Shown here: in pieces, positions 1 through 64,000 of the stretch | Numbering within the stretch: position 1 is the first letter of the stretch | Layout: each line of letters begins with the position of its first letter | Source: Blasia pusilla | Lineage: Eukaryota | Reading direction: 5' to 3' | NCBI GenBank assembly: GCA_050084515.1 | Contig: CM114271.1 | Coordinates: 11,222,001 to 11,286,000, forward strand | DNA length: 64,000 bases | The notes under the pieces: model-generated | Told to the model about the DNA's origin: nothing | Databases searched by the model: none | What the model saw: the letters and a program-made list of their open reading frames with translations, nothing else | Position numbers and translations under genes: made by a program

Positions 1-903
1 AGGAGGAAAGTCATCGCGTAACGAGGATGCCGCCGCCGATTGATTTAGCTTCGCGATGTCCTCGTCGGACTGAATTTCGCAGACGTATTCTATTGTCCGC
101 AATCGGCAGAGTGGAATCCTCGGGGTGTTGTGGCCCTCCATGAGTGCCATCTGCTTTACCACCTGTCAGAACCGGGACAAGAGGAATAAGCTACACTGAA
201 ATCCCAATGAATTGCAATTCACATAATTAAAAAAACCCAGAACCTCTCTTACCCGCTCGAAAATGGGGTCGGTTTCTTGACCTGCTAACTTGTCTGAGAC
301 AGAGGGTGGCAAATCGACTGGGAACTCGTCGATCCGATAGAGGTCGATGTCCTCTGCCGGGCTTGGAGTCGAGAATGACCGCTCTCCGGCTTCTTTGGCC
401 ATGTCCACCATCTCCACGCTGGCGGTCCTCATGACCTCGTCGTCATCGATTTCAACTTCTGTTGTTTCCACTATGTTGATTGTGTCCCCGGACTTTGTGG
501 GGGACATTTCCCGCATCTCAACACTTGCGGTTGGACGGGCTGGGCTATCGTCAATGGCTATCGCTTTTTCCCTCCTCGCTTTAGCCAATTCTGCCCTTCT
601 CACTGACGCGTCCAGACGCTTCTTTTCTCTCTTTTCGTCGGCGATCCTTTTCTTCAAGGAATGCGACGTCTCGGCCTCTGCGTTCTGTTTATCTAGCGCC
701 TCTTGAACACGTCTCGCAAGAAGCACTTGGTTGTGCATCTCCGCTTCCCTTTCCCGCTCCTCGATTTCCTGCTGCCTAATTTCATTCGCCGAACGAGGCC
801 CAGGAGAAGCTGACGCAGGAGTCCTAATGGACTTCGGAGTGAAGCTCCCAAACTTGTTGGCTTGTGATTTTTTCCTCGTCATTTTTGCCGGAAATGCCTC
901 CAC
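1..903 (-). pseudogene. Cargo gene (ParB-like/MTase-like), exon 1 (charged coiled-coil) and start of exon 2, copy 1
   Basis: ORF 166-903 is nearly identical to 60710-61447 and homologous to 30809-31549 and 51624-52196. The GTAAG donor and ACAG acceptor are conserved in all four copies. Confidence 0.75.
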
Positions 904-1156
904 CTATGTCCACGAAGAATTCCTTGATCAGTCGCCTTGCTGATGTCGAGATGGGAACTCGAATCGCCTTGATGGTTAGCTCGAATCGTCCCGCTATCGC
1001 TCGGTCGAACCGTCTCGCTCTCGTTCCCTCCTATCGACTCGCGATGTGTGGCCGTGTGAAATGCCCCTTTGTATCTGATCAGCTGCTGCGCGGGAGAGTG
1101 AGGAGTGAGGAATGAAGATCGCAAAATGAGAAACCGGAAATGAGCGATTTCTGCCC

Positions 1157-1164
1157 TATTTATA
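1157..1164 (-). promoter_or_regulatory. Putative TATA box (TATAAATA) of the cargo gene
   Basis: Conserved at the same relative position at 31751-31758 and 61701-61708, upstream of the cargo ORF. Confidence 0.45.
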
Positions 1165-1249
1165 CTTTTCTAGCCGTTGGGCTGACCGTTGGGTCCCGTT
1201 GTCCTTTCGACCACGACGTGCCGGATGTTACGGAAGTCCGGACGTGAAA

Positions 1250-1985
1250 AATGGCAACCCGTCAAAGTCTGACAGGTTGTGCGGCTCCGCCATCCTAGGT
1301 ACGTTCGCCACATGCGCGAGCAACCCGTCGGAGACCGACGGGTTGAGCGGCTCCGTCGTCTTCAGAAAAGAACACGAGGTACCCGCGCAACCCGTCGGAG
1401 ACCGACATGTTGCGCGCCTCCGCCATCCTGGGTACATCGCCACGTGCGTGAGCAACCCGTCAGAGACTGACGGGTTGAGCGCCTCTGTCGTCTTCGGAAA
1501 ACAACGCGAGGTACCCGCGCAACCCGTCGGAGACCGACATGTTGCGCGCCTCCGCCGTGTTTGGGACGGGAACGGGACGTATCTTGGGCAATCCGTCGGA
1601 GACCGTTGGGTTGCACGCTTCCCTCATCAAGGGTTAGGAACGAGGGCTTCCCGTGCAAGTGGTCGGAGTCTCGCTGGGTGCACCACAAGGCGAGGCCCTT
1701 GCGCAACCCGTTGGACGGCGACGGGTTGCACGCCTCGCCGTCTTTGGGCGAAAAGGCGAGGCACCCGCGACACTCGTCGGGAACAGACGGTTTGCACGCC
1801 TCCGGCATCTTTGGGCAAGAAGGATTGGTATCCGAGCAACTCGTTGGAGAGCGACGGGTTGCTCGCTTGGACAATGTTTAGCAGAAGCGTGCAACCCGTC
1901 CGATGCCGCAGTTGCGTGACCGGTTAGCCGGGTAATTTCGAGTTACCAGGACTCCGACGGGTTCCAAGTGTGATCGCAACCCTCG
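1250..1985. repeat. Dispersed 27-bp palindromes in the region between the two divergent genes
   Basis: Repeated GCAACCCGTCGGAGACCGACGGGTTG variants; equivalent clusters at ~31830-32520, 50470-51170 and 61795-62400. Confidence 0.85.
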
Positions 1986-2114
1986 CTTCCCAAATCCGGT
2001 AACATATTGCAATGAATTGAATGTGTTCTGGTGGATCCATTGTGTCAGACAATGTCACCCACCGAATTCATCGTGTCAGTAAAAATCTGTCAGGAGTATC
2101 TGTTTCCTATTCAC

Positions 2115-2121
2115 TATAAAT
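2115..2121 (+). promoter_or_regulatory. Putative TATA box of the transposase gene
   Basis: TATAAAT about 50 bp upstream of the ATG, followed by (TTCTCA)n; the same arrangement occurs in other copies. Confidence 0.4.
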
Positions 2122-2166
2122 TAAATATTCTCATTCTCAGTCTCCTCCCGTTGGAATCTTCTTGGA

Positions 2167-5100
2167 ATGGATAATTATGTTAAGCTCACTTGTGGCAGTC
2201 ATCTGGCGGCCCTTCCTCAATCGGAAATCATTCGACCCCAAGCTCGTGAGTCTTTCATAGCAGTGGATGAAAATTTTATGTCTGTTCGATTTCTTCTTCA
2301 AATTGGAACCATCTTTGTATCCTGAGATGTTAGGGTGGATGGTACGGAAGACATAATAGGTGAGAAGGTCCAGCCAGTGACCTCAGACTGTAAAGTATGG
2401 AATCTCCTACCTCTACCAAATGGTCAATACAGGGTTTACGGCCTGCCCCTGAATTCGTCTGTTTCCCAAGTAGACGGTCTAGAATTTCCTAGTGCTCCGA
2501 GCTCTACCTCTGCTCTACCTAGAGCAAATCCAAGCTCTGCAGATCCGGCTTCGACTCCAACTTCGCACGCTTGTAACAATGTTGTTTTTCCAGAAGAGAT
2601 TCCGGATGTTATCAACCTCTGTGGATCTGTCGGGCACCAATCGGGCCCTCTGTCCGCCTACTCGTTCCTCTTGCGAGTATCAAGCAATAGTTTGCTTTCG
2701 TCTCTGCCCTTCTTGTCAACGAGCTGCCGCCCACGTACGATGGTAATTGCATTTTTGAGTTGCCTCCACTTGCTGCTCCTGCTCAAAAGAAGGATGGAGG
2801 ACGCCTGAAGGGTATGGACAGAAAGTCTGATTGTCATCGATGGTGCAGGCTTCAACGGACCAGTGCTTCAATTCCAGATGGTCCTTGGATTGTCTCCCGC
2901 CGCCAATGCGTGGGAGCCTTGGAGTGTAGAAGTCCAGCATGCCCGTATCTAGAGCGCAACGGGCGAGTCAATACGTCGCAATTCCCTCCCAAGAATGCAG
3001 AAACTTCATACGAGGTCGGTGCCACCATACGCCGGGAGGCCATGGATGTCCTCATTGTCGCATCGCCCTCTTGCGTTGGAGCGTGTCCGCATACATATTT
3101 TCATTGTCCACAACTTGGGCTCCACGTCGAGTATACAAGGTGGCGGTTCATGTTGGCTCCCACACTCATCCCTGTGACCGATGCAATTCAAAGACACATC
3201 AAGGAGGATGTGGCGAAGAAAGTAGCCGAGGTCTCGAAAACTCTCGGGTTCAAAGCTCGGAGTGATCAAGCTCACAACGGCATCACAAATTTTTGAACAA
3301 TTGCTTGGAATCCTCGGACAGGCGAGATCACGGCGGTTGAGGAGAAACAACTCGGGAAAATCTCGCATTTCGCTGATCTGAATGCTTCGAATTTCTTTGC
3401 GTCATATACAAGTTCGGATGGAAAGACGGCGAAATGGATGCCATCGCGAGAATCAAGGCCAACTCAAGATTTCCATTCATTCAGAGATGGCGTTCATGGG
3501 CCAAGGAGGCGAGGATCCGGGGCCTATGTCTTCAAAATGTCAACCACAGGTCCGTCAAGTGGCCTCGATCTTATAGATCAAATGAGGGAAGGGGAAGATC
3601 TTTACGGGAGTGGGTAAGCTTTGATATTTGCTCAGAGTCTTTGAACGGATGGTTGACCATGGGTGCTCACGTTTATGACCATGTGGAGAAGGGACTCAAA
3701 ACTATATTTATGTGAAGTAAAGCGTAAGACGTTGGCGGTTTGAAGATGTCTTTGGTTACTCTTCTTGGAGGTGGTGAAGGAAAACAAAAGGCCACCTCCT
3801 GAAATTTATGGGTTCATGGCGGACAATGCACAACCTGGGTGGATTGCTATCCGGGAAGTGTTCTGGGGTGGAGAGGTTCAACCGGAGAGGGAAAGGTCGG
3901 ATACTTTCCATTGGCAACAGTCTGTGACCCGGTACACCAAATCTTGCATCAAGGAGAATAAGAGGACAGAGCATGTCACTCTACTCCAACGCTGCAAGGA
4001 CAGCAAAACCTTGAAGCAGGCCATGGAATGCTAGGAAGAACTTCATGGGTGATGGAGGAAGCATGCGATTGAGGGGAAGTACAAAGAGTTGTGCTCTTGG
4101 TTGAGTTGGTGGACTGTACGTATGAGACAATGGGGAAACTTCATGCGGCAGGTGAGTCCACTATTTTGTCTTGTCAAGCTCACGCTAAGAATTTTTTGTA
4201 AAGTTGTAGCTCAGGATGAGAAGCGTGGGAATTATATGGATTTCAAACCCAAGAAACCAAGCAAGCTGTCGGATGCGACGGGTTGCCCGAGTGTGCAACC
4301 CGACGGAAACCTACGGGTTGCCCAAGGGTGTAACCCGACGGAAACCGACGGGTTGCATCCAGATGTTTGGTGCAACCCGAGTGTGCAACCCGTCGGGACC
4401 CGACGGGTCACAGAGTCGTTCATGGGATGCCTCGGCCTTGCAACCCGTCGGGTTCCGATGGGTTGCAGTAGGTAGGTTTAAGGTTACAACACGTCGGGAC
4501 CCGACGGGTCGCAGAGTCGTTCATGGGATGCCTCGGGCCTGCAACCCGTCTGGTTCCGACATGTCGCTTATTTCTTTGACTCCTGAATTATTTTCGTTCC
4601 CTTCTAACATTGCCGTCGTTGCAGGGATTGAACGTTCATGAAATGCCCTCTGCCCCAACACAAGTGGAGCAGAAAGTGTTCATTCCTCTTGGAGGTCGTC
4701 ACAAGCATGCCAACGAATTTCACTTGTGGAGGCATGCCAACAAGACCTGGCAAGAGCAATGCTACGATCTGACATCCCATATGTTTCTCACAAAAGGCAT
4801 AACAAAAGGAAAAGGGCCGTCGATCTACGAGCTCTATGTCAAGACGGCTGTGAGATCTGGTGATGAAAAATTGTATGTCGAAGCCTTCAACCGGTGCGTA
4901 GCTCTAACTCCACTCGAGCAAGACGTACAAATTGGTGGGGATATTCGTGGGCGGGTTTCAAGACGTCCCATACAGATGGTGGTAGAGCAGTCTGAACAAG
5001 ACTCGTGGAGACCAGATAAGTATCTTGACTTCAGGCAGGTAAAGAGGAAGCATCGAGGAACAAATCCGGTGATTGATTTGGATGAGGAAATTACACCGCC

Positions 5101-6125
5101 CAGGTATTCGGGGACCCCGGAGCCGTCCCAAATCCGTGATGGAGTTACTTCTCCAAAATCAGTGAATGTTTTATTTCAAAAGCCCTCCGTTGCTGGAAGT
5201 TCACAACATCCTGTCACTAGGGTGGTTCAACAATATGGGATTCCGGTAATGGAGGTGGATTGCAACCTTAAACGGTGGCATATATTTCAGAGCAACCCAG
5301 GATGTGGACCCACCTGCAGGGCAGGATCTGATGGCATTAGGAGAGCATGCGACACTTTCCTAAATAAGAACTGTACAAGGACTGGACGATCTCTGCCTGG
5401 GTTTTGGGGACTCAAAACCTTTGATCGTTTCACGAGGACCGGGGATCAATTGAAGTACTTCTTCTGCCCAAATGAATCTTGCGCTTTCCGGAAGTCTTAT
5501 CCGGTTGCCATTGGAGCTCCCGGGAATACCCCCACGATTTGGCCCATCGCCGCAGGCACGAACTGCACTCAAGACGAAGTGGACAATCTTACAAGTGTCG
5601 GTTTCAGACTCATAGACGGGGGAAGTTTGGAGCATGTTCGCATTACAGAGACCTTCGCATTTTGTATTCAACCCAAGATTGATGTCAACATGTACCCGGA
5701 GAAGGTCGATGATCTCAATCCATTATTTCTGTTTGAGTCTAGAAATGGGGTGAAGAGAAACAGAATGTGCAGGCCAACGGTGGAGAGAGCAAAGCGAATT
5801 GCATCAGTTCGGGAGGCAAAAATGGAGATCATTGCCACGAAAAATGTCTTGAGTGGCAATGGAATAGGAAGGATGTATTGGGTCAGGAACAACACTGTAA
5901 ATTCAAGTGTCACAGGGGTGTATGTGGTGCACATTTGTTGCTTTCCCACATGTTCATGTGATGACTTTGTCCAAAGAGAGACAAGTGGCAAAAGGTATTT
6001 CCCTTGTAAGCACATGTACTATGTGTTCCTTGGAAGTTTTAAGAGAGTCGGAGGTAGGAGTAGGAATCCACCAACCAATTCTGTCCCTCAAAGAAGTTCG
6101 AAGTATTTTAAACAAACCACTTTGA
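2167..6125 (+). pseudogene. MULE-type DDE transposase with WRKY/GCM-like Zn domain and C-terminal SWIM finger (two exons, intron ~4151-4624; frameshifted)
   Basis: Motifs WVSFDIC (D1), GFMADNA (D2), D[A/T]FHWQQ (C/DxxH) and PNTSxxES[VI]HS (E; in frame in the 36786-37523 ORF). SWIM CSCDDF...PCKH at ~5950-6015. N-terminal RQCVGALECRSPACP...CPHC...CP...HVGSHTHP. Confidence 0.85.
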
Positions 6126-6532
6126 GGATGCAAAATGAGGTTTTAGATTGTACTTTTATTTTTCTCTCAACCTTCACTTCGAGCTTGAACTCTATTCAGC
6201 CCTTGGCAAATGACAGATTTTTTCCACACCTTGGATGGAAAAAGTGATTGGTTCCACACTTATGATTCCCCTGATTTTTCAGTTTTCTAAATTTTGTGCA
6301 ATTTGCAACTCGTCGGACTCAGAGGGGGTTGCCAAAATATGGAAGAGGAAAAAAAACTGTGGGACTGCTTAATATATGAACAAAAAAGTGCAAAAAATTT
6401 CAAACAAAAAATTTCCTCTCTTCAACCCAACGGAAACTCTCTTAAAAAAAAGTATCTATTTCGGTTGACCTTAGTTTCCTCTCTCCTCTCTCCTCTCTTC
6501 CTCTCCTCTTACCGCACCTCTTGGCAGGTCCC

Positions 6533-9500
6533 TCGACAACTCAATGCGGATCCCTCGACCCTTCAGCGTACCCAAATCATGCATACTAAATGCAAAAAAA
6601 CTCCTATAACTCCTAAGGAATAGGTGTATCCGGCGCCGCTATGCTCTTGTCAACTTAGGGCCCATATCTGGCTACAAAGTCTCCATCGTGACTATGGTAG
6701 GACTCTTCGGCGCGGCTGTCGGTGGTTGCTATGGTGCAACCCTGTCTTGGACAAGAGAATTCTCATCTCCACGTGGAGTACCCGGAACCACGCTCGATGT
6801 TGTGGCTATCATCTCTTGGCGTACTTGCAAAACATCCCAAGAAGTCCAAGGATGTCTTTCTCAATCACCCCTGGTGTGTCAATCTCCTCGGATCTCACCC
6901 CCAGCCACTGCCTCAACCGTCTTGGTAGGCATGGGGCTCACCAACGCAACAGTTGTGATCTGTCGCATCCTCAAACGACGCTGCTCAGCTATGCCTAAGC
7001 TAAAAATCCATGTCAAGTAGTTCAGGTCCATCGCTCGACCCAAGACATGAGGTCGTGATGCCTCTGATAGTGACGGTACTACCGTTACACATATAGGGAA
7101 TCCCATCGCTCGCTCATTGGCGTTGGGCTCCACCAACCTCTGTACCTGGTCATCCCAAACCAAGCCAGGTTCGGCCTCCTGGAATGCATATGAAGTAGGA
7201 AAACTCACAAATATGGAAAAGGTTGCGCGTGGCATGCCAATCTTGTTGACCACAGTCAACGGCGGTCGATCATCGTGCCTCACTGCTTGTGATTGAAAAC
7301 CTAGATCAAAGATAGAATCCACCAAAAAATCTGAGGGGCGCTCCACGCTAGCATACATCCGCCGCAAAACCTCATGTGGGACCAAATTGGTCCACCAAAG
7401 ACGCGAGCGGTGTGCTCTAGAACCTACACTCGCCGCATCCAAAAACACGATTGAGACGATCCATGCACGCACCTGATGTGCACCCGTCACCACCCATGAC
7501 CTCAAATCGCCCAAGATCGGCATATTCTCCAGAATGTATGCTAGAGAATGGGACTGATGCTCATGCAAGTGTCACAAAATCTGCATCATCTTCCAAAATA
7601 ACCTGGACCGAGTGTCAGCTAACCCGCTACCTCATCCAACACGTGATTGGCCTTGACACAGCCAACCAACAATGACCAAATCTATGGCCCCTGCCCGCTC
7701 CAAGTCTTGCGCCCCCAGCAATGAAATATCATCCGTTAGGAAACTCTGGTATCCGTGGACAGTGGATGCAGACAATAAGTCAAGAAAATAGAGGCGTAAC
7801 TGTGCCATATGGTGAAGTGAAGCGCCCCTTGTAACATCATCAATCTCCACATATAGGTACTACTGCACGCGTACTCCATCCTGCAAAACAGAGCTAACCT
7901 AGTGCTGATCCCTCCAAAGAGATCCAACACCCGAATACCCTCCTCTCAGATGCGCCATACAATGGGTGTGGTATCCAAGGGCGTCATCATATCACTCTTG
8001 GCTACCTTAGATTCCTCTGACCCGTCACACTCTTGTGCAAAGGTCTCGCTCCACGCAGTCTGCACATGCTCAATGGCTAAGCGTCGAAGCTCCTCAATTG
8101 AGCCCCAAAGCAGCACCTTTCCTCCATGGACTGATGCGGCTACCATGACACTACTCTCCATAGAAATTTTAGGAATGGGAGTATCCTCTGCATGGACATG
8201 TCCCTCAATCAAGTCACTAGGCCACGTGATGGCACTGTTAAATGCTACTAAGGTCGCCAGCTCTCCTGGTCGTTGCTCGATCACTACACCTATGAATCAA
8301 ACGGGTAATGAGCTAAGGCGCCCATCACCTGATTTCCATCTTGGTCTGTAGGACGTTGACTCCTCCCAGTAATCCAGGGAAAACCCCATTAGGTATAACA
8401 CTGCTCCACCAACCAAGACGTTGTAGGAGTCTGCATCAGTCACTATCGCCCTGGCTCGCACCACAGACTCATCGGTAGGATGTCGCAGGAAAATGATCAC
8501 CACAAGCTCCTATCGGGTGATAAACTGAGTGGTACTGGCTCCACCCAAGGATGTCTGTATCCGGAATCGACAACGCTCCACATCGGCTCTAGTCAAGCCC
8601 AGTCCTCTGACTCACACTTTCCCCAACATCAAGGGTTGCGCTCCTGAATCCAACAAGACACGCTGCGGACTAAAAGCTCTACCTCATGTACTCACCAACT
8701 GTAAGACCTCTCCCCGCTTATCGAGCAACACAACACCAGAACAAGCCATGGAACGCTCTATCGCGGGTCTAGCCGGCATCTCTACCATCCTAGCAACCGC
8801 AACCTACCATGAATCTGACGTGGACGGCCGGAGCATTTGCTCCAAGGGCAGGTCCATCACCTCCTCTGCAATCATCTCTCAATGTGATGCAAGAACTCCA
8901 ACTCCATGCTCACATAGTGCAGCGGCCAACCGGAACACCTTAACGGACGTACCACCCAATGTCATAACATCGGAAGCAAAAAATAGCGGAGCACGCTTCA
9001 CCATCGTGGCCACCCCCAACATCGTACTCAACACATGCTCCTCATGAGCATCAGCAATAGGAGTCGTCACACTCATTTCTCCCATTGCCCTTTGTGCCTT
9101 CACACCAATAACATCATCTACTCTTTGGGAACTCTGATCAGGATCCATCGATGGGGTCCCCATTGCCTCGGACAACGTGAAAGACTAAGGAAGCATGGTC
9201 TGTTTCCTGGCTTGCCCTCGTTGCGGATCCAACTCCGCGACTGCTCCACGCGTCACAACTACGGCGGCCTCCATCCAGGCAACCCTCCAGATCCAACCAA
9301 GATCCTCCATATCTCTAGCTGCTCCATATGATGTCGATGCCATGGTTCCGGCATCAGGTAACCTCAATGCCATAGCGGAAATATGCTCCTGTAGCTATTG
9401 TATCTAAGCAGCCATCTCAGCCTCACCCCCGATGTCTCCCTCGATGCGTCTAGGTGATGGGACTCTACCTCCTCCACGGGCAACTCTACCACCCTGTCGG

Positions 9501-11560
9501 GAAACTCCAGCTCCTTGTCCCGCAACGAGACCACTTGGTGCACGACCTCTAGGCCCACCCCGACTGGCTACTTGCTCTGGTGCCCTCTCCGGCCCTTAGT
9601 CCAGACATAACTCAAGGTGTAAACTGAAACACTTGGGCTTGAGCTTGTGGTGCCACAGTCAACCTATCTTGGAGTCCACGTTGCTACACTGGTGGTGTAG
9701 ATAATCGTGACTGCTCTCGCCCAGAACCCATGGTGGCTACGCTCTCCTCCGCCATATTGCACTCAATGTTCTTGGTGGTCCTAAAAACATCTCTCAACAT
9801 AGGGGAGGTATTCATAAGAAGCATCCCCTCCCGCACTTGTGTCCGTAGGGTTTGGTCCAGCATCACGTAACATGACTGGATAGCCTGAGCCTCTGTCACC
9901 CCTTGAGTGACGTTGATAAACAAGCGCAAGCAAGTGTAAGCCTCACGCAAACTCTCACCCGGGTGCCTCTGGAAATCGTGGATGCTCCGTAACTTCTCCG
10001 TCCGTACCCCCTAGTAGCTCGCCCTCAACTCAACGAAGAACTCAACCACGAGGTTGAACCTGGGACGAACCTGACTAGACGGTGTAACGGCTCTAGTGCA
10101 AGTAACCCCTCCTAAAACATCAGTAGTGGAAGAGGAAGTAGCCTCTCCTGACTCCTCCTCCTCATCTAGGAATGGCTCCGTCCATGACACATAGTGTGGG
10201 TCATAGTAGAGTCGCCATGCTTCAATCTCCTCGGCATATCTGTGGGAGAACTCATGGAAATCATCCATGGGTGCTCCCTCTAAATGCTGGAACATACCGT
10301 TCCATTATGTAAATGGGTTGAACTCTCTAGAGTTCCTAGCCCGTTGTAAGTCACACCAACTCCTAAACTCCCCAATGAAGTCGTGTAGCTCTATGGTGCC
10401 TACAACACCCGAAAACCTATGCGGTCCTCTACCTCGATCGTCCATCTTGTACGCCTAATTGGTAGGACCACTCAATGTGTGCCATAGATCACTAGCACAC
10501 CCCTCTATACTCTCCCCCTCATCTAAAGATGACATAGAAGGAGATCGAGGTGGTCTCTCACTTGGAGACCCTCGAAACCTCAAACCACTCTAGGTAAACC
10601 CTCCAGAGCTACTCTCAGGTCCACTACCTCGCCTCTCAAAATCTCAAAAGGACGCCGAGATGGCCCTCATGCCCCTCTCACACGATCACGCTCAATCTTG
10701 CGAGTAATCCCTCAATCACTCAAACTAAACATGTGGCACTCAATCTACCCTCTCTCAATGAGACGTGTGTTGTGCGGCAACAAGCAGCGTGGTGCGGCAA
10801 ATCAACTGATCTATCGTCTCATCGACAACCATACTCAACTCTAGACATCCCACATAAGTCTATGTCCCCTAAAACCAGACTTCATTGATGCTTTCAGCAT
10901 CAGCATGAAACCCAATATCCCAAATAACTTCCCAATACTAGGAAATCCCTAACACGTGCAGGGCAAAGACCAGAATGGGTAACTTGACAACAAGTGTCGA
11001 TGTCGCTCCTTAGCAACTACAAACCTCGACCCCAACTCAATCGTGAAGATAACTCCTCCAATCAGCAAGTAGTGCTCCCGCGGTATTGAGGATGCTCAAA
11101 TCTCCCCGATGTGCGGTGTAGGTCCAATGGCACGGTGCGGCAGTGGCGGCACAGAATAGCTATAAACGGCACAGCACTCAGGAATGGGGTGAGGTTCTTG
11201 ATGGCAAACCCTCCTCAGTCAACAAAATGCAATTTGTTCCTAGTGATGGTGTGGCTCCGCGATCGAGACGGTGTGGTAAGGCCATGAGTGGCACAGCGCA
11301 GCAATCGGCGGCGCGTTGCGGCTACGGGCGTCACAACATGGTACTCGATCGTCGTTGAGCAATTACCAGTCACAACATAGCAAGTGGAAAAGAAACTACG
11401 ATCCCATGAATCCAAAAAGGTCACGCTATTGAAGTCGCGAGTTGATGAATGGCAATGACTCATAGATTCACCAAGTACGGTAGCGGCCGCCCTACTTGGC
11501 CACTCATGACTGGTCCTTGTCTTGAACAACGACAGTAACTTGTGTTGACGGCGGCAGTGG
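6533..11560 (-). mobile_element. Ty3/gypsy element carrying a C5 methyltransferase; truncated copy (gag, protease, DNMT)
   Basis: Collinear with 42530-47600: gag MFQHLEGAPMDDF, protease VLLDSGAQP, DNMT motifs. Cut off before RT by the MULE right end. Confidence 0.85.
7010..7945 (-). pseudogene. DNMT3-like cytosine-5 methyltransferase domain (degenerate)
   Basis: IRVLDLFGGIST (motif I), DLVIVGWLCQ (IV, P>L), YILENM (VI), LDAASVGSRAHRSRLWWTN (VIII), ERAMGFP (IX), HVLGRAMD (X). Confidence 0.85.
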
Positions 11561-12430
11561 CAACTGATAGCGGCGGCAGTGGCGACGGCTCTAACAAGTG
11601 GCGGTGGCGGAAAATGCCAATGGCGACCGTGATGGGCCGAGTTGTGTGCTCATGATTCTTGCGCTCGTGGGTGTTGCGTCCTATTGAGGCACTCATGCAC
11701 ATTTGACGAAGCTCGTCCTTGAGGAGCTCACGCTTCAGGGTAGTGGATGGCTTCAAGAAATGAGTGCCCAAATTTGTCTAAGAACCATCCCCAACCCACT
11801 TCGCCTCATTCCTCGTCGTTCATTCATTCATTCATCCACGAAGAGTCTACCTGAGCGGGATGGCCAAGCGTTGGGTATCTTGAGGCGGTGGTAACGGATT
11901 CACATGTGAAATCGAGCGAGAGAGAGAGAGAGGGAGGTAGAAGCATTGTTGCCGTACAGGGATGCAAAAGGTGGAGAGAATATTGGAGTTTGGTTGTGGA
12001 TCGGCATTGAAATGGTGAGCGGATGTTGGGAGCGGAGCGGAGTGGATGATGACATTCATCGTGTTGGAGAGGATTTTGTCTCATTTTTGAGTGAGTGAGG
12101 GCTTGTGTCGACGATGCATGAAGGAGATGAGATCTCCGCATGAGAAGATCCGGTTTGCATGGCGATGAGCGAATGGCTGCAGTAATTCAGATCAGAGTTG
12201 TTGTGGCTAAACCACCCTCAAGCAGTGCTAGGGATTTGGAGTTCCAATACTCAATCCTACAAAATGCTGAGGTAGGGAGAAACGTGCGGATGGCAATGGT
12301 GATGCAGCCATATTTCTAAGATCGGAACTGATGTTGGGAGTTGGAGGTCCAAATTTTGATTCTTGCAGAGTTGGAGTTCCGATGGTGATGCCGCCATATC
12401 TCTTCAAATCCCTATAGAACTGTTGGAGAT

Positions 12431-13604
12431 TGTGATACCCACAATTTTGTACTTTTGAAGAAATACATCTTTTTATTCAACGAAGACTTGTATATACATT
12501 ATGATTTTGATTATTATATATTATTATGGAGAAGAATGAGTAAGATTAAAGTGAATCACGAAGCTCCAAGAACAAGGTAGAGAGATAGAAAATCAAGGAT
12601 TTGCCTAAGAGGAGAGAAGAATAAAATAACGAAGTCTAAAGACCCAACTAGAAGCTTCGAAAGGACAACGAAGCTCTGTGAAGCTCCTGAACGAAGCATA
12701 ACGAAGCATGAAGAAGAAGAAGAAAAGAAAGAAGTACTTCGCTCTTGAGCGAAGCACGAAGAACGAAGCACTTGGAACAAGAACAAATAATGGAGCGCTT
12801 TGTCTTCAGATCAAGAGAAAGAGCTTCGTCCTCAAGCAAAGCAAAAGAGGTCTAGACTTAGCCGCAAAGCGAAGCTAAGATTGATAATGATTTCATGCGA
12901 CACATAGTTAGAACAGTTAGAATAGGAAAAGATGCAACTTTTTGTATCAGATAGGTAGTTATGACAGTTTTGTTCTGCGGATTCTCAACGATCGTAGGAA
13001 AAGAAAAGAGCACCATAGATCTAGGTAGTTACAAATGTTGAACAGACATCAGCTTCATCAAGAACACTTTGAATCTTTGGATCACTCCTACTTTAGAGAG
13101 TATTTAAGAAGCATAGAAGTAACTATCATCATCATTCTCTTACGAAGTCCTTATGTTGTAGGAATGGTCCGAGCAAGGGAGTAGTACCTTCTCAAGCTTG
13201 TATACACTTTTGAAGCTTTCTCATTCTTGATGGAGTAGTAAAGCAATCATTCATTCATTCTGATGTGCGATGCTTATGTCTGAGTATTCTTTTTGGGTAT
13301 GCAGAGTGAAGAGTGAATCAGGCGAACCTTTCTCATCAATGGAATAATCAACGTAGAGTTGTAGGAAATTTGTTTGACAGAGAGTAGCCTGCCCAGACGG
13401 ATTGAGTTCTGAAAGTAGGAGAAGCCAGCTTCCATGTTGAGATCTCTGTGAGGTTTCTTGATATCGAGAGGAAATCTACTTGAGCGTGTTGTCAACTCCA
13501 CTAGAGAGAATTGAAAAAAGAAACCTTGGTACTAAGAAAGATTCAAAGATATTGATAAGATATTGAATATAAATCATACACATTTAAATACAACTATTAC
13601 AACA
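12431..13604 (+). mobile_element. Possible solo LTR or LTR fragment
   Basis: Begins TGTGATACCC and ends ...ACAACA. Non-coding with GAAGC-rich repeats; interrupts a degenerate repeat tract (GGAGTTCCAATGGTGATGCCGCCATAT-like at ~12230-12430 and ~13690-13920). No target-site duplication seen. Confidence 0.3.
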
Positions 13605-15057
13605 GAATTGTAATTTTGAACTCTCTTTTTATCAAACAATGATCCTCTTGGGGATGGAACTCAGTAAACGGCTGTAAAATGGAAACTCTTGTACATTACA
13701 GAGATCCAAAAGTTGAGTCCTCAAAATTGGGAGTCGCAATGGCCATTCCACAATATTTTTTGAGCTGGGGAGAGGTGTTTGGGCACCAATGCTGATGGCG
13801 CCAAATTCCTGAGCTCTAGAACAATGTCAAAGATCCGAAACTTAGCTCCTTCAATTACGGAGTTCCAATGGTGAGGCCGCCATATGAACCTGTCCCACAA
13901 TGTCGGAGATCCAAAATTTGACTCTAGTTAAGGATGCTCTTTTGACATCCCCTTTAATCCATTCGATTGATTTGTTTTTGCTTACAGTGCGTGGAGAATG
14001 GATGGATTCATGCCTAGCCTATTGTACGACTATCAGCTCTGGTTGATAAGTTCTTGCTTACGCTGCCTGGACAATTTACCGATCCTTGCATGTCTTGTGG
14101 CAAATTGGTAAGATCTCTTTAGGACTCAAGTTGAGTACTTGAAGATAGGTAGGGGAGACGTTGTAATCAGCCATTCATACATATCCTTCCCCTGCAAATT
14201 TTCCATGTGCAATTAAGCTTTCATTTCAAAATAAGATTTCCATGGATGCTACGCCCATCTTACTATTCTACTATCGGCTCTATCTTTGATTCTCTAGCTC
14301 CCATAATAGCTAGAGCGCTTTATGAATATTAAGTACTACACCGTGACGTCTTTTCCCCTTTATTGGACTCTCTTTAGTCCTGTGAGTATGAGGGTGGACC
14401 TTATGGGTAGGTCCCGGTCGACCGAGGATCTCCTCTCCAAAGCTGAGCGATCTTTTTGTTTTTTCATAGGGGCTCCGTCAAATGTGCACTCTCTATGATT
14501 TTCGGGCCTCCTCAGGTGATATTCAAGGATCTCGTGGACTTCTATGCGAACATCCTTCTCTAAGCCTTCAACTAGCTTAGGAAAGTAACCTTTTTCTGAT
14601 AACATAGGACCCCCCTCTGGCAACAAGGAGAGAATCCCTTATTGGTTCCTCAAAGCCTGGAGGATGCTGAGGGCTGAGCTTTGTCCCCCCGAAAGGACTG
14701 AAGCCAAAATGTGACTTCTTCCATTTACTAAGCTGTGCACAGTCCTCCTGAGATATGGGGGACCATTTGGAACTTTCCAATTGTTGGACATCTGCACTCT
14801 TTACACAGTACTGTTTTTTCGATGAAAGCCCTTGGGAAACGGCCTTCCCCTTTCCTTATGTTGACTTCTTTGCAGTTATTCTGGTTGCCATTTTGAAGTG
14901 TAGGTCTCTGGCCTCAATATTTCGTGCACAATTTTTTGCGCAATGTTTGCATATATGCTTGGATTTCCAAGAAGAAGAGACGGGAAGTGACTTGGGAGTT
15001 GGGAGTAACGTCAAATTGAGAAGTGAACCTGGAGTTACTTTCGAATCGAGAGTTCAA

Positions 15058-15136
15058 GAGCCGACTTGGAAGCAGATGCAACTTCGGGACCTGGTGTAGA
15101 CACGAGCCGACTTGGAAGCAGATGCAACTTCGGGAG
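15058..15136 (+). repeat. Short direct duplication (GAGCCGACTTGGAAGCAGATGCAACTTCGGGA x2)
   Basis: Two identical ~32-bp copies about 46 bp apart. Confidence 0.7.
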
Positions 15137-15449
15137 CTGTTGGAGATGGGAGTTGTCAAAGACTCGAAAGATGAGCCGTTGGAGACTCGGGAGCTAAGCA
15201 GTTGAAAACTACAAACCGCACAAAACTCATATGTGTAGTTAGAGTATAGCTAAGAAGAAGGCTAGTATGTCTGTAGCACTCATGCAGAGAAGAGATATTT
15301 GTAAATAAGCATAGCAACTCTAGCATTTATGTGGCGCTCTCGCAGAAAATAGACAATTGCAAGCAACCTTGCACATGAATAAAGCTCATTCAAAAAGCTC
15401 ACAATAGTAAACCTTATTGAAGATTGAGTTACAGTGAAGCGCATGAGAC

Positions 15450-16839
15450 ACCTGAACTGCTATATTTGGTACTCACACAAAGTAGGGAAGCTTAATCTTG
15501 GTTAGTCACTTAAGCGCGATTATCTTAACTATGGTTAGTTAATCAAAGTCACTCTAACTCGAGACTAAGGTTAGGGTTAGGGTTTCTTGTACATACCCTA
15601 TATAATTAAGAAGGGGACCAGCCTCCATTCATTCTCTCATCGCAATTTTCGTTCTCCATGGTGGTGTGTGTGTGTGTGTGAGAGTCATTTTCCACCAGTT
15701 ATGCTTGTTTAGCAGTTTTCCACATGGTATTAAAGCGATATAAGAACATCACTTGAAATTCTTGGTGTTTGAGGAGAGAAGAGAGGCAAGAGGAGGCACA
15801 ATTTTAGTTGGGGAGAAGGAAGTTTTATTCAGAGTTGAGTGGGTGCAAATTTCAGGTGGAGCTTTGACATTGATAAAAGTTTGGAGGCGTTTTTTAAGGC
15901 TTTCTTGGTCGATTTAGCCGTATGGGTCCGCAGCTCGTAGAATGAACCTTTGGCTTCTTCTAGCTTTCTTGTAGAGCTCATTGAGAGCTTTCCAACACAC
16001 CCAAAATCGCTCGATTTTGACATTCTAAGCTCCTGCAGTAACAATTTCAGTGTAGGAAAGTGCAATTAGAGAAGAAAAATTGTGCAGTTTGCTCTCTACA
16101 GGCCAATTTTGACTAGTTCTATCATACATTTGATCAATTTTGTCAAATTTCAGGTCGATTTCTGTGTAGGAGTGATCTATGATACAATTGAAGTAGTAGA
16201 AAGCCTAAAATTACATTTTTATGAGTGAAATCGTTTGTCATGGAGTATTCCTCAACAGCAATCACAAGCGAGAAGCTAGATAAACAAAATTACAATGTCT
16301 GAAAGTTTCGCATGAAATAATTTGTCATGGATCAAGAAATATAGGAGTTGTCACAGGTAATGAGGCCAAGCCAGAAGATGACTCAGCAGACTTGAATGTC
16401 CTCGTCTGGAACAAACGCGCAAGGCAAGTAATCCACTTCATTTCAATAACGATCAATTGGCCAATGATAGGTCACATTCAAGATATTGATACTTCGAAGG
16501 AAGCCTGAGATGCATTGGAAAAGCTATTCCAGACATCAACAAAGGCCAAAAAGCTTCTGATGATCTGATTTTATTCACTCTTCAAGGCCTTCCAAAGGCT
16601 TACAAGTCCTTTGAGACCTCTATCTCTATGAGAGAGAAGTATCCAACCTTTCAAGAGTTTGTTCCTCTGTTAATCAGTGAAGAGATGCGCCTAGTAGGCA
16701 GCGGTAGCTCGTCTAGTCTGCAAGAGAGTGCGCTATTTGCAAGTTATGGAGGCAGGGGTCGTGGCAAAAATTTCGGTGGTCGTGGTGGATATCAAGCATA
16801 TGGAGGAAGAGGTACTCAATATAACGTTACACAATCAAC
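15450..16839 (+). mobile_element. Ty1/copia 5' fragment (LTR end, PBS, degenerate gag), cut by a MULE left end
   Basis: ...CA at 15723-15724 followed by TGGTATTAAAGC (degenerate tRNA-iMet PBS TGGTATCAGAGC). Gag-like LDKQNYNV*KFRMK...; YPTFQEFVPLLISEEMR then an RG-rich stretch. Left boundary approximate. Confidence 0.7.
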
Positions 16840-18809
16840 GGGGGTTGGTATTATGACAGGAGAGAGTAAGAGAGGAGAGGAAGAGAGGAAGAGAGGAGAG
16901 TCTCTCTTTAAAAAAAAAGGGCACAATCCGCCTCCTCTATTCAAAACTTCTTGATATTTTTGAAATTTTTGTTTGCTTTCAAATTCATGAAATCTTTAGA
17001 AGAGAGTAGCAAGTGGACCACATTCAGGCCTAAAGTAACCTTCTTTTTCCAGGCTTGGAAAAACAAGTAGACATCATAAGACCACTACAAACATTCTTCC
17101 ATCACTCTCCATTTGAGCCCAATTTTCTTCACATTGCCTATCTAAGCCAGCTCTGCAGTAAGCCGGGATGAGGGGTATTATTGTTGGAGGACCATCGGCA
17201 GATAATTTGACCAGAAGTAGCAATTTCCTCTCCATGATAGGTTCAAATAAAGACTCTAACTATGGTCTAAATAGACTCCTGTGCCCTTCAAGTTTTAACT
17301 TCTGAGAAGATGTGGTTGACATTATGGATTATTGATTCTTCTTCCAAAAGGCATTAAATATCCCCATCCGATCAATACTCATCCATGAGGGGGTTTTCCA
17401 CAACAAAACAAATCACTCATCATTGATGGTATCCGAAGACTTTCATGACAACATTGGATGATGTTGGCTCATGAATGGGTGCATAAAGTATACCATGGAC
17501 TACTGTGCGTTTGACAACTTAGTTTCACTATTCTCTCAGCCACTGAGAAATGTATGCATCAAGAAGAAAATGTGATCGGACTGAGAGGACAATTGAAGCA
17601 AAAGGTTGATAGCTGTCAGCAGTAATGAGGAACTGATGCACCCATGTCCCTTCATTTAAACCCTAAATGTCGGAATCAGACAAGTTGCACCCCTTCCAAC
17701 CCGTCAAAATTTGATGGATTGCATCCCTTGCAAGCAAGCACACCACAACAAAAGAAGGATCTTGACAAGTGATTCCATTCCACCCTGCAACCCATGAGAT
17801 TCCGACAGGTTGGGAATCTGACATGAGAATCCCACAGGTAGTAGGAATCCAACACGTCTCTGAAATACCGTCTTAGAGAAGAATGGTGTGACGATAATGG
17901 GGGAACGAGACAAAAGTCAAGAAGCCTGCCAGAATGCGTGAAAATTTGGACTAACAGGAAAAGAGTAGGATCACTCAATCAGCCAACCTGTCGGAATCCG
18001 ACAAGTTGTCTGAAAGGGATTTAAAATATTGTGACAAGTTACAACCCGTCGTAAAATAAGTTGCAAAATAAACAGCATCAAGTAGATAGTCCAACACAAT
18101 CGACAAGAACAAAAAATAATTCAGCAAAAGTTTACAAAAACCATCATGGTTCAAAAACTTCTTGTCCTTTATTACATCTGAGGGAAGCTCAGAAATGTAC
18201 ATTTGATCTAGTCTATGATTTCTTCAACCTTGTCATCTACAAATTTACTCCTAACTCTCCTAGGTTCCTATACAAAAGGAATGTCTTGGGATACAAGTGG
18301 CTCCTCTGGCCGATTGTAGATGGAGATTGTAAATGTTGGGGAATTTGAGAGCCTTGCCCCCCGCCTAGGTGCACCATAATGGTCCCATGTAACATTATTT
18401 GAGTTGCAACGCCTTCCTCAACAGTAAATCTTGTATGCTCTGTAAGGTGACACCCATCCAGTATCAATATATGCTCCGTCCTTAGAAAGCACTAAATCCC
18501 AACTCCAAAACTCTTTAGGGAAGCTGGGTCCAATAAATCTTTGAACTCAATCGTCATCGTCGGATAGCTCTTCCAAAATTACTGTCGGCTTTGCCCTCCC
18601 AATTTTTTTAATAGTAGGAAGTGACGATGATGTCACTATCAATGGTGGTTCTGGAACCAGAACTGTTGGCTTTGGAGGAGAGTTGTATACTCCCACTAGC
18701 CTCTCGTAATCTGCCTTTGCCTCTTTGCAAAGGTCAAAAATTTATGGCCTTCCCTCAAGGCAGAGAATGTTCTTGCCACTGTGCCAGACACCTCTGATAC
18801 TCGCCCCTT
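16840..18809 (+). mobile_element. MULE left end plus 3' end of cargo gene (fragment A; complementary half of copy C)
   Basis: Starts GGGGGTTGGTATT followed by (GAGAGGAA)n. Ends in cargo MTase sequence at TCGCCCCT, exactly where copy C breaks off at 56398. Confidence 0.85.
17090..17656 (-). pseudogene. Possible third, decayed ORF near the MULE left end (unknown product); homolog at ~19040-19615
   Basis: One frame reads NEGTWVHQFLITADSYQPFASIVLS...HGILYAPIHEPTSSNVVMKVFGYHQ... in both copies. The stops inspected are explainable by single C>T or G>A changes. Confidence 0.35.
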
Positions 18810-21089
18810 GGGGATTGGTATTCTGATAGGTGAGAGAGGAAGAGAGGAGAGTCTCTCTTAAAAAAAAAAGGGCAGAATATACCTCCTCTCTTCAAAACTT
18901 TTTGACATTTTTGAAATTTTTGTTTGCTTTCAAATTCATGAAATCTTTTGAAGAGAGTAGCAAGTGGACCACATTAGGGCCTAAAGTAACCTTCTTTTTC
19001 CGGGCTTGGAGAAAGAAGGTTACTTCACCAGACATCATAAGACCACTACAAACATCCTTCCATCACTCTCCATGTGAGCCCAATTTTCTTCACATTGCCT
19101 GTCTAAGCCAGCTCTACAGTAAGCCGGGCACAGGGGTATTATTGTTGGAGGACCATCGATAGATAATTTGACCAGAAGTAGCAATTTCATCTCAATGAAA
19201 GGTTTAAATAAAGACTCTAACTATAGTCTCAATAGACTCCTGTGCCCTTTAAGGTTTAACTTCCCTGAAGATGTGGTTGATATTATGGATTGTTGACTTT
19301 TCTTGCATTAAATATCCCATCTAATCAATATTCATCCATGAGGGGGTTTTCCACAACATAACAAATCACTCATCACTGATGGTAGCTGAAGACTTTCACG
19401 ACAGCATTGGATGATGTTGGCTCATGAATGGGTGCATAAAGTATATCATGGATTGTTGTGCGTTTGACAACTTAGTTCCACCATTCTCTCAGCCATTGAG
19501 AAATATATGCATCAAGAAAAAAATGTGATCAGATTGAGAGGACAATTGAAGCAAAAGGTTGATAGTTGTTAAGAGTAAAGAGGAACTCATGCACCCATGT
19601 CCCTTCATTCAGACCCTAAATGTCGGAATCCGACACGTTGCACCCATTCCAATCCGTCGGAATCCCACAAGTTGCAACTCTTGCAACCCGTCGGAATCCG
19701 ATGGGTTGCATCCCTTGCAAGCAAACACACCACAACAAAAAAAGGATCTTGATAAGTGATTCCATTCCACCCTGCAACCCATGAGAATCCGACAGGTTGA
19801 GAATCTCACATGAGAATCCGTCAAGTAGTAGGAATCCAGTGTTAGAGAAGAATGGTGTGACAAAATGGGGGAATGAGGCAAAAGTGAAGAAGCCTGCCAA
19901 AATGCCTGAAGAGTTGGACTAACAAGAAAAGAATAGGATCACTCAAGCAGCCAACCTGTCGGAATCTGACAAGCTACCTGAAAGGGGTTTAAAATGGTAA
20001 TCCGACCGATTGCAAAATAAACAGCCTCCAGTACATAGACCAACACAATCGACAAGAATGAAAAACAATTCAGCAAAGTTTACAAAAACCATCATGGTTC
20101 AAAAACTTCGTGTCCTTTATTACATCCGAGGAAAGCTCGGAAATGTACATTTGATCTAGTCTATGATTTCTTCAACCTCGTCATCTATAAATTCACTCCT
20201 AACTCTCCTAGGTTCCTATACAAAAGGAATGTCTTGGGATACAAGTGGCTCCTCTGGCCGATTGTAGACGGGGATCAAAAATGTTGGGGAATTCGAGAGC
20301 CTTGACCCCCCCTTCTAGGTACACCATAACGGTCCCATGTATAATGATTGGAGTGTCAACTCCTTCCTCGGCAATAAATCTTGTATGCTCTGCAAGGTGA
20401 CACCCAATCGAGTATCAATATGTGCTCTGTCCTTGGAAAGCACTAAATCCCTACTCCAAAACGCTTTAGGGAAGCTGGATCCAATAAATCTTTGAACACA
20501 CTCGTCATCGTCCGATAGCTCTTCCAGAATTACTCTCGGCTTTGCCCTTCCGATTTTTGGAATAGTAGGAAGTGACGATGGTGTCACTATCAATGGTGGT
20601 TCTGGAACCGGAGCTGTTGGCTTTGGGAGGCGAAGGATCCAGGGCTTACGTCTCCAAAATGTCAACGACAAGGCCGTCGAGTGGCCTCAATCTTATAGAT
20701 CGAATGAGGGAAGGGGAAGATCTTTACGGAAGCTCGGTAAGCTTTGATATTTGCTACAGAGTGCTGAATGGATGGTTGACCATGGGTGCTCACGTTTATG
20801 ACCATGTGGAGAAGGGACTCAAAACTACATTTGTCTGTGAGGTAAAAGCAGAAGACGTTGGCAGTTTGAAGATGTGTTGGTTACTCTTATTGGAGGTGGT
20901 GAAGGAAAACCAAAGGCCACCTCCGGAAATTTATGGATTCATGGCGGACAATGCACAACCTGGGTGGATTGCTATCAGGGAAGTGTTCGGGGATGGAGTG
21001 GTTCAACCAGAGAAGGAAAGGTCGGATGCTTTCCATTGGCAACAGTCTGTGACCCGGTACACCAAATCTTGCATCAAGGAGAATAAAGG

Positions 21090-21995
21090 ATGGACAACCA
21101 AGTGGATAGAATGGAAGTTCTCAAAGAAAAAAAGAGGACCTACTATTATGAGTATAGGAAAAGAAGGAAAGCACTTCATGATCAAGTTGAGCCTCCTTTG
21201 GTACTTGACACTTTTTCAACTACTCCAAATATGGAGATTTTGACTCTAGTTTTGACTATCCGAAGTCAAATCATATGGTATCTATCTTACTTTTTATATC
21301 CTCTCAAAAATTTTCATTGCTCATTTATTGTCTATTGTTTATAATATGCTAATTCTTTTTAGCCTTCCAATGCAAATGTAGTCTTGGTAGGAGAAAATCT
21401 AAAGATTCATCTTGGATCCACAGAGAATATTTACATGTCGCCAAGACCAATACTTGAGTTACCTCACCATGCACTCCATGAAGTTATTGAGAATTCTTGT
21501 ACGATCAGCCCAACTACTTATGTACCACCAAGAGTTGAATTACCTATTGATCTCCCTATTCCAGATAAATAGTTTGAAGGTGTACATGAAGTCGTTGAAA
21601 ATTATTTGACTCTTCCCTATCTTGGGAATAAAGAAATATCAAGACTAGGTTATGTTTCTTCCACTTGTAATGGAGTTATGTTACCTATAGAAAGTGCCAC
21701 TATACCAAATGCTTCTAAAATTCATCAGGCGTCTATTGTTGATAGGGTAGTAAGACGTAATATATTATGAAATCTTGCAAGGAGTCCAAATTTCCAAGAG
21801 AGTGATATTAGGAAGTTGCGATTACAAAGGGGTTTGAGTTATACCAGTAGTCGCCGTACGTTGGGTTCTATGGCACATCCAAAAATATGCCTATCATGTT
21901 CTGCCTTGCATTGGAAATGTGAAATGGTCAAAGGTATCAAGTTTAGTGAGTCACCATATGGCATGTGTTATGGCCATGGGAGAAATGTCTCCGTT
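21090..21995 (+). pseudogene. Helitron Rep/helicase N-terminal fragment (Zn-finger region)
   Basis: RTLGSMAHPKICLSCSALHWKCEM...YGMCYGHG matches the LGxM..CxxCxALxWxxE...CCxxG pattern of Helitron N-termini. Confidence 0.6.
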
Positions 21996-22950
21996 TTCCT
22001 GACTTGTTGTCTACGTCCGCCATTCGGGGGTTACGAGTTTCCTATCGAGGGACATTTCATTGTTGGGGGCACCGGACTTAGAGCGAGTAGGGACCATAGA
22101 CTTGGTCATTGCTGGTTGGCCATGTCAGGGCCAATCGAGTGTTGGACGGGGTAGCGGATTAGCTCACTCTCGGTCCAGGTTGTTCTGGGAGATGATACGG
22201 ATCTTGTGACACTTGCAAAAGCATCAGTCTCATCCTCTAGCATACATTCTAGAGAATGTGCCGATTTTGGGAAATTTTAGGTTCCGTGTGGTAACGAGTG
22301 CACATCAGGTGCGCTCATGGATCGGCGCGGCAGTTTTGTTGGATACGGCGAGTATGGGTTCACGAGCACATCGCCCGTGTCTTTGGTGGATCAACTTGGT
22401 GCCATATGAGGTGTTGCGGAGGGCTTATGCAAGAGTGGAGATTCCCTCTCATTTGTTGGTGGATTCTATATTGGATTCAAGTTGTCAATCACAAGCAGTG
22501 AGGCACTATGATCGACTGCCGTTAATTGTGGTTAACAGGATTGGCATGCCACGGGTGGTCTTTCCCACATTTGTGAGTTTTATTGCTTCCTATGCATTCA
22601 AGGAGGATGCTCTTGGCTTGGTTTGGGATGACTAGGTACAAAGGTTGGTAGAGCCCAACGCCGATGAGCGAGAGCGAGCGATGGGATTCCCCACAGGAGT
22701 AACGGCAATACCGTCACTATCAGAGGCATCATGACGCCATGTCTTGGATCAGGTGATGGACTTGAACTGCTTGACATGGATTTTCACCTTAGGAATAGCT
22801 AAGCAGCATCGTTTGAGGATTCGACAGATCACATCAGTTGCGCTCGTAAACCCTATGCCTATCAGGACGATTGAGGCAATGGCTAGGAAGGAGATCTGAG
22901 GAGATCAACACACCAAGGATGATCAAGAGAGACACCCTTGGACTTCTTCA
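21995..22950 (+). pseudogene. DNMT3-like methyltransferase fragment from the gypsy family
   Basis: DLVIAGWPCQGQS with intact catalytic PC at 22120-22125, YILENVP, GSRAHRPCLWWIN, ERERAMGFP. Confidence 0.85.
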
Positions 22951-23750
22951 ATTTCATGATGTTCGGAAATTAGGCGGAAGTTGGAGCTTCACGTTCAGGC
23001 TAGCTTACTATAGATCATAAATGATTACCCAACATATGGAACCATCTTTGGGCAGAGCCATGGTGGAAAACTAGGATGCACTATATGTGGGCCTCGGGTT
23101 GATTATGATTTCTCAAAGTCTTGTGGCAAACCCATATATGGTTATCACTGTCGGTAGCTTGCCATGAACCATCAATGTAGGACTCGTAGGTATGGATCTC
23201 ATTTCAATGAGAGTGTAGAACTTAGACCACATGTGCCAAGAATCCTTTCCAAAGAAATTTTTGGATGGGCAAATGAAAAAAAGATATATGATGAGAGTGG
23301 AAGTCGAGAAGACAATCCTAGTGATCCTTACAAGAGGATTGGAGTGAAAAGGTTGAGTATACTATATTCGATGCCTTACTGGCCAGTATCCTGCTTTCTA
23401 CCTTCTATATTCTTCCTTTTTTTCACAAAATAGTTGGTATAGATGAGAATAGCCTTTGTTCAATTTGAGTGTGGCAACAATATATTATGTTAAAATTGAG
23501 GATTGCAACATATTCCTTGATGATCCTTTCAGAATTTGCTTATACGTCATACATTAGATATAATGCATATGGAGAAAAATATTGCTGAGAATGTGGTTAA
23601 GACCTTGTTTGGGGTGAAAGATTCGGTGAAAGTCAGAAGAGATATGGAGGTTCATGGAATTCGAAGTCATTTATGGTTGCAGCCCCATCCCACTAGAGCC
23701 CAAGTATTTGTTAAACTTGTTTTTGATTATTGTCTATCTCCCCAAGACTT
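22950..23750 (+). pseudogene. CACTA (En/Spm) TnpD-like transposase fragment with one intron (~23386-23532)
   Basis: INDYPTYG...GKLGCTIC, GVKRLSILYSMPYW and LLIRHTLDIMHMEKNIAEN, typical of CACTA transposases. Confidence 0.85.
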
Positions 23751-26499
23751 GAATAAGACAGAGCATGTCACTCTACTCCAACGCTGCAAGGACAAAAAAA
23801 CCTTGAAACAGGCCATGGAATGCCAAGAATAACTACACGGGTGGTGGAGGAAGCATGCGATTGAGGGGAAATACAAAGAGTCGTGCTCTTGGCTCAGTTG
23901 GTGGACTATACGAATGAGACAATGGGGAAACTTCAAGCGGCAGGTGAGTTTAGTATTTGGTCCTGTCGAGCTCATGCTGAGAATTGTTTGAAAAGTTGCA
24001 GCTCAAGTTGAGAAGCGTGGGCACTATTAGGATTTGATTCTGAAGAAAACAAGCAACTTGTCGGATGCGAAAGGTTGCCTGAGTGTGCAACAAGTAGAAA
24101 ATTGACGGGTTGCATCAAGAATGTTTGTATTACCCGTCCGAGCGTGACATCATGCACGAGGAATGTTTGTGCAACCCGTTGGAACCCGACTAGTTGCATG
24201 AGTGTGCAACATGTCGAATCCCCATGCGTTGCAAGTTGCATGTGTGCAAGGCTTGTAAATAGTTCGACCCGGATGGGTTGCAAGACACAAGGCTGCAAGT
24301 TAACTCGGTCTACAACCCATCGGATTCCAAAAACTTGCGTCTGTCTGCAACGTGTCGGACATAAAGTAGTTGCGTGTGTATGCGACTCCTTGCATTCAGA
24401 CAGGTTGCGGTTGTCTCCAAGTCGCATCCAAACACGTTGCATCAGTTCAAGTTAACTGGAACCCGTCGAATTCCAATAGTTGCAAAGCTTCGTGTGTGAC
24501 ACTTCTTGCAAGCCAACGGAATCTGATAGGTTGCACAGGGATTTTCGAGACCGGACCGGCTTACTTCTCACAACACGTCCGATTCTGACGGGTTGGAGTA
24601 GCAAGTTTTTGGGTCTTAGGTTGGAGTAAAAGGTTACTGGGACATTCCAGGGATGTCTCCGACTTGCAACCCGTTTTAAGTCAAAGGATGGAAAATCCAT
24701 GTGCAACTTGTCGGATTCAGATGACTTCCACTTGGATCTTCCAGCCCGGAGTGGCCAAAGTGGGGGCTGGTATTCTGGCAAGAGAGAGGAAGAGAGGAGA
24801 GGAAGAGAGGAAGAGAGGAAGAGAGGAGAGTCTCTCTTAAAAAAAAAAGGGCCAAATCCGCCTCCTCTCTTCAAAAGGTTTTGACATATTTGAAAATTTT
24901 GTTTGCTTTCAAATTCATGAAATCTTTAGAAGAGAGTAGGTAGTGGTCCACATTCAGGCCTAAAGAAACCTCCTTTTTCCAGGGGGCGAAAAACAAGTAG
25001 ACATCATAACTCCACTACATCACTCTCCATGTGAGCCTAAGTTTATTCACATTACCTGTCTCAGTCTACAGTAAGCTATGCCCAAGGGTATTTTTGTTGG
25101 AGGACCATTGGCAAATAATTTGACCAGAAATAGCAATCTCATCTCAATGAAAGGTTGAAATAAAGACCAAATTTTTGAAATGTGAACATAGGAGACGATA
25201 ATTGAACCAAAAGATTGTTAGGTGTCTGGAGTAAAGAGGAACTGATGTCCCTTCATTCAGATCCTAAATCTGAGAAACCGAGAAGTTGTACCCCTCCCAA
25301 CCCGTCGGAATTTTACAGGTTGCAACTCTTGCAACCCGTCAGAATCAGATGGCTTGCAGCCCTTGCAAGCAAGCTCACCATAACAAAGAAAAGATTTTGA
25401 GAAGTGATTCCATTCCACCCTGCACCCACGAAAATCCAACCGGTTGGGAATCCGAAATGGCAATCCGACAAGTAGTAGGAATCCATCACATCTTAGAGAA
25501 GAAAATAAGCCTACCACTGGTTTGACGATACTAGGGGAACGAGCAAAAAGTGAAGAAGCCCGCCACAATGCCTTATAAGTTGGTCTCACAGGGAAAGAGT
25601 CTGATCACTCTAGCGGCCAACCTGTCGGAATTCGACAGATTGCCTCGAAATGGTTAAAAAGTTGCAATGGTCAAAAAGTGAAAAGTTGCAACCCATCGGA
25701 ATCAGACAAGTTGAAAAATAAACATTCTGAGGACCAAGACGAACACAATCGACAAGTCCAAAAAAAATATTCAACAAACTTTTACAAACACCATTATCGT
25801 TTGAAAAAATCTTGTCTTTTATTACATCCGAAGGGAGCTTGGAGATGTACATTTGATCTAGTCTATGATTTCTTTAGCCTCGTCATCTACGAATTTACTC
25901 CAAACTCTCCTAGGTTCCTGTACAAAAGGAATGTCATGGGATACAAGTGGCTCCTCTGGCCGATTGTAGACAGAGATCAAAAATGTTGGCGAATTCCCAC
26001 CGCCTTCCTCGGTAGTATATCTTGTACGCTGTGCAAGGTGACACCCATCAAGTATTAATATGTGCTCCGTCCTTGGAAACACCATCATGGAAATCCGACA
26101 AGTAGTAGGAATCTAACACGTCATAGAGAAAAGAAGAAGCCTCCTCCTTGTTTGACGATACTAGGGGAAGGAGCCAAAGTGAAGAAGCGCGCGAATATCT
26201 CTAAAGTTGGACTAATAGGGAAAGAGTCTAATCACTCACGCGGCCAACCTGTCGGAATCCGACAGGTTGCATGGAAGTGGTTAAAAAGGTGCAGTGGTCA
26301 AAAAGTGAAAAGTTGCAACCCGTGGGAATCTGACGGGTTGCAAAATAAACTATCGGAGTACATAGACAATCACATTCGACAAGACCAAAAAATATATTCA
26401 GCAAATTTTACAAACACCATCATCGTTCGAAAAAATCTTGTCCTTTATTACATCTAGAGGAAGCTCGGAACTGTACATTTGATCTATTCTATGAATTCT

Positions 26500-29400
26500 T
26501 TTGCCTCGTCATCAAATATATCCCTACCCCAAAATGCTACAGTCAAGCAGGGTCCTTGAGTTCTTTCAACTCACTCGTCATCGTCCGAGAGCTCTTCCAG
26601 AATTCGTGGGAAGTGACGATGGTGTCACTACCAATGGTGGGTCTGGAACCGGAGCTCTCGACTTCGGAGAAGAGTTGTACGACCCAACTAGCCTATTGTA
26701 ATCTGTCTTTGCCTCTTTGCAAAGGTCAAATAGTTCCCGCCTTCCCTCAAGGCACAGAATTTTCCTACCACTCTGCCATGCGCCTCTGATACTCGCCCCT
26801 AAAAGGCCCACTAAGTCGAACATCAAGTCACCCAGCCTTGACAAGAGCTCGATGAGCGTTTGCATCAGCGCTAGCAACTTTTCCCTTCCTCCAAGTAAGG
26901 GGGTACCATTTTGCATATAAATTCCCGGGGGAGAATTGTATAAACTATCTAAGCTGTACCCATCGGAGCATGGATCCACTCGATCAAGGATCTGAAACAC
27001 TTGGAAGTTCTGCTTGGGCCTTACAAAATAGTAGATAAAGGAGTGGTCCATCTGTAAAGAAGCAGGTTGGAAACAATGTCAACAACAAGAAAGGTCTACT
27101 ATCAGTATGGTGACACAATGTGCAACTCGTCCCCAAAGAACTTCGCTTAACCCCAGAGAACTTAGTTATAGTCCTAACATTGGAGCAACCTCTCAGAGTC
27201 CGACGGGTTGTTTTACAATCCGTCGGACTCCGTGTTAGTGATTTTTTTTGCACATGAGCAACCCGTCGGAAGGCGACAGGTTGCTGACTTAGAGCAGCCC
27301 ATGGTTGGCTAAGAGCAACCCGTCGCTTTCAGACGCGTTGCATCATTCCAGAAACACAAGGAAAATAATAAGCACTTGCAACCCGTCCGGTTCCGACGGG
27401 TTGCATTTACCCAATGGAGACTTGTGGTAAATTTGCAATGTGTCGCTTTCAGACGGATTGCACCACCAAAGTCTCCAGCTCAGACGATCCGACGGGTTGC
27501 ATGCAGAGATGCTACCCGTCGGAGCAAGACAATTTTTACATGGATTTAGAGCCCTTACCCAGATTTGACTCGTCACCGATCGGAGTGGGTACTCGTTCTT
27601 GATGACCCATGATTGCGTCGTCCTCCACTTTGGCGACCTCTTGACACATTGCAGGTTGAAGAGCTCGTCCTCGCTCCCTCTAGTCAAGACCAAGAAACAC
27701 CCATGTCACTGAGATAAGCATCTGCAAAGGAAAATAGGAGCGCGATCTGGTCATAAGAAAGAGGGACATTCGAGTCTGGGACACCGTCGAACGGATTCTT
27801 GTCCCACAAGCGCAACCCCGAGGGCAAATCAGCGACAAGGAGATCCACCGCCACCTCCTCGACCTCCCCATGGACTATCCTGGGAGCATGCACGTTTTTT
27901 TGAAGCTTCCGTCCTAGCGTTGTCAATTTGTCGATGGCGGGTGTCGACGCTTGGGAACTGAAACTTTGCAGCTCATCCAAAAGATTCGTGCAGTGAATGA
28001 TGACGCTTGTCTGGGTCGTTGTTTCTCTATGTCTTCCCAAGGATGATGAAGTGTATTCCACATCCTGGTCTGCTCCTTGGGACAAACCTGATGCCTCTCA
28101 CTTCCGCTTCTCCCGAGTCTGCGGTCGGCTTGTTGGGGTCTCTATTACCTTAGACTCTGGTGGAGTTTTTTTGGCGGAGGACCTGGTCTGACCCTCTCTC
28201 CCCGCTCGACCAGACGATTCCGCCTCTTGCCTTGAATTCTCAGCCTCTTTTTTGGAAGACTCGGCCTTGGAATTCTTTGATCCCCTTGCCTCGGCTTTGA
28301 GACCTGTTGTAGATTTTTCCTTGGCGGTGACGACCTTGGACACCAACTCCGCTTTCTTGAGGGCTTGCTCCTCCGCATCTCCTTCAAAAAAGTCTTCAGG
28401 CTGCACGAAATTTGGGATGTCATCCCTACCTGCGGCCACTGCATCATACACCCATCGAAGATTGTTATCGGTGATGTCCTCCAGGTCGTTGAAGTCCAAC
28501 CAGATGGGGCAATTCTCCACCTTCCAGTCGGACATGCTTTGAGCCATCTCCATGTCGTATATGGAAAATGTCTCTCCATCACGCGGGGAAGCCCACAATT
28601 TGCAAGCTGCCGGTATTTTTTGCCACGTACCTGCATTCTTACAATGGACGAGGTACCTGAACACCATGCGTTGGGTAGCTCTTTGTCGAGATGCATCGGC
28701 CGCCTACTCCTCAAGATCTTGCTTTTTCTTTGCGGAATCCCTTTTCTTCACCAAGGTCTGCTTGAGGGAGGATGTGATCCTTGAACATCGTCCTGAAGCC
28801 TAGGTATTTAATGGACTTGTATTGGATTTCATCCGGCCAAAGTTCGAAATCTTCAGCACTCTCTAGGTTTGCTTCCTTTGGAATAGGCTCTATTTTTTTC
28901 AGCTCTGCTTGGAGACCCACGAGCATGGACTTCCCGAGAAGCCGCAACGCGTCCCAAAATGACCATTCACGGAGCCTGTGAGAGATCACTGGATCAGAGA
29001 CACCCGGAGGATGGTGTACCGCCCTCTTTTGGGCCTCTGTGCCCTCGAGACTGATTTTCATCAGTCGGATTCTCATAAATTCCGAAATTCCAGACAAGGA
29101 AAATCTATGGACGCGGTCGAGAGACACTTTCTACCCAATCCGACCCTGCGGATCTTCATCCCTCTTCCACTGGCACTTGATTATCGCCTTTAGCTCCTTG
29201 AAGAAATCGGGGCCAAGTTTGGGGTTGAGAATGGCGATGTAGCGTTGCATCTTGCTTGCAGTGTACTTCGTAGTTGCAGATACTGCAACTTGGATGAACT
29301 TAGCACTCTCAGACGCAGACACGTTCTCCCTCCGCTCCAGCTCCAATGAAGCGCTCTTCTTGGTGGCCTGTATCTTTGACCAGCAAAGGATTGTCACGGC

Positions 29401-31549
29401 TGCATCTTGGGAAATAAATGTATTTGCCCAAGTATTTTTTTTTATTTGAGCCCCCTTCGCCAACATCTCATTTACAAGGGTGTCGCCTAAGAACCCCTTG
29501 TACTCTACCAGGTGCGTCGTTAGCACTTTCTTCACCCGATCGCAATCTTGGATCCAGTGGTGGATGACATTCCCCTCGGATACAATCCTGCACATCCAAA
29601 CACAATATAAGAATTTTTTCAAGCTACATGGGTTCCTACAACCCGTCGGACCTTGACAGGTCGCCATACCTCATGGTCAGAATGGTAGCTACGAGCTAAC
29701 TCGTAGCAACCCATTGGAGTTTGACGGATTGCATTCATATTTGTGATTGCCTGGTTACAACCCGTCAGACTCCGACGGATTGTCAGATAATTTGTCTTTA
29801 GAGAGTGGTCTCCGCGGAAAAAGTGAACATATCAACACGTCGGAGTCCGATATGTTGCGCAATTTCATGTAAAGCTGCAATTTGACGCCAAAAATCAAGC
29901 TCCCCTACTCCGATCACCTACTCGTGCCGGCGAATGCAACCCGTCGAAGTCCAACGAGTTGCTTTCGGCCAAAAACATCCTTAAAACAGCGGCCAGTCAA
30001 GCAACTTGTCGGACTCCGACGAGTTGCTTTCAGCCAAAAACATCCTAAAAATAGTGGCCAGTCAAGCAACTCGTTGGACTCCGACGAGTTGCTTTCAGCC
30101 AAAAACATCCTAAAAATAGCGGCCAGTCAAGCAACTCGTCAAACTCCGACGACTTGCTTTCTGCCAAAAACATTCTATAAATAGCGGCAAGTCAACCAAC
30201 TCGTCGGACTTCGACGAGTGGCTTTAAGGCATCCGATGTTTTGTTACCACTAGTTAAAAAACTCATCGGAGTCCAAAAATTTGCAGTAATCAAAATAAAG
30301 GAGAAGGAAACTTACGTGTTCATGGCATGCATGGCCATTTCCACGGTCGCCATGTGATGAGGGTATGGATGTAGCACGATTGCCTTCACGCAGAAATGCG
30401 CCTCCAATGAGTTTTGGCGCTCCTCTGCAAATTGGGTCCACGCCATGAACATGTGGTTTCCATCCCAGATGAAGAAATAGAGGTTCCGCATCCAGGTGAA
30501 TTCCGTCAACTCAATCGCTCTTCTGAATTCCTGATCTCTCATCCTCCAGAATGTGTCGAGCGCTTCCAAGTCCTCCTCTGTCACCAGCGCTTGAGTTCCA
30601 TGTTCATTGTAAGGCTGAACATAGAACGGAGGGAAGTTGTCGACGTAGGATGCTGTCACTGCCGATTGTTTCATCTTTGCAATATCCTCATCAGACTGAA
30701 TTTTGCGGACGTATTCCATTGTCCGTAATCGGAAAAGTGGAATTCTCGGGGCGTTCTGGCCCTCCATCAGTGCCATCTGCTTTACCACCTGTCACAATGG
30801 GGACAAGGTCAATAAACTACACTGAATTGCCAATGAATTGCAACATGGGCCTTCACATAACTCAAAGAACAAAGATCGTATCTTACCCGCTCGAAGATTG
30901 GGTCGGTGTCTTGGCCCGCCAACTGCTCTGGCACAGCAACTGGCAAGTCCACTGTAAACTCATCGATCCGATAAAGGTAGATTTCTTCCGCCGGGCTAAG
31001 AGACGAGGAAGACCGCTCTCCTGCTTCTTCAGAGATGTCCACCATCTCCACGCTGGCGGTCCTCATGACCTCATCATCCGTCACTTGAACTTTGCCCGTT
31101 TCCTCAGCCGATTTTATATTGATTGTGTCCCCGGACTTCATCGCGGACATTTCCTGCATCTCAACACTTTCGGTTGGACGGGCCAGGCTTTCTTCAATGG
31201 CAATCGCTTTTTCCCTTCGAGCTTTTGCCAATTCTGCTCTCCTCACCAACGTGTCTAGACGCTTCTTTTCACCCTTCTCCTCGACGATTCTTTTCTTCAA
31301 GGCTTGCGACGCCTCAACCTCCGCGTTATGTTTTTCAAGCACCTCCTTAACACGTTTTGCAAGAAGCTCTTGCCTATGCATCTTTGCTTCCCTTTTGCGC
31401 TCCTCGATCTCTTGCTGCCTTATCTCATTGGCTGAACGAGGCCCTAGAGATGGTGACGCAGGAGTCTTGGACTTAGGAGTGAAGCTACCAGCCTTGCTTG
31501 CTTGAGATTTTTTCCTCGTCATTGTTCCTGATAATGCCTCCTCCTCCAC
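26500..31549 (-). pseudogene. Cargo gene: coiled-coil, ParB/Srx-like domain, unknown middle region, beta-class N4/N6 DNA methyltransferase-like domain (about 4 exons)
   Basis: Predicted exons ~31549-30887, 30788-30316, 29587-27559 and 27051-~26500 with GT-AG borders. ParB-like PRIPLFRLR...FPPFYV...FFIWDGNHMFMAW. MTase-like VDLLVADLPSG (motif IV position), then REK..LMQTLIELLSRLGDLMFDLVGLLGASIRGAWQSGRKILCLE (motifs X, I, II). Confidence 0.7.
29936..30222. repeat. Tandem array, 65-bp period (27-bp palindrome plus 38-bp spacer), 5 units, in cargo intron 2
   Basis: Palindromes start at 29936, 30001, 30066, 30131 and 30196. Confidence 0.9.
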
Positions 31550-32701
31550 AACAAAATTACTTTATGTGCACGATGAGTTGCCTCGATGAGTCGCCTTGAT
31601 GAGTGGCTCGGATGAGTTGCCTCGATGAGTCGCTTGAATCGTCTCGCGATGAGTCGCCGTGTGAAGCGCCCCTTGGTATTTGGTCCGCTGCTGCACTGAC
31701 GAGCAATCAAGATCGCAAAACAAAAAACCGGAAATGAGCAAACCCTCGCCTATTTATACTTTTCGAGCCGTTGGGTCACACCGTCATTCCAACGGCAACG
31801 TGTTGGCTGTCATGGAGGTTTAGACGTGAAAACCACCAATCCGACGGGTTGGAGGCATCTGTCCTAACAGAGCTATCCTGGCAACCCATCGGAGTCCGAC
31901 AAGTTGCACGCCTCCGCCGTCTTGGGGGAAGAACGCGAGGTAACCGCGCAACCCGTCGGAGATCGGGGGGTTGGACCCTTCCCTCATCTTGGGATAACAA
32001 GGCGGGGTACCCGCGCAACTCGTCGGAGGCCGACGGGTTGCACACTTCCTTCATGCAAGCGTTACAAGGCGAGGCACTTGCGCAACCCGTCGGAGGCTAA
32101 CGGGTTGCACGCTTCCCTCATCTTGGGGTAATAGGCGAGGTACCTGGGCAACCCATCGGTTACTGATAGGTTGCACTCTTTTCTATCCCTCGGGTAACAA
32201 AGCAATGCGACAAAGGATAGTTCCGAGGCAACCTCATGCAATCCGACGGGTCACAAGGTCTACCCTGAGTTGGACAATCCCGTAACAGTCCCCAACGATT
32301 AGTTACCTTAGCAAATGCAAGCGATGTCTCATGTTTGATGTTAGAAAAATCGTCTCAAAAGACCATTGGTCAGCATGAAGGGGATACCAACCTAACGGAC
32401 ACCGACGGCTTCCAATTTGCATTGGGACACGAAAACAAAAAATGGAATTGGGTGCTTCGCAACCCACGTCTCTGATTCCCAAATTTTGCAACCCATTGGA
32501 CTCCAATAGGTTGCGAAAAAATTAAATCCATCATGCCAGACGATCTCACCTACCAAACTTCATCTTGTCAGTCAAATTTTGTCACGAGAATCTCAGTCCC
32601 TATTCACTATAAATTGAACATTCTCATTCTCATTCTCATACCCATTCCCATTCTTATCCTCATTCTTATTCTCAATCTCCTCCCGATGGAATCTTTTGGG
32701 A

Positions 32702-35607
32702 ATGGATAATTATGTGAAGCTCACTTGTGGCAATCATCTAGTGGCCTTTCCTCAATCAAAAATCGTTCGACCGCAAGCTCGTGAGTCTTTCATACCAATG
32801 GATGAAAATTTTCTCTCAATTTGATTTCGTCTTTAAATTGGAACAATCTTTGTGTCCAAGGATGTTAGGGTGGACGGTACGGAGGACATAATAGGTGAGA
32901 CAATCCAGCCAGTGATTGCAGACCGTAAAGTAGGGAATCTCCTACCTCTAGCAAATGGTAAATACAGAGTTTACGTCTTGCCTCTGAATTCCTCAGTTTC
33001 CCAAGTAGACGGTCGAGAATTTTCTAGTGCACCGAGCTCTACGTTTGCAACTCCTAGCTTAGTAGATCCGGCATCGACTCCAACTTCACACGTTAGTTAC
33101 AATGTTGTACTTGTGAAGAAATTCCCGATGTTTTCAACCTCATTGAATATGTAGGACACCAACCGGGCCCTCTATCCACCTACTTGTTCCTCTTGCGAGT
33201 ATCAAGCAATAGTTTGCTATCGTCTCTGGCCTTGAAAATGTTTAAGCACATTCTTGTCAAGGAGCTGCTGCCCACGTATGATGGTAATTGCATTTTAGAG
33301 TTGCCTCCACTTGTTGCTCCTTCTCAAAAGAAAGATGGAGGATGCTTGAAGGGTATGGACTTCAATTCCAGATGGTCCTTGGATTGTATCCCGCCGCCAA
33401 TGCGTTGGAGCCTTGGAGTGTAGAAGTCCAGCATGCCCGTATCTAGAGCGCAATGGGTTGGTCAATACGTCACAATTCCCTCCCAAGAATGCAGAAACTC
33501 CATATGAGGTCGGTGCCACCATACAGTCGGGAGGCCATCGATGTCCTCATTTTCTGGCATCCCCTTTCTACGTTGGAGCGTGTCCTCCATACATATTTTT
33601 CATTGCCCACGACTTGGGTTCCACGTCAGAGTACACAAGGTTGGCAGTTCATGTTGGCTCCCACACTCATCCTGTGACTGATGCAATTCAGAGACACATC
33701 AAGGAGGATATGGCGAAGAAAGCACCTGAGGTCTACAGAAACTCTCCGGGTTCAAAGCCTGGAGTGATCAAGTTAACAACAGCATCACAAATTTGTGAAC
33801 AACTGCTTGGAATCCCTGGGCAGGGCAAGATCACGGCTGGTGAGGAGAACCAACTCTGGGAAAATCTCGCATTTCTCGCTGATCCTGAATGCTTCAGGAA
33901 TTTACTCCATCAAATACGCGTACAGGATGGAAAGATGGCCGAAATGGATGCCATTTCCAGAATCAAGGCCAACTCCATATTTCCATTCATTCAGAGATGG
34001 CAATTCATGGGCCAAGGAGGTGAAGGATCTAGGGCCTATGTCTTCAAAATATCAACGACAGGTCCGTCAAGTGGCCTCGATCTTATAGATCGAATGAGGG
34101 AAGCGGAAGATCTTTACCGTAGCTGGGTAAGCTTTGATATTTGCTAAAGAGTGCTGAACAGATGGTTGACAATGGGTGCTCACGTTTTTGACCATGTGGA
34201 GAAGGGACTCAAAACTATGTTTGTCTGTGAAGTAAAAGCAGAAGACGTTGGCAGTTTGAAGATGTGCTAGTTACTCTTATTGGAGGTGGTGAAGGAAAAC
34301 AAAAGGCCACCTGCGGAAATTTATGGATTCATGGCAGAAAATGCACAACCTGGGTGCATTGCTATCAGGGAAGTGTTTGGGGATGGAGAGGTTCAACCAG
34401 AGAGGGAAAGGTTGGATGCTTTCCATTGGCAACAATCTGTGACCCGATACACCAAATCTTGCATCAAGGAGAATAAGAGGACAGAGCATGTCACTCTACT
34501 CCAACGCTGCAAGGACAGCAAAACCTTGAAATACGCCATGGAATGCAAAGAAGAAATTCATGGGTGGTAGAGGAAACATGCGATTGAGGGGAAGTACAAA
34601 GAGTTATGCTCTTGGCTGAGTTGGTGGACTGTACAAATGAGACACTGGGGAAACTTCATGCGGGAGGTGAGTTCACTAATTTATCTCGCTGAAAATTGTT
34701 TGAAGAGTTGCAGCTCAAGTTGAGAAGCGTGGGCACTATAGGGATTTCAAACCAAAGAAACCAAGCAACTTGTTAGATGCAACAAGTTGCATGAGTGTTC
34801 AACCCATTGCTTACCGACCGGTTGCCTGAGTGTGCAACCAATCGGAAAGCGACGGGTTGCAAGTCGCACGGCCAAATTTACTTGCAACCCGTCGGAATCG
34901 GACGGGTTGACGAGTTGCTTGAGAGTGCAACCAATTGGAAAAGGACAGGTTGATGGTTTTCCTGAGTGTGCAACCAGTCAGAAAAGGAAGGGTTGCAAGT
35001 CGTCTGGCCAAATTTACTTGCAACCCATCGGAATCGAACGGGTTGCACTAGGTGGTTCCTAGGTGTTGCAACACGTCAAGAACCGACAAGTCGCAGAGTA
35101 ATTCATGGGATGCCTTGGCCCATCAACCCATCAGGTTCCAACATGTAGCTTATTTCTTTGACTTTAGAGCTATTTTTGTTCCCTTCTCACATTGGGGTCG
35201 TCGCAGGGATTGAACATTCATGAAAATGCCCTCTTCCCCAACACAAGTAGAGCAGAAAGTATTCATTCCTCCTAGAGGTCGTCACAAGCATGCCAAAGAA
35301 TTTCACTCATGGAGGCATGCCAACAAGACCAGGCAAGAGCAATGCTATAGTCTACAGCATCCCATATCTTCCTCACAAAAGGCATAACAAAAGGAAGGGT
35401 GCCTTCGATCTACGAGCTCTATGTCAGGGCGGCTGTGAGATCTGGTGATGAGAAACTCTATGTAGAAGCCTTCAACCGGTGCGTAGCAAGAACTCCCCTC
35501 GAGCAAGACGTACACATTGGTGGGGATATTTGTGGGCGCGTTTCAAGACGTCCCATACAAATGGTGGTAGAGCAGTTTGAGCGAGACTCGTGGAGACCAG
35601 ATAAGTA
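32702..35607 (+). pseudogene. MULE transposase, copy B (3'-truncated, multiple stops)
   Basis: MDNYVKLTCG start, GCM-like region, WVSFDIC, GFMAENA, DAFHWQQ, palindrome-containing intron, PNTSRAESIHS. Confidence 0.85.
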
Positions 35608-38600
35608 GAGGTGCGGTTAGAGGAGAGGAAGAGAGGAGAGAGGAAACTACCTTCAACCAAAAGAGATATGTTTTTTGAAGAGAGTTTCCTGTGATTTAAA
35701 GAGAGGAACTTTTTGTGTGAATTTTTTGCACTTTTCTGCTCAGTTCTTAAGCACTCCCACAGTTTTTTTTTCCTCTTCCATATTTTGGCAACCCCTCTGA
35801 GTCCAACGAGTTGCAAATTGCACAAAATTTAGAAAACTGAAAAATCAGTGGAATCATAAATGTGGAACAAATCACTTTTTCCATCCAAGGTCTGGAAAAA
35901 ATCTATCATTTGCCCTTGCCTGAATAAAGTTCAAGCTCAAAGTGAAAGTTCTAGAAAAATGAAAGTACAGTCTAAAATCTCATTTTGCATCCTTAAAGTG
36001 GTTTGTTTAAAATACTTCGCACTTCTTTGAGGGACACAATTGGTTGGTGGATTCCTACTCCTACCTGCGACTCTCTTAAAACTACAAGCAACACATAGTA
36101 CATCTGCTTACAAGGGAAATACCTTTTGCCACTTGTCTCTCTTTGGACAAAGTCATCACATGAACATGTGGGAAAGCAACAGATGTGCACCACATACACC
36201 CTTGTGACACTTGAATTTACAGTGTTGTTCCTGACCCAATACATCCTTCATATTCCATTGCCATTGTGGACATCTTTTGTGGCGATGATCTCCATTTTTG
36301 CCTCTCGAGCTGATGCAATTCGCTTTGCTCTCTCCAACGTTGGCCTACACATTCTGTTTCTCTTCACCCCATTTCTAGACTCAAACAGAAATAGTGGATT
36401 GAGATCATCCACCTTCTGCGGGTACATGTTGACGTCAATCTTGGGTTGAATACGAAATGCAAAGGTCTCTATAATGCGAACATGCTCTGAACTTCCTCCA
36501 TCTACGAGTTTGAAACTGACACTTGTAAGATTGTCCACTTTGTCTTGAGTGCAATTTGTACCTGCGGCGATGGGCCAAATCGTGGGGGTATTCCTCGGAG
36601 CTCCAATGGCAGCCGGATAAGACTTGCGGAAAGCGCAAGATTCATTTGGATAGAAGAAGTACTTCAATTGATCCCTGGCCCTTGTGGAACGATCAAAGGT
36701 TTTGAGTCCCCAAAACCCAAGCAGTGGTCGTACAATCCTTCTACAGTTCTTATTTAGGAAAGTGCAGCATGCTCTCTTAATGCCATCAGATCCTGCCCTG
36801 CAGGTGGGTCCATATCCAGGGTTGCTCCGAGATATATGCCACTGTTTCCGGCAACCTGAAACAGTGGCATATATCTCGGATGACCAGAATCCCATTTTGT
36901 TGAACCACCCCAGTGACCAGATGTTGCGAACTTCCAGCAACGGAGGGCTTTTGAGATAAAACATTTATTGATTTTGGAGAAGTTACACCATCACGGATTT
37001 GGGAGCGATCCGGGGTCCTCGAATACCTAGGCGGCGTAATTTCCTCATCCAAATCAATCACCAGATTTGTTCCTTGATGGTGCCTCTTCACCTGCCTGAA
37101 GTCAAGATACTTATCTGGTCTCCACAAGTCTCGCTCGGACTGCTCTACCACCATCTGTATGGGACGTCTTGAAATACGCCCACAAATATCTCCACCAATG
37201 TGTACGTCTTGCTCGAGGGGAGTTCCTGCTACGCATTGATTGAAGGCTTCCACATAGAGTTTCTCATCACCCGATCTCACAGTCGCCCTGACATAGAGCT
37301 CGTAGATCGAAGGCCCCCTTCCTTTTGTTATGCCTTTTGTGAGGAAGATATGGGATGTTGTAGACTGTAGCATTGCTCTTGCCTGGTCTTGTTGGCATGC
37401 CTCCACAAGTGAAATTCTTTGGCATGCTTGTGACGACCTCCACAAGGAATGAACACTTTCTACTCCACTTGTGTTGGGGCAGAGGGCATTTTCATGAATG
37501 TTCAATCCCTGCAACAACGGCACTATGAGAAGGGAACCAAAATAGCTCTATGAGCAAAGAAAAAAGCTACATGTCGAAACCAGACGGGTTGCAAGTTGGA
37601 GGCATCCCATGAATGACTCTGTAACCCGATAGTTTCCGACGTGTTGCAACACCCAGGAACCACCTAGTGCAACCCGTCGGATTTCGACGGGTTGCAAGTA
37701 AATTTGGCCATGGGACTTGCAACCCGTCCGTTTCTGACTGGTTCCGCTCTCAGGCAACCCGTCAACCCATCTGATTCCGACGTGTTGCAAGTAAATTTGG
37801 CCGTGCGACTTGCAACCCGTGGGGTTCCGACTGGTTGCACACTCAGCCAACCCGTCGGTAAGCGACGGGTTGAACACTCATGCGACTTGTCGCATCCGAC
37901 AAGTTGCTTGGTTTCTTTGGTTTGAAATCGCTATAGTGCCTACGCTTCTCACCTTTAGCTGCAACTCTTCAAACAATTTTCAGCGAGACAAATTAGTGAA
38001 CTCACCTCCCGTAGGAAGTTTCCCCATTGTCTCATTTGTATAGTCCACCAACTCAGCCAAGAGCATAACTCTTTGTACTTCCCCTCAATCGCATGTTTCC
38101 TCCACCACCCATGAATTTTTTCTTGGCATTCCATGACGTGTTTCAAGGTTTTTCTGTCCTTGCAGCGTTGGAGTAGAGTGACATGCTCTGTCTTATTATT
38201 CTCCTTGATGCAAGATTTGGTGTAGCGGGTCACAGACTGTTGCCCATGGAAAGCATCCGACCTTTCTCTCTCTGGTTGAACCTCCCCACCCCAAAACACT
38301 TCATTGATAGCAATCCACCCAGCTTGTGCATTGTCCGCCATGAACCCATAAATTTCCGGAGTGGCCTTTTGTTTTCCTTCACCACCTCCAATAAGAGTAA
38401 CCAACACATCTTCAAACTACCAACGTCTTCTGCTTTTACTTCATAGACAAATATAGTTTTGAGTCCCTTCTCCACATGGTCATAAACATGAGCATCCATT
38501 GTCAACCATCCGTTCAGCACTCTGTATCAAATAGCAAAGCTTACCCAATTGCCGTAAAGATCTTCCCCTTCCCTCATTCGATCTATAAGATCGAGGCCAT

Positions 38601-38657
38601 TCGACAGACCTGTCATTGAAATTTTGAAGACAAAGGCCCTAGATCCTTCGCCTCCCT

Positions 38658-39428
38658 TATCATGCGCATACACATCGCTACACAACATACATCGCTGTCA
38701 CCGAACACACACACAAACACGCATGATTTCATGCTAACTCATGGCATCCAAACAACGAGACAAGAAGAACCAAAATATCTCCAAGAAAGTAAGATCCAAT
38801 CTCTCTCTCCACCATCTCACACCATAGCTCTCAAAGGTGTGCACTCTCTCTCATGTCAAACCAAACCCACTCTCCTAATGAGAGGCTTGGGTTACACTCA
38901 CAAGGCAAGGTACCATAGCTCCGCTGCCTCATGCCAAGAGATTCAACAAAGAGAGAATGAGCTCTCAAGCTCTCTCTCCTTGAGGTATACCCCTCTCCTC
39001 TCCCAAGCTCTCTCCATGGTAACCTATTCTCCCAAGTCACCTCCTTGGCTCTTGACCTGATGTAGGAGGTCAAGGGCTACTTACCAAAAATAGTAAGTCG
39101 ATCATATACTCAAAATGGTACTTACCTAAAATAGCAAGTCTCTCAATATGGCTCCAAATGAGCCAAAACGAAGGGGAAACCTGCTATCTCAAGTTTCCAA
39201 GGGCCTCAGCAGGTCACCCTCGACCTACTGGGCGTGTCCTCCACTACTCATGAAGCCGATCTATTAGATCCCACCGATCTATCCTAAAAGACGCGTACAA
39301 TTTGCCGTGCGCATACACATCGCTACACAACATACATCGCTGTCACCGAACACACACACAAACACCCATGATCCCATGCTAACTCATGGCATCCAAACAA
39401 CGAGACAAGAAGAACCAAAATATCTCCA
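38658..39428 (-). repeat. 3' terminal repeat block B1-A2-B2 of the gypsy element
   Basis: 38658-38785 repeats at ~39303-39428 (B, ~126 bp); 38786-39299 repeats at 48502-49014 (A, ~512 bp). Confidence 0.9.
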
Positions 39429-39610
39429 ATCGCCCCCCTAGCTGGTGGTTAGGTCCCTCTAACTCCAGATAGCCATCTATCCCTACCTACCATGACATAC
39501 ATCTCTCGGACGCTAAGAGCAAGAAGGCCGGGTGCTCATGTGGCCCCATCGTTAGTCGCCTCCTTGTCATCCATGTCATAGACACAAGTTGGAATGTAGA
39601 ACTTCCTTCT

Positions 39611-39765
39611 CTATGTACATCTGGGACACATCCATCGTCCCTGAGGAACCCTAGTGAGAGGTGGCGTCAAACATGCCATATGCCATCCTCTCGAACACCC
39701 ATCACAGACTAGCATCGTGGGCGCACCATGGGCGCGTAACCACACAACATACAACGCAAGCCTGG
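39611..39765 (-). pseudogene. PHD finger at the C-terminus of Pol
   Basis: CMLCG (frameshift) ...MLVCDGCSRGWHMACLTPPLTRVPQGRWMCPRCT* is a C4HC3 pattern. It is not in the supplied ORF track. Confidence 0.85.
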
Positions 39766-39879
39766 CAGGAACTACTACTAAGCTCGGATCTTTGTACCAT
39801 CAATGTTAGGAAGGTGACATGGCGCAAAATTACGCACATGGTCCTTCCATACCATACCATCGCGTCCCTCCAAAGCAAG

Positions 39880-40870
39880 AGAACACCCGATGGAAAAATG
39901 TCACGCACTCTCGGATAGTGCGCCTGCGATCACATCCAACGCCGCCGATCTTTGTGTCTTGCCGCAAATAGACATAATCTCCTTGATGAAACCTCCGGAT
40001 AGTTGGTCGATAACCACCACCTCGAATAGTCGCATACCTCAACGTATCCCGATGATGTGCAATCGCCAAGTTCTCAAACGCCATGGGCATCACTCTCAAA
40101 TAACTCAGCCCTCTCGAGAACATGCTCGCACCCATACATCTGGGTCATCAAGGTTCAAAGCACTCACACCAAAGATCTCGACGAATGGCCGCAGGTAAAT
40201 CTGGCTCTCGGCCATAAAGTAGCAAGTACGGTGAAAAAGACGCTAAGGATGCCTGCTGAATCTGTATCCCATCGCCAACCATGGCAACTGGAGGTCCCAA
40301 TCTCCTAGGTGACCTCTCTGCAAGCCATACTTGCGTAAACCCCTCTTCACCGTCTGCACAACTCTCTCCGCTAATCCATCCGCCTCAGGATGATCTCGCG
40401 AAGTCGTGCGGTGGTCGATCAGCGCCTGATCACACAAGGCCTGGAACTCACCGCGAAACTCGGTACCCTGGTCTGTCAACACCTCAGCTGGTGCGCCATA
40501 ATGACTCAGCACTCTGTCAAGGAAGGCATAAGCTACTCCCTCACTTGCTTTGTCAGGCAATGCAACCAACTCGATCCACTTCGAGAAGTGCTCGACCATC
40601 ACCAACACATAACGACTGTGACGCTCCGTCAAGGGCAAAGGTCATGCAAAATCCAAACTCCATCTATACCCTAAGCCCATGATCGGCAATGGATGCAACT
40701 GTGGAGTCGGAGCATTGAACAATGCTCGGACCCGATCACACACCATGCACTGGCAACAAATCGCTGAACGCCGCCTGCATGCCTCGCCACCAATATCGAA
40801 CTGGAGCAAGCTATACGTCCGCTTCACCCCAAAGTGACCCAACTCGTGGGCATGCTTTGCACTAGTCGTG
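39880..40870 (-). pseudogene. Integrase (HHCC, rve core, C-terminal extension)
   Basis: GHFGVKRT...CMVC, WSLDFA, VEHFSKWIELVAL, LTDQGTEF, HPEADGLAER. Confidence 0.9.
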
Positions 40871-41239
40871 CTCTCGCAAAGGATGCGGCTCTACGCGCAC
40901 TCGCCATCCTCCCAAACCCTCAAAACATGTGTCCCCTCCCAACGGAACCGCCTGGCCCATTGTCAGGATCCGATCCCGCTCTCTAGCATCCATGGTGCTC
41001 GCAAGGCTACCAAAGATGAAGGTACTCTAAGACTACTCCTTCATCATGAATATCTCGGCCACTTGTCGTGTCCTCACTGGCCTCGGGATCCAAAGACTCT
41101 CCACTAGACCTCGCCATCGAAGTCTCCACACTCTGGCTTTCCATAGCCAACATGCCTAAATAGGCTGACGCGTGCCATCCTGGCATCGACTCCTCATCAC
41201 TCTCTCCATGCCATCGAGCTCTAGTCGCATCTCGCTGAC

Positions 41240-42450
41240 TCGGGCATGGGTTACGACTCAACCCATCTGCATCTTGGTTGAGCGTTCCAGATCTATGTAC
41301 CACCTGAAAATCATACTCCTACAACAACAGAGCCCATCTCGCAAGCTTCCCTGTAAGCTTGTCGGACTCCATCAACTACTTCAGTGGTTGATGATCAGTA
41401 ATGATGGTAAAGGGATTGCCGAATAAGTTACACCTAAACTGCGCGACAGCCCACACCGCAGCCAAGCACTCACCCTCATACAAGCTGTACTTCGCCTGCA
41501 ACGTTGTTCGAGCGGCTAGCGGAAGCCACCACAAACTCTCTACCCTCATCATCATGCTGGGTGAGCACCGCTCCAAGCCCCAACATGCTCCAATCTGTGT
41601 GCAACTGGAAAGGATGCCCCCTGATTGGTCTCCTCAAGATGGGTGCGACGCCAACTTGTCCTGAGCAATCGAAATGCTCGCTCTGCTCATCCCCCCAGTG
41701 CCACTCGTGATCCACCTTGGTGAGCAAGGTCAGTGGCTTCGCAATCGAACTGAATCCCTTGACGTATCGCCGATAGAAGTTCGCCAATCCCATGAATGCA
41801 CGAACACGGCTCACATCTGTAGGGCGTAATATGCGTGAGATAGCCTCTACCTTCGTCTGCTGAACACCAAGGCCCCCTGGGTATATCGTATGACCCAAGT
41901 ACTCAATCTGGTCGTAGAAGAACTTGCACTTGCCTAGATGTAGCTTCAGCCCATGTAATTGCAATCGTCGAAACACCTCCTCTAGATGTTGCTCATGCTC
42001 CTCAACCATGGCGCTAAAGACTACGATGTCATCAATATAACACCTAGCAAAATCCAGACCAGCCAAGATCCTATCCATGACCCTCTGAAACTCAGCCGGG
42101 GCGTTCTTTAACCCAAATGGTAAGAACCGCCACTGGTACAAACAATCCTTCCCGTGAGGATCGATGCCCCAAAATGTCGTCTTCTGCCTGTCCTCCAATC
42201 TGATAGGCAGCTGATGGTATCCAGCTCGCAAATCCAATGAATTGAAGACCTTAGCGTGACCAATCGCATCAAAGATCTCCTCAGGGGTGGGCATGGCATA
42301 CCTATCGGACTTCGTCTGCCGATTGATAGGTCGGTAATCCCCTCACATCCGCCTATCCGTCCAGTTGCCATGCACATCCTTCTTGGCGAGCATGACAGTG
42401 GCAGATGCATACTCCCCATGCGACATCTCCACTAGTCCTGCTCCGACCAA
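41240..42450 (-). pseudogene. Reverse transcriptase and RNase H
   Basis: SLDLRAGYHQ, PFGLKNAPAEFQR, CYIDDIVVFS, LHTDWS, EGECLAAVWA, IITDHQPLK, NQDADGLSR. Confidence 0.95.
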
Positions 42451-43019
42451 GTCTTGGCTCCTACTCTAAATCAGAGCCCTGTCCATATCACTGTACTTGT
42501 AGGATCGTCGGAAGATCGGAATATCACTCGACAACTCAATGCGTATCCCCGGTCCCTTCAGCATACCCAAATCCTCCATGCTAAACGCAAAGCAGCTCCT
42601 ATAACTCCTGAGGAACTGATGTATTCGGCGCCGCTCTCCTCCTGTCAACTTAGGGCCCATATCGGCTCCCAAGTCTCCATCGTGACTACGGTAGGACTCT
42701 TCGGCGCGGGTATCGGTGGTTGCTATGGTGCAACCCCGTCTCGAACAACAACACTCGGCCGCTCTCCTGCACCAAGCGCAAACTCGATCTCCTCCACCAC
42801 GTGCCCGAAACCACACTCGATCTTTGTGGCTATCGGCTCCTTGCGTACCTTCAAAACATCCCAAGAAGTCCAAGGGTGTCTCTCCCAATCTCCCCTGGTG
42901 CGTAGATCTCCTCGGGTCTCGCCCCCAGCCATTGCCTCCACCATCTCGGTAGGCATGGGGCTCACCAACGAATCGTGTGATCTGTCGCGATCTCATACGA
43001 CGTTGCTCGGCCACTCCCA

Positions 43020-43970
43020 AGCGAGGATCCATGTCAAGCGATTCAGTCCATCGCTCGACCCAAGACATGGCGTCGTGATGCCTCGACATCGATGGTACGC
43101 CGTCACTCTGTGGAAATCCCATCGCTCGCTCTCTCTCGTCGGCGTTGGGCTCCACCAACCGCTGAACCTGGTCATCCCAAACCAAGCCAGGACTGGCCTC
43201 CTTGTATGCATAGGAAGCGGGAAAACTCACAAACGTGGGCAAGGCTGCCCGCGGCCTGCCTACCCTGTTGACCACAATCAGCGGTGGTCAATCATCGTGC
43301 CTGACTGCCTGTGATCGACGACCTGGATCCAGAATGGAATCCACTAACAAAGGGGAGGGGCGCTCCACTCTCGCATATGCCCTCCATAACACCGCATGGG
43401 GCACCAAGTTGGTCCACCATAGACGCGGGCGATGGGCTCTAGAACCTACACTCGCCGCATCCAAGAACACTGCTTTGGGCGATCAGGCACGCACTGATGA
43501 GCACTCGTCACGACCCGTGACCTGGAGTCTCCTAAGATCGGCACATTCTCCAGAATGTAGGCTGGAGAATGAGACTGGTGCTCCTGCAACTGCCGTAAGA
43601 CCCTCAACATCTCCCAAAATAACTTGGACCGAGTGTCAACCAACCCGCTGCCTCGTCCAGCCAAAGACTCGATTGGCCCGACGACATGGCAACCGGAAAT
43701 GACCAAATCAATGGTCCCTACCGCTCTAAGTCCCGCGCCCCAACAACAAAATATCCCTCGGTAGGGAACTCTGGTACCCAGATCGCGGACGAGACAATAA
43801 GTCGGAAAACGAGGCGTAATTGCGCCACATGTCGTAGTGAGACGCGCCTGCAACATCATCACTCTCCACATACAAGTACTCATCAGACTCGACTTTTCGT
43901 GCTGCAAAAGCAAAGAGCTAACCGGTGCTAATCCTCCAAAGAGATCTAACACTCGAATACCCTCCTCCGG
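43020..43970 (-). pseudogene. DNMT3-like cytosine-5 methyltransferase domain within pol
   Basis: EGIRVLDLFGG, IDLVISG(W)PC across a 1-nt indel, YILENVP, LDAASVGSRAHRPRLWWTN, ERERAMGFP. Confidence 0.88.
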
Positions 43971-44339
43971 GGTATACCACACAATGGGTGTAGTATCCAA
44001 GGGTGTCATCGTAGCACTCCCGCTACCTCGGGTTCCTCGGACCCGTCACGCCACGGTGCAAACGCCTCGCTCCACGCGTCTGACGTGCACATCCGCCAAT
44101 CGTTGAAGCTCCTCGCCGAGCCCCACGGCACCTCTCCTCCACGGAATGATGCGGCTACCATAACACTCCTCTCCATAGAAATGTCGAACGGGAGTATCCT
44201 CTGCATGGACATGTCCCGCAATCAAATCACTAGGCCAAGTGATGGCACGCTAAATCCGCTAAGGTCGCCATCTCTCCTGGCCGTTGTTTCGATCATCGCA
44301 CTGTGAATCGAACGGGTAATGAGCTAAGGCGCCCATCAC

Positions 44340-44740
44340 CGATCGCCATCCTGGTCTCAGGGCGTTGACTCCTCCCAATAATCCAGGAAAACCCCATCGG
44401 GTATAACATTGCTCCACCAACCAAGACGTAGGACTCAAAGATCACTATCGCCTTGGCGCGCACCACGGACTCATCTCAGTAGGATGTCCCGGGCGAATCC
44501 TCACCACGACCTCCTGTCGGGTGATATACTGTGTGGTACTCGCTCCACCCAAGGATGTCTATATCCGAAATGGACAACACTCCACATCGGCTCTTGTCAA
44601 GCCCAATCCTCTCAATGACGCTTTCCCCAACATCAAGGGTTGCGCTCCTGAATCCAACAAGACGCGCTGCGGACTAAAAGCTCTACCTCCAGGACTCACC
44701 AACTGGAAGACCTCTCCTTGGTTATCTAGCAACACAACAC
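44340..44740 (-). pseudogene. Retropepsin-like aspartic protease
   Basis: QRVLLDSGAQPLMLG; downstream Y[N/D]VLVGG...GF. Confidence 0.8.
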
Positions 44741-45039
44741 CAGGAGAAGCCATGGCACGCTCTATCGCGGGTCTAGCGGGCATCTCCGCCATCCTAGCGA
44801 CATGCACTGCCATGAATCGGCGTGGACGGCCGAGCATCCGCTCAAGGGCAGGTCCATCACCTCCTCTGCAATCACCTCAAGCGTGATGCAAGAACTCCAA
44901 CTCGCGCTCACATAGTGAAGCGGCCAGCCGAAAAGCCTCAGCGGGCGTACCTCCCAACGTCACAACATCGGAAGCAGAAAATAAAGGAGTGCGGTACACA
45001 ACGGTGGCCGCCCCCAACAACGTGCTCGACACATGCCCC

Positions 45040-46894
45040 TCCTAAGCATCAACAATAGGAGTCATCGCACTCGCTTCTCCCATCGCCCTTCGTGCTTGCA
45101 AACCAACAACATTACCAACTCTCCAGGAACTTTGATGAGGACCCATCGATGGGGTCCTCATCGCTTCGGACAACGTGAAAGATTGAGGAAGCCTAGTGTC
45201 TACTGGCTTCCCCTCGCTGTGGATCCAACTCTGCGGCTGCTCCACGCATCACAACTGCGGCGGCCTCCATCTGGGCAACCCCCCACACCCATCCAGGATC
45301 CTCCAGATCTCTGGCTGCTCCATATGATGTCGATGCCACGGATCCGGCATCGGGTAACCTCAATGCCATAGCGGCAATCTGCTCCTGTAGCTGTTGTATC
45401 TTAGCAGCCATCCCAGCCTCACGTCTGGCATCTCCCTCGGCGCGTCTAGGTGGTGGTACTCTACCTCCTCCACGGGCAACTCCACCACCCTGTCGGGCAA
45501 CTCCAGCTCCTCGTCCCCCATCGGGACCACCTGGAGCACGATCTCTAGGCCCACCCGGACCGGCTACTCGCTCTGGTGCCCTCTCTGGCCCTCGGTCCAG
45601 ACGTAACTCAGGATGTAAACTAAAACACCTGGCGCGTGTATGACCATACCTCTGACAATAGTCACACAGATAACCTCCTGGTGCAGCACCATCTCCTCCT
45701 CCATCTTTGAGGCACACGCCCATGACCCTGACGAGTGCAATCGCGCTGATGATGGGCTCCACCACATGACCAACAAGTAAAAGTAGGCGGCTGCTGCTGA
45801 GCCGCATATGAAGGTGCAGGTCTCTGCGGCACGGCCTCTCGGTATCCTCCCTGAGCTCGTGGTGCCACAGTCGACCTATCTCGGAGTCCACGTTGCTGCA
45901 CAGGTGGTGCAGACAATCGTGACTGCTCTCGCCCAGAACCCATGGTGGCTACGCTCTCCTCCGCCATGTTGCGCTCAATGTTCTCGGCGGTCCTAAAAAT
46001 ATCTCTCAACGTAGGGGAGGTGTTCATAAGAAGCACCCCCTCCCGCCCTGTCCGCAGGTCCGGTCCAGATCGCATACCATGACTGGATAGCCTGAGCCTC
46101 TGTCACCCCCTGAGTGACGTTGATCAACCGGCGCAAGCGAGTGTAAGCCTCACGCAAACTCTCACCCGAGCGCCTCTGGAAGTCGTGGATGCTCCGCAAC
46201 TTCTCCGTCTGTACCCCCTGGTAGCTCGCCCTCAACTCAGCAAAGAACTCAACCATAGGGTTGAACCTGGGACGAACCCGACTAGACGGTGCAATCGCTC
46301 TCCCAAGTGAGTGACCCCTCCTAAAACATCACTAGTGGAAGAGGCAATAGTCTCTCCTGACTCCTCCTCCTCATCTGGGAACGGCTCCGTCCATGACACA
46401 TAATGTGGGTCATAGTAGAGCCTCCACGCCTCGATCTCACATGCATATCTCTGAGAGAACTCATGGTAATCGTCCATGGGCGCCCCCTCTAAATGATGGA
46501 ACATACCGTTCCATGCTGTAAACGGGTTGAACTCTCTAGAGTTCCTAGCCCGCTGGGAGTCGCACCAACTCCTAAACTCTGCTATAAAATCGTGCAACTC
46601 AATCGTGCCTACTACACCTGAAAACCTACGCGGTCCTCTACCCCGGTCGTCCATCTCGTACGCCCAAGTGGTAGGACCACTCACAATGTGTGGCGATGTG
46701 CTCACAAACTCCTCTACACCCTCCCCCTCGTCTGACGATGACACAGAAGGAGGTCGAGGTGGTCCCTCACGTGGAGACCCTCGAAACCTCGCGCCACTCC
46801 GCGTAAAACCTCTAGAGCTACTCTCGGGTTCACCACCTCGCCTCTCAAAGTCCCAAACAGACTCCTTGATGACCCTCGTGCCCCTCTCACCCAA
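45040..46894 (-). pseudogene. gag with two CCHC zinc knuckles
   Basis: FQRRSGESLREAYTRL, CWSCGGAHHQRDC, CDYCQRYGHTRARC. Confidence 0.85.
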
Positions 46895-47789
46895 TCACTC
46901 TGAACCTCGTGAGGAATCCCTCAATCACTCATCCCAAACATGCGGCACTCGATCTACACTCTCTCTCCCCGAGACGGGTAACGTGCGGCAACACGCGGCG
47001 TGGTGCGGCAAATCGACCAGGCTATCATCTCATCGACAACCTACCCTCAACTCTGGACATCCCACACAGGTCTATGTCCCTTAAACCACATACATAAATG
47101 ATGCTCTCAGCATCCACACACCCAATATCCCCAAATAAATCCCAGAATCCCTCAAACGTGCAGGGTAAAGGACCAGAATGGGTAACCTGAACACATGTCG
47201 ATGTCGCTCCTCAGCAATTGCAAATCTGGACCCCAACTCGATCGTGGAGACAACTCCTCCAATCAGCAAGTCATACTCCTCCCGTACTGATGCTGCTCAA
47301 AACTCCTCGATAGACAGTGCGGTCCCAGCGGAACGATGCGGCGTTGCAGGCGGCACGGAATGGCTACGAACGGCACGGCCTCGATGGTGGGATGCGGCAC
47401 TTGGCGGCATACCCTCCTCAATCAATAATAATCCCACACTCTGCTCCACAATGACGGTGCGGCTCCACGATCGAGATGGTGCGGTGCGGCCACGAGCGGC
47501 ACGGCGCGGCAATCGGCGGCGCGTTGCGGCTACGGGCGTAACGACACGATACTCGATCGTCGTCGAGCGGCTACCAATCACAACATAGCAGCATGAAATC
47601 AAAACTCAAACACCATAACCGGAGGTCATCTGCCTTCACTGGTTGATGAAGAAACTGCAATGACGGTGGCAGCCAAAACAAAGTACGTGGTGGCGACGCA
47701 AGTCAAGGAATCAACGAACGTCATGGAAGACCCTCCACTCCGTAATGGCGGCAATGGCACCCAAAGGGTGGACAATGGACGGTGGACCC

Positions 47790-47905
47790 TTGACAGTGAC
47801 GGTTGACCGTTGATGGTGACGGCCGACCGATGACGGTGACGGTTGACCGTCGACGGTGACGGTTGACCTTTGATTGTGACGGTTGACCGTTGACGGTGAT
47901 GGTGA
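47790..47905. repeat. Minisatellite (~21 bp, GACGGTGACGGTTGACCGT-like) in the gypsy leader
   Basis: About 5 imperfect tandem units. Confidence 0.7.
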
Positions 47906-48501
47906 CTATGATGGCGACGGCCGCCGCCGGTGTGGCGGCTGATTTAGGGTTTGCACGATTTAACCCTAAGAATCGCCTAGCAATGGCAGCTTTACAAGAT
48001 TGCCCATAACTTTTTTCTCGCAACTCCAAATTGTGCACTGTTTTTTGCACAGCCTGCACAGCTTTACGATCTACGCTACCATCAAAAAATATTTAGAATC
48101 GGACATTTCAGTAAAAACTGACAGGGACTGTCGTAAATCCCAATGTCTCTTTCTCCTACACAAAATTCGGCAGCGCTCCCGCGCTAATTTCTCCCAACGA
48201 AAATGTAACATCTGTAAAAATACATATCAGCAAGCTACATGGTGCTCCCAAGAGCACCAGCATGGGGCAACCCGCCCCCATACTCAATCCCTATCAGAAA
48301 TTGGGCAGCGCTTCCGCGCGCCACTCTTCCACACAAAAAATCGGCAAATGCAAAGAGTAATGAAAGTAGCCCTTGCTCCGGTGAGCACTCCCATGAGCCG
48401 CTGAAAGGCGAACACGGTCCCCAACCTGCCAAAACAGCGAGTGACCAGCAAGCTCCCCCATGAAGCTCTCTCACTCTCTCATTCTCTCATTCTCTCTTTG
48501 T

Positions 48502-49014
48502 AAAGTAAGATCCAATCTCTCTCTCCACCATCTCACACCATAGCTCTCAAAGGTGTGCACTCTCTCTCATGTCAAACCAAACCCACTCTCCTAATGAGAG
48601 GCTTGGGTTACACTCACAAGGCAAGGTACCATAGCTCCGCCGCCTCATGCCAAGAGATTCAACAAAGAGAGAATGAGCTCTCAAGCTCTCTCTCCTTGAG
48701 GTATACCCCTCTCCTCTCCCAAGCTCTCTCCATGGTAACCTATTCTCCCAAGTCACCTCCTTGGCTCTTGACCTGATGTAGGAGGTCAAGGGCGACTTAC
48801 CAAAAATAGTAAGTCGATCATATACTCAAAATGGTACTTACCTAAAATAGTAAGTTCCTCAATATGGCTCCAAATGAGCCGAAACGAAGGGGAAACCTGC
48901 TATCTCAGGTTTCCAAGGGCCTCAGCAGGTCATCCTCGACCTACTGGGCGTGTCCTCCACTACTCATGAAGGCGCTCTATTAGATCCCACCGATCTATCC
49001 TAAAAGACGTGACA
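48502..49014 (-). repeat. 5' terminal repeat A1 of the gypsy element
   Basis: Matches 38786-39299 with roughly ten mismatches by eye. Confidence 0.9.
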
Positions 49015-51481
49015 CCCTGGCCCATGAACTGCCATCTCTGAATGAATGGAAATCTAGAGTTGGCCTTGATTCTAGCAATGGCATCCATTTCGGCCGTCTT
49101 TTCATCCAGTACCCGTATTTGACGCAGCAAATTCCAAAAGCATTCAGGATCAGCGAGAAATGCGAGATTTTCCCAGAGTTGTTTCTTATCACCAACCGTG
49201 ATCTCGCCTTGTCCAGGGATTCCAAGCAATTTTTCACAAATTTGTGATGGTGTTGTTAGCTTGATCACTCCGGGCTTTGAACCCGGAGAGTTTCTGAAGA
49301 CCTCGGCCACTTTCTTCGCCGCATCCTCCTTGATGTGTCTCTCAATTGCATCGATCACAGGATGATTCTGGGAGCCAACATGAATTGCGAGCCTTTTGTA
49401 CTCTAACATGGAGCCCAAGTCGTGGACAATGAAAAATATGTATGTTGGACACACTCACCGTAGAAAGGGGATGCTTTACAATGAGGACATCGATGGCCTC
49501 CCGGAGGTATGGTGGCACCGACCTTATATGGAGTTTCTGCATTCTTGGAGGGAATTACGACGTATTGACCTGCCCATTGCGCTCTAGATACGGGCATGCT
49601 GGACTTCTACACTCCAAGGCTCCAACGCATTGGCGGCGTGAGACAATCCAAGGACCATCTGGAATTGAAGCACTAGTCTGTTGAAGCCTGCACCATCAAT
49701 GAAAATCAGACTTTTTGTCCATACCCTTCAAGTGTTCTCCATCTTTCTTTTGAGCAGGAGCAGCAAGTGGAGGCAACTCAAAAATACAATTACCATCGTA
49801 CATGGGTGGCAGCTCGTCGACAACAATATGCTCGATCCGACCGATCAACTGAGGTTGACAACATCGGGAATTTCTTCGGGAAGTACAACATTGTAACGAA
49901 TGTGTGAAGTTGGAGTCGATGCCGGATCTATTCAGCTAGGAGTTGCAAACGTAGAGCTCGGTGCACTAGGGAATTCTCGACCGTCTACTTGGGAAACTGA
50001 GGAATTTAGAGGCAAGCCGTAAACTGTGTATTTACCATTTGCTAGAGGTAGGAGATTCCATAATTTACGGTCTGCAATCACTGGCTGGATTGTCTCACCT
50101 ATTATGTCCTCCGTACCGTCCATCCTAACATCCTTAGATACAAAGATGGTTCCAATTTGGAGAAGAAATTGAATTGAGAGAAAATTTTCATCCACTAGTA
50201 TGAAAGACTCACGAGCTTGCGGTGGAACAATTTCTGATTGGGGAAGGGCCGCTAGATGACTGCCACAAGTGAGGTTCACAATCAATTATCCATTCCCAAA
50301 AGATTTCACTGGGAGGAGATTGAGAATAAGAATGAGGATAAGAATGGGAATGGGTATGAGAATGAGAATGAGAATGTTCAATTTATAGTGAATAGGGACT
50401 CAAATTCTCGTGACAGAATTTGACTGACAAGATGAAGTTTGGTAGGTGAGATTTTTTTACATGATGGATTCAATTCTGTTGCAACTTGTCGCAGTCCGAT
50501 GGGTTGCAAAATTTGGGAATCAGAGACGTGGGTTGCGAAGCACCCAATTATGTTTTATGTTTCCTTGTCCCAATGCAAATTGGAAGGCGTCGAAGTCCGT
50601 TGGGTTGGTACCCCCTTCATGCTGACCAATGGTCTTTTGAGACGATTTTGCTAGCATCAAACACGAGACATCGCTTGCATTTTCTAAGGTAACTTATCGT
50701 TGGGGACTGTTACGGGACTTTCCAACTGAGGGTAGATCTTGTGACCGGTCGGATTGCAAGAGGTTGCCTCAGAACTATCCGTTGTCGTATTGTTACCCGA
50801 GGGATAGAAAAGAGTGCAACCTATCTGTAACCGACGAGTTGCCCAGGTACCTCGCCTATTATCCCAAGATGAGGGAAGCGTACAACCCATCGGCCTCCGA
50901 TAGGTTGCGCAAGTGCCTTGCCTTGTAACGCTTACATGAAGGAAGCGTGCAACCCGTCGGCCTCCGACGAGTTGTGTAGGTACCCCACCCCGGCTTGTTA
51001 TCCCAAGACGAGGGAAGAGTGCAACCCGTTGGTGTTCGACGAGTTGCGCGGGTATCTCGTGTTCTTCCCCCAAGACGGCGGAGGCGCGCAACCTGTTGGA
51101 CTCCGACGGGTTGCCAAGATAGCTCGGCTAGGACGGATGCCTCCAACTCGTCAGAGACCGTCGGATTGGTGGTTTTCACGTCCAGACCTCCATAACGGCC
51201 GACACGTCGCCGTTGGAATGACGGTGCGACCCAACGGTCAGCCCAACGGATCGAAGAGTGTAAATAGGCTAGGGTTTGCTCATTTTAGGTTTCTCGTTCC
51301 GTGATCTCGATTGCTCTCCAACGCAGCAGCGGACTAGATACCAAGGGGCGCTTTACATGGCAACTCATCACGAGACGATTTGAGCGACTCATCAAGGTGA
51401 CTCATCAATGCGACTCATCGAGGCGACTCATCGTGCACAGAAAGTAATTTCATTGTTGAGGAGGTGGCATTTTCGGGAATA

Positions 51482-54400
51482 ATGACGAGGAAAAAAACTC
51501 AAGCAAGCAAGGCTGGGAGCTTCACTCCCAAGTCCACGACTCATGCGTCACCATCTCCAGGGCCTCGTTCGACCAATGAGATAAGGTAGCAAGAGATCGA
51601 GGAGCGCAAAAAGGGAAGCGGAGATGCACAGGCACGAGCTTCTTGCAGAACGTGTTAAGGAGGCGCTCAAAAATCAGAACGCACAGGCTAAGGTGTCGCA
51701 GGCCTTGAAGAAAATGATCGTCGAGGAAAAGCGTGAAAAGAAGTGTCTGGACGAGTCGGTGAGGAGAGCAGAATTGGCAATAACTCGAAGGGAAAAAGTG
51801 ATTGCCATTGAAGAAAGCCCGGCCCGTCCAACCGAAAGTGTTGAGATGCAGGAAATGTCTGCGATGAAGTCCAAGGATACAATCAATATAAAATTGCCTG
51901 AGGAAATGGCCAAAGTTCAAGTGACGGACGATGAGGTCATGAGGACTGCCAGCGTGGAGATGGTGGACATCTCTGAAGAAGGAGGAGAGCGGTCTTCCTT
52001 GTCTCTTAGCCCGGCGGAAGAAATCGACCTCTATTGGATCGACAAGTTTCCAGTGGACTTGCTAGCTGCTGTCCCAGAGCAGTTGGCGGGCCAAGACACT
52101 GACCCAATCTTCGAGTGGGTAAGATACGATCTTAGTTCTTTGAGTTATGTGAATGCCCATGTTGCAATTTATTGGCAATTTAGTGTAGTTGATTGACCTT
52201 GTCCCCTTTGTGACAGGTGGTAAAGCAAATGGCACTGATGGAGGCCAGAACGCCCCCAGAATTCCACTTTGCCGATTGCGGATAATGGAGTACGTCCGCG
52301 AAATTCAGTCTGACGAGGATATTACGAGGCTAAAACAATCGGCAGCGACAACATCCTACGTCGACAGCTTCCCTCCGTTCTATGTTCAGCCTTACGATGA
52401 ACATGGAACCCAAGCGCTAGTGACGGAGGAGGACATGGAGGCGCTCGACACATTCTGGAGGATGAGAGATCAGGAATTCAGAAGGGCGATTAAGGGGACG
52501 AAATTCAGTTGGATGCAGAATATGTATTTATGGGATGGAAACTACATGTTCATGGCGTGGACCCAGTTTGCAGAGGAGCGCCAAAACTCATTGGAGGTGC
52601 ATTTTTACGTGAAGGCAGTCGTGCTACATCCATACCCTCATCACATGGCGACGGTGGAGATGGCCATGCATGCCATGAACATGTAAGTTTCCTCTTCCTT
52701 TATTTTGATTGCTACAAACTTTCCGACTCCGACGAGTTGTTTAACTAGTGGTAACAAAACTCGTCAAAGTCTAACGAGTTGCTTGACTAGCCGCTATTTT
52801 TTGGATGATTTTGGCCGAACGCAACTCGTCGGAGTCTGACGAGTTGCTTGACTGGCCGTTGTTTTTAGGTTGTTTTTGGCCAAAAGCAACTCGTCGGAAT
52901 CCGACGAGTTGCTTGACTGGCCGCTATTTTAAGGATGTTTTTGACCGGAAGCAACTCGTCGTAGTCCAACAAGTTGCTCGACTGGCCACTATTTTTAGGA
53001 TGTTTTTGGCCGAACGCAACTCGTCGGAGTCTGACGAGTTGCTTGACTAGCCGTTGTTTTTAGGCTGTTTTTGGTCGAAAGCAACTCGTCGGAGTCCGAC
53101 GAGTTGCTCGACGGGCCGCTATTTTAGGATGTTTTTGACCGGAAGCAACTCGTCGTAGTCCGACGAGTTGCTCGATTGGCCACTATTTTTAGGATGTTTT
53201 TGGCCAAAAGCAACTCGTCGCACTCCGACGGGTTGCATTCGCCGGCACAGGAAGGTAATCGGAGTAGGGGAGCTTGATTTTTGGCGTCAAATTGCAACTT
53301 TACTTGAAATTGCGCAACTTGTCGGACTCCAACGGGTTGATATGTTCACTTTTCTCGTGGAGACCACTCTCTGAATACAAATTATCTGACAGCCCATCGG
53401 ACTCCGACGGGTTGAAACCAGGCAATCACAAATCTGAATGCAATCCGTCGGACTCCGATGGGTTGCAAAATTTAGCTCATAGCTACCATTCCGACCATGA
53501 GGTGTGACGACTTGTCGGAGTTCGACAGGTTGCAGAAACCCATGTAGCTTGAAAATTTTCTTATATTGAGTTTGGATGTGCAGGATTGTATCCGAGGGGA
53601 ATGTCACCCACCAGTGGATCCAGGATTGCGATCGGGTGAAGAAAGTGCTAACGACGCATCCGACAGGATACAAAGGGTTCTTGGTCAACGCCCTTGTAAA
53701 TGAGATGCTCGCGAAGGGGGCTCAAATAAAAAAAAGACTTGAGCAAATACATTTATTTCCCAAGATGCAGCCATGACAATTCTTTGCTGGTCGAAGATAC
53801 AGGCCGCCGAGAAGAGCGCTTCATTGGAGCTGGAGCGGAGGGAGAAAGTGTCTATGTCTGAGCATGCTAAGTTCATCCAACCTGCAGTATCTGCAGCTAC
53901 GAAATACACTGCAAGCAAGATGCAGCGCTATATCACCATTCTCAACCCCAAACTTGGCCCCGATTTCTACAAGGAGCTGAACGCGATAATCAAGCGCCAG
54001 CGGAAGAGGGATGAAGATCCGCAGGGTCGGATTGGGGAGAAAGTGTCTCTCTCGACTGCGTCCATCGATTTGCCTTGTCTGGAATTTTGGAATTAAGGAG
54101 CATCCGACTGACGAAAATGAGTCTCGAGGGCATAGAGGCCCAAAAGAGGGCGGCACACCATCCTCCGGGTGTCTCTGATCCATTGATCTCCAACTGGCTC
54201 CGTGAATGGTCATTCTGGGACGCGTTGCGGCTTCTCGAGAAGTCCATGCTCGTGAAGACCTTGCGGAGCTGAAAAAATAGAGTCAGTTCCGGAGGAAGAA
54301 AACCTGGAGATTGCTATAGATTTTGAACTTTGGCTGGATGACATGCGGGATAAGCCCATAAAAAACCCAAGCTTCAGGACGATGTTCAAGGATCACAAAC

Positions 54401-56398
54401 TCCCTCAGGCAGACCTTGATGAAGAAATAGAGGCGAAGAAAAGGGATTTTGCAAAGAAAAAGCGAGATCTTCAGGAGCAGGCGGACGATGCATCTCAACT
54501 AAGAGTTACCCAACGCATGGTGTTCAGGTACCTCGTCCATTGTAAGAATGCACGTACATGGCAAAAAATACTGACAACTTGTAAATTGTGGGCTTCTCCG
54601 CCTGATGGAGAGACATTTTCCATGTACGGCATGGAGATGGCTCAAAGCATGTCTGATTGGGAGGTGGAGAATTTCCCGATCTGGCTTGACTTCAACGACC
54701 CTGAGGACATAATTGAGAAAAATCTATGCCTGCTCTATGATGCAGTGGCCGCAGGTAGGGACGACATCCCCAATTTCGTGAAGCCTGAAGAGGAGATGCG
54801 GAGGAGCAAGCCATCAAGACAGCGGAGTTGGTGTCCAAGGTCGTCACCGCCAAGGACAAATCTACAACGGGTCTCAAAGCCAAGGCGAGGGGATCAAAGA
54901 ATTCCGAGGCCAAGCCTTCCCAAAAATAGGCTGAGAATTCAAGGCAAGAGGCGGAATCGTCTGGGCGAGCGGGGAGAGAGGGTCAGACCAGGTCCTCCGC
55001 AAAAAAAACTCCACTCAAGTTTGAGGTAATAGAGACCCCAACAAGCCGACCGCAGACTCGGGAGAAGCGGAAGTGAGAGGTGCCATGTTTGTTCCAGGGA
55101 GCAGACCAGGATGTGGAATACACTCCATCATCCTTGGGAAGACATAGAGAAACAACGACCCGGACAAGCGTCATCATTCACTACACGAATCTTCTAGATG
55201 AGCTGAAAAGTTTCAATTCCCAAGCGTCGACACCTGCCATTGACAAATTGACAACGCTGGGGTGGAAGCTTCAACGAAATGGGCACGCTCCCCAGACGGT
55301 CCATGGGGAGATCGAGGAGGTGGCGGTGGATCTCCTCGTCGCTGATTTGCCCTCGGGGTTGCGCTTGTGGGACGAGAATCCGTCCGACGGTGTCCCAGAC
55401 TGGAATGTCCCTCTTTCTTATGACCCGATCGCGCTCCTGTTTTCCTTTGCAAACGCTTATCTCAGTGACAGGGGCTGCTTCTTGGTTTTGACTGGAGGAA
55501 GCGAGGACAAGCTCTTCAACCTGTAGTGCATCAAGAGGTCGCCGAAGTGGAGGACGGCGCAATCGTGGGTCATCAAGAACGAGTACCCACTCCGATCAGC
55601 GACGAGTCAAATCCGGGTAAGGGCTCTAAATCCATATCCAAATTGTCTTGCTCCGACAGGTTGCATTTTTGCATGCAACACGTCGGATTGTCTGAGCTGG
55701 AGACTTTGGTGGTGCAATCCGTCTGAAAGCGACGGGTTGCAAATTTACCGCAAGTCTCCATTGGGTGAATGCAACCTGTCAGAACTCGACGGGCTGCAAG
55801 TGCTTATGCTTTTCCTTGTGTTTCGAGAATGATGCAACACGTCTAAATGCGACGGGTTGCTCTTAGCCAACCATGGGCTACTCTTAGCTAGCAACTTGTT
55901 GCCTTCCGACGGGTTGCTCATGGCAAAACAAATCACTAACACTTGTAAAACAACCCGTCGGACTCCGACAAGTTGCTCCAATGTTAGGACTATAACTAAG
56001 TTCTCTAGGGTTAACCGAAGTTCTTTGGGAACGAGTTGCATATTATCTCACCATTCTGATAGTATACCTTTCTTGTTGTTGCATACTGAAATTAGCTCTT
56101 TCTTGTTGCTGACATTTTTTCCAACCTGCTTCTTTACAGATGGACCACTCCTTTGTCTATTGTTTTGTAAGGCCCGAGCACAACTTCCAAGTGTTTCAGA
56201 TCCTCAATCCAGTGGATCCATGCTCTGATGGGTACAGCTTTGATAGTTTATACAATTCCCCCCCATGAATTTACATGCAAAATGGTACCCCCTTACTTGG
56301 AGGAAGGGAAAAGTCGTCGGCGCTGATGCAAACGCTCATCGAGCTCTGCTCAAGGCCGGGTGACTTGGTGTTCGACTTAGTGGGCCTTTTAGGGGCGA
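51482..56398 (+). pseudogene. Cargo gene, copy C (ParB-like plus MTase-like), broken just after MTase motif I
   Basis: YLWDGNYMFMAW, VDLLVADLPSG, REKSSALMQTLIELCSRPGDLVFDLVGLLGA. The continuation lies inverted at 18809 downward. Confidence 0.7.
52720..53237. repeat. Tandem array, 65-bp period, about 8 units, in cargo intron 2
   Basis: Palindromes start at 52821, 52886, 52951, 53016, 53081, 53145 and 53210, plus degenerate units upstream. Confidence 0.9.
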
Positions 56399-57578
56399 GG
56401 GGGCTGATATTCTGGCAGGAGAGAGTAAGAGAGGAGAGGAAGAGAGGAAGAGAGGAGAATCTCTCTTCAAAAAAAAGGGCCAAATCCGCCTCCTCTCTTC
56501 AAAACTTTTTGACATATTTGAAATTTTCGTTTGCTTTCAAATTCAGGAAATCTTTAGAAGAGAGTAGGTAGTGGTCCACATTTGGCCCTAAAAAAACCTC
56601 CTCTTTCCTGGGGGCGAGAAAAAAGGAGACATCATAAGACCAACCTAAACATTTTTCCATCATTGTCCATGTGAGCCTAAGTTTCTTAACATTCCCTGTA
56701 TCGGTCAACAAAAAGCAGTGCCCTTGGTATTTTTGTTGGAGGACCACCCGGATGGGTACCTCTCTTTTTGTAGGGATTGTTGCCTGCATCATGGCCTCCC
56801 CTAAATTGCCCCATAACCAACTTTCTGTCGGTTATGAATGGTGTTTGCTCAAGACCAACTTTCTGAAATGTGAAAAAATCAGATCCTAAGGCTCAGAAAC
56901 CGAGAAGCTGCACCCCTCCCAACCCGTAAGAAAGCTCACCATAAGAAACGAAAGATTTTTAGAAGTGATTTTCTTCCACCCTGCACCCACGACGATCTAA
57001 CGGGTTGGGAATCCGAAATGGCAATCCGACAAGTAGTAGGAATCTTGCACATCTTAGACAAGAAAAGAAGCCTACAACTGGTTGGACGAATGAGGGGAAC
57101 GAGCCAAAAGTCAAGAAGCCCGTCACAATGCGTCAGAAGTTGGTCTCACCGGGATAGAGTCCGATCACTCAAGCAGTCAACCTGTCGGAATCCGAGAGGT
57201 TGCCTGGAAATGGTTAAAAAAGTTTGATGGGCAAAAAGCAAAAAGTCGGAATCATACGGGTTGCAGAATTGTAATTCTTAGTAGCTAAAAGAACACAATC
57301 CACAAGTCCAAAAACATATTCCAGAAAACTTTTACAAACACCATTATGGGTTGAAAAAATCTCATCCTTTATTACCTCCGAAGGAACCTCGGAAATGTAC
57401 ATTGAACCTAGTCTATGATTTCTTCAGCCTCGTCATCTACAAATTTACTCCTAACTCTCCTCGGTGACAGTACCAAAGGAATGTCCTGGGATTCAAGTGG
57501 CTCCTCTGGCCGATTGTAGACGGGGATCGAAAATGTTGGCGAATTCGAGAGCCTTGCCCCCCCTACGTACACCATAAC

Positions 57579-58580
57579 TGTCGCGACCCTCATGACCAAA
57601 CAAGTGCCAAGCGGAACATCGGAACATTAGCGGGCTCACGCTAAGATGGTTTGCGCGTTGGAGTTGTCTCAAAGAGGAGACAAGAGACGAGACGCGAGCG
57701 AGAAGTCGCGTTTCAGATGTGATGGTCGCAACTCAGAAACCTGGACCAAACACGGAATGAGACTTGAAAGAAGTCGAGTCTAGGAAGTGGGTTGCCAAAG
57801 GAAAGATCCGGATTTGGAACGCCACTTGCGTTTGAGAGTTTCCGACTGTATTTATGGTCATAACTTTTAGCGCCGAGATGCGTTTGGAGCAAATAAGGGT
57901 GCGTTGGAAAGCTTATGGAGAGCCGGTTCAAACGCACCAAAGATCGCTGCAAACGCACAAGCAGCGGCCGAGATACGACCAAAAAACGACTGTACGTGGA
58001 GTCGGGTTGAGGGCCACAATGAAGGGCCCGAACCTCTTTTTCCAAAGGGGAGGGGTTATTGGAGAACCCCAGAAGTACTAGTAAGGGGGAAGGTCTCCGA
58101 GAGTGCTTGGAACCCAAACCCCACTTTGGGCGCCGCGGGGCGGCTCAAGGGCATGGAACGGAACGCGAGTTTGGGCGTTGGGTTGGAAAACCTGCACCAA
58201 GTCCATTGAGGCGACTTTAGACATCCCTCTTGGATTTCACGCCGCGACTCAATTACTTGGGTCTCGGTTCGGAACTCACACGAGGACCGTTGAACAGCTG
58301 GGATCGCTAGGCGTGCAAGTGCCGTTTCACATCCCTGGACTAACCAGGAAGTCTGTTCCAAGTCTTGAAGGACTTGCCATGTGTTGGGAGCTAGGAACTA
58401 AGGAAGGTTGAGCTTGATGAGACGCCGAGTTTAGGACTCGGTGGGTTGGAACGCCGGTTGGCCAAACCCGACTAACGAGAGTGCGTGTTTGGGTGCAGAT
58501 CGGCGATGAGTTCGTGACCTACTGAACGCACGCTTCCGCAACACTAAAGATTTACGTTCAAGGAGAGTAGGGGCGCGACA
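57579..58580. mobile_element. Solo LTR (~1.0 kb) without TSD
   Basis: TGTCGCG...CGCGACA inverted termini. The flanks are non-adjacent parts of the cargo gene. Confidence 0.75.
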
Positions 58581-61447
58581 AGCACGGACTTCCCGATTAC
58601 CCGCAACGCATCCCAGAACGACCATTCGCGTAGCCAATGCGAGATCATTGGATCGGACACACCCGGAGGATGGTGTGCCGCCCTCTTCTGGGCCTTTGAG
58701 ACCTCGAGACTGATTTTCATCAGTCGTATCCTCTTGAACTCGCTAATCCTGGATAACGCAAAACGATGCACGCGATCCAGCGACACTTTCTCCCCAATCC
58801 GACCATGCAGATCTTCATCCCTCTTCCGCTGACACTTGATAATCGCCTTGAGCTCCTTGTAGAACTCCGGACCAAGTTCGGGGTTGAGAATGCTGATGTA
58901 TCGCTGCATCTTGCTCGACGTGTATTTCGTTGCAGCAGATATAGCAGCTTGGATGAATTTGGCGCACTCAGACGCAGATACCTTCTCCCTCCGCTCCGGC
59001 TCGGTCGGCGCTTTTCTTGGCTGTATCTTCGACAAAGCAAAGGATGGTTCTACCAGCATCTTGAGAAATAAACTTGTTTGCCCAAGTTTTCTTCTTAATC
59101 TGAGCACCCTTTGCAAGCATCTGATTGACAAGGGCATCGCCCAAGAACCCCCTGTACTCTCCCGGGTGCGTCGTAAGCACCTTCCTCACCCGATCGGAGT
59201 CCTGGATCCAATGGTGGGTGACATTCCCTTCCGATACAATCCTGCACATCCAAACTCAACCCGTCAGGAAATTACATGGGTTCTTGCAACCCGTCGGACT
59301 CCGACGGGTCGTCACAGCTCAGGGTCGGATTCTAGCAACAAGCTAAATGATGCAACCCGTCGGAGTCCGACGGTTTGCATTCAGATTTGCTAATGCCAGG
59401 TAAGCAACTCGTCGGACTCCGACGGGTTGCTGGACTGCACGCTTTTTCGGATGTTTTGTTAAGATTGCAACTCGTCGGACTCCGACGACTTGTTTGATTG
59501 AACATAGATTTAACTAGTTTTTGGCCCAAAGCAAACCGTCGGAGTCCGACGGGTTGCTCGATAGGCCGCCTTGTGAGGTTGTTTTTTTAAGAATGCAACT
59601 CGTCGGACTCCGACGAGTTGCTCGAGTGACTGCAGGTTTAGAAGGTTTTTTCCCCACAGCAACCCATTGGAGTCCGACGGGTTGCTTGCCTCGAAGCTAT
59701 TTTTCCCCATATCAACCGGTCGGAGTCCGACGGGTTGATTTCGGCCAAAAACAGTTTTGTCGGACTCCGACGGGTTGCTTTGGGGCAAAAACCTTCTAAA
59801 CTGCGATCACTCGAGCAACTCGTTGGAGTCCGACGAGTTGCATTCTTAAAAACAACCTCACAAGCGACCTATCACAACCCGTCGGACTCGGCGGTTTGCT
59901 TTGGGCCAAAACTAGTTAAATCTATGTTCAATTAAACAAGTCGTCGAGTCCACCGCTTGCACTCTTCAAAAACATCCTCACAAGCGACTTTGTCGAGCAA
60001 CCCGTCGGACTCGACGGTTTGCTTTGGGCCAAAAACTAGTTAAATCTATGTTCCATCAAACAAGTCGCCGAGTCCGACGAGTTGCAATCTTAAAAACATC
60101 CGGAAAAGCGTAGATCTAGCAACCCGCGTCGGAGTCCGACGAGTTGCTTTTCGCCTAAACAAACCTAACCCATTCATCAATCGAGCAACTCGCCGGAGTC
60201 CGAGGCCGATTTGCGAAAGTGTTAAAGATACTCACGTGTTCATGGCATGCATTGCCATCTCCACCGCCGCCATGTGATGAGGGTATGGGTGAAGGACCAC
60301 CGCCTTCACGCAAAAATGTGCCTCCAATGAGTTGGGGCGCTCCTCCATAAACTTAGTCCACGCCATGAACTCGTGATTTCCATCCTAGATGAAGAAATGC
60401 GATTCCTCATCCGGCTGAATTCCGTGCCCTCAACTTGCCTTCAAGTCTGGTCTCGCATCCTCCCGAATGTGTCGAGATTTTCCAAGTCCTCCTCGGTAAC
60501 TGAGCTTGGGTTCCATGCTCGTCGTAAAATTTGAACATAGAAGGGAGGAAAGTTGTCCACGAGGATCTTTGTCGTCCGCCGATTGTTTTAGCTTTTTGCG
60601 ATGTCCTCGTCGGATCAGATTTGCGGACGTATTCCATTATCCTTAATCGGCACAGTGGAATCCTCGGGGCGTTGTGGCCCTCCATGAGTGCCATCTGCTT
60701 TACCACCTGTCAGAACCGGGACAAGAGGAATAAGCTAGACTGAAATCCCAATGAATTGCAATTCATATAATTAAAAAAACCCAGAACCTCTCTTACCCGC
60801 TCGAAAATGGAGTCGGTTTCTTGACCAGCTAACTTGTCTGAGACAGGGGCTGGCAAATCGACTGGGAACTCGTCGATCCGATAGAGGTCAATGTCCTCCT
60901 CCGGGCTTGGAGTCGAGAATGACCGCTCTCCGGCTTCTTCGGCCATGTCCACCATCTCCACGCTGGCGGTCCTCATGACCTCGTCGTCATCGATTTGAAC
61001 TGGTGTTGTTTCCACTATGTTGATTGTGTCCCCGGACTTCGTGGGGGACATTTCCCTCATCTCAACACTTGCGGTTGGATGGGCTGGGCTATCGTCAATG
61101 GCTATCGCTTTTTCCCTCCTCGCTTTAGCCAATTCTGCCCTCCTCACCGACGCGTCCAGACGCTTCTTTTCTCTCTTTTCGTCGGCGATCCTTTTCTTCA
61201 AGGCCTGCGACGTCTCGGCCTCTTCGTTCTGTTTATCTAGCGCCGCTTGAACGCGTCTCGCCAGAAGCACTTGGTTGTGCATCTCCGCTTCCCTTTCCCG
61301 CTCCTCGATTTCCTGCTGCCTAATTTCATTCGCCGAACGAGGCCCAGGAGAAGTTGACGTATGAGTCCTAATGGACTTGGGAGTGAAGCTCCCAGACTTG
61401 TTGGCTTGTGTTTTTTTCCTCATCATTTTTGCCGGAAATGCCTCCAC
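58581..61447 (-). pseudogene. Cargo gene, copy D (5' half; MTase-encoding part deleted)
   Basis: Exon 1 ORF 60710-61447; ParB-like exon with DGNHEFMAW; exon 3 IVSEGNVTHHWIQD...EWSFWDALR. Confidence 0.75.
59286..60205. repeat. Array of about 15 palindromes with varied spacers, arranged as a long inverted repeat
   Basis: Spacers in 59780-60120 are reverse complements of spacers in 59430-59660. Confidence 0.85.
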
Positions 61448-62605
61448 CTATGCCCACAACAAATCCCTTGATCAGTCGCCTTGCTGACGTCAAGATGGGA
61501 GCTCGTCTCGCCTTGATGGTTAGCTTGAATCGTCCCGATATCGCTCGGTCGAACTGTCTCGCTCTCGTTCCCTCCTATCGACTCGCGATGTGTCGCCGCG
61601 TGAAATGCCCCTTCGTATCTGATCAGCTGCTGCGCGGGAGAGTGAGGAGTGAGGAATGAAGATCGCGAAATGAGAAACCGGAAATGAGTGATTTCTGCCC
61701 TATTTATACTTTTCTAGCCGTTGGGATGACCGTTGGGTCCCGTCGTCCTTTCGACGGCGACGTGCCGAATGTTACGGAAGTCCGGACCTGAAAAATCGCA
61801 ACCCGTCAGAGTCCAACAGGTTGCGCGGCTCCGCCATCCTGGGTACGTTGCCATGTGCACGAGCAACCCGTCGGAGACCGACGGGTTGAGCGCCTCCGTC
61901 GTCTTTGGAAAACAACGCGAGGTACCCGCGCAAGCCGTCGGAGACCGATATGTTGCGCGCCTTCGCCGTGTTTGGGACGGAAACGGGACGTATTTTGGGC
62001 AATCCGTCGGAGACTGTTGGGTTGCACGCTTCCCTCATCAAGGGTTAGGAACGATGGCTTCCCGTGCAAGTCGTCGGAGTCTGGCTGGCTGCACCACAAG
62101 GCGGCGCCCTTGCGCAACCGGTTGGACGGCGACGGGTTGCACGCCTCGCCGTCTTTGGGCTAAAAGGCGAGGCACCCCCGGAACTCGTCGGGAACAGACG
62201 GTTTGCACGCCTCCGGCATCTTCCAGCAAGAAGGAGCGGTATCCCGGCAAGTCGTCGGAGAGCGACGGGTTGCTTGCTTCGACAATGTTTAGCAGAAGCG
62301 TGCAACTCGTCCGATGCCGACGGGTTGCAGGCTTCGGTAAGCTTCGGGTAATTTCTGAGTTACCAGGACCCCGACGGGTTCCAAGTGATGCGCAACCCTG
62401 TGCTTCCCAAATCCGGTAACATATTGCAACAACATTGAATGTGTCACTGAATTGGATCCATTGTGTCAGACATTCTCCCCCACCGAATTCATCTTGTCAG
62501 TAAAAATCTGTCAGGAGTATCTGTTTCCTATTCACTGTAAATTAAATATTCTCATTCTCATTCTCATTCTCAGTCTCAGTCTCCTCCCGTAGGAATCTTC
62601 TTGGA

Positions 62606-64000
62606 ATGGATAATTATGTTAAGCTCACTTGTGGCAGTCATCTGGTGGCCCTTCCTCAATCAGAAATCATTCGACCCCAAGCTCGTGAGTCTTTCGTAGC
62701 AGTGGATGAAAATTTTCTGTCTGTTCGATTTCTTCTTCAAATTGGAACCATCTTTGTATCCAAAGATGTTAGGGTGGAAGGTATGGAAGAAATAATAGGT
62801 GAGACGGTCCAGCAAGTGACCTCAACCGTAAAGTATGGAATCTCCTACCTATCGCAAATGGTCAATACAGAGTTTACGGCCTGCCCCTGAATTCGTCTGT
62901 TTCCCAAGTAGACGGTCTAGAATTTCCTAGTGCTCCGAGCTCTACGTTTGCAACTCCAAGCTTTGCAGATCCGGCTTCGACTCCAACTTCGCACACTCGT
63001 AACAATGTTGTTCTTCCTGAAGAGATTCCGGATGTTATCAACCTCAGCGGATCTATCGAACACCAATCGGGCCCTGTGTCCGCCTACTCGTTCCTCTTGC
63101 GAGTATCAGGCAATAGTTTGCTTTCGTCTCTGCCCTTGAAAATGTTCAAGCACATTCTTGTCGACGAGCTGCCGCCCACGTACGATGAAAATTGCATTTT
63201 TGAGTTGCCTCCGCTTCTTTGCTCTGCTCAAAAGAAGGATGGAGGGCGCTGAAGGGTATGGACGAAAAAGTCGATTGTCATCGATGGTGCAGGCTTCAAC
63301 GGACCTGTGCTTCCATCCAGATGGTCCTTGGATTGTCTCCCGCCGCCAATGCGTGGGAGCCTTGGAGTGTAGAAGTCCAGCATGCCCGTATCTAGAGCGC
63401 AACGGGCGAGTCAATACGTCGCAATTCCCCCCCAAGAATGCAGAAACTCCATACGAGGTGGGTGCCACAATACCGCCGGGAGGCCATCGATGTCCTCATT
63501 GTCAGGCATCGCCCTTCTGCGTTGGAGCGTGTCCTGCATACATATTTTTCATTGTCCATGACTTGGGCTCCACGTCAGAGTATACAAAATTTGGCAGTTC
63601 ATGTTGGCTCCCACACTCATCCTGTGACCGATGCAATTCAAAGACACATCAAGGAGGATGTGGCGAAGAAAGTAGCCGAGGTCTTCAGAAACTCTCCGGG
63701 TTCAAAGCCCGGGGTGATCAAGCTCACAACGGCATCACAAATTTGTGAAAAATTGCTTGGAATCCCTGGACAGGGCAAGATCACGGCGGTTGAGGAGAAA
63801 CAACTCTGGGAAAATCTCGCGTTTCTCGCTGATCCTGAATGCTTCCGGAATTTGTTGCGTCAGATACGAGTTTTGGATGGAAAGACGGCCGAAATGGATG
63901 CCATCGCCAAAATCAAGGCTAACTCCAGATTTCCATTTATTCAGAGATGGCAGTTCATGGGCCAAGGAGGCGAGGGATCCAGGGCCTATGTCTTCAAAAT
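62606..64000 (+). pseudogene. MULE transposase, copy D, 5' part (frameshifted)
   Basis: MDNYVKLTCGSHL start; GCM-like RQCVGALECRSPACP...CPHC...; runs to WQFMGQGGEGSRAYVFK at the window end. Confidence 0.85.

Follow-up and report, generated by a model that had tools for sequence, protein, structure and literature searches.

A Mutator-like transposon family in Blasia pusilla with a probable accessory gene of ParB-like and methylase-like folds

Region 24762-35607 of the 64-kb window, the window being the whole stretch of DNA analysed, had been predicted to be a Mutator-like transposon carrying a gene with ParB-like and DNA methyltransferase-like segments. This raises the question of whether the gene is part of the element's own equipment and, if so, what its protein may act on. 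Our reading as a whole, to which we give a probability of about 0.6, is that of a Mutator-like (MULE) family with a ParB-methylase-like accessory gene whose product recognises the family's own palindromes.

Structure of the element and its copies

The region holds one old copy (copy A), truncated and mutated, of a MULE DNA transposon family of about 12 kb. The window contains nested copies of this one family, belonging to two subfamilies, and all of them are decayed, so that none supports the autonomy first proposed. A MULE-like transposase gene and a divergently transcribed cargo gene are found in four copies (A, B/E, C and D; two subfamilies), and the same cargo gene occupies the same place in subfamilies that are approximately 74% identical. 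The original prediction had every copy pairing both genes, which applies to these four and not to copy G (18811-~21243), an internal-deletion derivative, or copy F, a fragment.

The left terminus of copy A (24762-24870) starts with GGGGGCTGGTATTCTGGCA, followed by a GA-rich terminal repeat. The same start is found in four copies, at 24762, 16840, ~18811 and 56399, so the predicted left boundary is a true terminus. At their right ends, copies C and E have only the GA-rich part in common with it. The predicted right boundary, 35607, is not a natural end, because the terminus of the inverted copy B/E (right part at 35607-38655, minus strand) abuts the interior of copy A there. Compared with copy C (5022 to 6521), copy A lacks approximately 1.5 kb at the right. 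Copy B/E is interrupted by an LTR retrotransposon of approximately 10 kb and resumes at 49015-56399. The left subterminal non-coding region of copy A (24871-26577) contains an internal duplication of approximately 630 bp (25457-25887 versus 26087-26513, 84% identity) and palindrome sites, described below.

The transposase gene of copy A (32837-35607, plus strand) consists of several decayed ORFs and stops short at 35607; the SWIM-type finger that would follow is present in copy C (4580-6247). All top named ESM-atlas clusters matching the DDE core of copy G are MULE/ZSWIM. These clusters, a CxC...CxH finger and an inferred target duplication of 8-9 bp agree with the Mutator-like identity first proposed. 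The Pfam SWIM score of the transposase is E 0.19.

The cargo gene

The cargo gene contains four exons totalling about 3,609 nt (approximately 1,200 codons), and its predicted splice sites are canonical and in phase. In copy A, all exons lie on the minus strand. Exon 1 (30887-31522) comprises 212 codons from the ATG, is rich in Lys and Glu, has no recognised domain and is open in copies A, C and D. Intron 1 (30789-30886, 98 nt, CGG|GTAAGA...ACAG|G, phase 0) is followed by exon 2 (30316-30788), which encodes a 157-aa domain of putative ParB/Srx fold. Intron 2 (29588-30315, 728 nt, CAC|GTAAGT...TGCAG|G) holds a tandem array. Exon 3 (27559-29587) codes for the helical middle of the protein and for the methylase-like domain's N-terminal half, with motifs VDLLVADLPSG (27816-27848), GCFLVL and SWVIKNEYP. 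The last intron (27052-27558, 507 nt, TGG|GTAAGG...TTTACAG|A) has palindrome sites at 27258 and 27378. Exon 4 (26578-27051, acceptor TTTACAG|ATG) carries the methylase-like motifs X (a helix), I (GDLMFDLVGLLGAS) and II (ILCLEG), and its stop codon is the TGA at 26578-26580. The protein order is thus a Lys/Glu-rich N-terminus, a ParB/sulfiredoxin-fold domain, a helical middle of approximately 600 aa and a C-terminal amino-methyltransferase fold.

The motifs quoted in the original prediction were located on the minus strand of copy A: IPLFRLR (30723-30743), PPFYV (30618-30632), WDGNH (30453-30467), VDLLVADLPSG at the position given above, and REKLLALMQTLIELLSRLGDLMFDLVGLLGASIRGAWQSGRKILCLEG (26743-26886). 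The spelling SRPGDLVFD belongs to copy B at 56.3 kb, and copy A reads SRLGDLMFD. The cargo genes of copies A, B and D, all those readable at full length in the window, are broken by stops and frameshifts. Exon 3 of copy A carries TAG at 29131 and 28704, TGA at 28098 and frameshifts near 28780 and 27700, and the in-frame TGA at 28098 is common to copies A and B. Copy C contributes only its open exon 1 and the first 55 codons of the ParB exon within the window.

Conservation of the cargo gene

A search with the ParB-like exon found 118 homologues at E≤1e-3, the best at 2.9e-20. The named ones belong to a liverwort, Riccia sorocarpa, and a fern, Adiantum nelumboides. In Riccia, full-length proteins (1,191 and 1,207 aa) match the window gene colinearly through its ParB, middle and methylase parts; exon 3 is colinear with residues 328-712 of Riccia P0241 and exon 4 aligns to residues 1057-1180. 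Half of the representatives looked up (15/30) are from Riccia, with cluster members, many of them truncated, on several large Riccia contigs. The same architecture is present in a multi-copy Riccia family, and the fern has ParB-domain homologues. No significant sequence match to bacterial, phage or plasmid proteins was obtained (best tblastn E 0.06, against plasmids; no phage match), and the sequence comparisons thus lend no support to the prokaryotic derivation first proposed.

Nei-Gojobori dN/dS ratios were calculated between and within subfamilies. Between subfamilies they range from 0.11 to 0.39 overall: 0.29 in exon 1 (240 codons), 0.23 and 0.12 in the ParB exon (55 and 54 codons), 0.20, 0.19 and 0.11 in exon 3, and 0.39 in the methylase tail (70 codons). 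Within subfamilies the range is 0.21-0.67. Judged by these codon comparisons, the cargo gene was maintained by selection between the two window subfamilies. Together with the colinear Riccia proteins, these ratios bear out the proposal of a fixed module.

A captured or host-derived passenger, in the manner of Pack-MULEs, or plant homologues that are host genes with an association peculiar to this genome, would account for the broken cargo genes of A, B and D and for the position of copy C's gene mostly outside the window. The Riccia and Adiantum homologues were compared here as proteins, and three Riccia members bear the automatic UniRef name "trimethylguanosine synthase". Pfam, however, assigns those members to no trimethylguanosine-synthase family. 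The recurrence of one gene at one place in four copies of two diverged subfamilies with low dN/dS, the dispersed and often truncated Riccia members, and the retention of the whole 1,200-aa architecture rather than a fragment make such an origin very improbable. The architecture of the cargo gene and its status as an accessory gene are, in our judgement, highly probable.

Fold of the ParB-like domain

The AF2 model of the ParB exon (113-row alignment) has a pLDDT of 91.7 and a pTM of 0.86. In the VIA search, 16 of 48,161 PDB representatives reach Z≥2 and the top 11 all belong to one superfamily (Z 8.1-3.3). The best matches are KorB (8.1, a level at which the tool states that a match can be a common arrangement), PadC (7.6), sulfiredoxin (6.8) and Pnob8 ParB-N (6.3). 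The top ~35 Foldseek rows are almost all ParB/Noc/KorB/Srx/PadC, with none of the 296 matches at E≤1e-3 (best E 0.02). PF02195 is matched by none of the 113 ParB-domain homologues, and the Pfam search returned no family for any window exon at E≤1. The Arg of the family's DGNHR box is missing in the window copies, which read GNHM (A), GNYM (B) and GNHE (D). The model and its structural neighbours, all best matches being ParB/KorB/Srx-type folds, support the predicted ParB/Srx-like identity.

A palindrome shared by the family

The family carries a 27-nt CpG-rich palindrome, GCAACCCGTCGGANTCCGACGGGTTGC. At ≤3 mismatches, 43 sites were found in the window versus none in 100 shuffles, and 91 sites were found at ≤5 mismatches. 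None of the window stretches outside this transposon family contains a site. Tandem arrays of the palindrome occupy the bidirectional promoter and intron 2, and single sites lie in the last intron and subterminal regions. In copy A, the intron 2 array (29936-30225) comprises 4.5 units of 65 bp with one palindrome per unit; copy B (52758-53236) and copy D (59402-59686) have the same array at the corresponding position. The array between the divergent genes of copy A (intergenic region 31523-32836, array 31881-32159) comprises 4.2 units of 67 bp, with equivalents in copies C (1254-1866), D (61798-62328) and B (~50.8-51.1 kb). Array positions are alike in both subfamilies. Subterminal palindromes are dense at 26.2-26.3, 34.8-35.0, 37.6-37.9 and 4.3-4.5 kb.

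The density of the family's own palindromes in the element suggests that the cargo protein may recognise its own element. The tie between protein and palindrome is purely one of co-occurrence, and the sites could instead be subterminal and internal binding sites of the transposase, with the ParB-methylase-like protein a helper of unrelated role (such as a MURB-like insertion factor or an NTP-dependent clamp or nuclease). MULE, CACTA and hAT transposases bind subterminal regions, and the palindromes are dense in both subterminal regions here too. MuDR also offers a precedent in its second gene, mudrB, whose mechanism is unknown. Palindrome binding is, however, typical of ParB-family proteins, and the arrays adjoin and enter the cargo gene, at its promoter and intron 2, in both subfamilies. 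In red algae, a ParB-type accessory gene, PAG3, is also reported to adjoin tandem inverted repeats (10.1101/2025.02.11.637652). We therefore regard the transposase-site explanation as quite unlikely.

The methylase-like domain

The structural model of this domain was built on the C-terminal domain from a Riccia homologue instead of the window protein, and it is a weak one (pLDDT 50.5, 12-row alignment). Foldseek returned 45 matches at E≤1e-3, led by M1.HpyAVI (1.9e-9) and CcrM. In VIA, the 11 top chains (Z 9.8-12.0), including MboIIA, PvuII and CcrM, are all beta-class N6A/N4C DNA methylases, followed by MT-A70 chains (8.8-6.6) and then unrelated folds (≤6.0). Pfam PF01555 matches three Riccia members just under the family cut-off (E 5.2e-5, 9.4e-6 and 2.5e-5) and only over profile positions 165-218. 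With hhalign, window exon 4 aligns to a PF01555 clade over 69 columns (93% probability, E 3.1e-7), and an HMM of the same clade places the two last exons at the top of the 1,385 ORFs of the window; this clade was chosen through similarity to the query. The larger alignment A6 gave a probability of only 38%, and the N-terminal half of the domain aligns over only 12 columns (0.25% probability). The fold is in the circularly permuted beta-class order, IV...X-I-II, and these matches support the beta-class methylase-like identity originally proposed.

The catalytic motif is DLP[ST]G and not (D/N/S)PP(Y/F/W), so that the second proline and the aromatic residue, which stacks on the flipped base, are both absent. 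Motif I of the window copies is degenerate (DLVGLLGAS). On these residues, binding appears likelier than methylation. A working DNA methyltransferase marking the element's own DNA is unlikely, and the same residues and the partial, sub-cut-off PF01555 match argue against it. Such an enzyme might produce N6-methyladenine at a GANTC core or N4-methylcytosine at the palindrome CpGs; with either modification, the element would be tagged or host 5mC silencing blocked. In its favour, the modelled fold is that of beta-class N6A/N4C enzymes, and both a glycine-rich motif I (DFAGGWGAT) and the acidic residue of motif II (IVAET) are retained in the Riccia members. Riccia and the window have DLP[ST]G in common, so that this motif is not random decay. 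The pair flanking the palindrome centre is A/T in 55 of the 91 sites, which gives a GANTC core, the site of CcrM and HinfI. A rotifer N4C methylase of the same fold (PDB 8s9n) is among the Foldseek matches, and such methylases also occur in Marchantia, according to 10.1101/2021.02.12.428880.

Comparison with known systems and proposed role

Permuted or related amino-methylase folds thought to bind nucleic acid without methylating are seen in METTL14 (EPPL) and MTA9, which are inactive paralogues, and in DIRS1. These belong to other clades (MT-A70, PCIF1-like), and on the Riccia model MT-A70 chains score below the beta-class enzymes. The DIRS1 retrotransposon methylase domain is likewise transposon-encoded with substituted catalytic residues (PMC4738411).

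Bacterial, phage and plasmid ParB-N6_N4 methylase fusions (PF02195 + PF01555) share the N-to-C fold order and the association with mobile elements, and beta-class enzymes (CcrM, M.RsrI, M.MboIIA, M.PvuII) share the permuted motif order and give the best structural scores. Unlike the fusions, the window gene has its two domains approximately 600 aa apart, contains GT-AG introns and resides in a eukaryotic cut-and-paste transposon; its DLP[ST]G motif differs from both groups.

To our knowledge, VANC of the Arabidopsis VANDAL MULEs has a fold unrelated to those of the cargo protein, with no methylase-like or ParB-like domain reported. The likeness, as outlined in 10.1101/2025.02.11.637652, lies in a MULE with an extra gene, family-specific short motifs accumulating in non-coding parts of the element, and an anti-silencing factor proposed to act on the element's own DNA.

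Among published systems, the accessory genes of red-algal transposons come closest, and the earlier impression that no such MULE family had been described is in part overtaken by this 2025 preprint. As described there, red-algal Plavaka, Mutator and Zisupton transposons encode PAG2 (N6-adenine methylase + SET) and PAG3 (ParB-like + 2OG oxygenase) (10.1101/2025.02.11.637652). Compared by description only, both are large DNA transposons with ParB-like and DNA-methylase-like functions, with repeat arrays beside the ParB-type gene and a proposed binding of the protein to its own element. In the red algae, however, each domain has a protein of its own and another partner domain (SET or 2OG oxygenase), whereas the window gene has both on one protein, with neither SET nor 2OG oxygenase detected, and the host lineage here is land plants. 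The same source cites basidiomycete Kyakuja-Dileera-Zisupton/Plavaka transposons with TET/JBP dioxygenases, also DNA transposons with a fixed DNA-modification-type accessory gene, which differ in transposase superfamily, enzyme fold and host kingdom.

We propose that the cargo protein would be an accessory factor encoded by the element rather than a captured passenger, and would recognise the family's own palindrome. The ParB-like part may act as in parS/ParB-type systems, and the methylase-like domain, with its altered catalytic motif and degenerate motif I, would be mainly a DNA-gripping pseudo-enzyme. Binding of the palindromes by the cargo protein without methylation is a tentative proposal, somewhat short of even odds. 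Its outcome may be assembly of the transposition complex, or the element may be shielded from host CG methylation, like the action of VANC in VANDAL MULEs.

Nested copies of one transposon family

Self-comparison and ORF lists showed that copies of a single DNA transposon family, nested in one another, make up much of the 64 kb. Copy A occupies 24762–35607. Copy B/E is inverted, running from 56399 to 49015 and then from 38655 to 35607, and is interrupted by an LTR retrotransposon of about 10 kb. Copy C covers 1–6521. Copy D (56399–64000 and beyond) represents a second subfamily and shares approximately 74% DNA identity with copy A. Copy F (16840–18810) is a fragment, and copy G (18811 to about 21243) is an internal-deletion derivative. 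The left terminus at 24762 is common to four copies and is genuine. At 35607, the terminus of copy B/E abuts the interior of copy A, which is about 1.5 kb short compared with copy C. Copy G joins its left end and the final ~90 nt of its cargo gene directly to the middle of the transposase gene (equivalent of A 34016) and is likely a non-autonomous form. The left subterminal region of copy A contains a direct duplication of about 630 bp (25457–25887 versus 26087–26513, 84% identity), which is single in the other copies.

The retrotransposon that splits copy B/E (38656–49014) encodes a reverse transcriptase (RVT_1, E 3e-30), with ORFs at 41476–42342, 42466–43287 and 43446–44045 on the minus strand. 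ORFs located just upstream of the reverse transcriptase carry cytosine-C5 methylase motifs (DLFGG..., ...ILENVP... and ...ERAMGFP), and Pfam DNA_methylase matches the retrotransposon ORFs with an E-value of 4.6e-4 (20.2 bits, against a cut-off of 22). Retrotransposons carrying C5-methylases are known from dinoflagellates and Klebsormidium. A second copy of the LTR retrotransposon lies at about 6879–9047. A copia-type gag fragment at 16490–16954 on the plus strand (Retrotran_gag_2, E 9.8e-4, below the cut-off) is situated directly left of the left terminus of copy F.

Transposase and classification of the element

No match to the Pfam transposase families PF10551 or PF00872 was found in the ORFs of the window at E ≤ 1. 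In the ESM atlas, the first match of the transposase scored 0.95; MULE or ZSWIM1-3 RNaseH-like families annotate the clusters shown, which served as a lead and not as a test. A D...D...CxxH-like pattern was read by eye in the transposase. A CxCxnCxH finger is encoded in copy C at 4580–6247 (Pfam SWIM, E 0.19, 11.8 bits against a cut-off of 19.6). Copy G is inserted into copy F (18800–18835) and copy D into copy B (56385–56405) at the same nucleotide of the cargo gene, within the codons of methylase motif I (GLLGA/S), and in opposite orientations. This shared site suggests a target hot spot or self-targeting. The flanks kept beside the two insertions overlap by TCGCCCCT, 8–9 bp, in a window where no single copy has both ends in clean flanks; the target-site duplications by which MULEs are recognised measure about 8–11 bp. 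The left and right ends have a GA-rich stretch of about 60 nt in common and differ in their outermost ~20 nt. Based on the atlas clusters, the finger and the flank overlap, Mutator-like is the best label for the element, short of proven membership.

An ORF at 23524–23750 (+) containing HTLDIMHMEKNIAENV lies just left of copy A, outside the Mutator-like element, and has no Pfam match. It resembles a fragment of a CACTA/En-Spm transposase. Assignment of the element itself to a CACTA-type transposase was rejected, the LDIMHMEKN-type ORF being a separate fragment.

The cargo gene

Divergent from the transposase gene, the minus strand of copy A contains open pieces that can be joined through canonical, in-phase splice sites into a four-exon cargo gene. 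Exon 1 spans 31522–30887 (donor CGG/GTAAGA), exon 2 spans 30788–30316 (donor CAC/GTAAGT), exon 3 spans 29587–27559 (acceptor TGCAG/G, donor TGG/GTAAGG) and exon 4 spans 27051–26581 (acceptor TTTACAG/A), followed by a TGA stop codon at 26578–26580. These junctions are based on sequence signals and on colinearity with gene models of the liverwort Riccia sorocarpa. The exons add up to about 3,609 nt (roughly 1,200 codons). The motifs quoted in the original prediction were all found in the window, the spelling SRPGDLVFD being that of copy B. A division into two genes, one for the ParB-like part and one for the methylase-like part, was rejected on the in-phase GTAAGT donor after the ParB exon and on the Riccia proteins, which are single and colinear.

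The cargo gene of copy A is broken by three in-frame stop codons (TAG 29131, TAG 28704 and TGA 28098) and two frameshifts, and those of copies B and D are likewise broken. Copy C contributes an open exon 1 and the first 55 codons of the ParB exon within the window. The TGA at 28098–28100 in copy A and that at 55074–55076 in copy B are the same in-frame codon, inside a 55-nt stretch identical between the two copies. It may lie within a small unannotated intron (GTAATA...CCAAG, 75 nt) or may be a defect inherited from a common source copy.

Nei-Gojobori dN/dS between the two subfamilies is below 1 everywhere. It is 0.29 for exon 1 (240 codons, A–C and A–D), 0.23 (55 codons) and 0.12 (54 codons) for the ParB exon, 0.20, 0.19 and 0.11 for exon 3, and 0.39 for the methylase tail (70 codons). 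The cargo gene, which had been proposed as a fixed part of the transposon, has thus not diverged neutrally between the subfamilies (0.11–0.39). Within subfamilies the values range from 0.21 to 0.67, which fits neutral decay since insertion on top of earlier constraint. For the putative intron part of one read-through ORF the value is 0.67.

Homologues in other plants

A full HMMER scan of 1.84 billion representative proteins with exon 2 retrieved 118 proteins at E ≤ 1e-3, including 29 at E ≤ 1e-10 (best 2.9e-20). Of 30 homologues that were looked up, R. sorocarpa accounts for 15, all hypothetical proteins and spread over several large contigs; two come from the fern Adiantum nelumboides and 13 from unnamed records. 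Two Riccia proteins, P0241 (1,207 aa) and P0132 (1,191 aa), show colinearity with the window gene through the ParB domain, the middle region and both methylase halves. The cargo gene therefore belongs to a multi-copy plant family with conserved architecture. UniRef names Riccia P0239, P0241 and P0242 'Trimethylguanosine synthase'; Pfam finds no such family in them, just a sub-threshold N6_N4_Mtase match, and the name looks like an automatic mis-annotation.

Other searches returned little. A word-indexed search covering longer proteins found nothing for either the ParB exon or the transposase core, and Pfam searches of 17 window ORFs assigned no relevant family at E ≤ 1 to the transposase or to any of the cargo exons. 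Against PDB sequences, phmmer with the ParB exon and the last exon gave chance-level rows only, and a profile built from 12 full-length homologues retrieved nothing at E ≤ 1. No match to the ParB exon was found in phages by tblastn. The last exon matched 43 plasmid records, all with E-values of 0.06–10; ten of the 15 matches listed lie under genes annotated as 'site-specific DNA-methyltransferase', which was used as a lead only. Across the plasmid and phage tblastn searches and the exon-2 HMMER scan, no significant sequence link between the cargo protein and bacterial or phage proteins was detected. Metagenome locus scans with two single proteins found no relative.

A ParB-like domain encoded by exon 2

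The AlphaFold2 model of the ParB exon, built from a 113-row alignment, has a pLDDT of 91.7 and a pTM of 0.86. Foldseek found no PDB match to this model at E ≤ 1e-3; the best rows were Noc, ParB, KorB, sulfiredoxin and PadC (E 0.02–0.6), and nearly all top rows have the ParB/Srx fold. The model was also compared with 48,161 chains by VIA, a structure search that is independent of Foldseek, and only 16 chains reached Z ≥ 2. KorB ranked best (Z 8.1, rmsd 2.2, 90 aligned), followed by PadC (7.6), Arabidopsis sulfiredoxin (AtSrx, 6.8), Pnob8 ParB-N (6.3), a serine kinase (6.0), human sulfiredoxin (5.7), Atu1540 (5.4) and SbnI (4.8), and then by SspE, Spo0J and BrxU. We take these top chains to form one superfamily (ParB/Srx). 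The predicted model thus has the ParB/sulfiredoxin alpha/beta fold, and the ParB-like identification is borne out by this fold match. The proposed profile match to Pfam ParB (PF02195) was not obtained, with none of the 113 homologues matching at E ≤ 0.01 and no Pfam family matching the window exon at E ≤ 1.

The nucleotide-binding box is GERRxR in ParB and GCHR in sulfiredoxin (G-x-x-R / G-x-H-R). The family has the consensus box VWDGNHRLxAW, in which G, N and H are nearly invariant; this WDGNHR box resembles the G-x-H-R box of sulfiredoxin and ParB-like proteins. Window copies A (GNHM), B (GNYM) and D (GNHE) are without the Arg of the box.

A methylase-like domain encoded by exons 3 and 4

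Pfam PF01555 matches Riccia P0241, P0239 and P0242 with E-values of 5.2e-5, 9.4e-6 and 2.5e-5 (23.7, 26.2 and 24.8 bits). The match expected from the original prediction was thus found in these Riccia proteins (E 9.4e-6 to 5.2e-5), but none of the three reaches the gathering cut-off of 26.7 bits and the window exons have no match. It covers profile positions 165–218 only, which is the motif X/I region. Profile comparison of the last window exon with a PF01555 clade by hhalign gave 93% probability (E 3.1e-7, 69 columns), and an HMM of this clade gave its two best scores among 1,385 window ORFs to the last exon of copy A (E 0.002) and then that of copy B (E 0.008), both results being biased upward because the clade was chosen through weak similarity to the query. 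With the large alignment A6, the hhalign probability was only 38% (E 3.4e-4). The N-terminal half of the methylase alone was not detected by hhalign (12 columns, 0.25%).

The AlphaFold2 model of Riccia P0242, based on a 12-row alignment without bacterial sequences, is weak (pLDDT 50.5, pTM 0.52). Foldseek gave 45 matches to it at E ≤ 1e-3, with M1.HpyAVI as the best (1.9e-9). Matches with E-values from 1.9e-9 to 2.7e-5 comprise HpyAVI, CcrM, M.BceJIV, M.MboIIA, M.RsrI, the rotifer N4C methylase (N4CMT) and M.PvuII. In the VIA search, eleven beta-class enzymes had Z scores of 12.0–9.8, MT-A70 proteins 8.8–6.6 and unrelated folds at most 6.0. The window exons align to P0242 over both methylase halves. 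This low-confidence model shows a permuted class I methylase fold with the motif order IV ... X - I - II. Three independent lines, namely PF01555, the clade match of the last exon and the P0242 model, agree on a predicted methylase-like domain. The proposed beta-class methylase-like identification is borne out by the structure matches of P0242, the sub-threshold PF01555 matches and the hhalign result.

The catalytic motif IV, (D/N/S)-P-P-(Y/F/W), is absent from the family; the corresponding residues are DLPSG in the window (27816–27848) and DLPTG or DMPSG/DMPTG in Riccia. Motif I, of the D-P-F-x-G-S-G-T type, reads DLVGLLGAS in the window and DFAGGWGAT in Riccia, and the region of the motif II acidic residue reads LCLEG and IVAET, respectively. 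The predicted fold and motif order are those of beta-class amino-methylases, with a catalytic signature that is consistently non-canonical.

A palindrome repeated within the family

The 27-nt CpG-rich palindrome GCAACCCGTCGGANTCCGACGGGTTGC occurs at 43 sites in the window at ≤3 mismatches, compared with none in 100 shuffles, and at 91 sites at ≤5 mismatches. No site was found outside the transposon family (6–16, 20–24 and 38–50 kb). Both subfamilies have tandem arrays of the palindrome, with periods of 64–67 bp, at matching positions in the bidirectional promoter and intron 2; further sites lie in the last intron and in the subterminal regions. Where sites deviate from the consensus, the change is mostly C>T or G>A at a CpG, the pattern expected if these CpGs were methylated in dead copies. 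Compensatory evolution was considered for T-A double changes in the palindrome and rejected; members of a tandem array share these changes, and the remaining ones resemble decay of CpGs.

In 55 of the 91 sites, for example at 19683–19709, 52886–52912 and 59404–59430, the palindrome has GANTC at its centre. GANTC is recognised by the beta-class adenine methylases CcrM and HinfI. This centre may be a coincidence of the arm sequence.

Possible role of the cargo protein

Both domain identifications of the original prediction, a ParB-like fold and a beta-class methylase-like fold, proved right, and we read the cargo gene as an element-encoded accessory factor. Self-recognition is suggested by the ParB-type module together with the palindrome arrays that the element itself carries. 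Because motif IV is altered, the methylase-like domain would more likely serve binding than methylation. A fuller reading, to which we assign a probability of roughly one in five, is a eukaryotic counterpart of parS/ParB fused to a methylase-fold reader or writer in land-plant Mutator elements. The protein would load on the more than 20 CpG-rich palindromes with a GANTC core in each element and would write 6mA/4mC or shield CpGs, so that the element escapes host CG methylation. Such a self-recognition and anti-silencing system would be conserved between liverworts and ferns, and it might have an ancestor in common with the red-algal PAG genes.

A 2025 preprint describes a red-algal ParB-type accessory gene, PAG3, that adjoins tandem inverted repeats, and proposes similar self-recognition for it; this ParB-type gene near repeats mirrors our reading of the cargo gene, as does VANC of VANDAL MULEs, cited in the same text (10.1101/2025.02.11.637652). 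None of the 30 homologues examined by name is red-algal. The eukaryotes known to have acquired ParB-linked methylases are chlorophytes, chytrids and haptophytes (PMC4738411); unlike the cargo gene, these methylases are not genes of land-plant transposons. The literature, with Repbase and Dfam outside the search, yielded no description of this transposon family in land plants.

Folds can now be assigned to a multi-copy family of 'hypothetical proteins' that forms several clusters in Riccia and, in the Adiantum homologues, to the ParB domain, and the automatic 'trimethylguanosine synthase' label is corrected. Transposons with their own chromatin or DNA-modification tools are rare; the examples found were VANDAL/VANC, the red-algal PAG genes and the TET/JBP-carrying KDZ elements of fungi. 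The family would add a land-plant case with ParB-type and methylase-type modules in one protein, a cargo gene conserved between at least a liverwort and the Blasia pusilla genome, with ParB-domain homologues in a fern, and, as a third feature, an element with a dense set of its own palindromes. This case would bear on how DNA transposons recognise themselves and handle host silencing in non-seed plants.

What the first reader, a model, noticed from the sequence alone, without database searches (positions are those of the whole stretch)
38658..49014. Gypsy retrotransposon encoding a DNMT3-like C5 methyltransferase inside pol
Seen: motifs I, IV (GWPCQ intact at 22120), VI (ENV), VIII (AHRPRLWWTN), IX and X lie between protease and RT in two copies, with a third free fragment. 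The motif wording resembles DNMT3 (IRVLSLFDGI, AHRARYFWGN, ERVFGFP). Established: DNMT-bearing retrotransposons were reported in dinoflagellates and the charophyte Klebsormidium (de Mendoza et al. 2018), so the concept is not new. Inference: a young family in what looks like a land-plant genome would extend it. The enzyme could methylate the cDNA before or after integration.
Basis: partly seen in the sequence, partly recalled or inferred. Interest (0 to 1): 0.75.

Follow-up and report, generated by a model that had tools for sequence, protein, structure and literature searches.

The report
Bryophyte retrotransposon carrying DNMT3-like methyltransferase
This is one of about two thousand or more copies of a jumping gene in a moss-or-liverwort genome that carries its own DNA-methylating enzyme domain, placed just before a leaky stop codon so that the enzyme would be made in bulk; such elements were described in one alga, and their purpose is still open.

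Summary
Confirmed, with corrections. Window 49014-38658 (minus) is a complete Ty3/Gypsy element: gag, protease, DNMT3-like C5 methyltransferase, RT, RNase H, integrase, PHD finger. The domain's best PDB sequence and fold matches are DNMT3A/B. It is under purifying selection (dN/dS 0.09-0.23 between subfamilies). The family has at least 1,966 copies in this land-plant genome and is transcribed, mostly in sense.

New here: (1) an in-frame stop separates DNMT from RT (TAG in 82 of 85 copies, CAR-YYA context in 82 of 85; a similar signal in 57 of 74 metagenome relatives), a TMV-type readthrough site. So DNMT belongs to the abundant Gag-protease precursor, not to Pol proper. (2) The ends are DIRS-like split repeats (B...A-B-A), yet integration leaves TG..CA ends and 4-bp target duplications.

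Relatives occur in Marchantia, Calypogeia, Riccia, Sphagnum, Closterium, Klebsormidium and Scenedesmus. It is the KnitGypsy-Dnmt3 kind (de Mendoza 2018), extended to land plants. This scan noted the kind before in two other genomes. Enzyme activity, readthrough and substrate (most likely the element's own cDNA) are inferred, not shown.

The parts
48502..49014 (-). 5' terminal repeat B1; element starts with TG at 49014
   Evidence: 98% identical to 38786-39293; same start in most of 18 other copies inspected
49015..49018 (-). 4-bp target site duplication, 5' side
   Evidence: same 4 bases at 38654-38657; the host transposon is continuous across the site in two other window copies
46830..48501 (-). 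long 5' leader with a short tandem-repeat tract near 47770-47920; no primer binding site identified
   Evidence: sequence; no Pfam hit in the two opposite-strand ORFs tested there; PBS not tested against tRNAs
45938..46830 (-). gag (capsid-like region), broken by frameshifts
   Evidence: weak Retrotrans_gag hit E 0.034; tblastn with single-ORF relatives
45620..45780 (-). two zinc-knuckle-like Cys/His motifs
   Evidence: translation; zf-CCHC in the Klebsormidium and Closterium relatives
44332..44717 (-). aspartic protease (LLDSGA, Asp codon at 44654)
   Evidence: Pfam Asp_protease_2 on relatives at this place
42994..43970 (-). DNMT3-like C5 cytosine methyltransferase domain, unrearranged motif order, no intron; frameshifted in this copy
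   Evidence: open natural copy P0003: Pfam 3.8e-10, DNMT3A 4.2e-13, fold DNMT3A 1.7e-18
42717..42725 (-). in-frame TAG followed by CAA CCA: TMV-type readthrough signal ending ORF1
   Evidence: TAG 82, TAA 2, sense 1 of 85 copies; CAR-YYA 82 of 85; 1,966 exact 16-mer matches in the genome, control 0
41300..42700 (-). reverse transcriptase and RNase H
   Evidence: RVT_1 9.1e-31, RT_RNaseH_2 1.3e-9
40249..40900 (-). DDE integrase (zinc-binding and core)
   Evidence: rve 3.4e-14
39612..39760 (-). PHD finger at the C-terminus of integrase
   Evidence: Pfam PHD 4e-10; a genomic copy's best single-domain PDB matches include KDM5B/KDM5A PHD, DPF2/3, PHF21A, CHD4
39294..39429 (-). internal repeat A1 and the A1/B2 junction (3' end + 2 nt + 5' end)
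   Evidence: 97.5% to A2; junction in 16 of 16 copies printed; 1,810 pattern matches in the genome, control 0
38786..39293 (-). repeat B2
38658..38784 (-). 3' terminal repeat A2
38654..38657 (-). 4-bp target site duplication, 3' side
6529..11382 (-). second, truncated copy of an older subfamily: leader, gag, protease, DNMT, readthrough stop (6722-6737), first codons of the RT region
   Evidence: 81-83% to the main copy
21992..22948 (+). free DNMT fragment, motif IV intact (PCQ at 22120), motif I missing
   Evidence: 79-81% to the other two

Best explanation
A high-copy Ty3/Gypsy family of the KnitGypsy-Dnmt3 kind. ORF1 makes Gag-protease-DNMT; occasional readthrough of UAG-CAA-CCA adds RT-RNase H-integrase-PHD. 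SHOWN: anatomy, conserved stop and context, selection on the DNMT, integrase-type ends, transcription of the family. INFERRED: the DNMT is packaged at Gag-like stoichiometry, released by the protease, and methylates cytosines of the element's own cDNA in the particle or pre-integration complex, so new copies arrive pre-methylated. This could mask them as host DNA, protect the cDNA, or damp their later expression in a haploid host. The PHD finger probably steers integration through histone H3 tails (its nearest solved relatives are, from my own knowledge, mostly readers of unmethylated H3K4). The internal A1/B2 junction probably templates both ends during reverse transcription. Identity of the element about 0.95; readthrough about 0.8; cDNA as substrate about 0.55.
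For: DNMT3A/B top in sequence and fold (AF2 pLDDT 90.7; Foldseek 1.7e-18). Catalytic Cys in 79 of 87 genomic copies, Glu in 82; Cys in 166 of 171 non-phage homolog rows. dN/dS of DNMT between subfamilies 0.23 on all differences and 0.09-0.11 on shared variants, like RT (0.29; 0.06-0.11), while the DNMT tail gives 0.69. DNMT is the most conserved part of ORF1 against relatives (about 0.6-0.7 identity, gag 0.38-0.58). Stop in 84 of 85 copies against at most 15% for any codon in the DNMT. Stop+CAA+YY at the same place in 57 of 74 metagenome relatives, control 8 of 216 windows. Marchantia, Calypogeia and metagenome ORFs end about 105-170 aa after motif X. CAR YYA is the essential TMV readthrough context (PMC2754532, passages). 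In all mapped architectures the DNMT is part of the polyprotein. SymbioDIRS-Dnmt3 domains methylate CG in yeast (PMC5890265). 4-bp duplications perfect in 8 of 14 elements, one mismatch in 3, two in 3.
Against: No activity was measured. The Klebsormidium Gypsy DNMT gave no methylation in yeast, which the authors call inconclusive. In most metagenome relatives the context is CAA CCC followed by ATG, not the full CAR-YYA, so re-initiation may serve instead of readthrough; an ATG also lies 15 codons behind the stop here. Other relatives have no stop or place the DNMT between RNase H and integrase, so bulk production is not universally needed. CpG o/e of the element (0.8) and the transition pattern between repeats (CHG 0.155 > CG 0.089 > CHH 0.034) fit ordinary host methylation and show no signature of the element's enzyme.
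Confidence: 0.6

Rival explanations
1. The enzyme acts on chromatin after integration or in trans (older copies, competing elements, viruses), helped by a PHD-bearing partner, as a self-limiting or defence device rather than on cDNA.
For: Gag-level production gives excess enzyme that need not stay in particles; the family is transcribed; PHD plus DNMT3 mirrors the ADD plus catalytic pairing of animal DNMT3 (own knowledge); host-benefit and antiviral ideas are raised in PMC5890265 and PMC6338049.
Against: PHD is on integrase, separated from the DNMT by protease sites (inferred) and the stop; a trans-acting silencer benefits non-carriers, so selection at element level is harder to explain.
Confidence: 0.2
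2. The domain is kept for a non-catalytic or RNA-directed role: binding cDNA or RNA, scaffolding the particle, or methylating RNA.
For: Pro before the catalytic Cys is often replaced in algal relatives (GWECQ); no activity for the Klebsormidium domain in yeast.
Against: Cys, Glu and both motif VIII Arg are nearly invariant across homologs of 30-40% identity; the fold is the complete DNMT3 catalytic domain.
Confidence: 0.12
3. A passively carried captured gene fragment, or the stop is simple decay.
For: Most copies are broken (108 of 122 with stops); the window copy has many indels.
Against: dN/dS far below 1; same position and motifs from Klebsormidium to liverworts and mosses; the stop is fixed and shared across hosts.
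Confidence: 0.03

Closest known systems
KnitGypsy-Dnmt3 of Klebsormidium nitens (de Mendoza et al. 2018, PMC5890265; I read passages, parts 3-4 of the text, and searched 3 supplementary files; figures not seen)
   Same: Gypsy domains, intronless unrearranged DNMT3-like domain, DIRS-like repeat layout, purifying selection. K. nitens protein GAQ93235.1 (P0240) has zinc knuckle-protease-DNMT in the same order and ends right after the DNMT.
   Different: Land-plant host; about 2,000+ copies rather than few; conserved readthrough stop after the DNMT; PHD finger; 4-bp TSD. 'PHD' does not occur in the paper's text, but its Fig. 4c, which I could not see, may show it. The paper presents the capture as specific to the K. 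nitens lineage.
SymbioDIRS-Dnmt3 and SymbioLINE-Dnmt (same paper)
   Same: Retrotransposon-borne C5 methyltransferase; the DIRS one is active on CG in yeast.
   Different: Different retrotransposon classes; this element has a DDE integrase and no tyrosine recombinase hit.
EpiLTRs of Cymbomonas and Euglena (bioRxiv 10.64898/2026.05.21.726589; part 1 and passages)
   Same: LTR element combining a DNMT with a chromatin reader.
   Different: Their DNMT is sister to DNMT4 and comes with DAM and a chromodomain; here DNMT3-like with PHD.
PHD-bearing Gypsy elements of Chlamydomonas (REM1, Gypsy-7a_cRei; passages of PMC9940879 and PMC6673714; REM1 paper itself not read)
   Same: Gypsy polyprotein with a PHD finger.
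   Different: No DNMT reported in the passages read; PHD not described for land-plant lineages in the REXdb survey text (0 occurrences).
TMV-type UAG-CAR-YYA readthrough (PMC2754532, passages)
   Same: Stop and six following bases match the consensus.
   Different: Here it would regulate Gag-PR-DNMT versus RT-RH-IN; the upstream codon is CCA, not CAA; efficiency untested.

Membership tests
DNMT3-type C5 methyltransferase | Motifs I, IV, VI, VIII, IX, X in unrearranged order with catalytic Cys/Glu/Arg | tested here: met
DNMT3-type C5 methyltransferase | Closer to DNMT3A/B than to DRM2 or bacterial enzymes | tested here: met
   PDB phmmer 4.2e-13 vs 2.5e-4; all 35 listed Foldseek rows DNMT3. Phage C5 MTases also match at 27-32%, E to 2e-13 in a different database
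DNMT3-type C5 methyltransferase | Derived from host DNMT3 rather than from a phage enzyme | tested here: inconclusive
   host DNMT3 not located; tree has only 4 phage outgroups
DNMT3-type C5 methyltransferase | De novo cytosine methylation activity | not testable with these tools
   needs an assay
KnitGypsy-Dnmt3 | Gypsy order PR-RT-RH-IN with DNMT in the polyprotein frame | tested here: met
KnitGypsy-Dnmt3 | DNMT part of the Pol ORF | tested here: inconclusive
   same frame but upstream of a fixed stop; the one K. nitens protein found also ends after the DNMT and is a partial gene model
KnitGypsy-Dnmt3 | DIRS-like repeat arrangement | tested here: met
   B...A-B-A in the window, in genomic copies and in metagenome relatives L195, L200; exact layout in K. 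nitens not seen
KnitGypsy-Dnmt3 | Purifying selection on the DNMT (Ka/Ks < 0.2) | tested here: met
   0.09-0.11 on shared variants, 0.23 on all differences between subfamilies; 0.58 within the main subfamily on all differences, as expected with post-insertion decay
KnitGypsy-Dnmt3 | One clade with the K. nitens element DNMTs to the exclusion of host DNMT3 | tested here: inconclusive
   P0240 falls among the transposon DNMTs (FastTree), no host DNMT3 in the tree; that P0240 is one of the paper's copies is assumed
DIRS / tyrosine-recombinase retrotransposons | Tyrosine recombinase, no DDE integrase | tested here: not met
   rve integrase, TG..CA ends and 4-bp TSD
Chromovirus (REXdb clades) | Chromodomain after integrase | tested here: not met
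   PHD instead; the frame stops right after it in the 8 copies printed
Chromovirus (REXdb clades) | RT placement in Chlamyvir, Tcn1 or another named clade | not tested
   no reference RTs available; tree holds only DNMT-bearing elements
TMV-type readthrough site | UAG followed by CAR YYA, downstream ORF in frame | tested here: met
TMV-type readthrough site | Measured readthrough | not testable with these tools
   needs a reporter or ribosome profiling

The most novel reading that the evidence does not exclude
An ancient green-lineage clade of split-repeat Gypsy elements (chlorophytes, Klebsormidium, Zygnematophyceae, liverworts, mosses) loads its particles with Gag-level amounts of an active DNMT3, so that new copies integrate already methylated and set their own epigenetic state independently of host RdDM, steered by a PHD finger; in bryophytes it has reached thousands of copies and contributes to de novo methylation.
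Probability: 0.3. Interest if true: 0.85.

Novelty: new variant of a known kind. Interest (0 to 1): 0.62.

Why it matters
The role of retrotransposon-borne DNMTs has been open since 2018, and one review states that methylase-encoding transposons are absent from land plants such as tracheophytes and were lost after the move to land (PMC6338049). Finding the family at high copy in a bryophyte, and as annotated proteins in Marchantia polymorpha (Mp4g09160, Mp8g17980), puts the question in a genetic model with methylation mutants. The fixed readthrough stop gives a concrete prediction (DNMT made far in excess of RT and integrase). Split repeats with integrase-type ends imply an unusual replication route and explain why LTR-finding tools would miss these elements (inference). 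These proteins can also be mistaken for host DNMT3 genes in annotations.

Tried and rejected
Single-sequence fold failed (pLDDT 29); the alignment-based fold was used. DUF3444 search for host DNMT3 found only a DnaJ-like gene. Three homolog searches named no Klebsormidium protein; it turned up through cluster look-up; of 30 proteins looked up, 4 carried an organism name. The RT dN/dS used a frameshifted reference and was discarded; redone. The strict CAR-YYA count in metagenome loci was low (8 of 57); the relaxed stop-CAA-YY count at the homologous place was 57 of 74. The automatic TSD tally picked wrong ends for two copies (c71, c93); these were read; one copy with a disrupted 5' end (c73) was left out. 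The RT tree is a quick tree only. No holder of the stretch was on record as RNA; raw RNA runs with the same species label were laid instead. A junction skipping 1,071 nt of RT in RNA reads lacks splice-type ends and is more likely a deleted copy. Ordinary LTR pair with nested solo LTR rejected: the split layout recurs. Literature searches found no report of the element in land plants or of the readthrough stop; subscription papers, Repbase entries, figures and preprint supplements were not searchable, and two later papers say only 'streptophytes'.
Full report
OBSERVATION. The stretch 49014-38658 on the minus strand is a whole retroelement inserted into another repeat. Three-frame translation shows gag, two zinc-knuckle-like motifs, a protease motif (44654), methyltransferase motifs I, VI, VIII and IX/X (43970-42994), RT, RNase H, integrase and a PHD finger. 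Pfam confirms RVT_1 (9.1e-31), RNase H, rve (3.4e-14), PHD (4e-10), and DNA_methylase in all three window copies (4.6e-4, 7.9e-5, 2.9e-12). Motif IV is broken in the main copy, altered in copy 2 and intact in the fragment at 22120. Copy 2 ends shortly after the DNMT; the window has one RT core only.

THE DOMAIN. Because the window copy is frameshifted I used a naturally open genomic copy (L009: one 694-aa frame holding protease and DNMT; domain P0003). Its best PDB sequence matches are DNMT3A (4.2e-13), 3C and 3B; a bacterial enzyme and DRM2 follow at about 2.5e-4. The alignment-based model is confident (pLDDT 90.7) and all 35 listed Foldseek rows are DNMT3 structures (best 1.7e-18). Phage C5 methyltransferases also match at 27-32% and appear among the Atlas look-alikes, so a host-DNMT3 origin is likely but not proven; I could not locate the host DNMT3. 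In 87 genomic copies the catalytic Cys is kept in 79 and the motif VI Glu in 82. Pairwise dN/dS between the main and older subfamilies is 0.23 on all differences and 0.09-0.11 on shared variants; RT gives 0.29 and 0.06-0.11; the tail after the DNMT gives 0.69 and 0.28-0.58. Within the main subfamily all-difference values are higher (0.58), as expected for decay after insertion.

A PROGRAMMED STOP. DNMT and RT share a frame (45 of 64 copies scored by crude anchors; the rest carry indels or mis-picked anchors), but a stop lies between them. Of 88 loci, 85 aligned at this site: 82 TAG, 2 TAA, 1 sense; 82 have CAR-YYA behind it. No codon inside the DNMT is a stop in more than 15% of copies. The 16-mer around it occurs 1,966 times exactly in the genome, its reversed control 0 times. 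CAR YYA after UAG is the context essential for TMV readthrough (PMC2754532, passages). In 74 metagenome relatives with enough flank (of 80 fetched), 57 have stop-CAA-YY at the same place, against 8 of 216 control windows; most read CAA CCC ATG, so re-initiation is an alternative there. Relatives from Marchantia, Calypogeia and metagenomes are single Gag-PR-DNMT proteins of about 1,250-1,335 aa that end there. No other fixed stop was seen in ORF1 or ORF2 (highest 7 of 20 copies). The DNMT therefore sits in the abundant precursor, not in Pol proper.

ENDS. The repeats are split: B (508 bp) at the 5' end, then A-B-A at the 3' end (A about 125 bp). The layout recurs in the genomic copies fetched with flanks (14 of 20 span both ends, the rest are truncated or interrupted) and in metagenome relatives (L195, L200, probably one locus seen twice). 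The internal A/B junction is the 3' end plus two bases plus the 5' end in 16 of 16 copies printed and matches 1,810 places. Target duplications are 4 bp: perfect in 8 of 14 elements, one mismatch in 3, two in 3. So a DDE integrase inserts an element with DIRS-like repeats. I infer that the junction templates both ends during reverse transcription; RNA reads cross both the A/B and the B/A junction, which fits but could also come from solo remnants.

HOST, NUMBER, AGE, EXPRESSION. G000 has a single DELLA gene, a land-plant marker (own knowledge). Eight contigs of 29-69 Mb plus smaller ones resemble a liverwort karyotype; this is inference. In the DNMT tree the element groups with Marchantia, Calypogeia and Sphagnum proteins (support 1.00, FastTree); the quick RT tree puts it with Marchantia (97). 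At least 1,966 copies exist; if full length they would be about 5% of the genome. B1 and B2 of single elements are 89-98.6% identical, and 14 of the 122 best DNMT matches lack stops, so the family spans old and fairly recent insertions. The window copy has 21.7 short indels per kb at 5.4% substitutions, while copies 14-20% diverged have about 2-6; 12 of 86 copies show this excess. That pattern suggests long-read consensus errors in young repeats, so the youngest copies may be less broken than they look; untested. Three RNA runs with the same species label gave 5,386 of 10.1 M, 5,597 of 12.0 M and 5,703 of 11.1 M reads on one copy at 88% likeness, across all 30 bins including the DNMT, about ten to one in the direction that is sense if the library is of the usual stranded type; most reads are 90-95% alike, so they come from many copies.

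RANGE. Named relatives: Calypogeia fissa, Marchantia polymorpha and paleacea, Riccia sorocarpa, Sphagnum, Closterium, Klebsormidium nitens GAQ93235.1 and Scenedesmus. 221 clusters at 50% identity match at E <= 1e-30. Three layouts occur: DNMT ending ORF1, DNMT continuous with RT, and DNMT between RNase H and integrase, mostly with PHD.

MECHANISM. Most likely the DNMT is packaged with Gag, freed by the protease and methylates the element's cDNA before integration (about 0.55). Bulk production suits a slow, oligomer-dependent enzyme type (own knowledge of DNMT3A). Rivals are action on chromatin in trans (0.2) and a non-catalytic or RNA role (0.12). Against a simple reading: the Klebsormidium domain was inactive in yeast (inconclusive), and mutation patterns show only host-type methylation (CHG > CG > CHH). 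The PHD resembles KDM5 PHD1, DPF, PHF21A and CHD4 fingers; that these mostly read unmethylated H3K4 is recalled.

COMPARISON AND NOVELTY. De Mendoza et al. 2018 described KnitGypsy-Dnmt3 with the same combination, as an acquisition in the K. nitens lineage with few copies. PMC6338049 states that such elements are absent from land plants such as tracheophytes. Two later papers mention 'streptophytes' only. Nine searches found no land-plant report and no mention of the stop; figures, Repbase and subscription papers were out of reach. This scan's earlier notes report the same kind in two other genomes; the lines shown do not mention the stop or the ends. Verdict: a real, new variant of a known kind; interest 0.62.

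Noticed in passing
window 2-6521, 30304-38655 and 49015-53164, 60224-64000: The element sits inside a multi-copy repeat with a long ORF (4580-6244) ending in a SWIM-like Cys/His motif; no Pfam hit. Possibly a Mutator-like or other DNA transposon; copies are nested in each other.
   Followed up: partly
window 42990-43970 and genomic copies L001-L140: Synonymous divergence between subfamilies is much higher in the DNMT (0.43-0.52) than in protease (0.07-0.16) or RT (0.16-0.27): the DNMT segment may have been swapped between sublineages, though the older copies were chosen by their DNMT.
   Followed up: partly
window 42700-44830 (L001) and 11 other copies: Excess of 1-2 nt indels at low substitution divergence, suggesting assembly errors in young repeats.
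   Followed up: partly
L229:8910: RNA reads pile up with one end about 300 nt inside the leader after B1 in two of three runs: possibly a short transcript ending there.
   Followed up: no
L229:2180-3252: RNA reads skip 1,071 nt of RT in all three runs (14, 23, 9 reads), not seen in the DNA contigs; ends are not splice-like.
   Followed up: partly
L099-L100 (c99 2511-3139 in the joined view): Solo B-A remnant, as expected from recombination between B1 and B2.
   Followed up: no
proteins P0152, P0176-P0184, P0208 and many: A large group, including Scenedesmus, has the DNMT between RNase H and integrase, often with GWECQ at motif IV.
   Followed up: partly
window 16340-16950: Copia-type gag fragment (Retrotran_gag_2); related repeats at 16840-20626, 24762-26800 and 56399-57582.
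   Followed up: no
window 29936-30231, 52757-53236, 59402-60215: Tandem arrays of a roughly 65-bp unit inside another repeat family.
   Followed up: no
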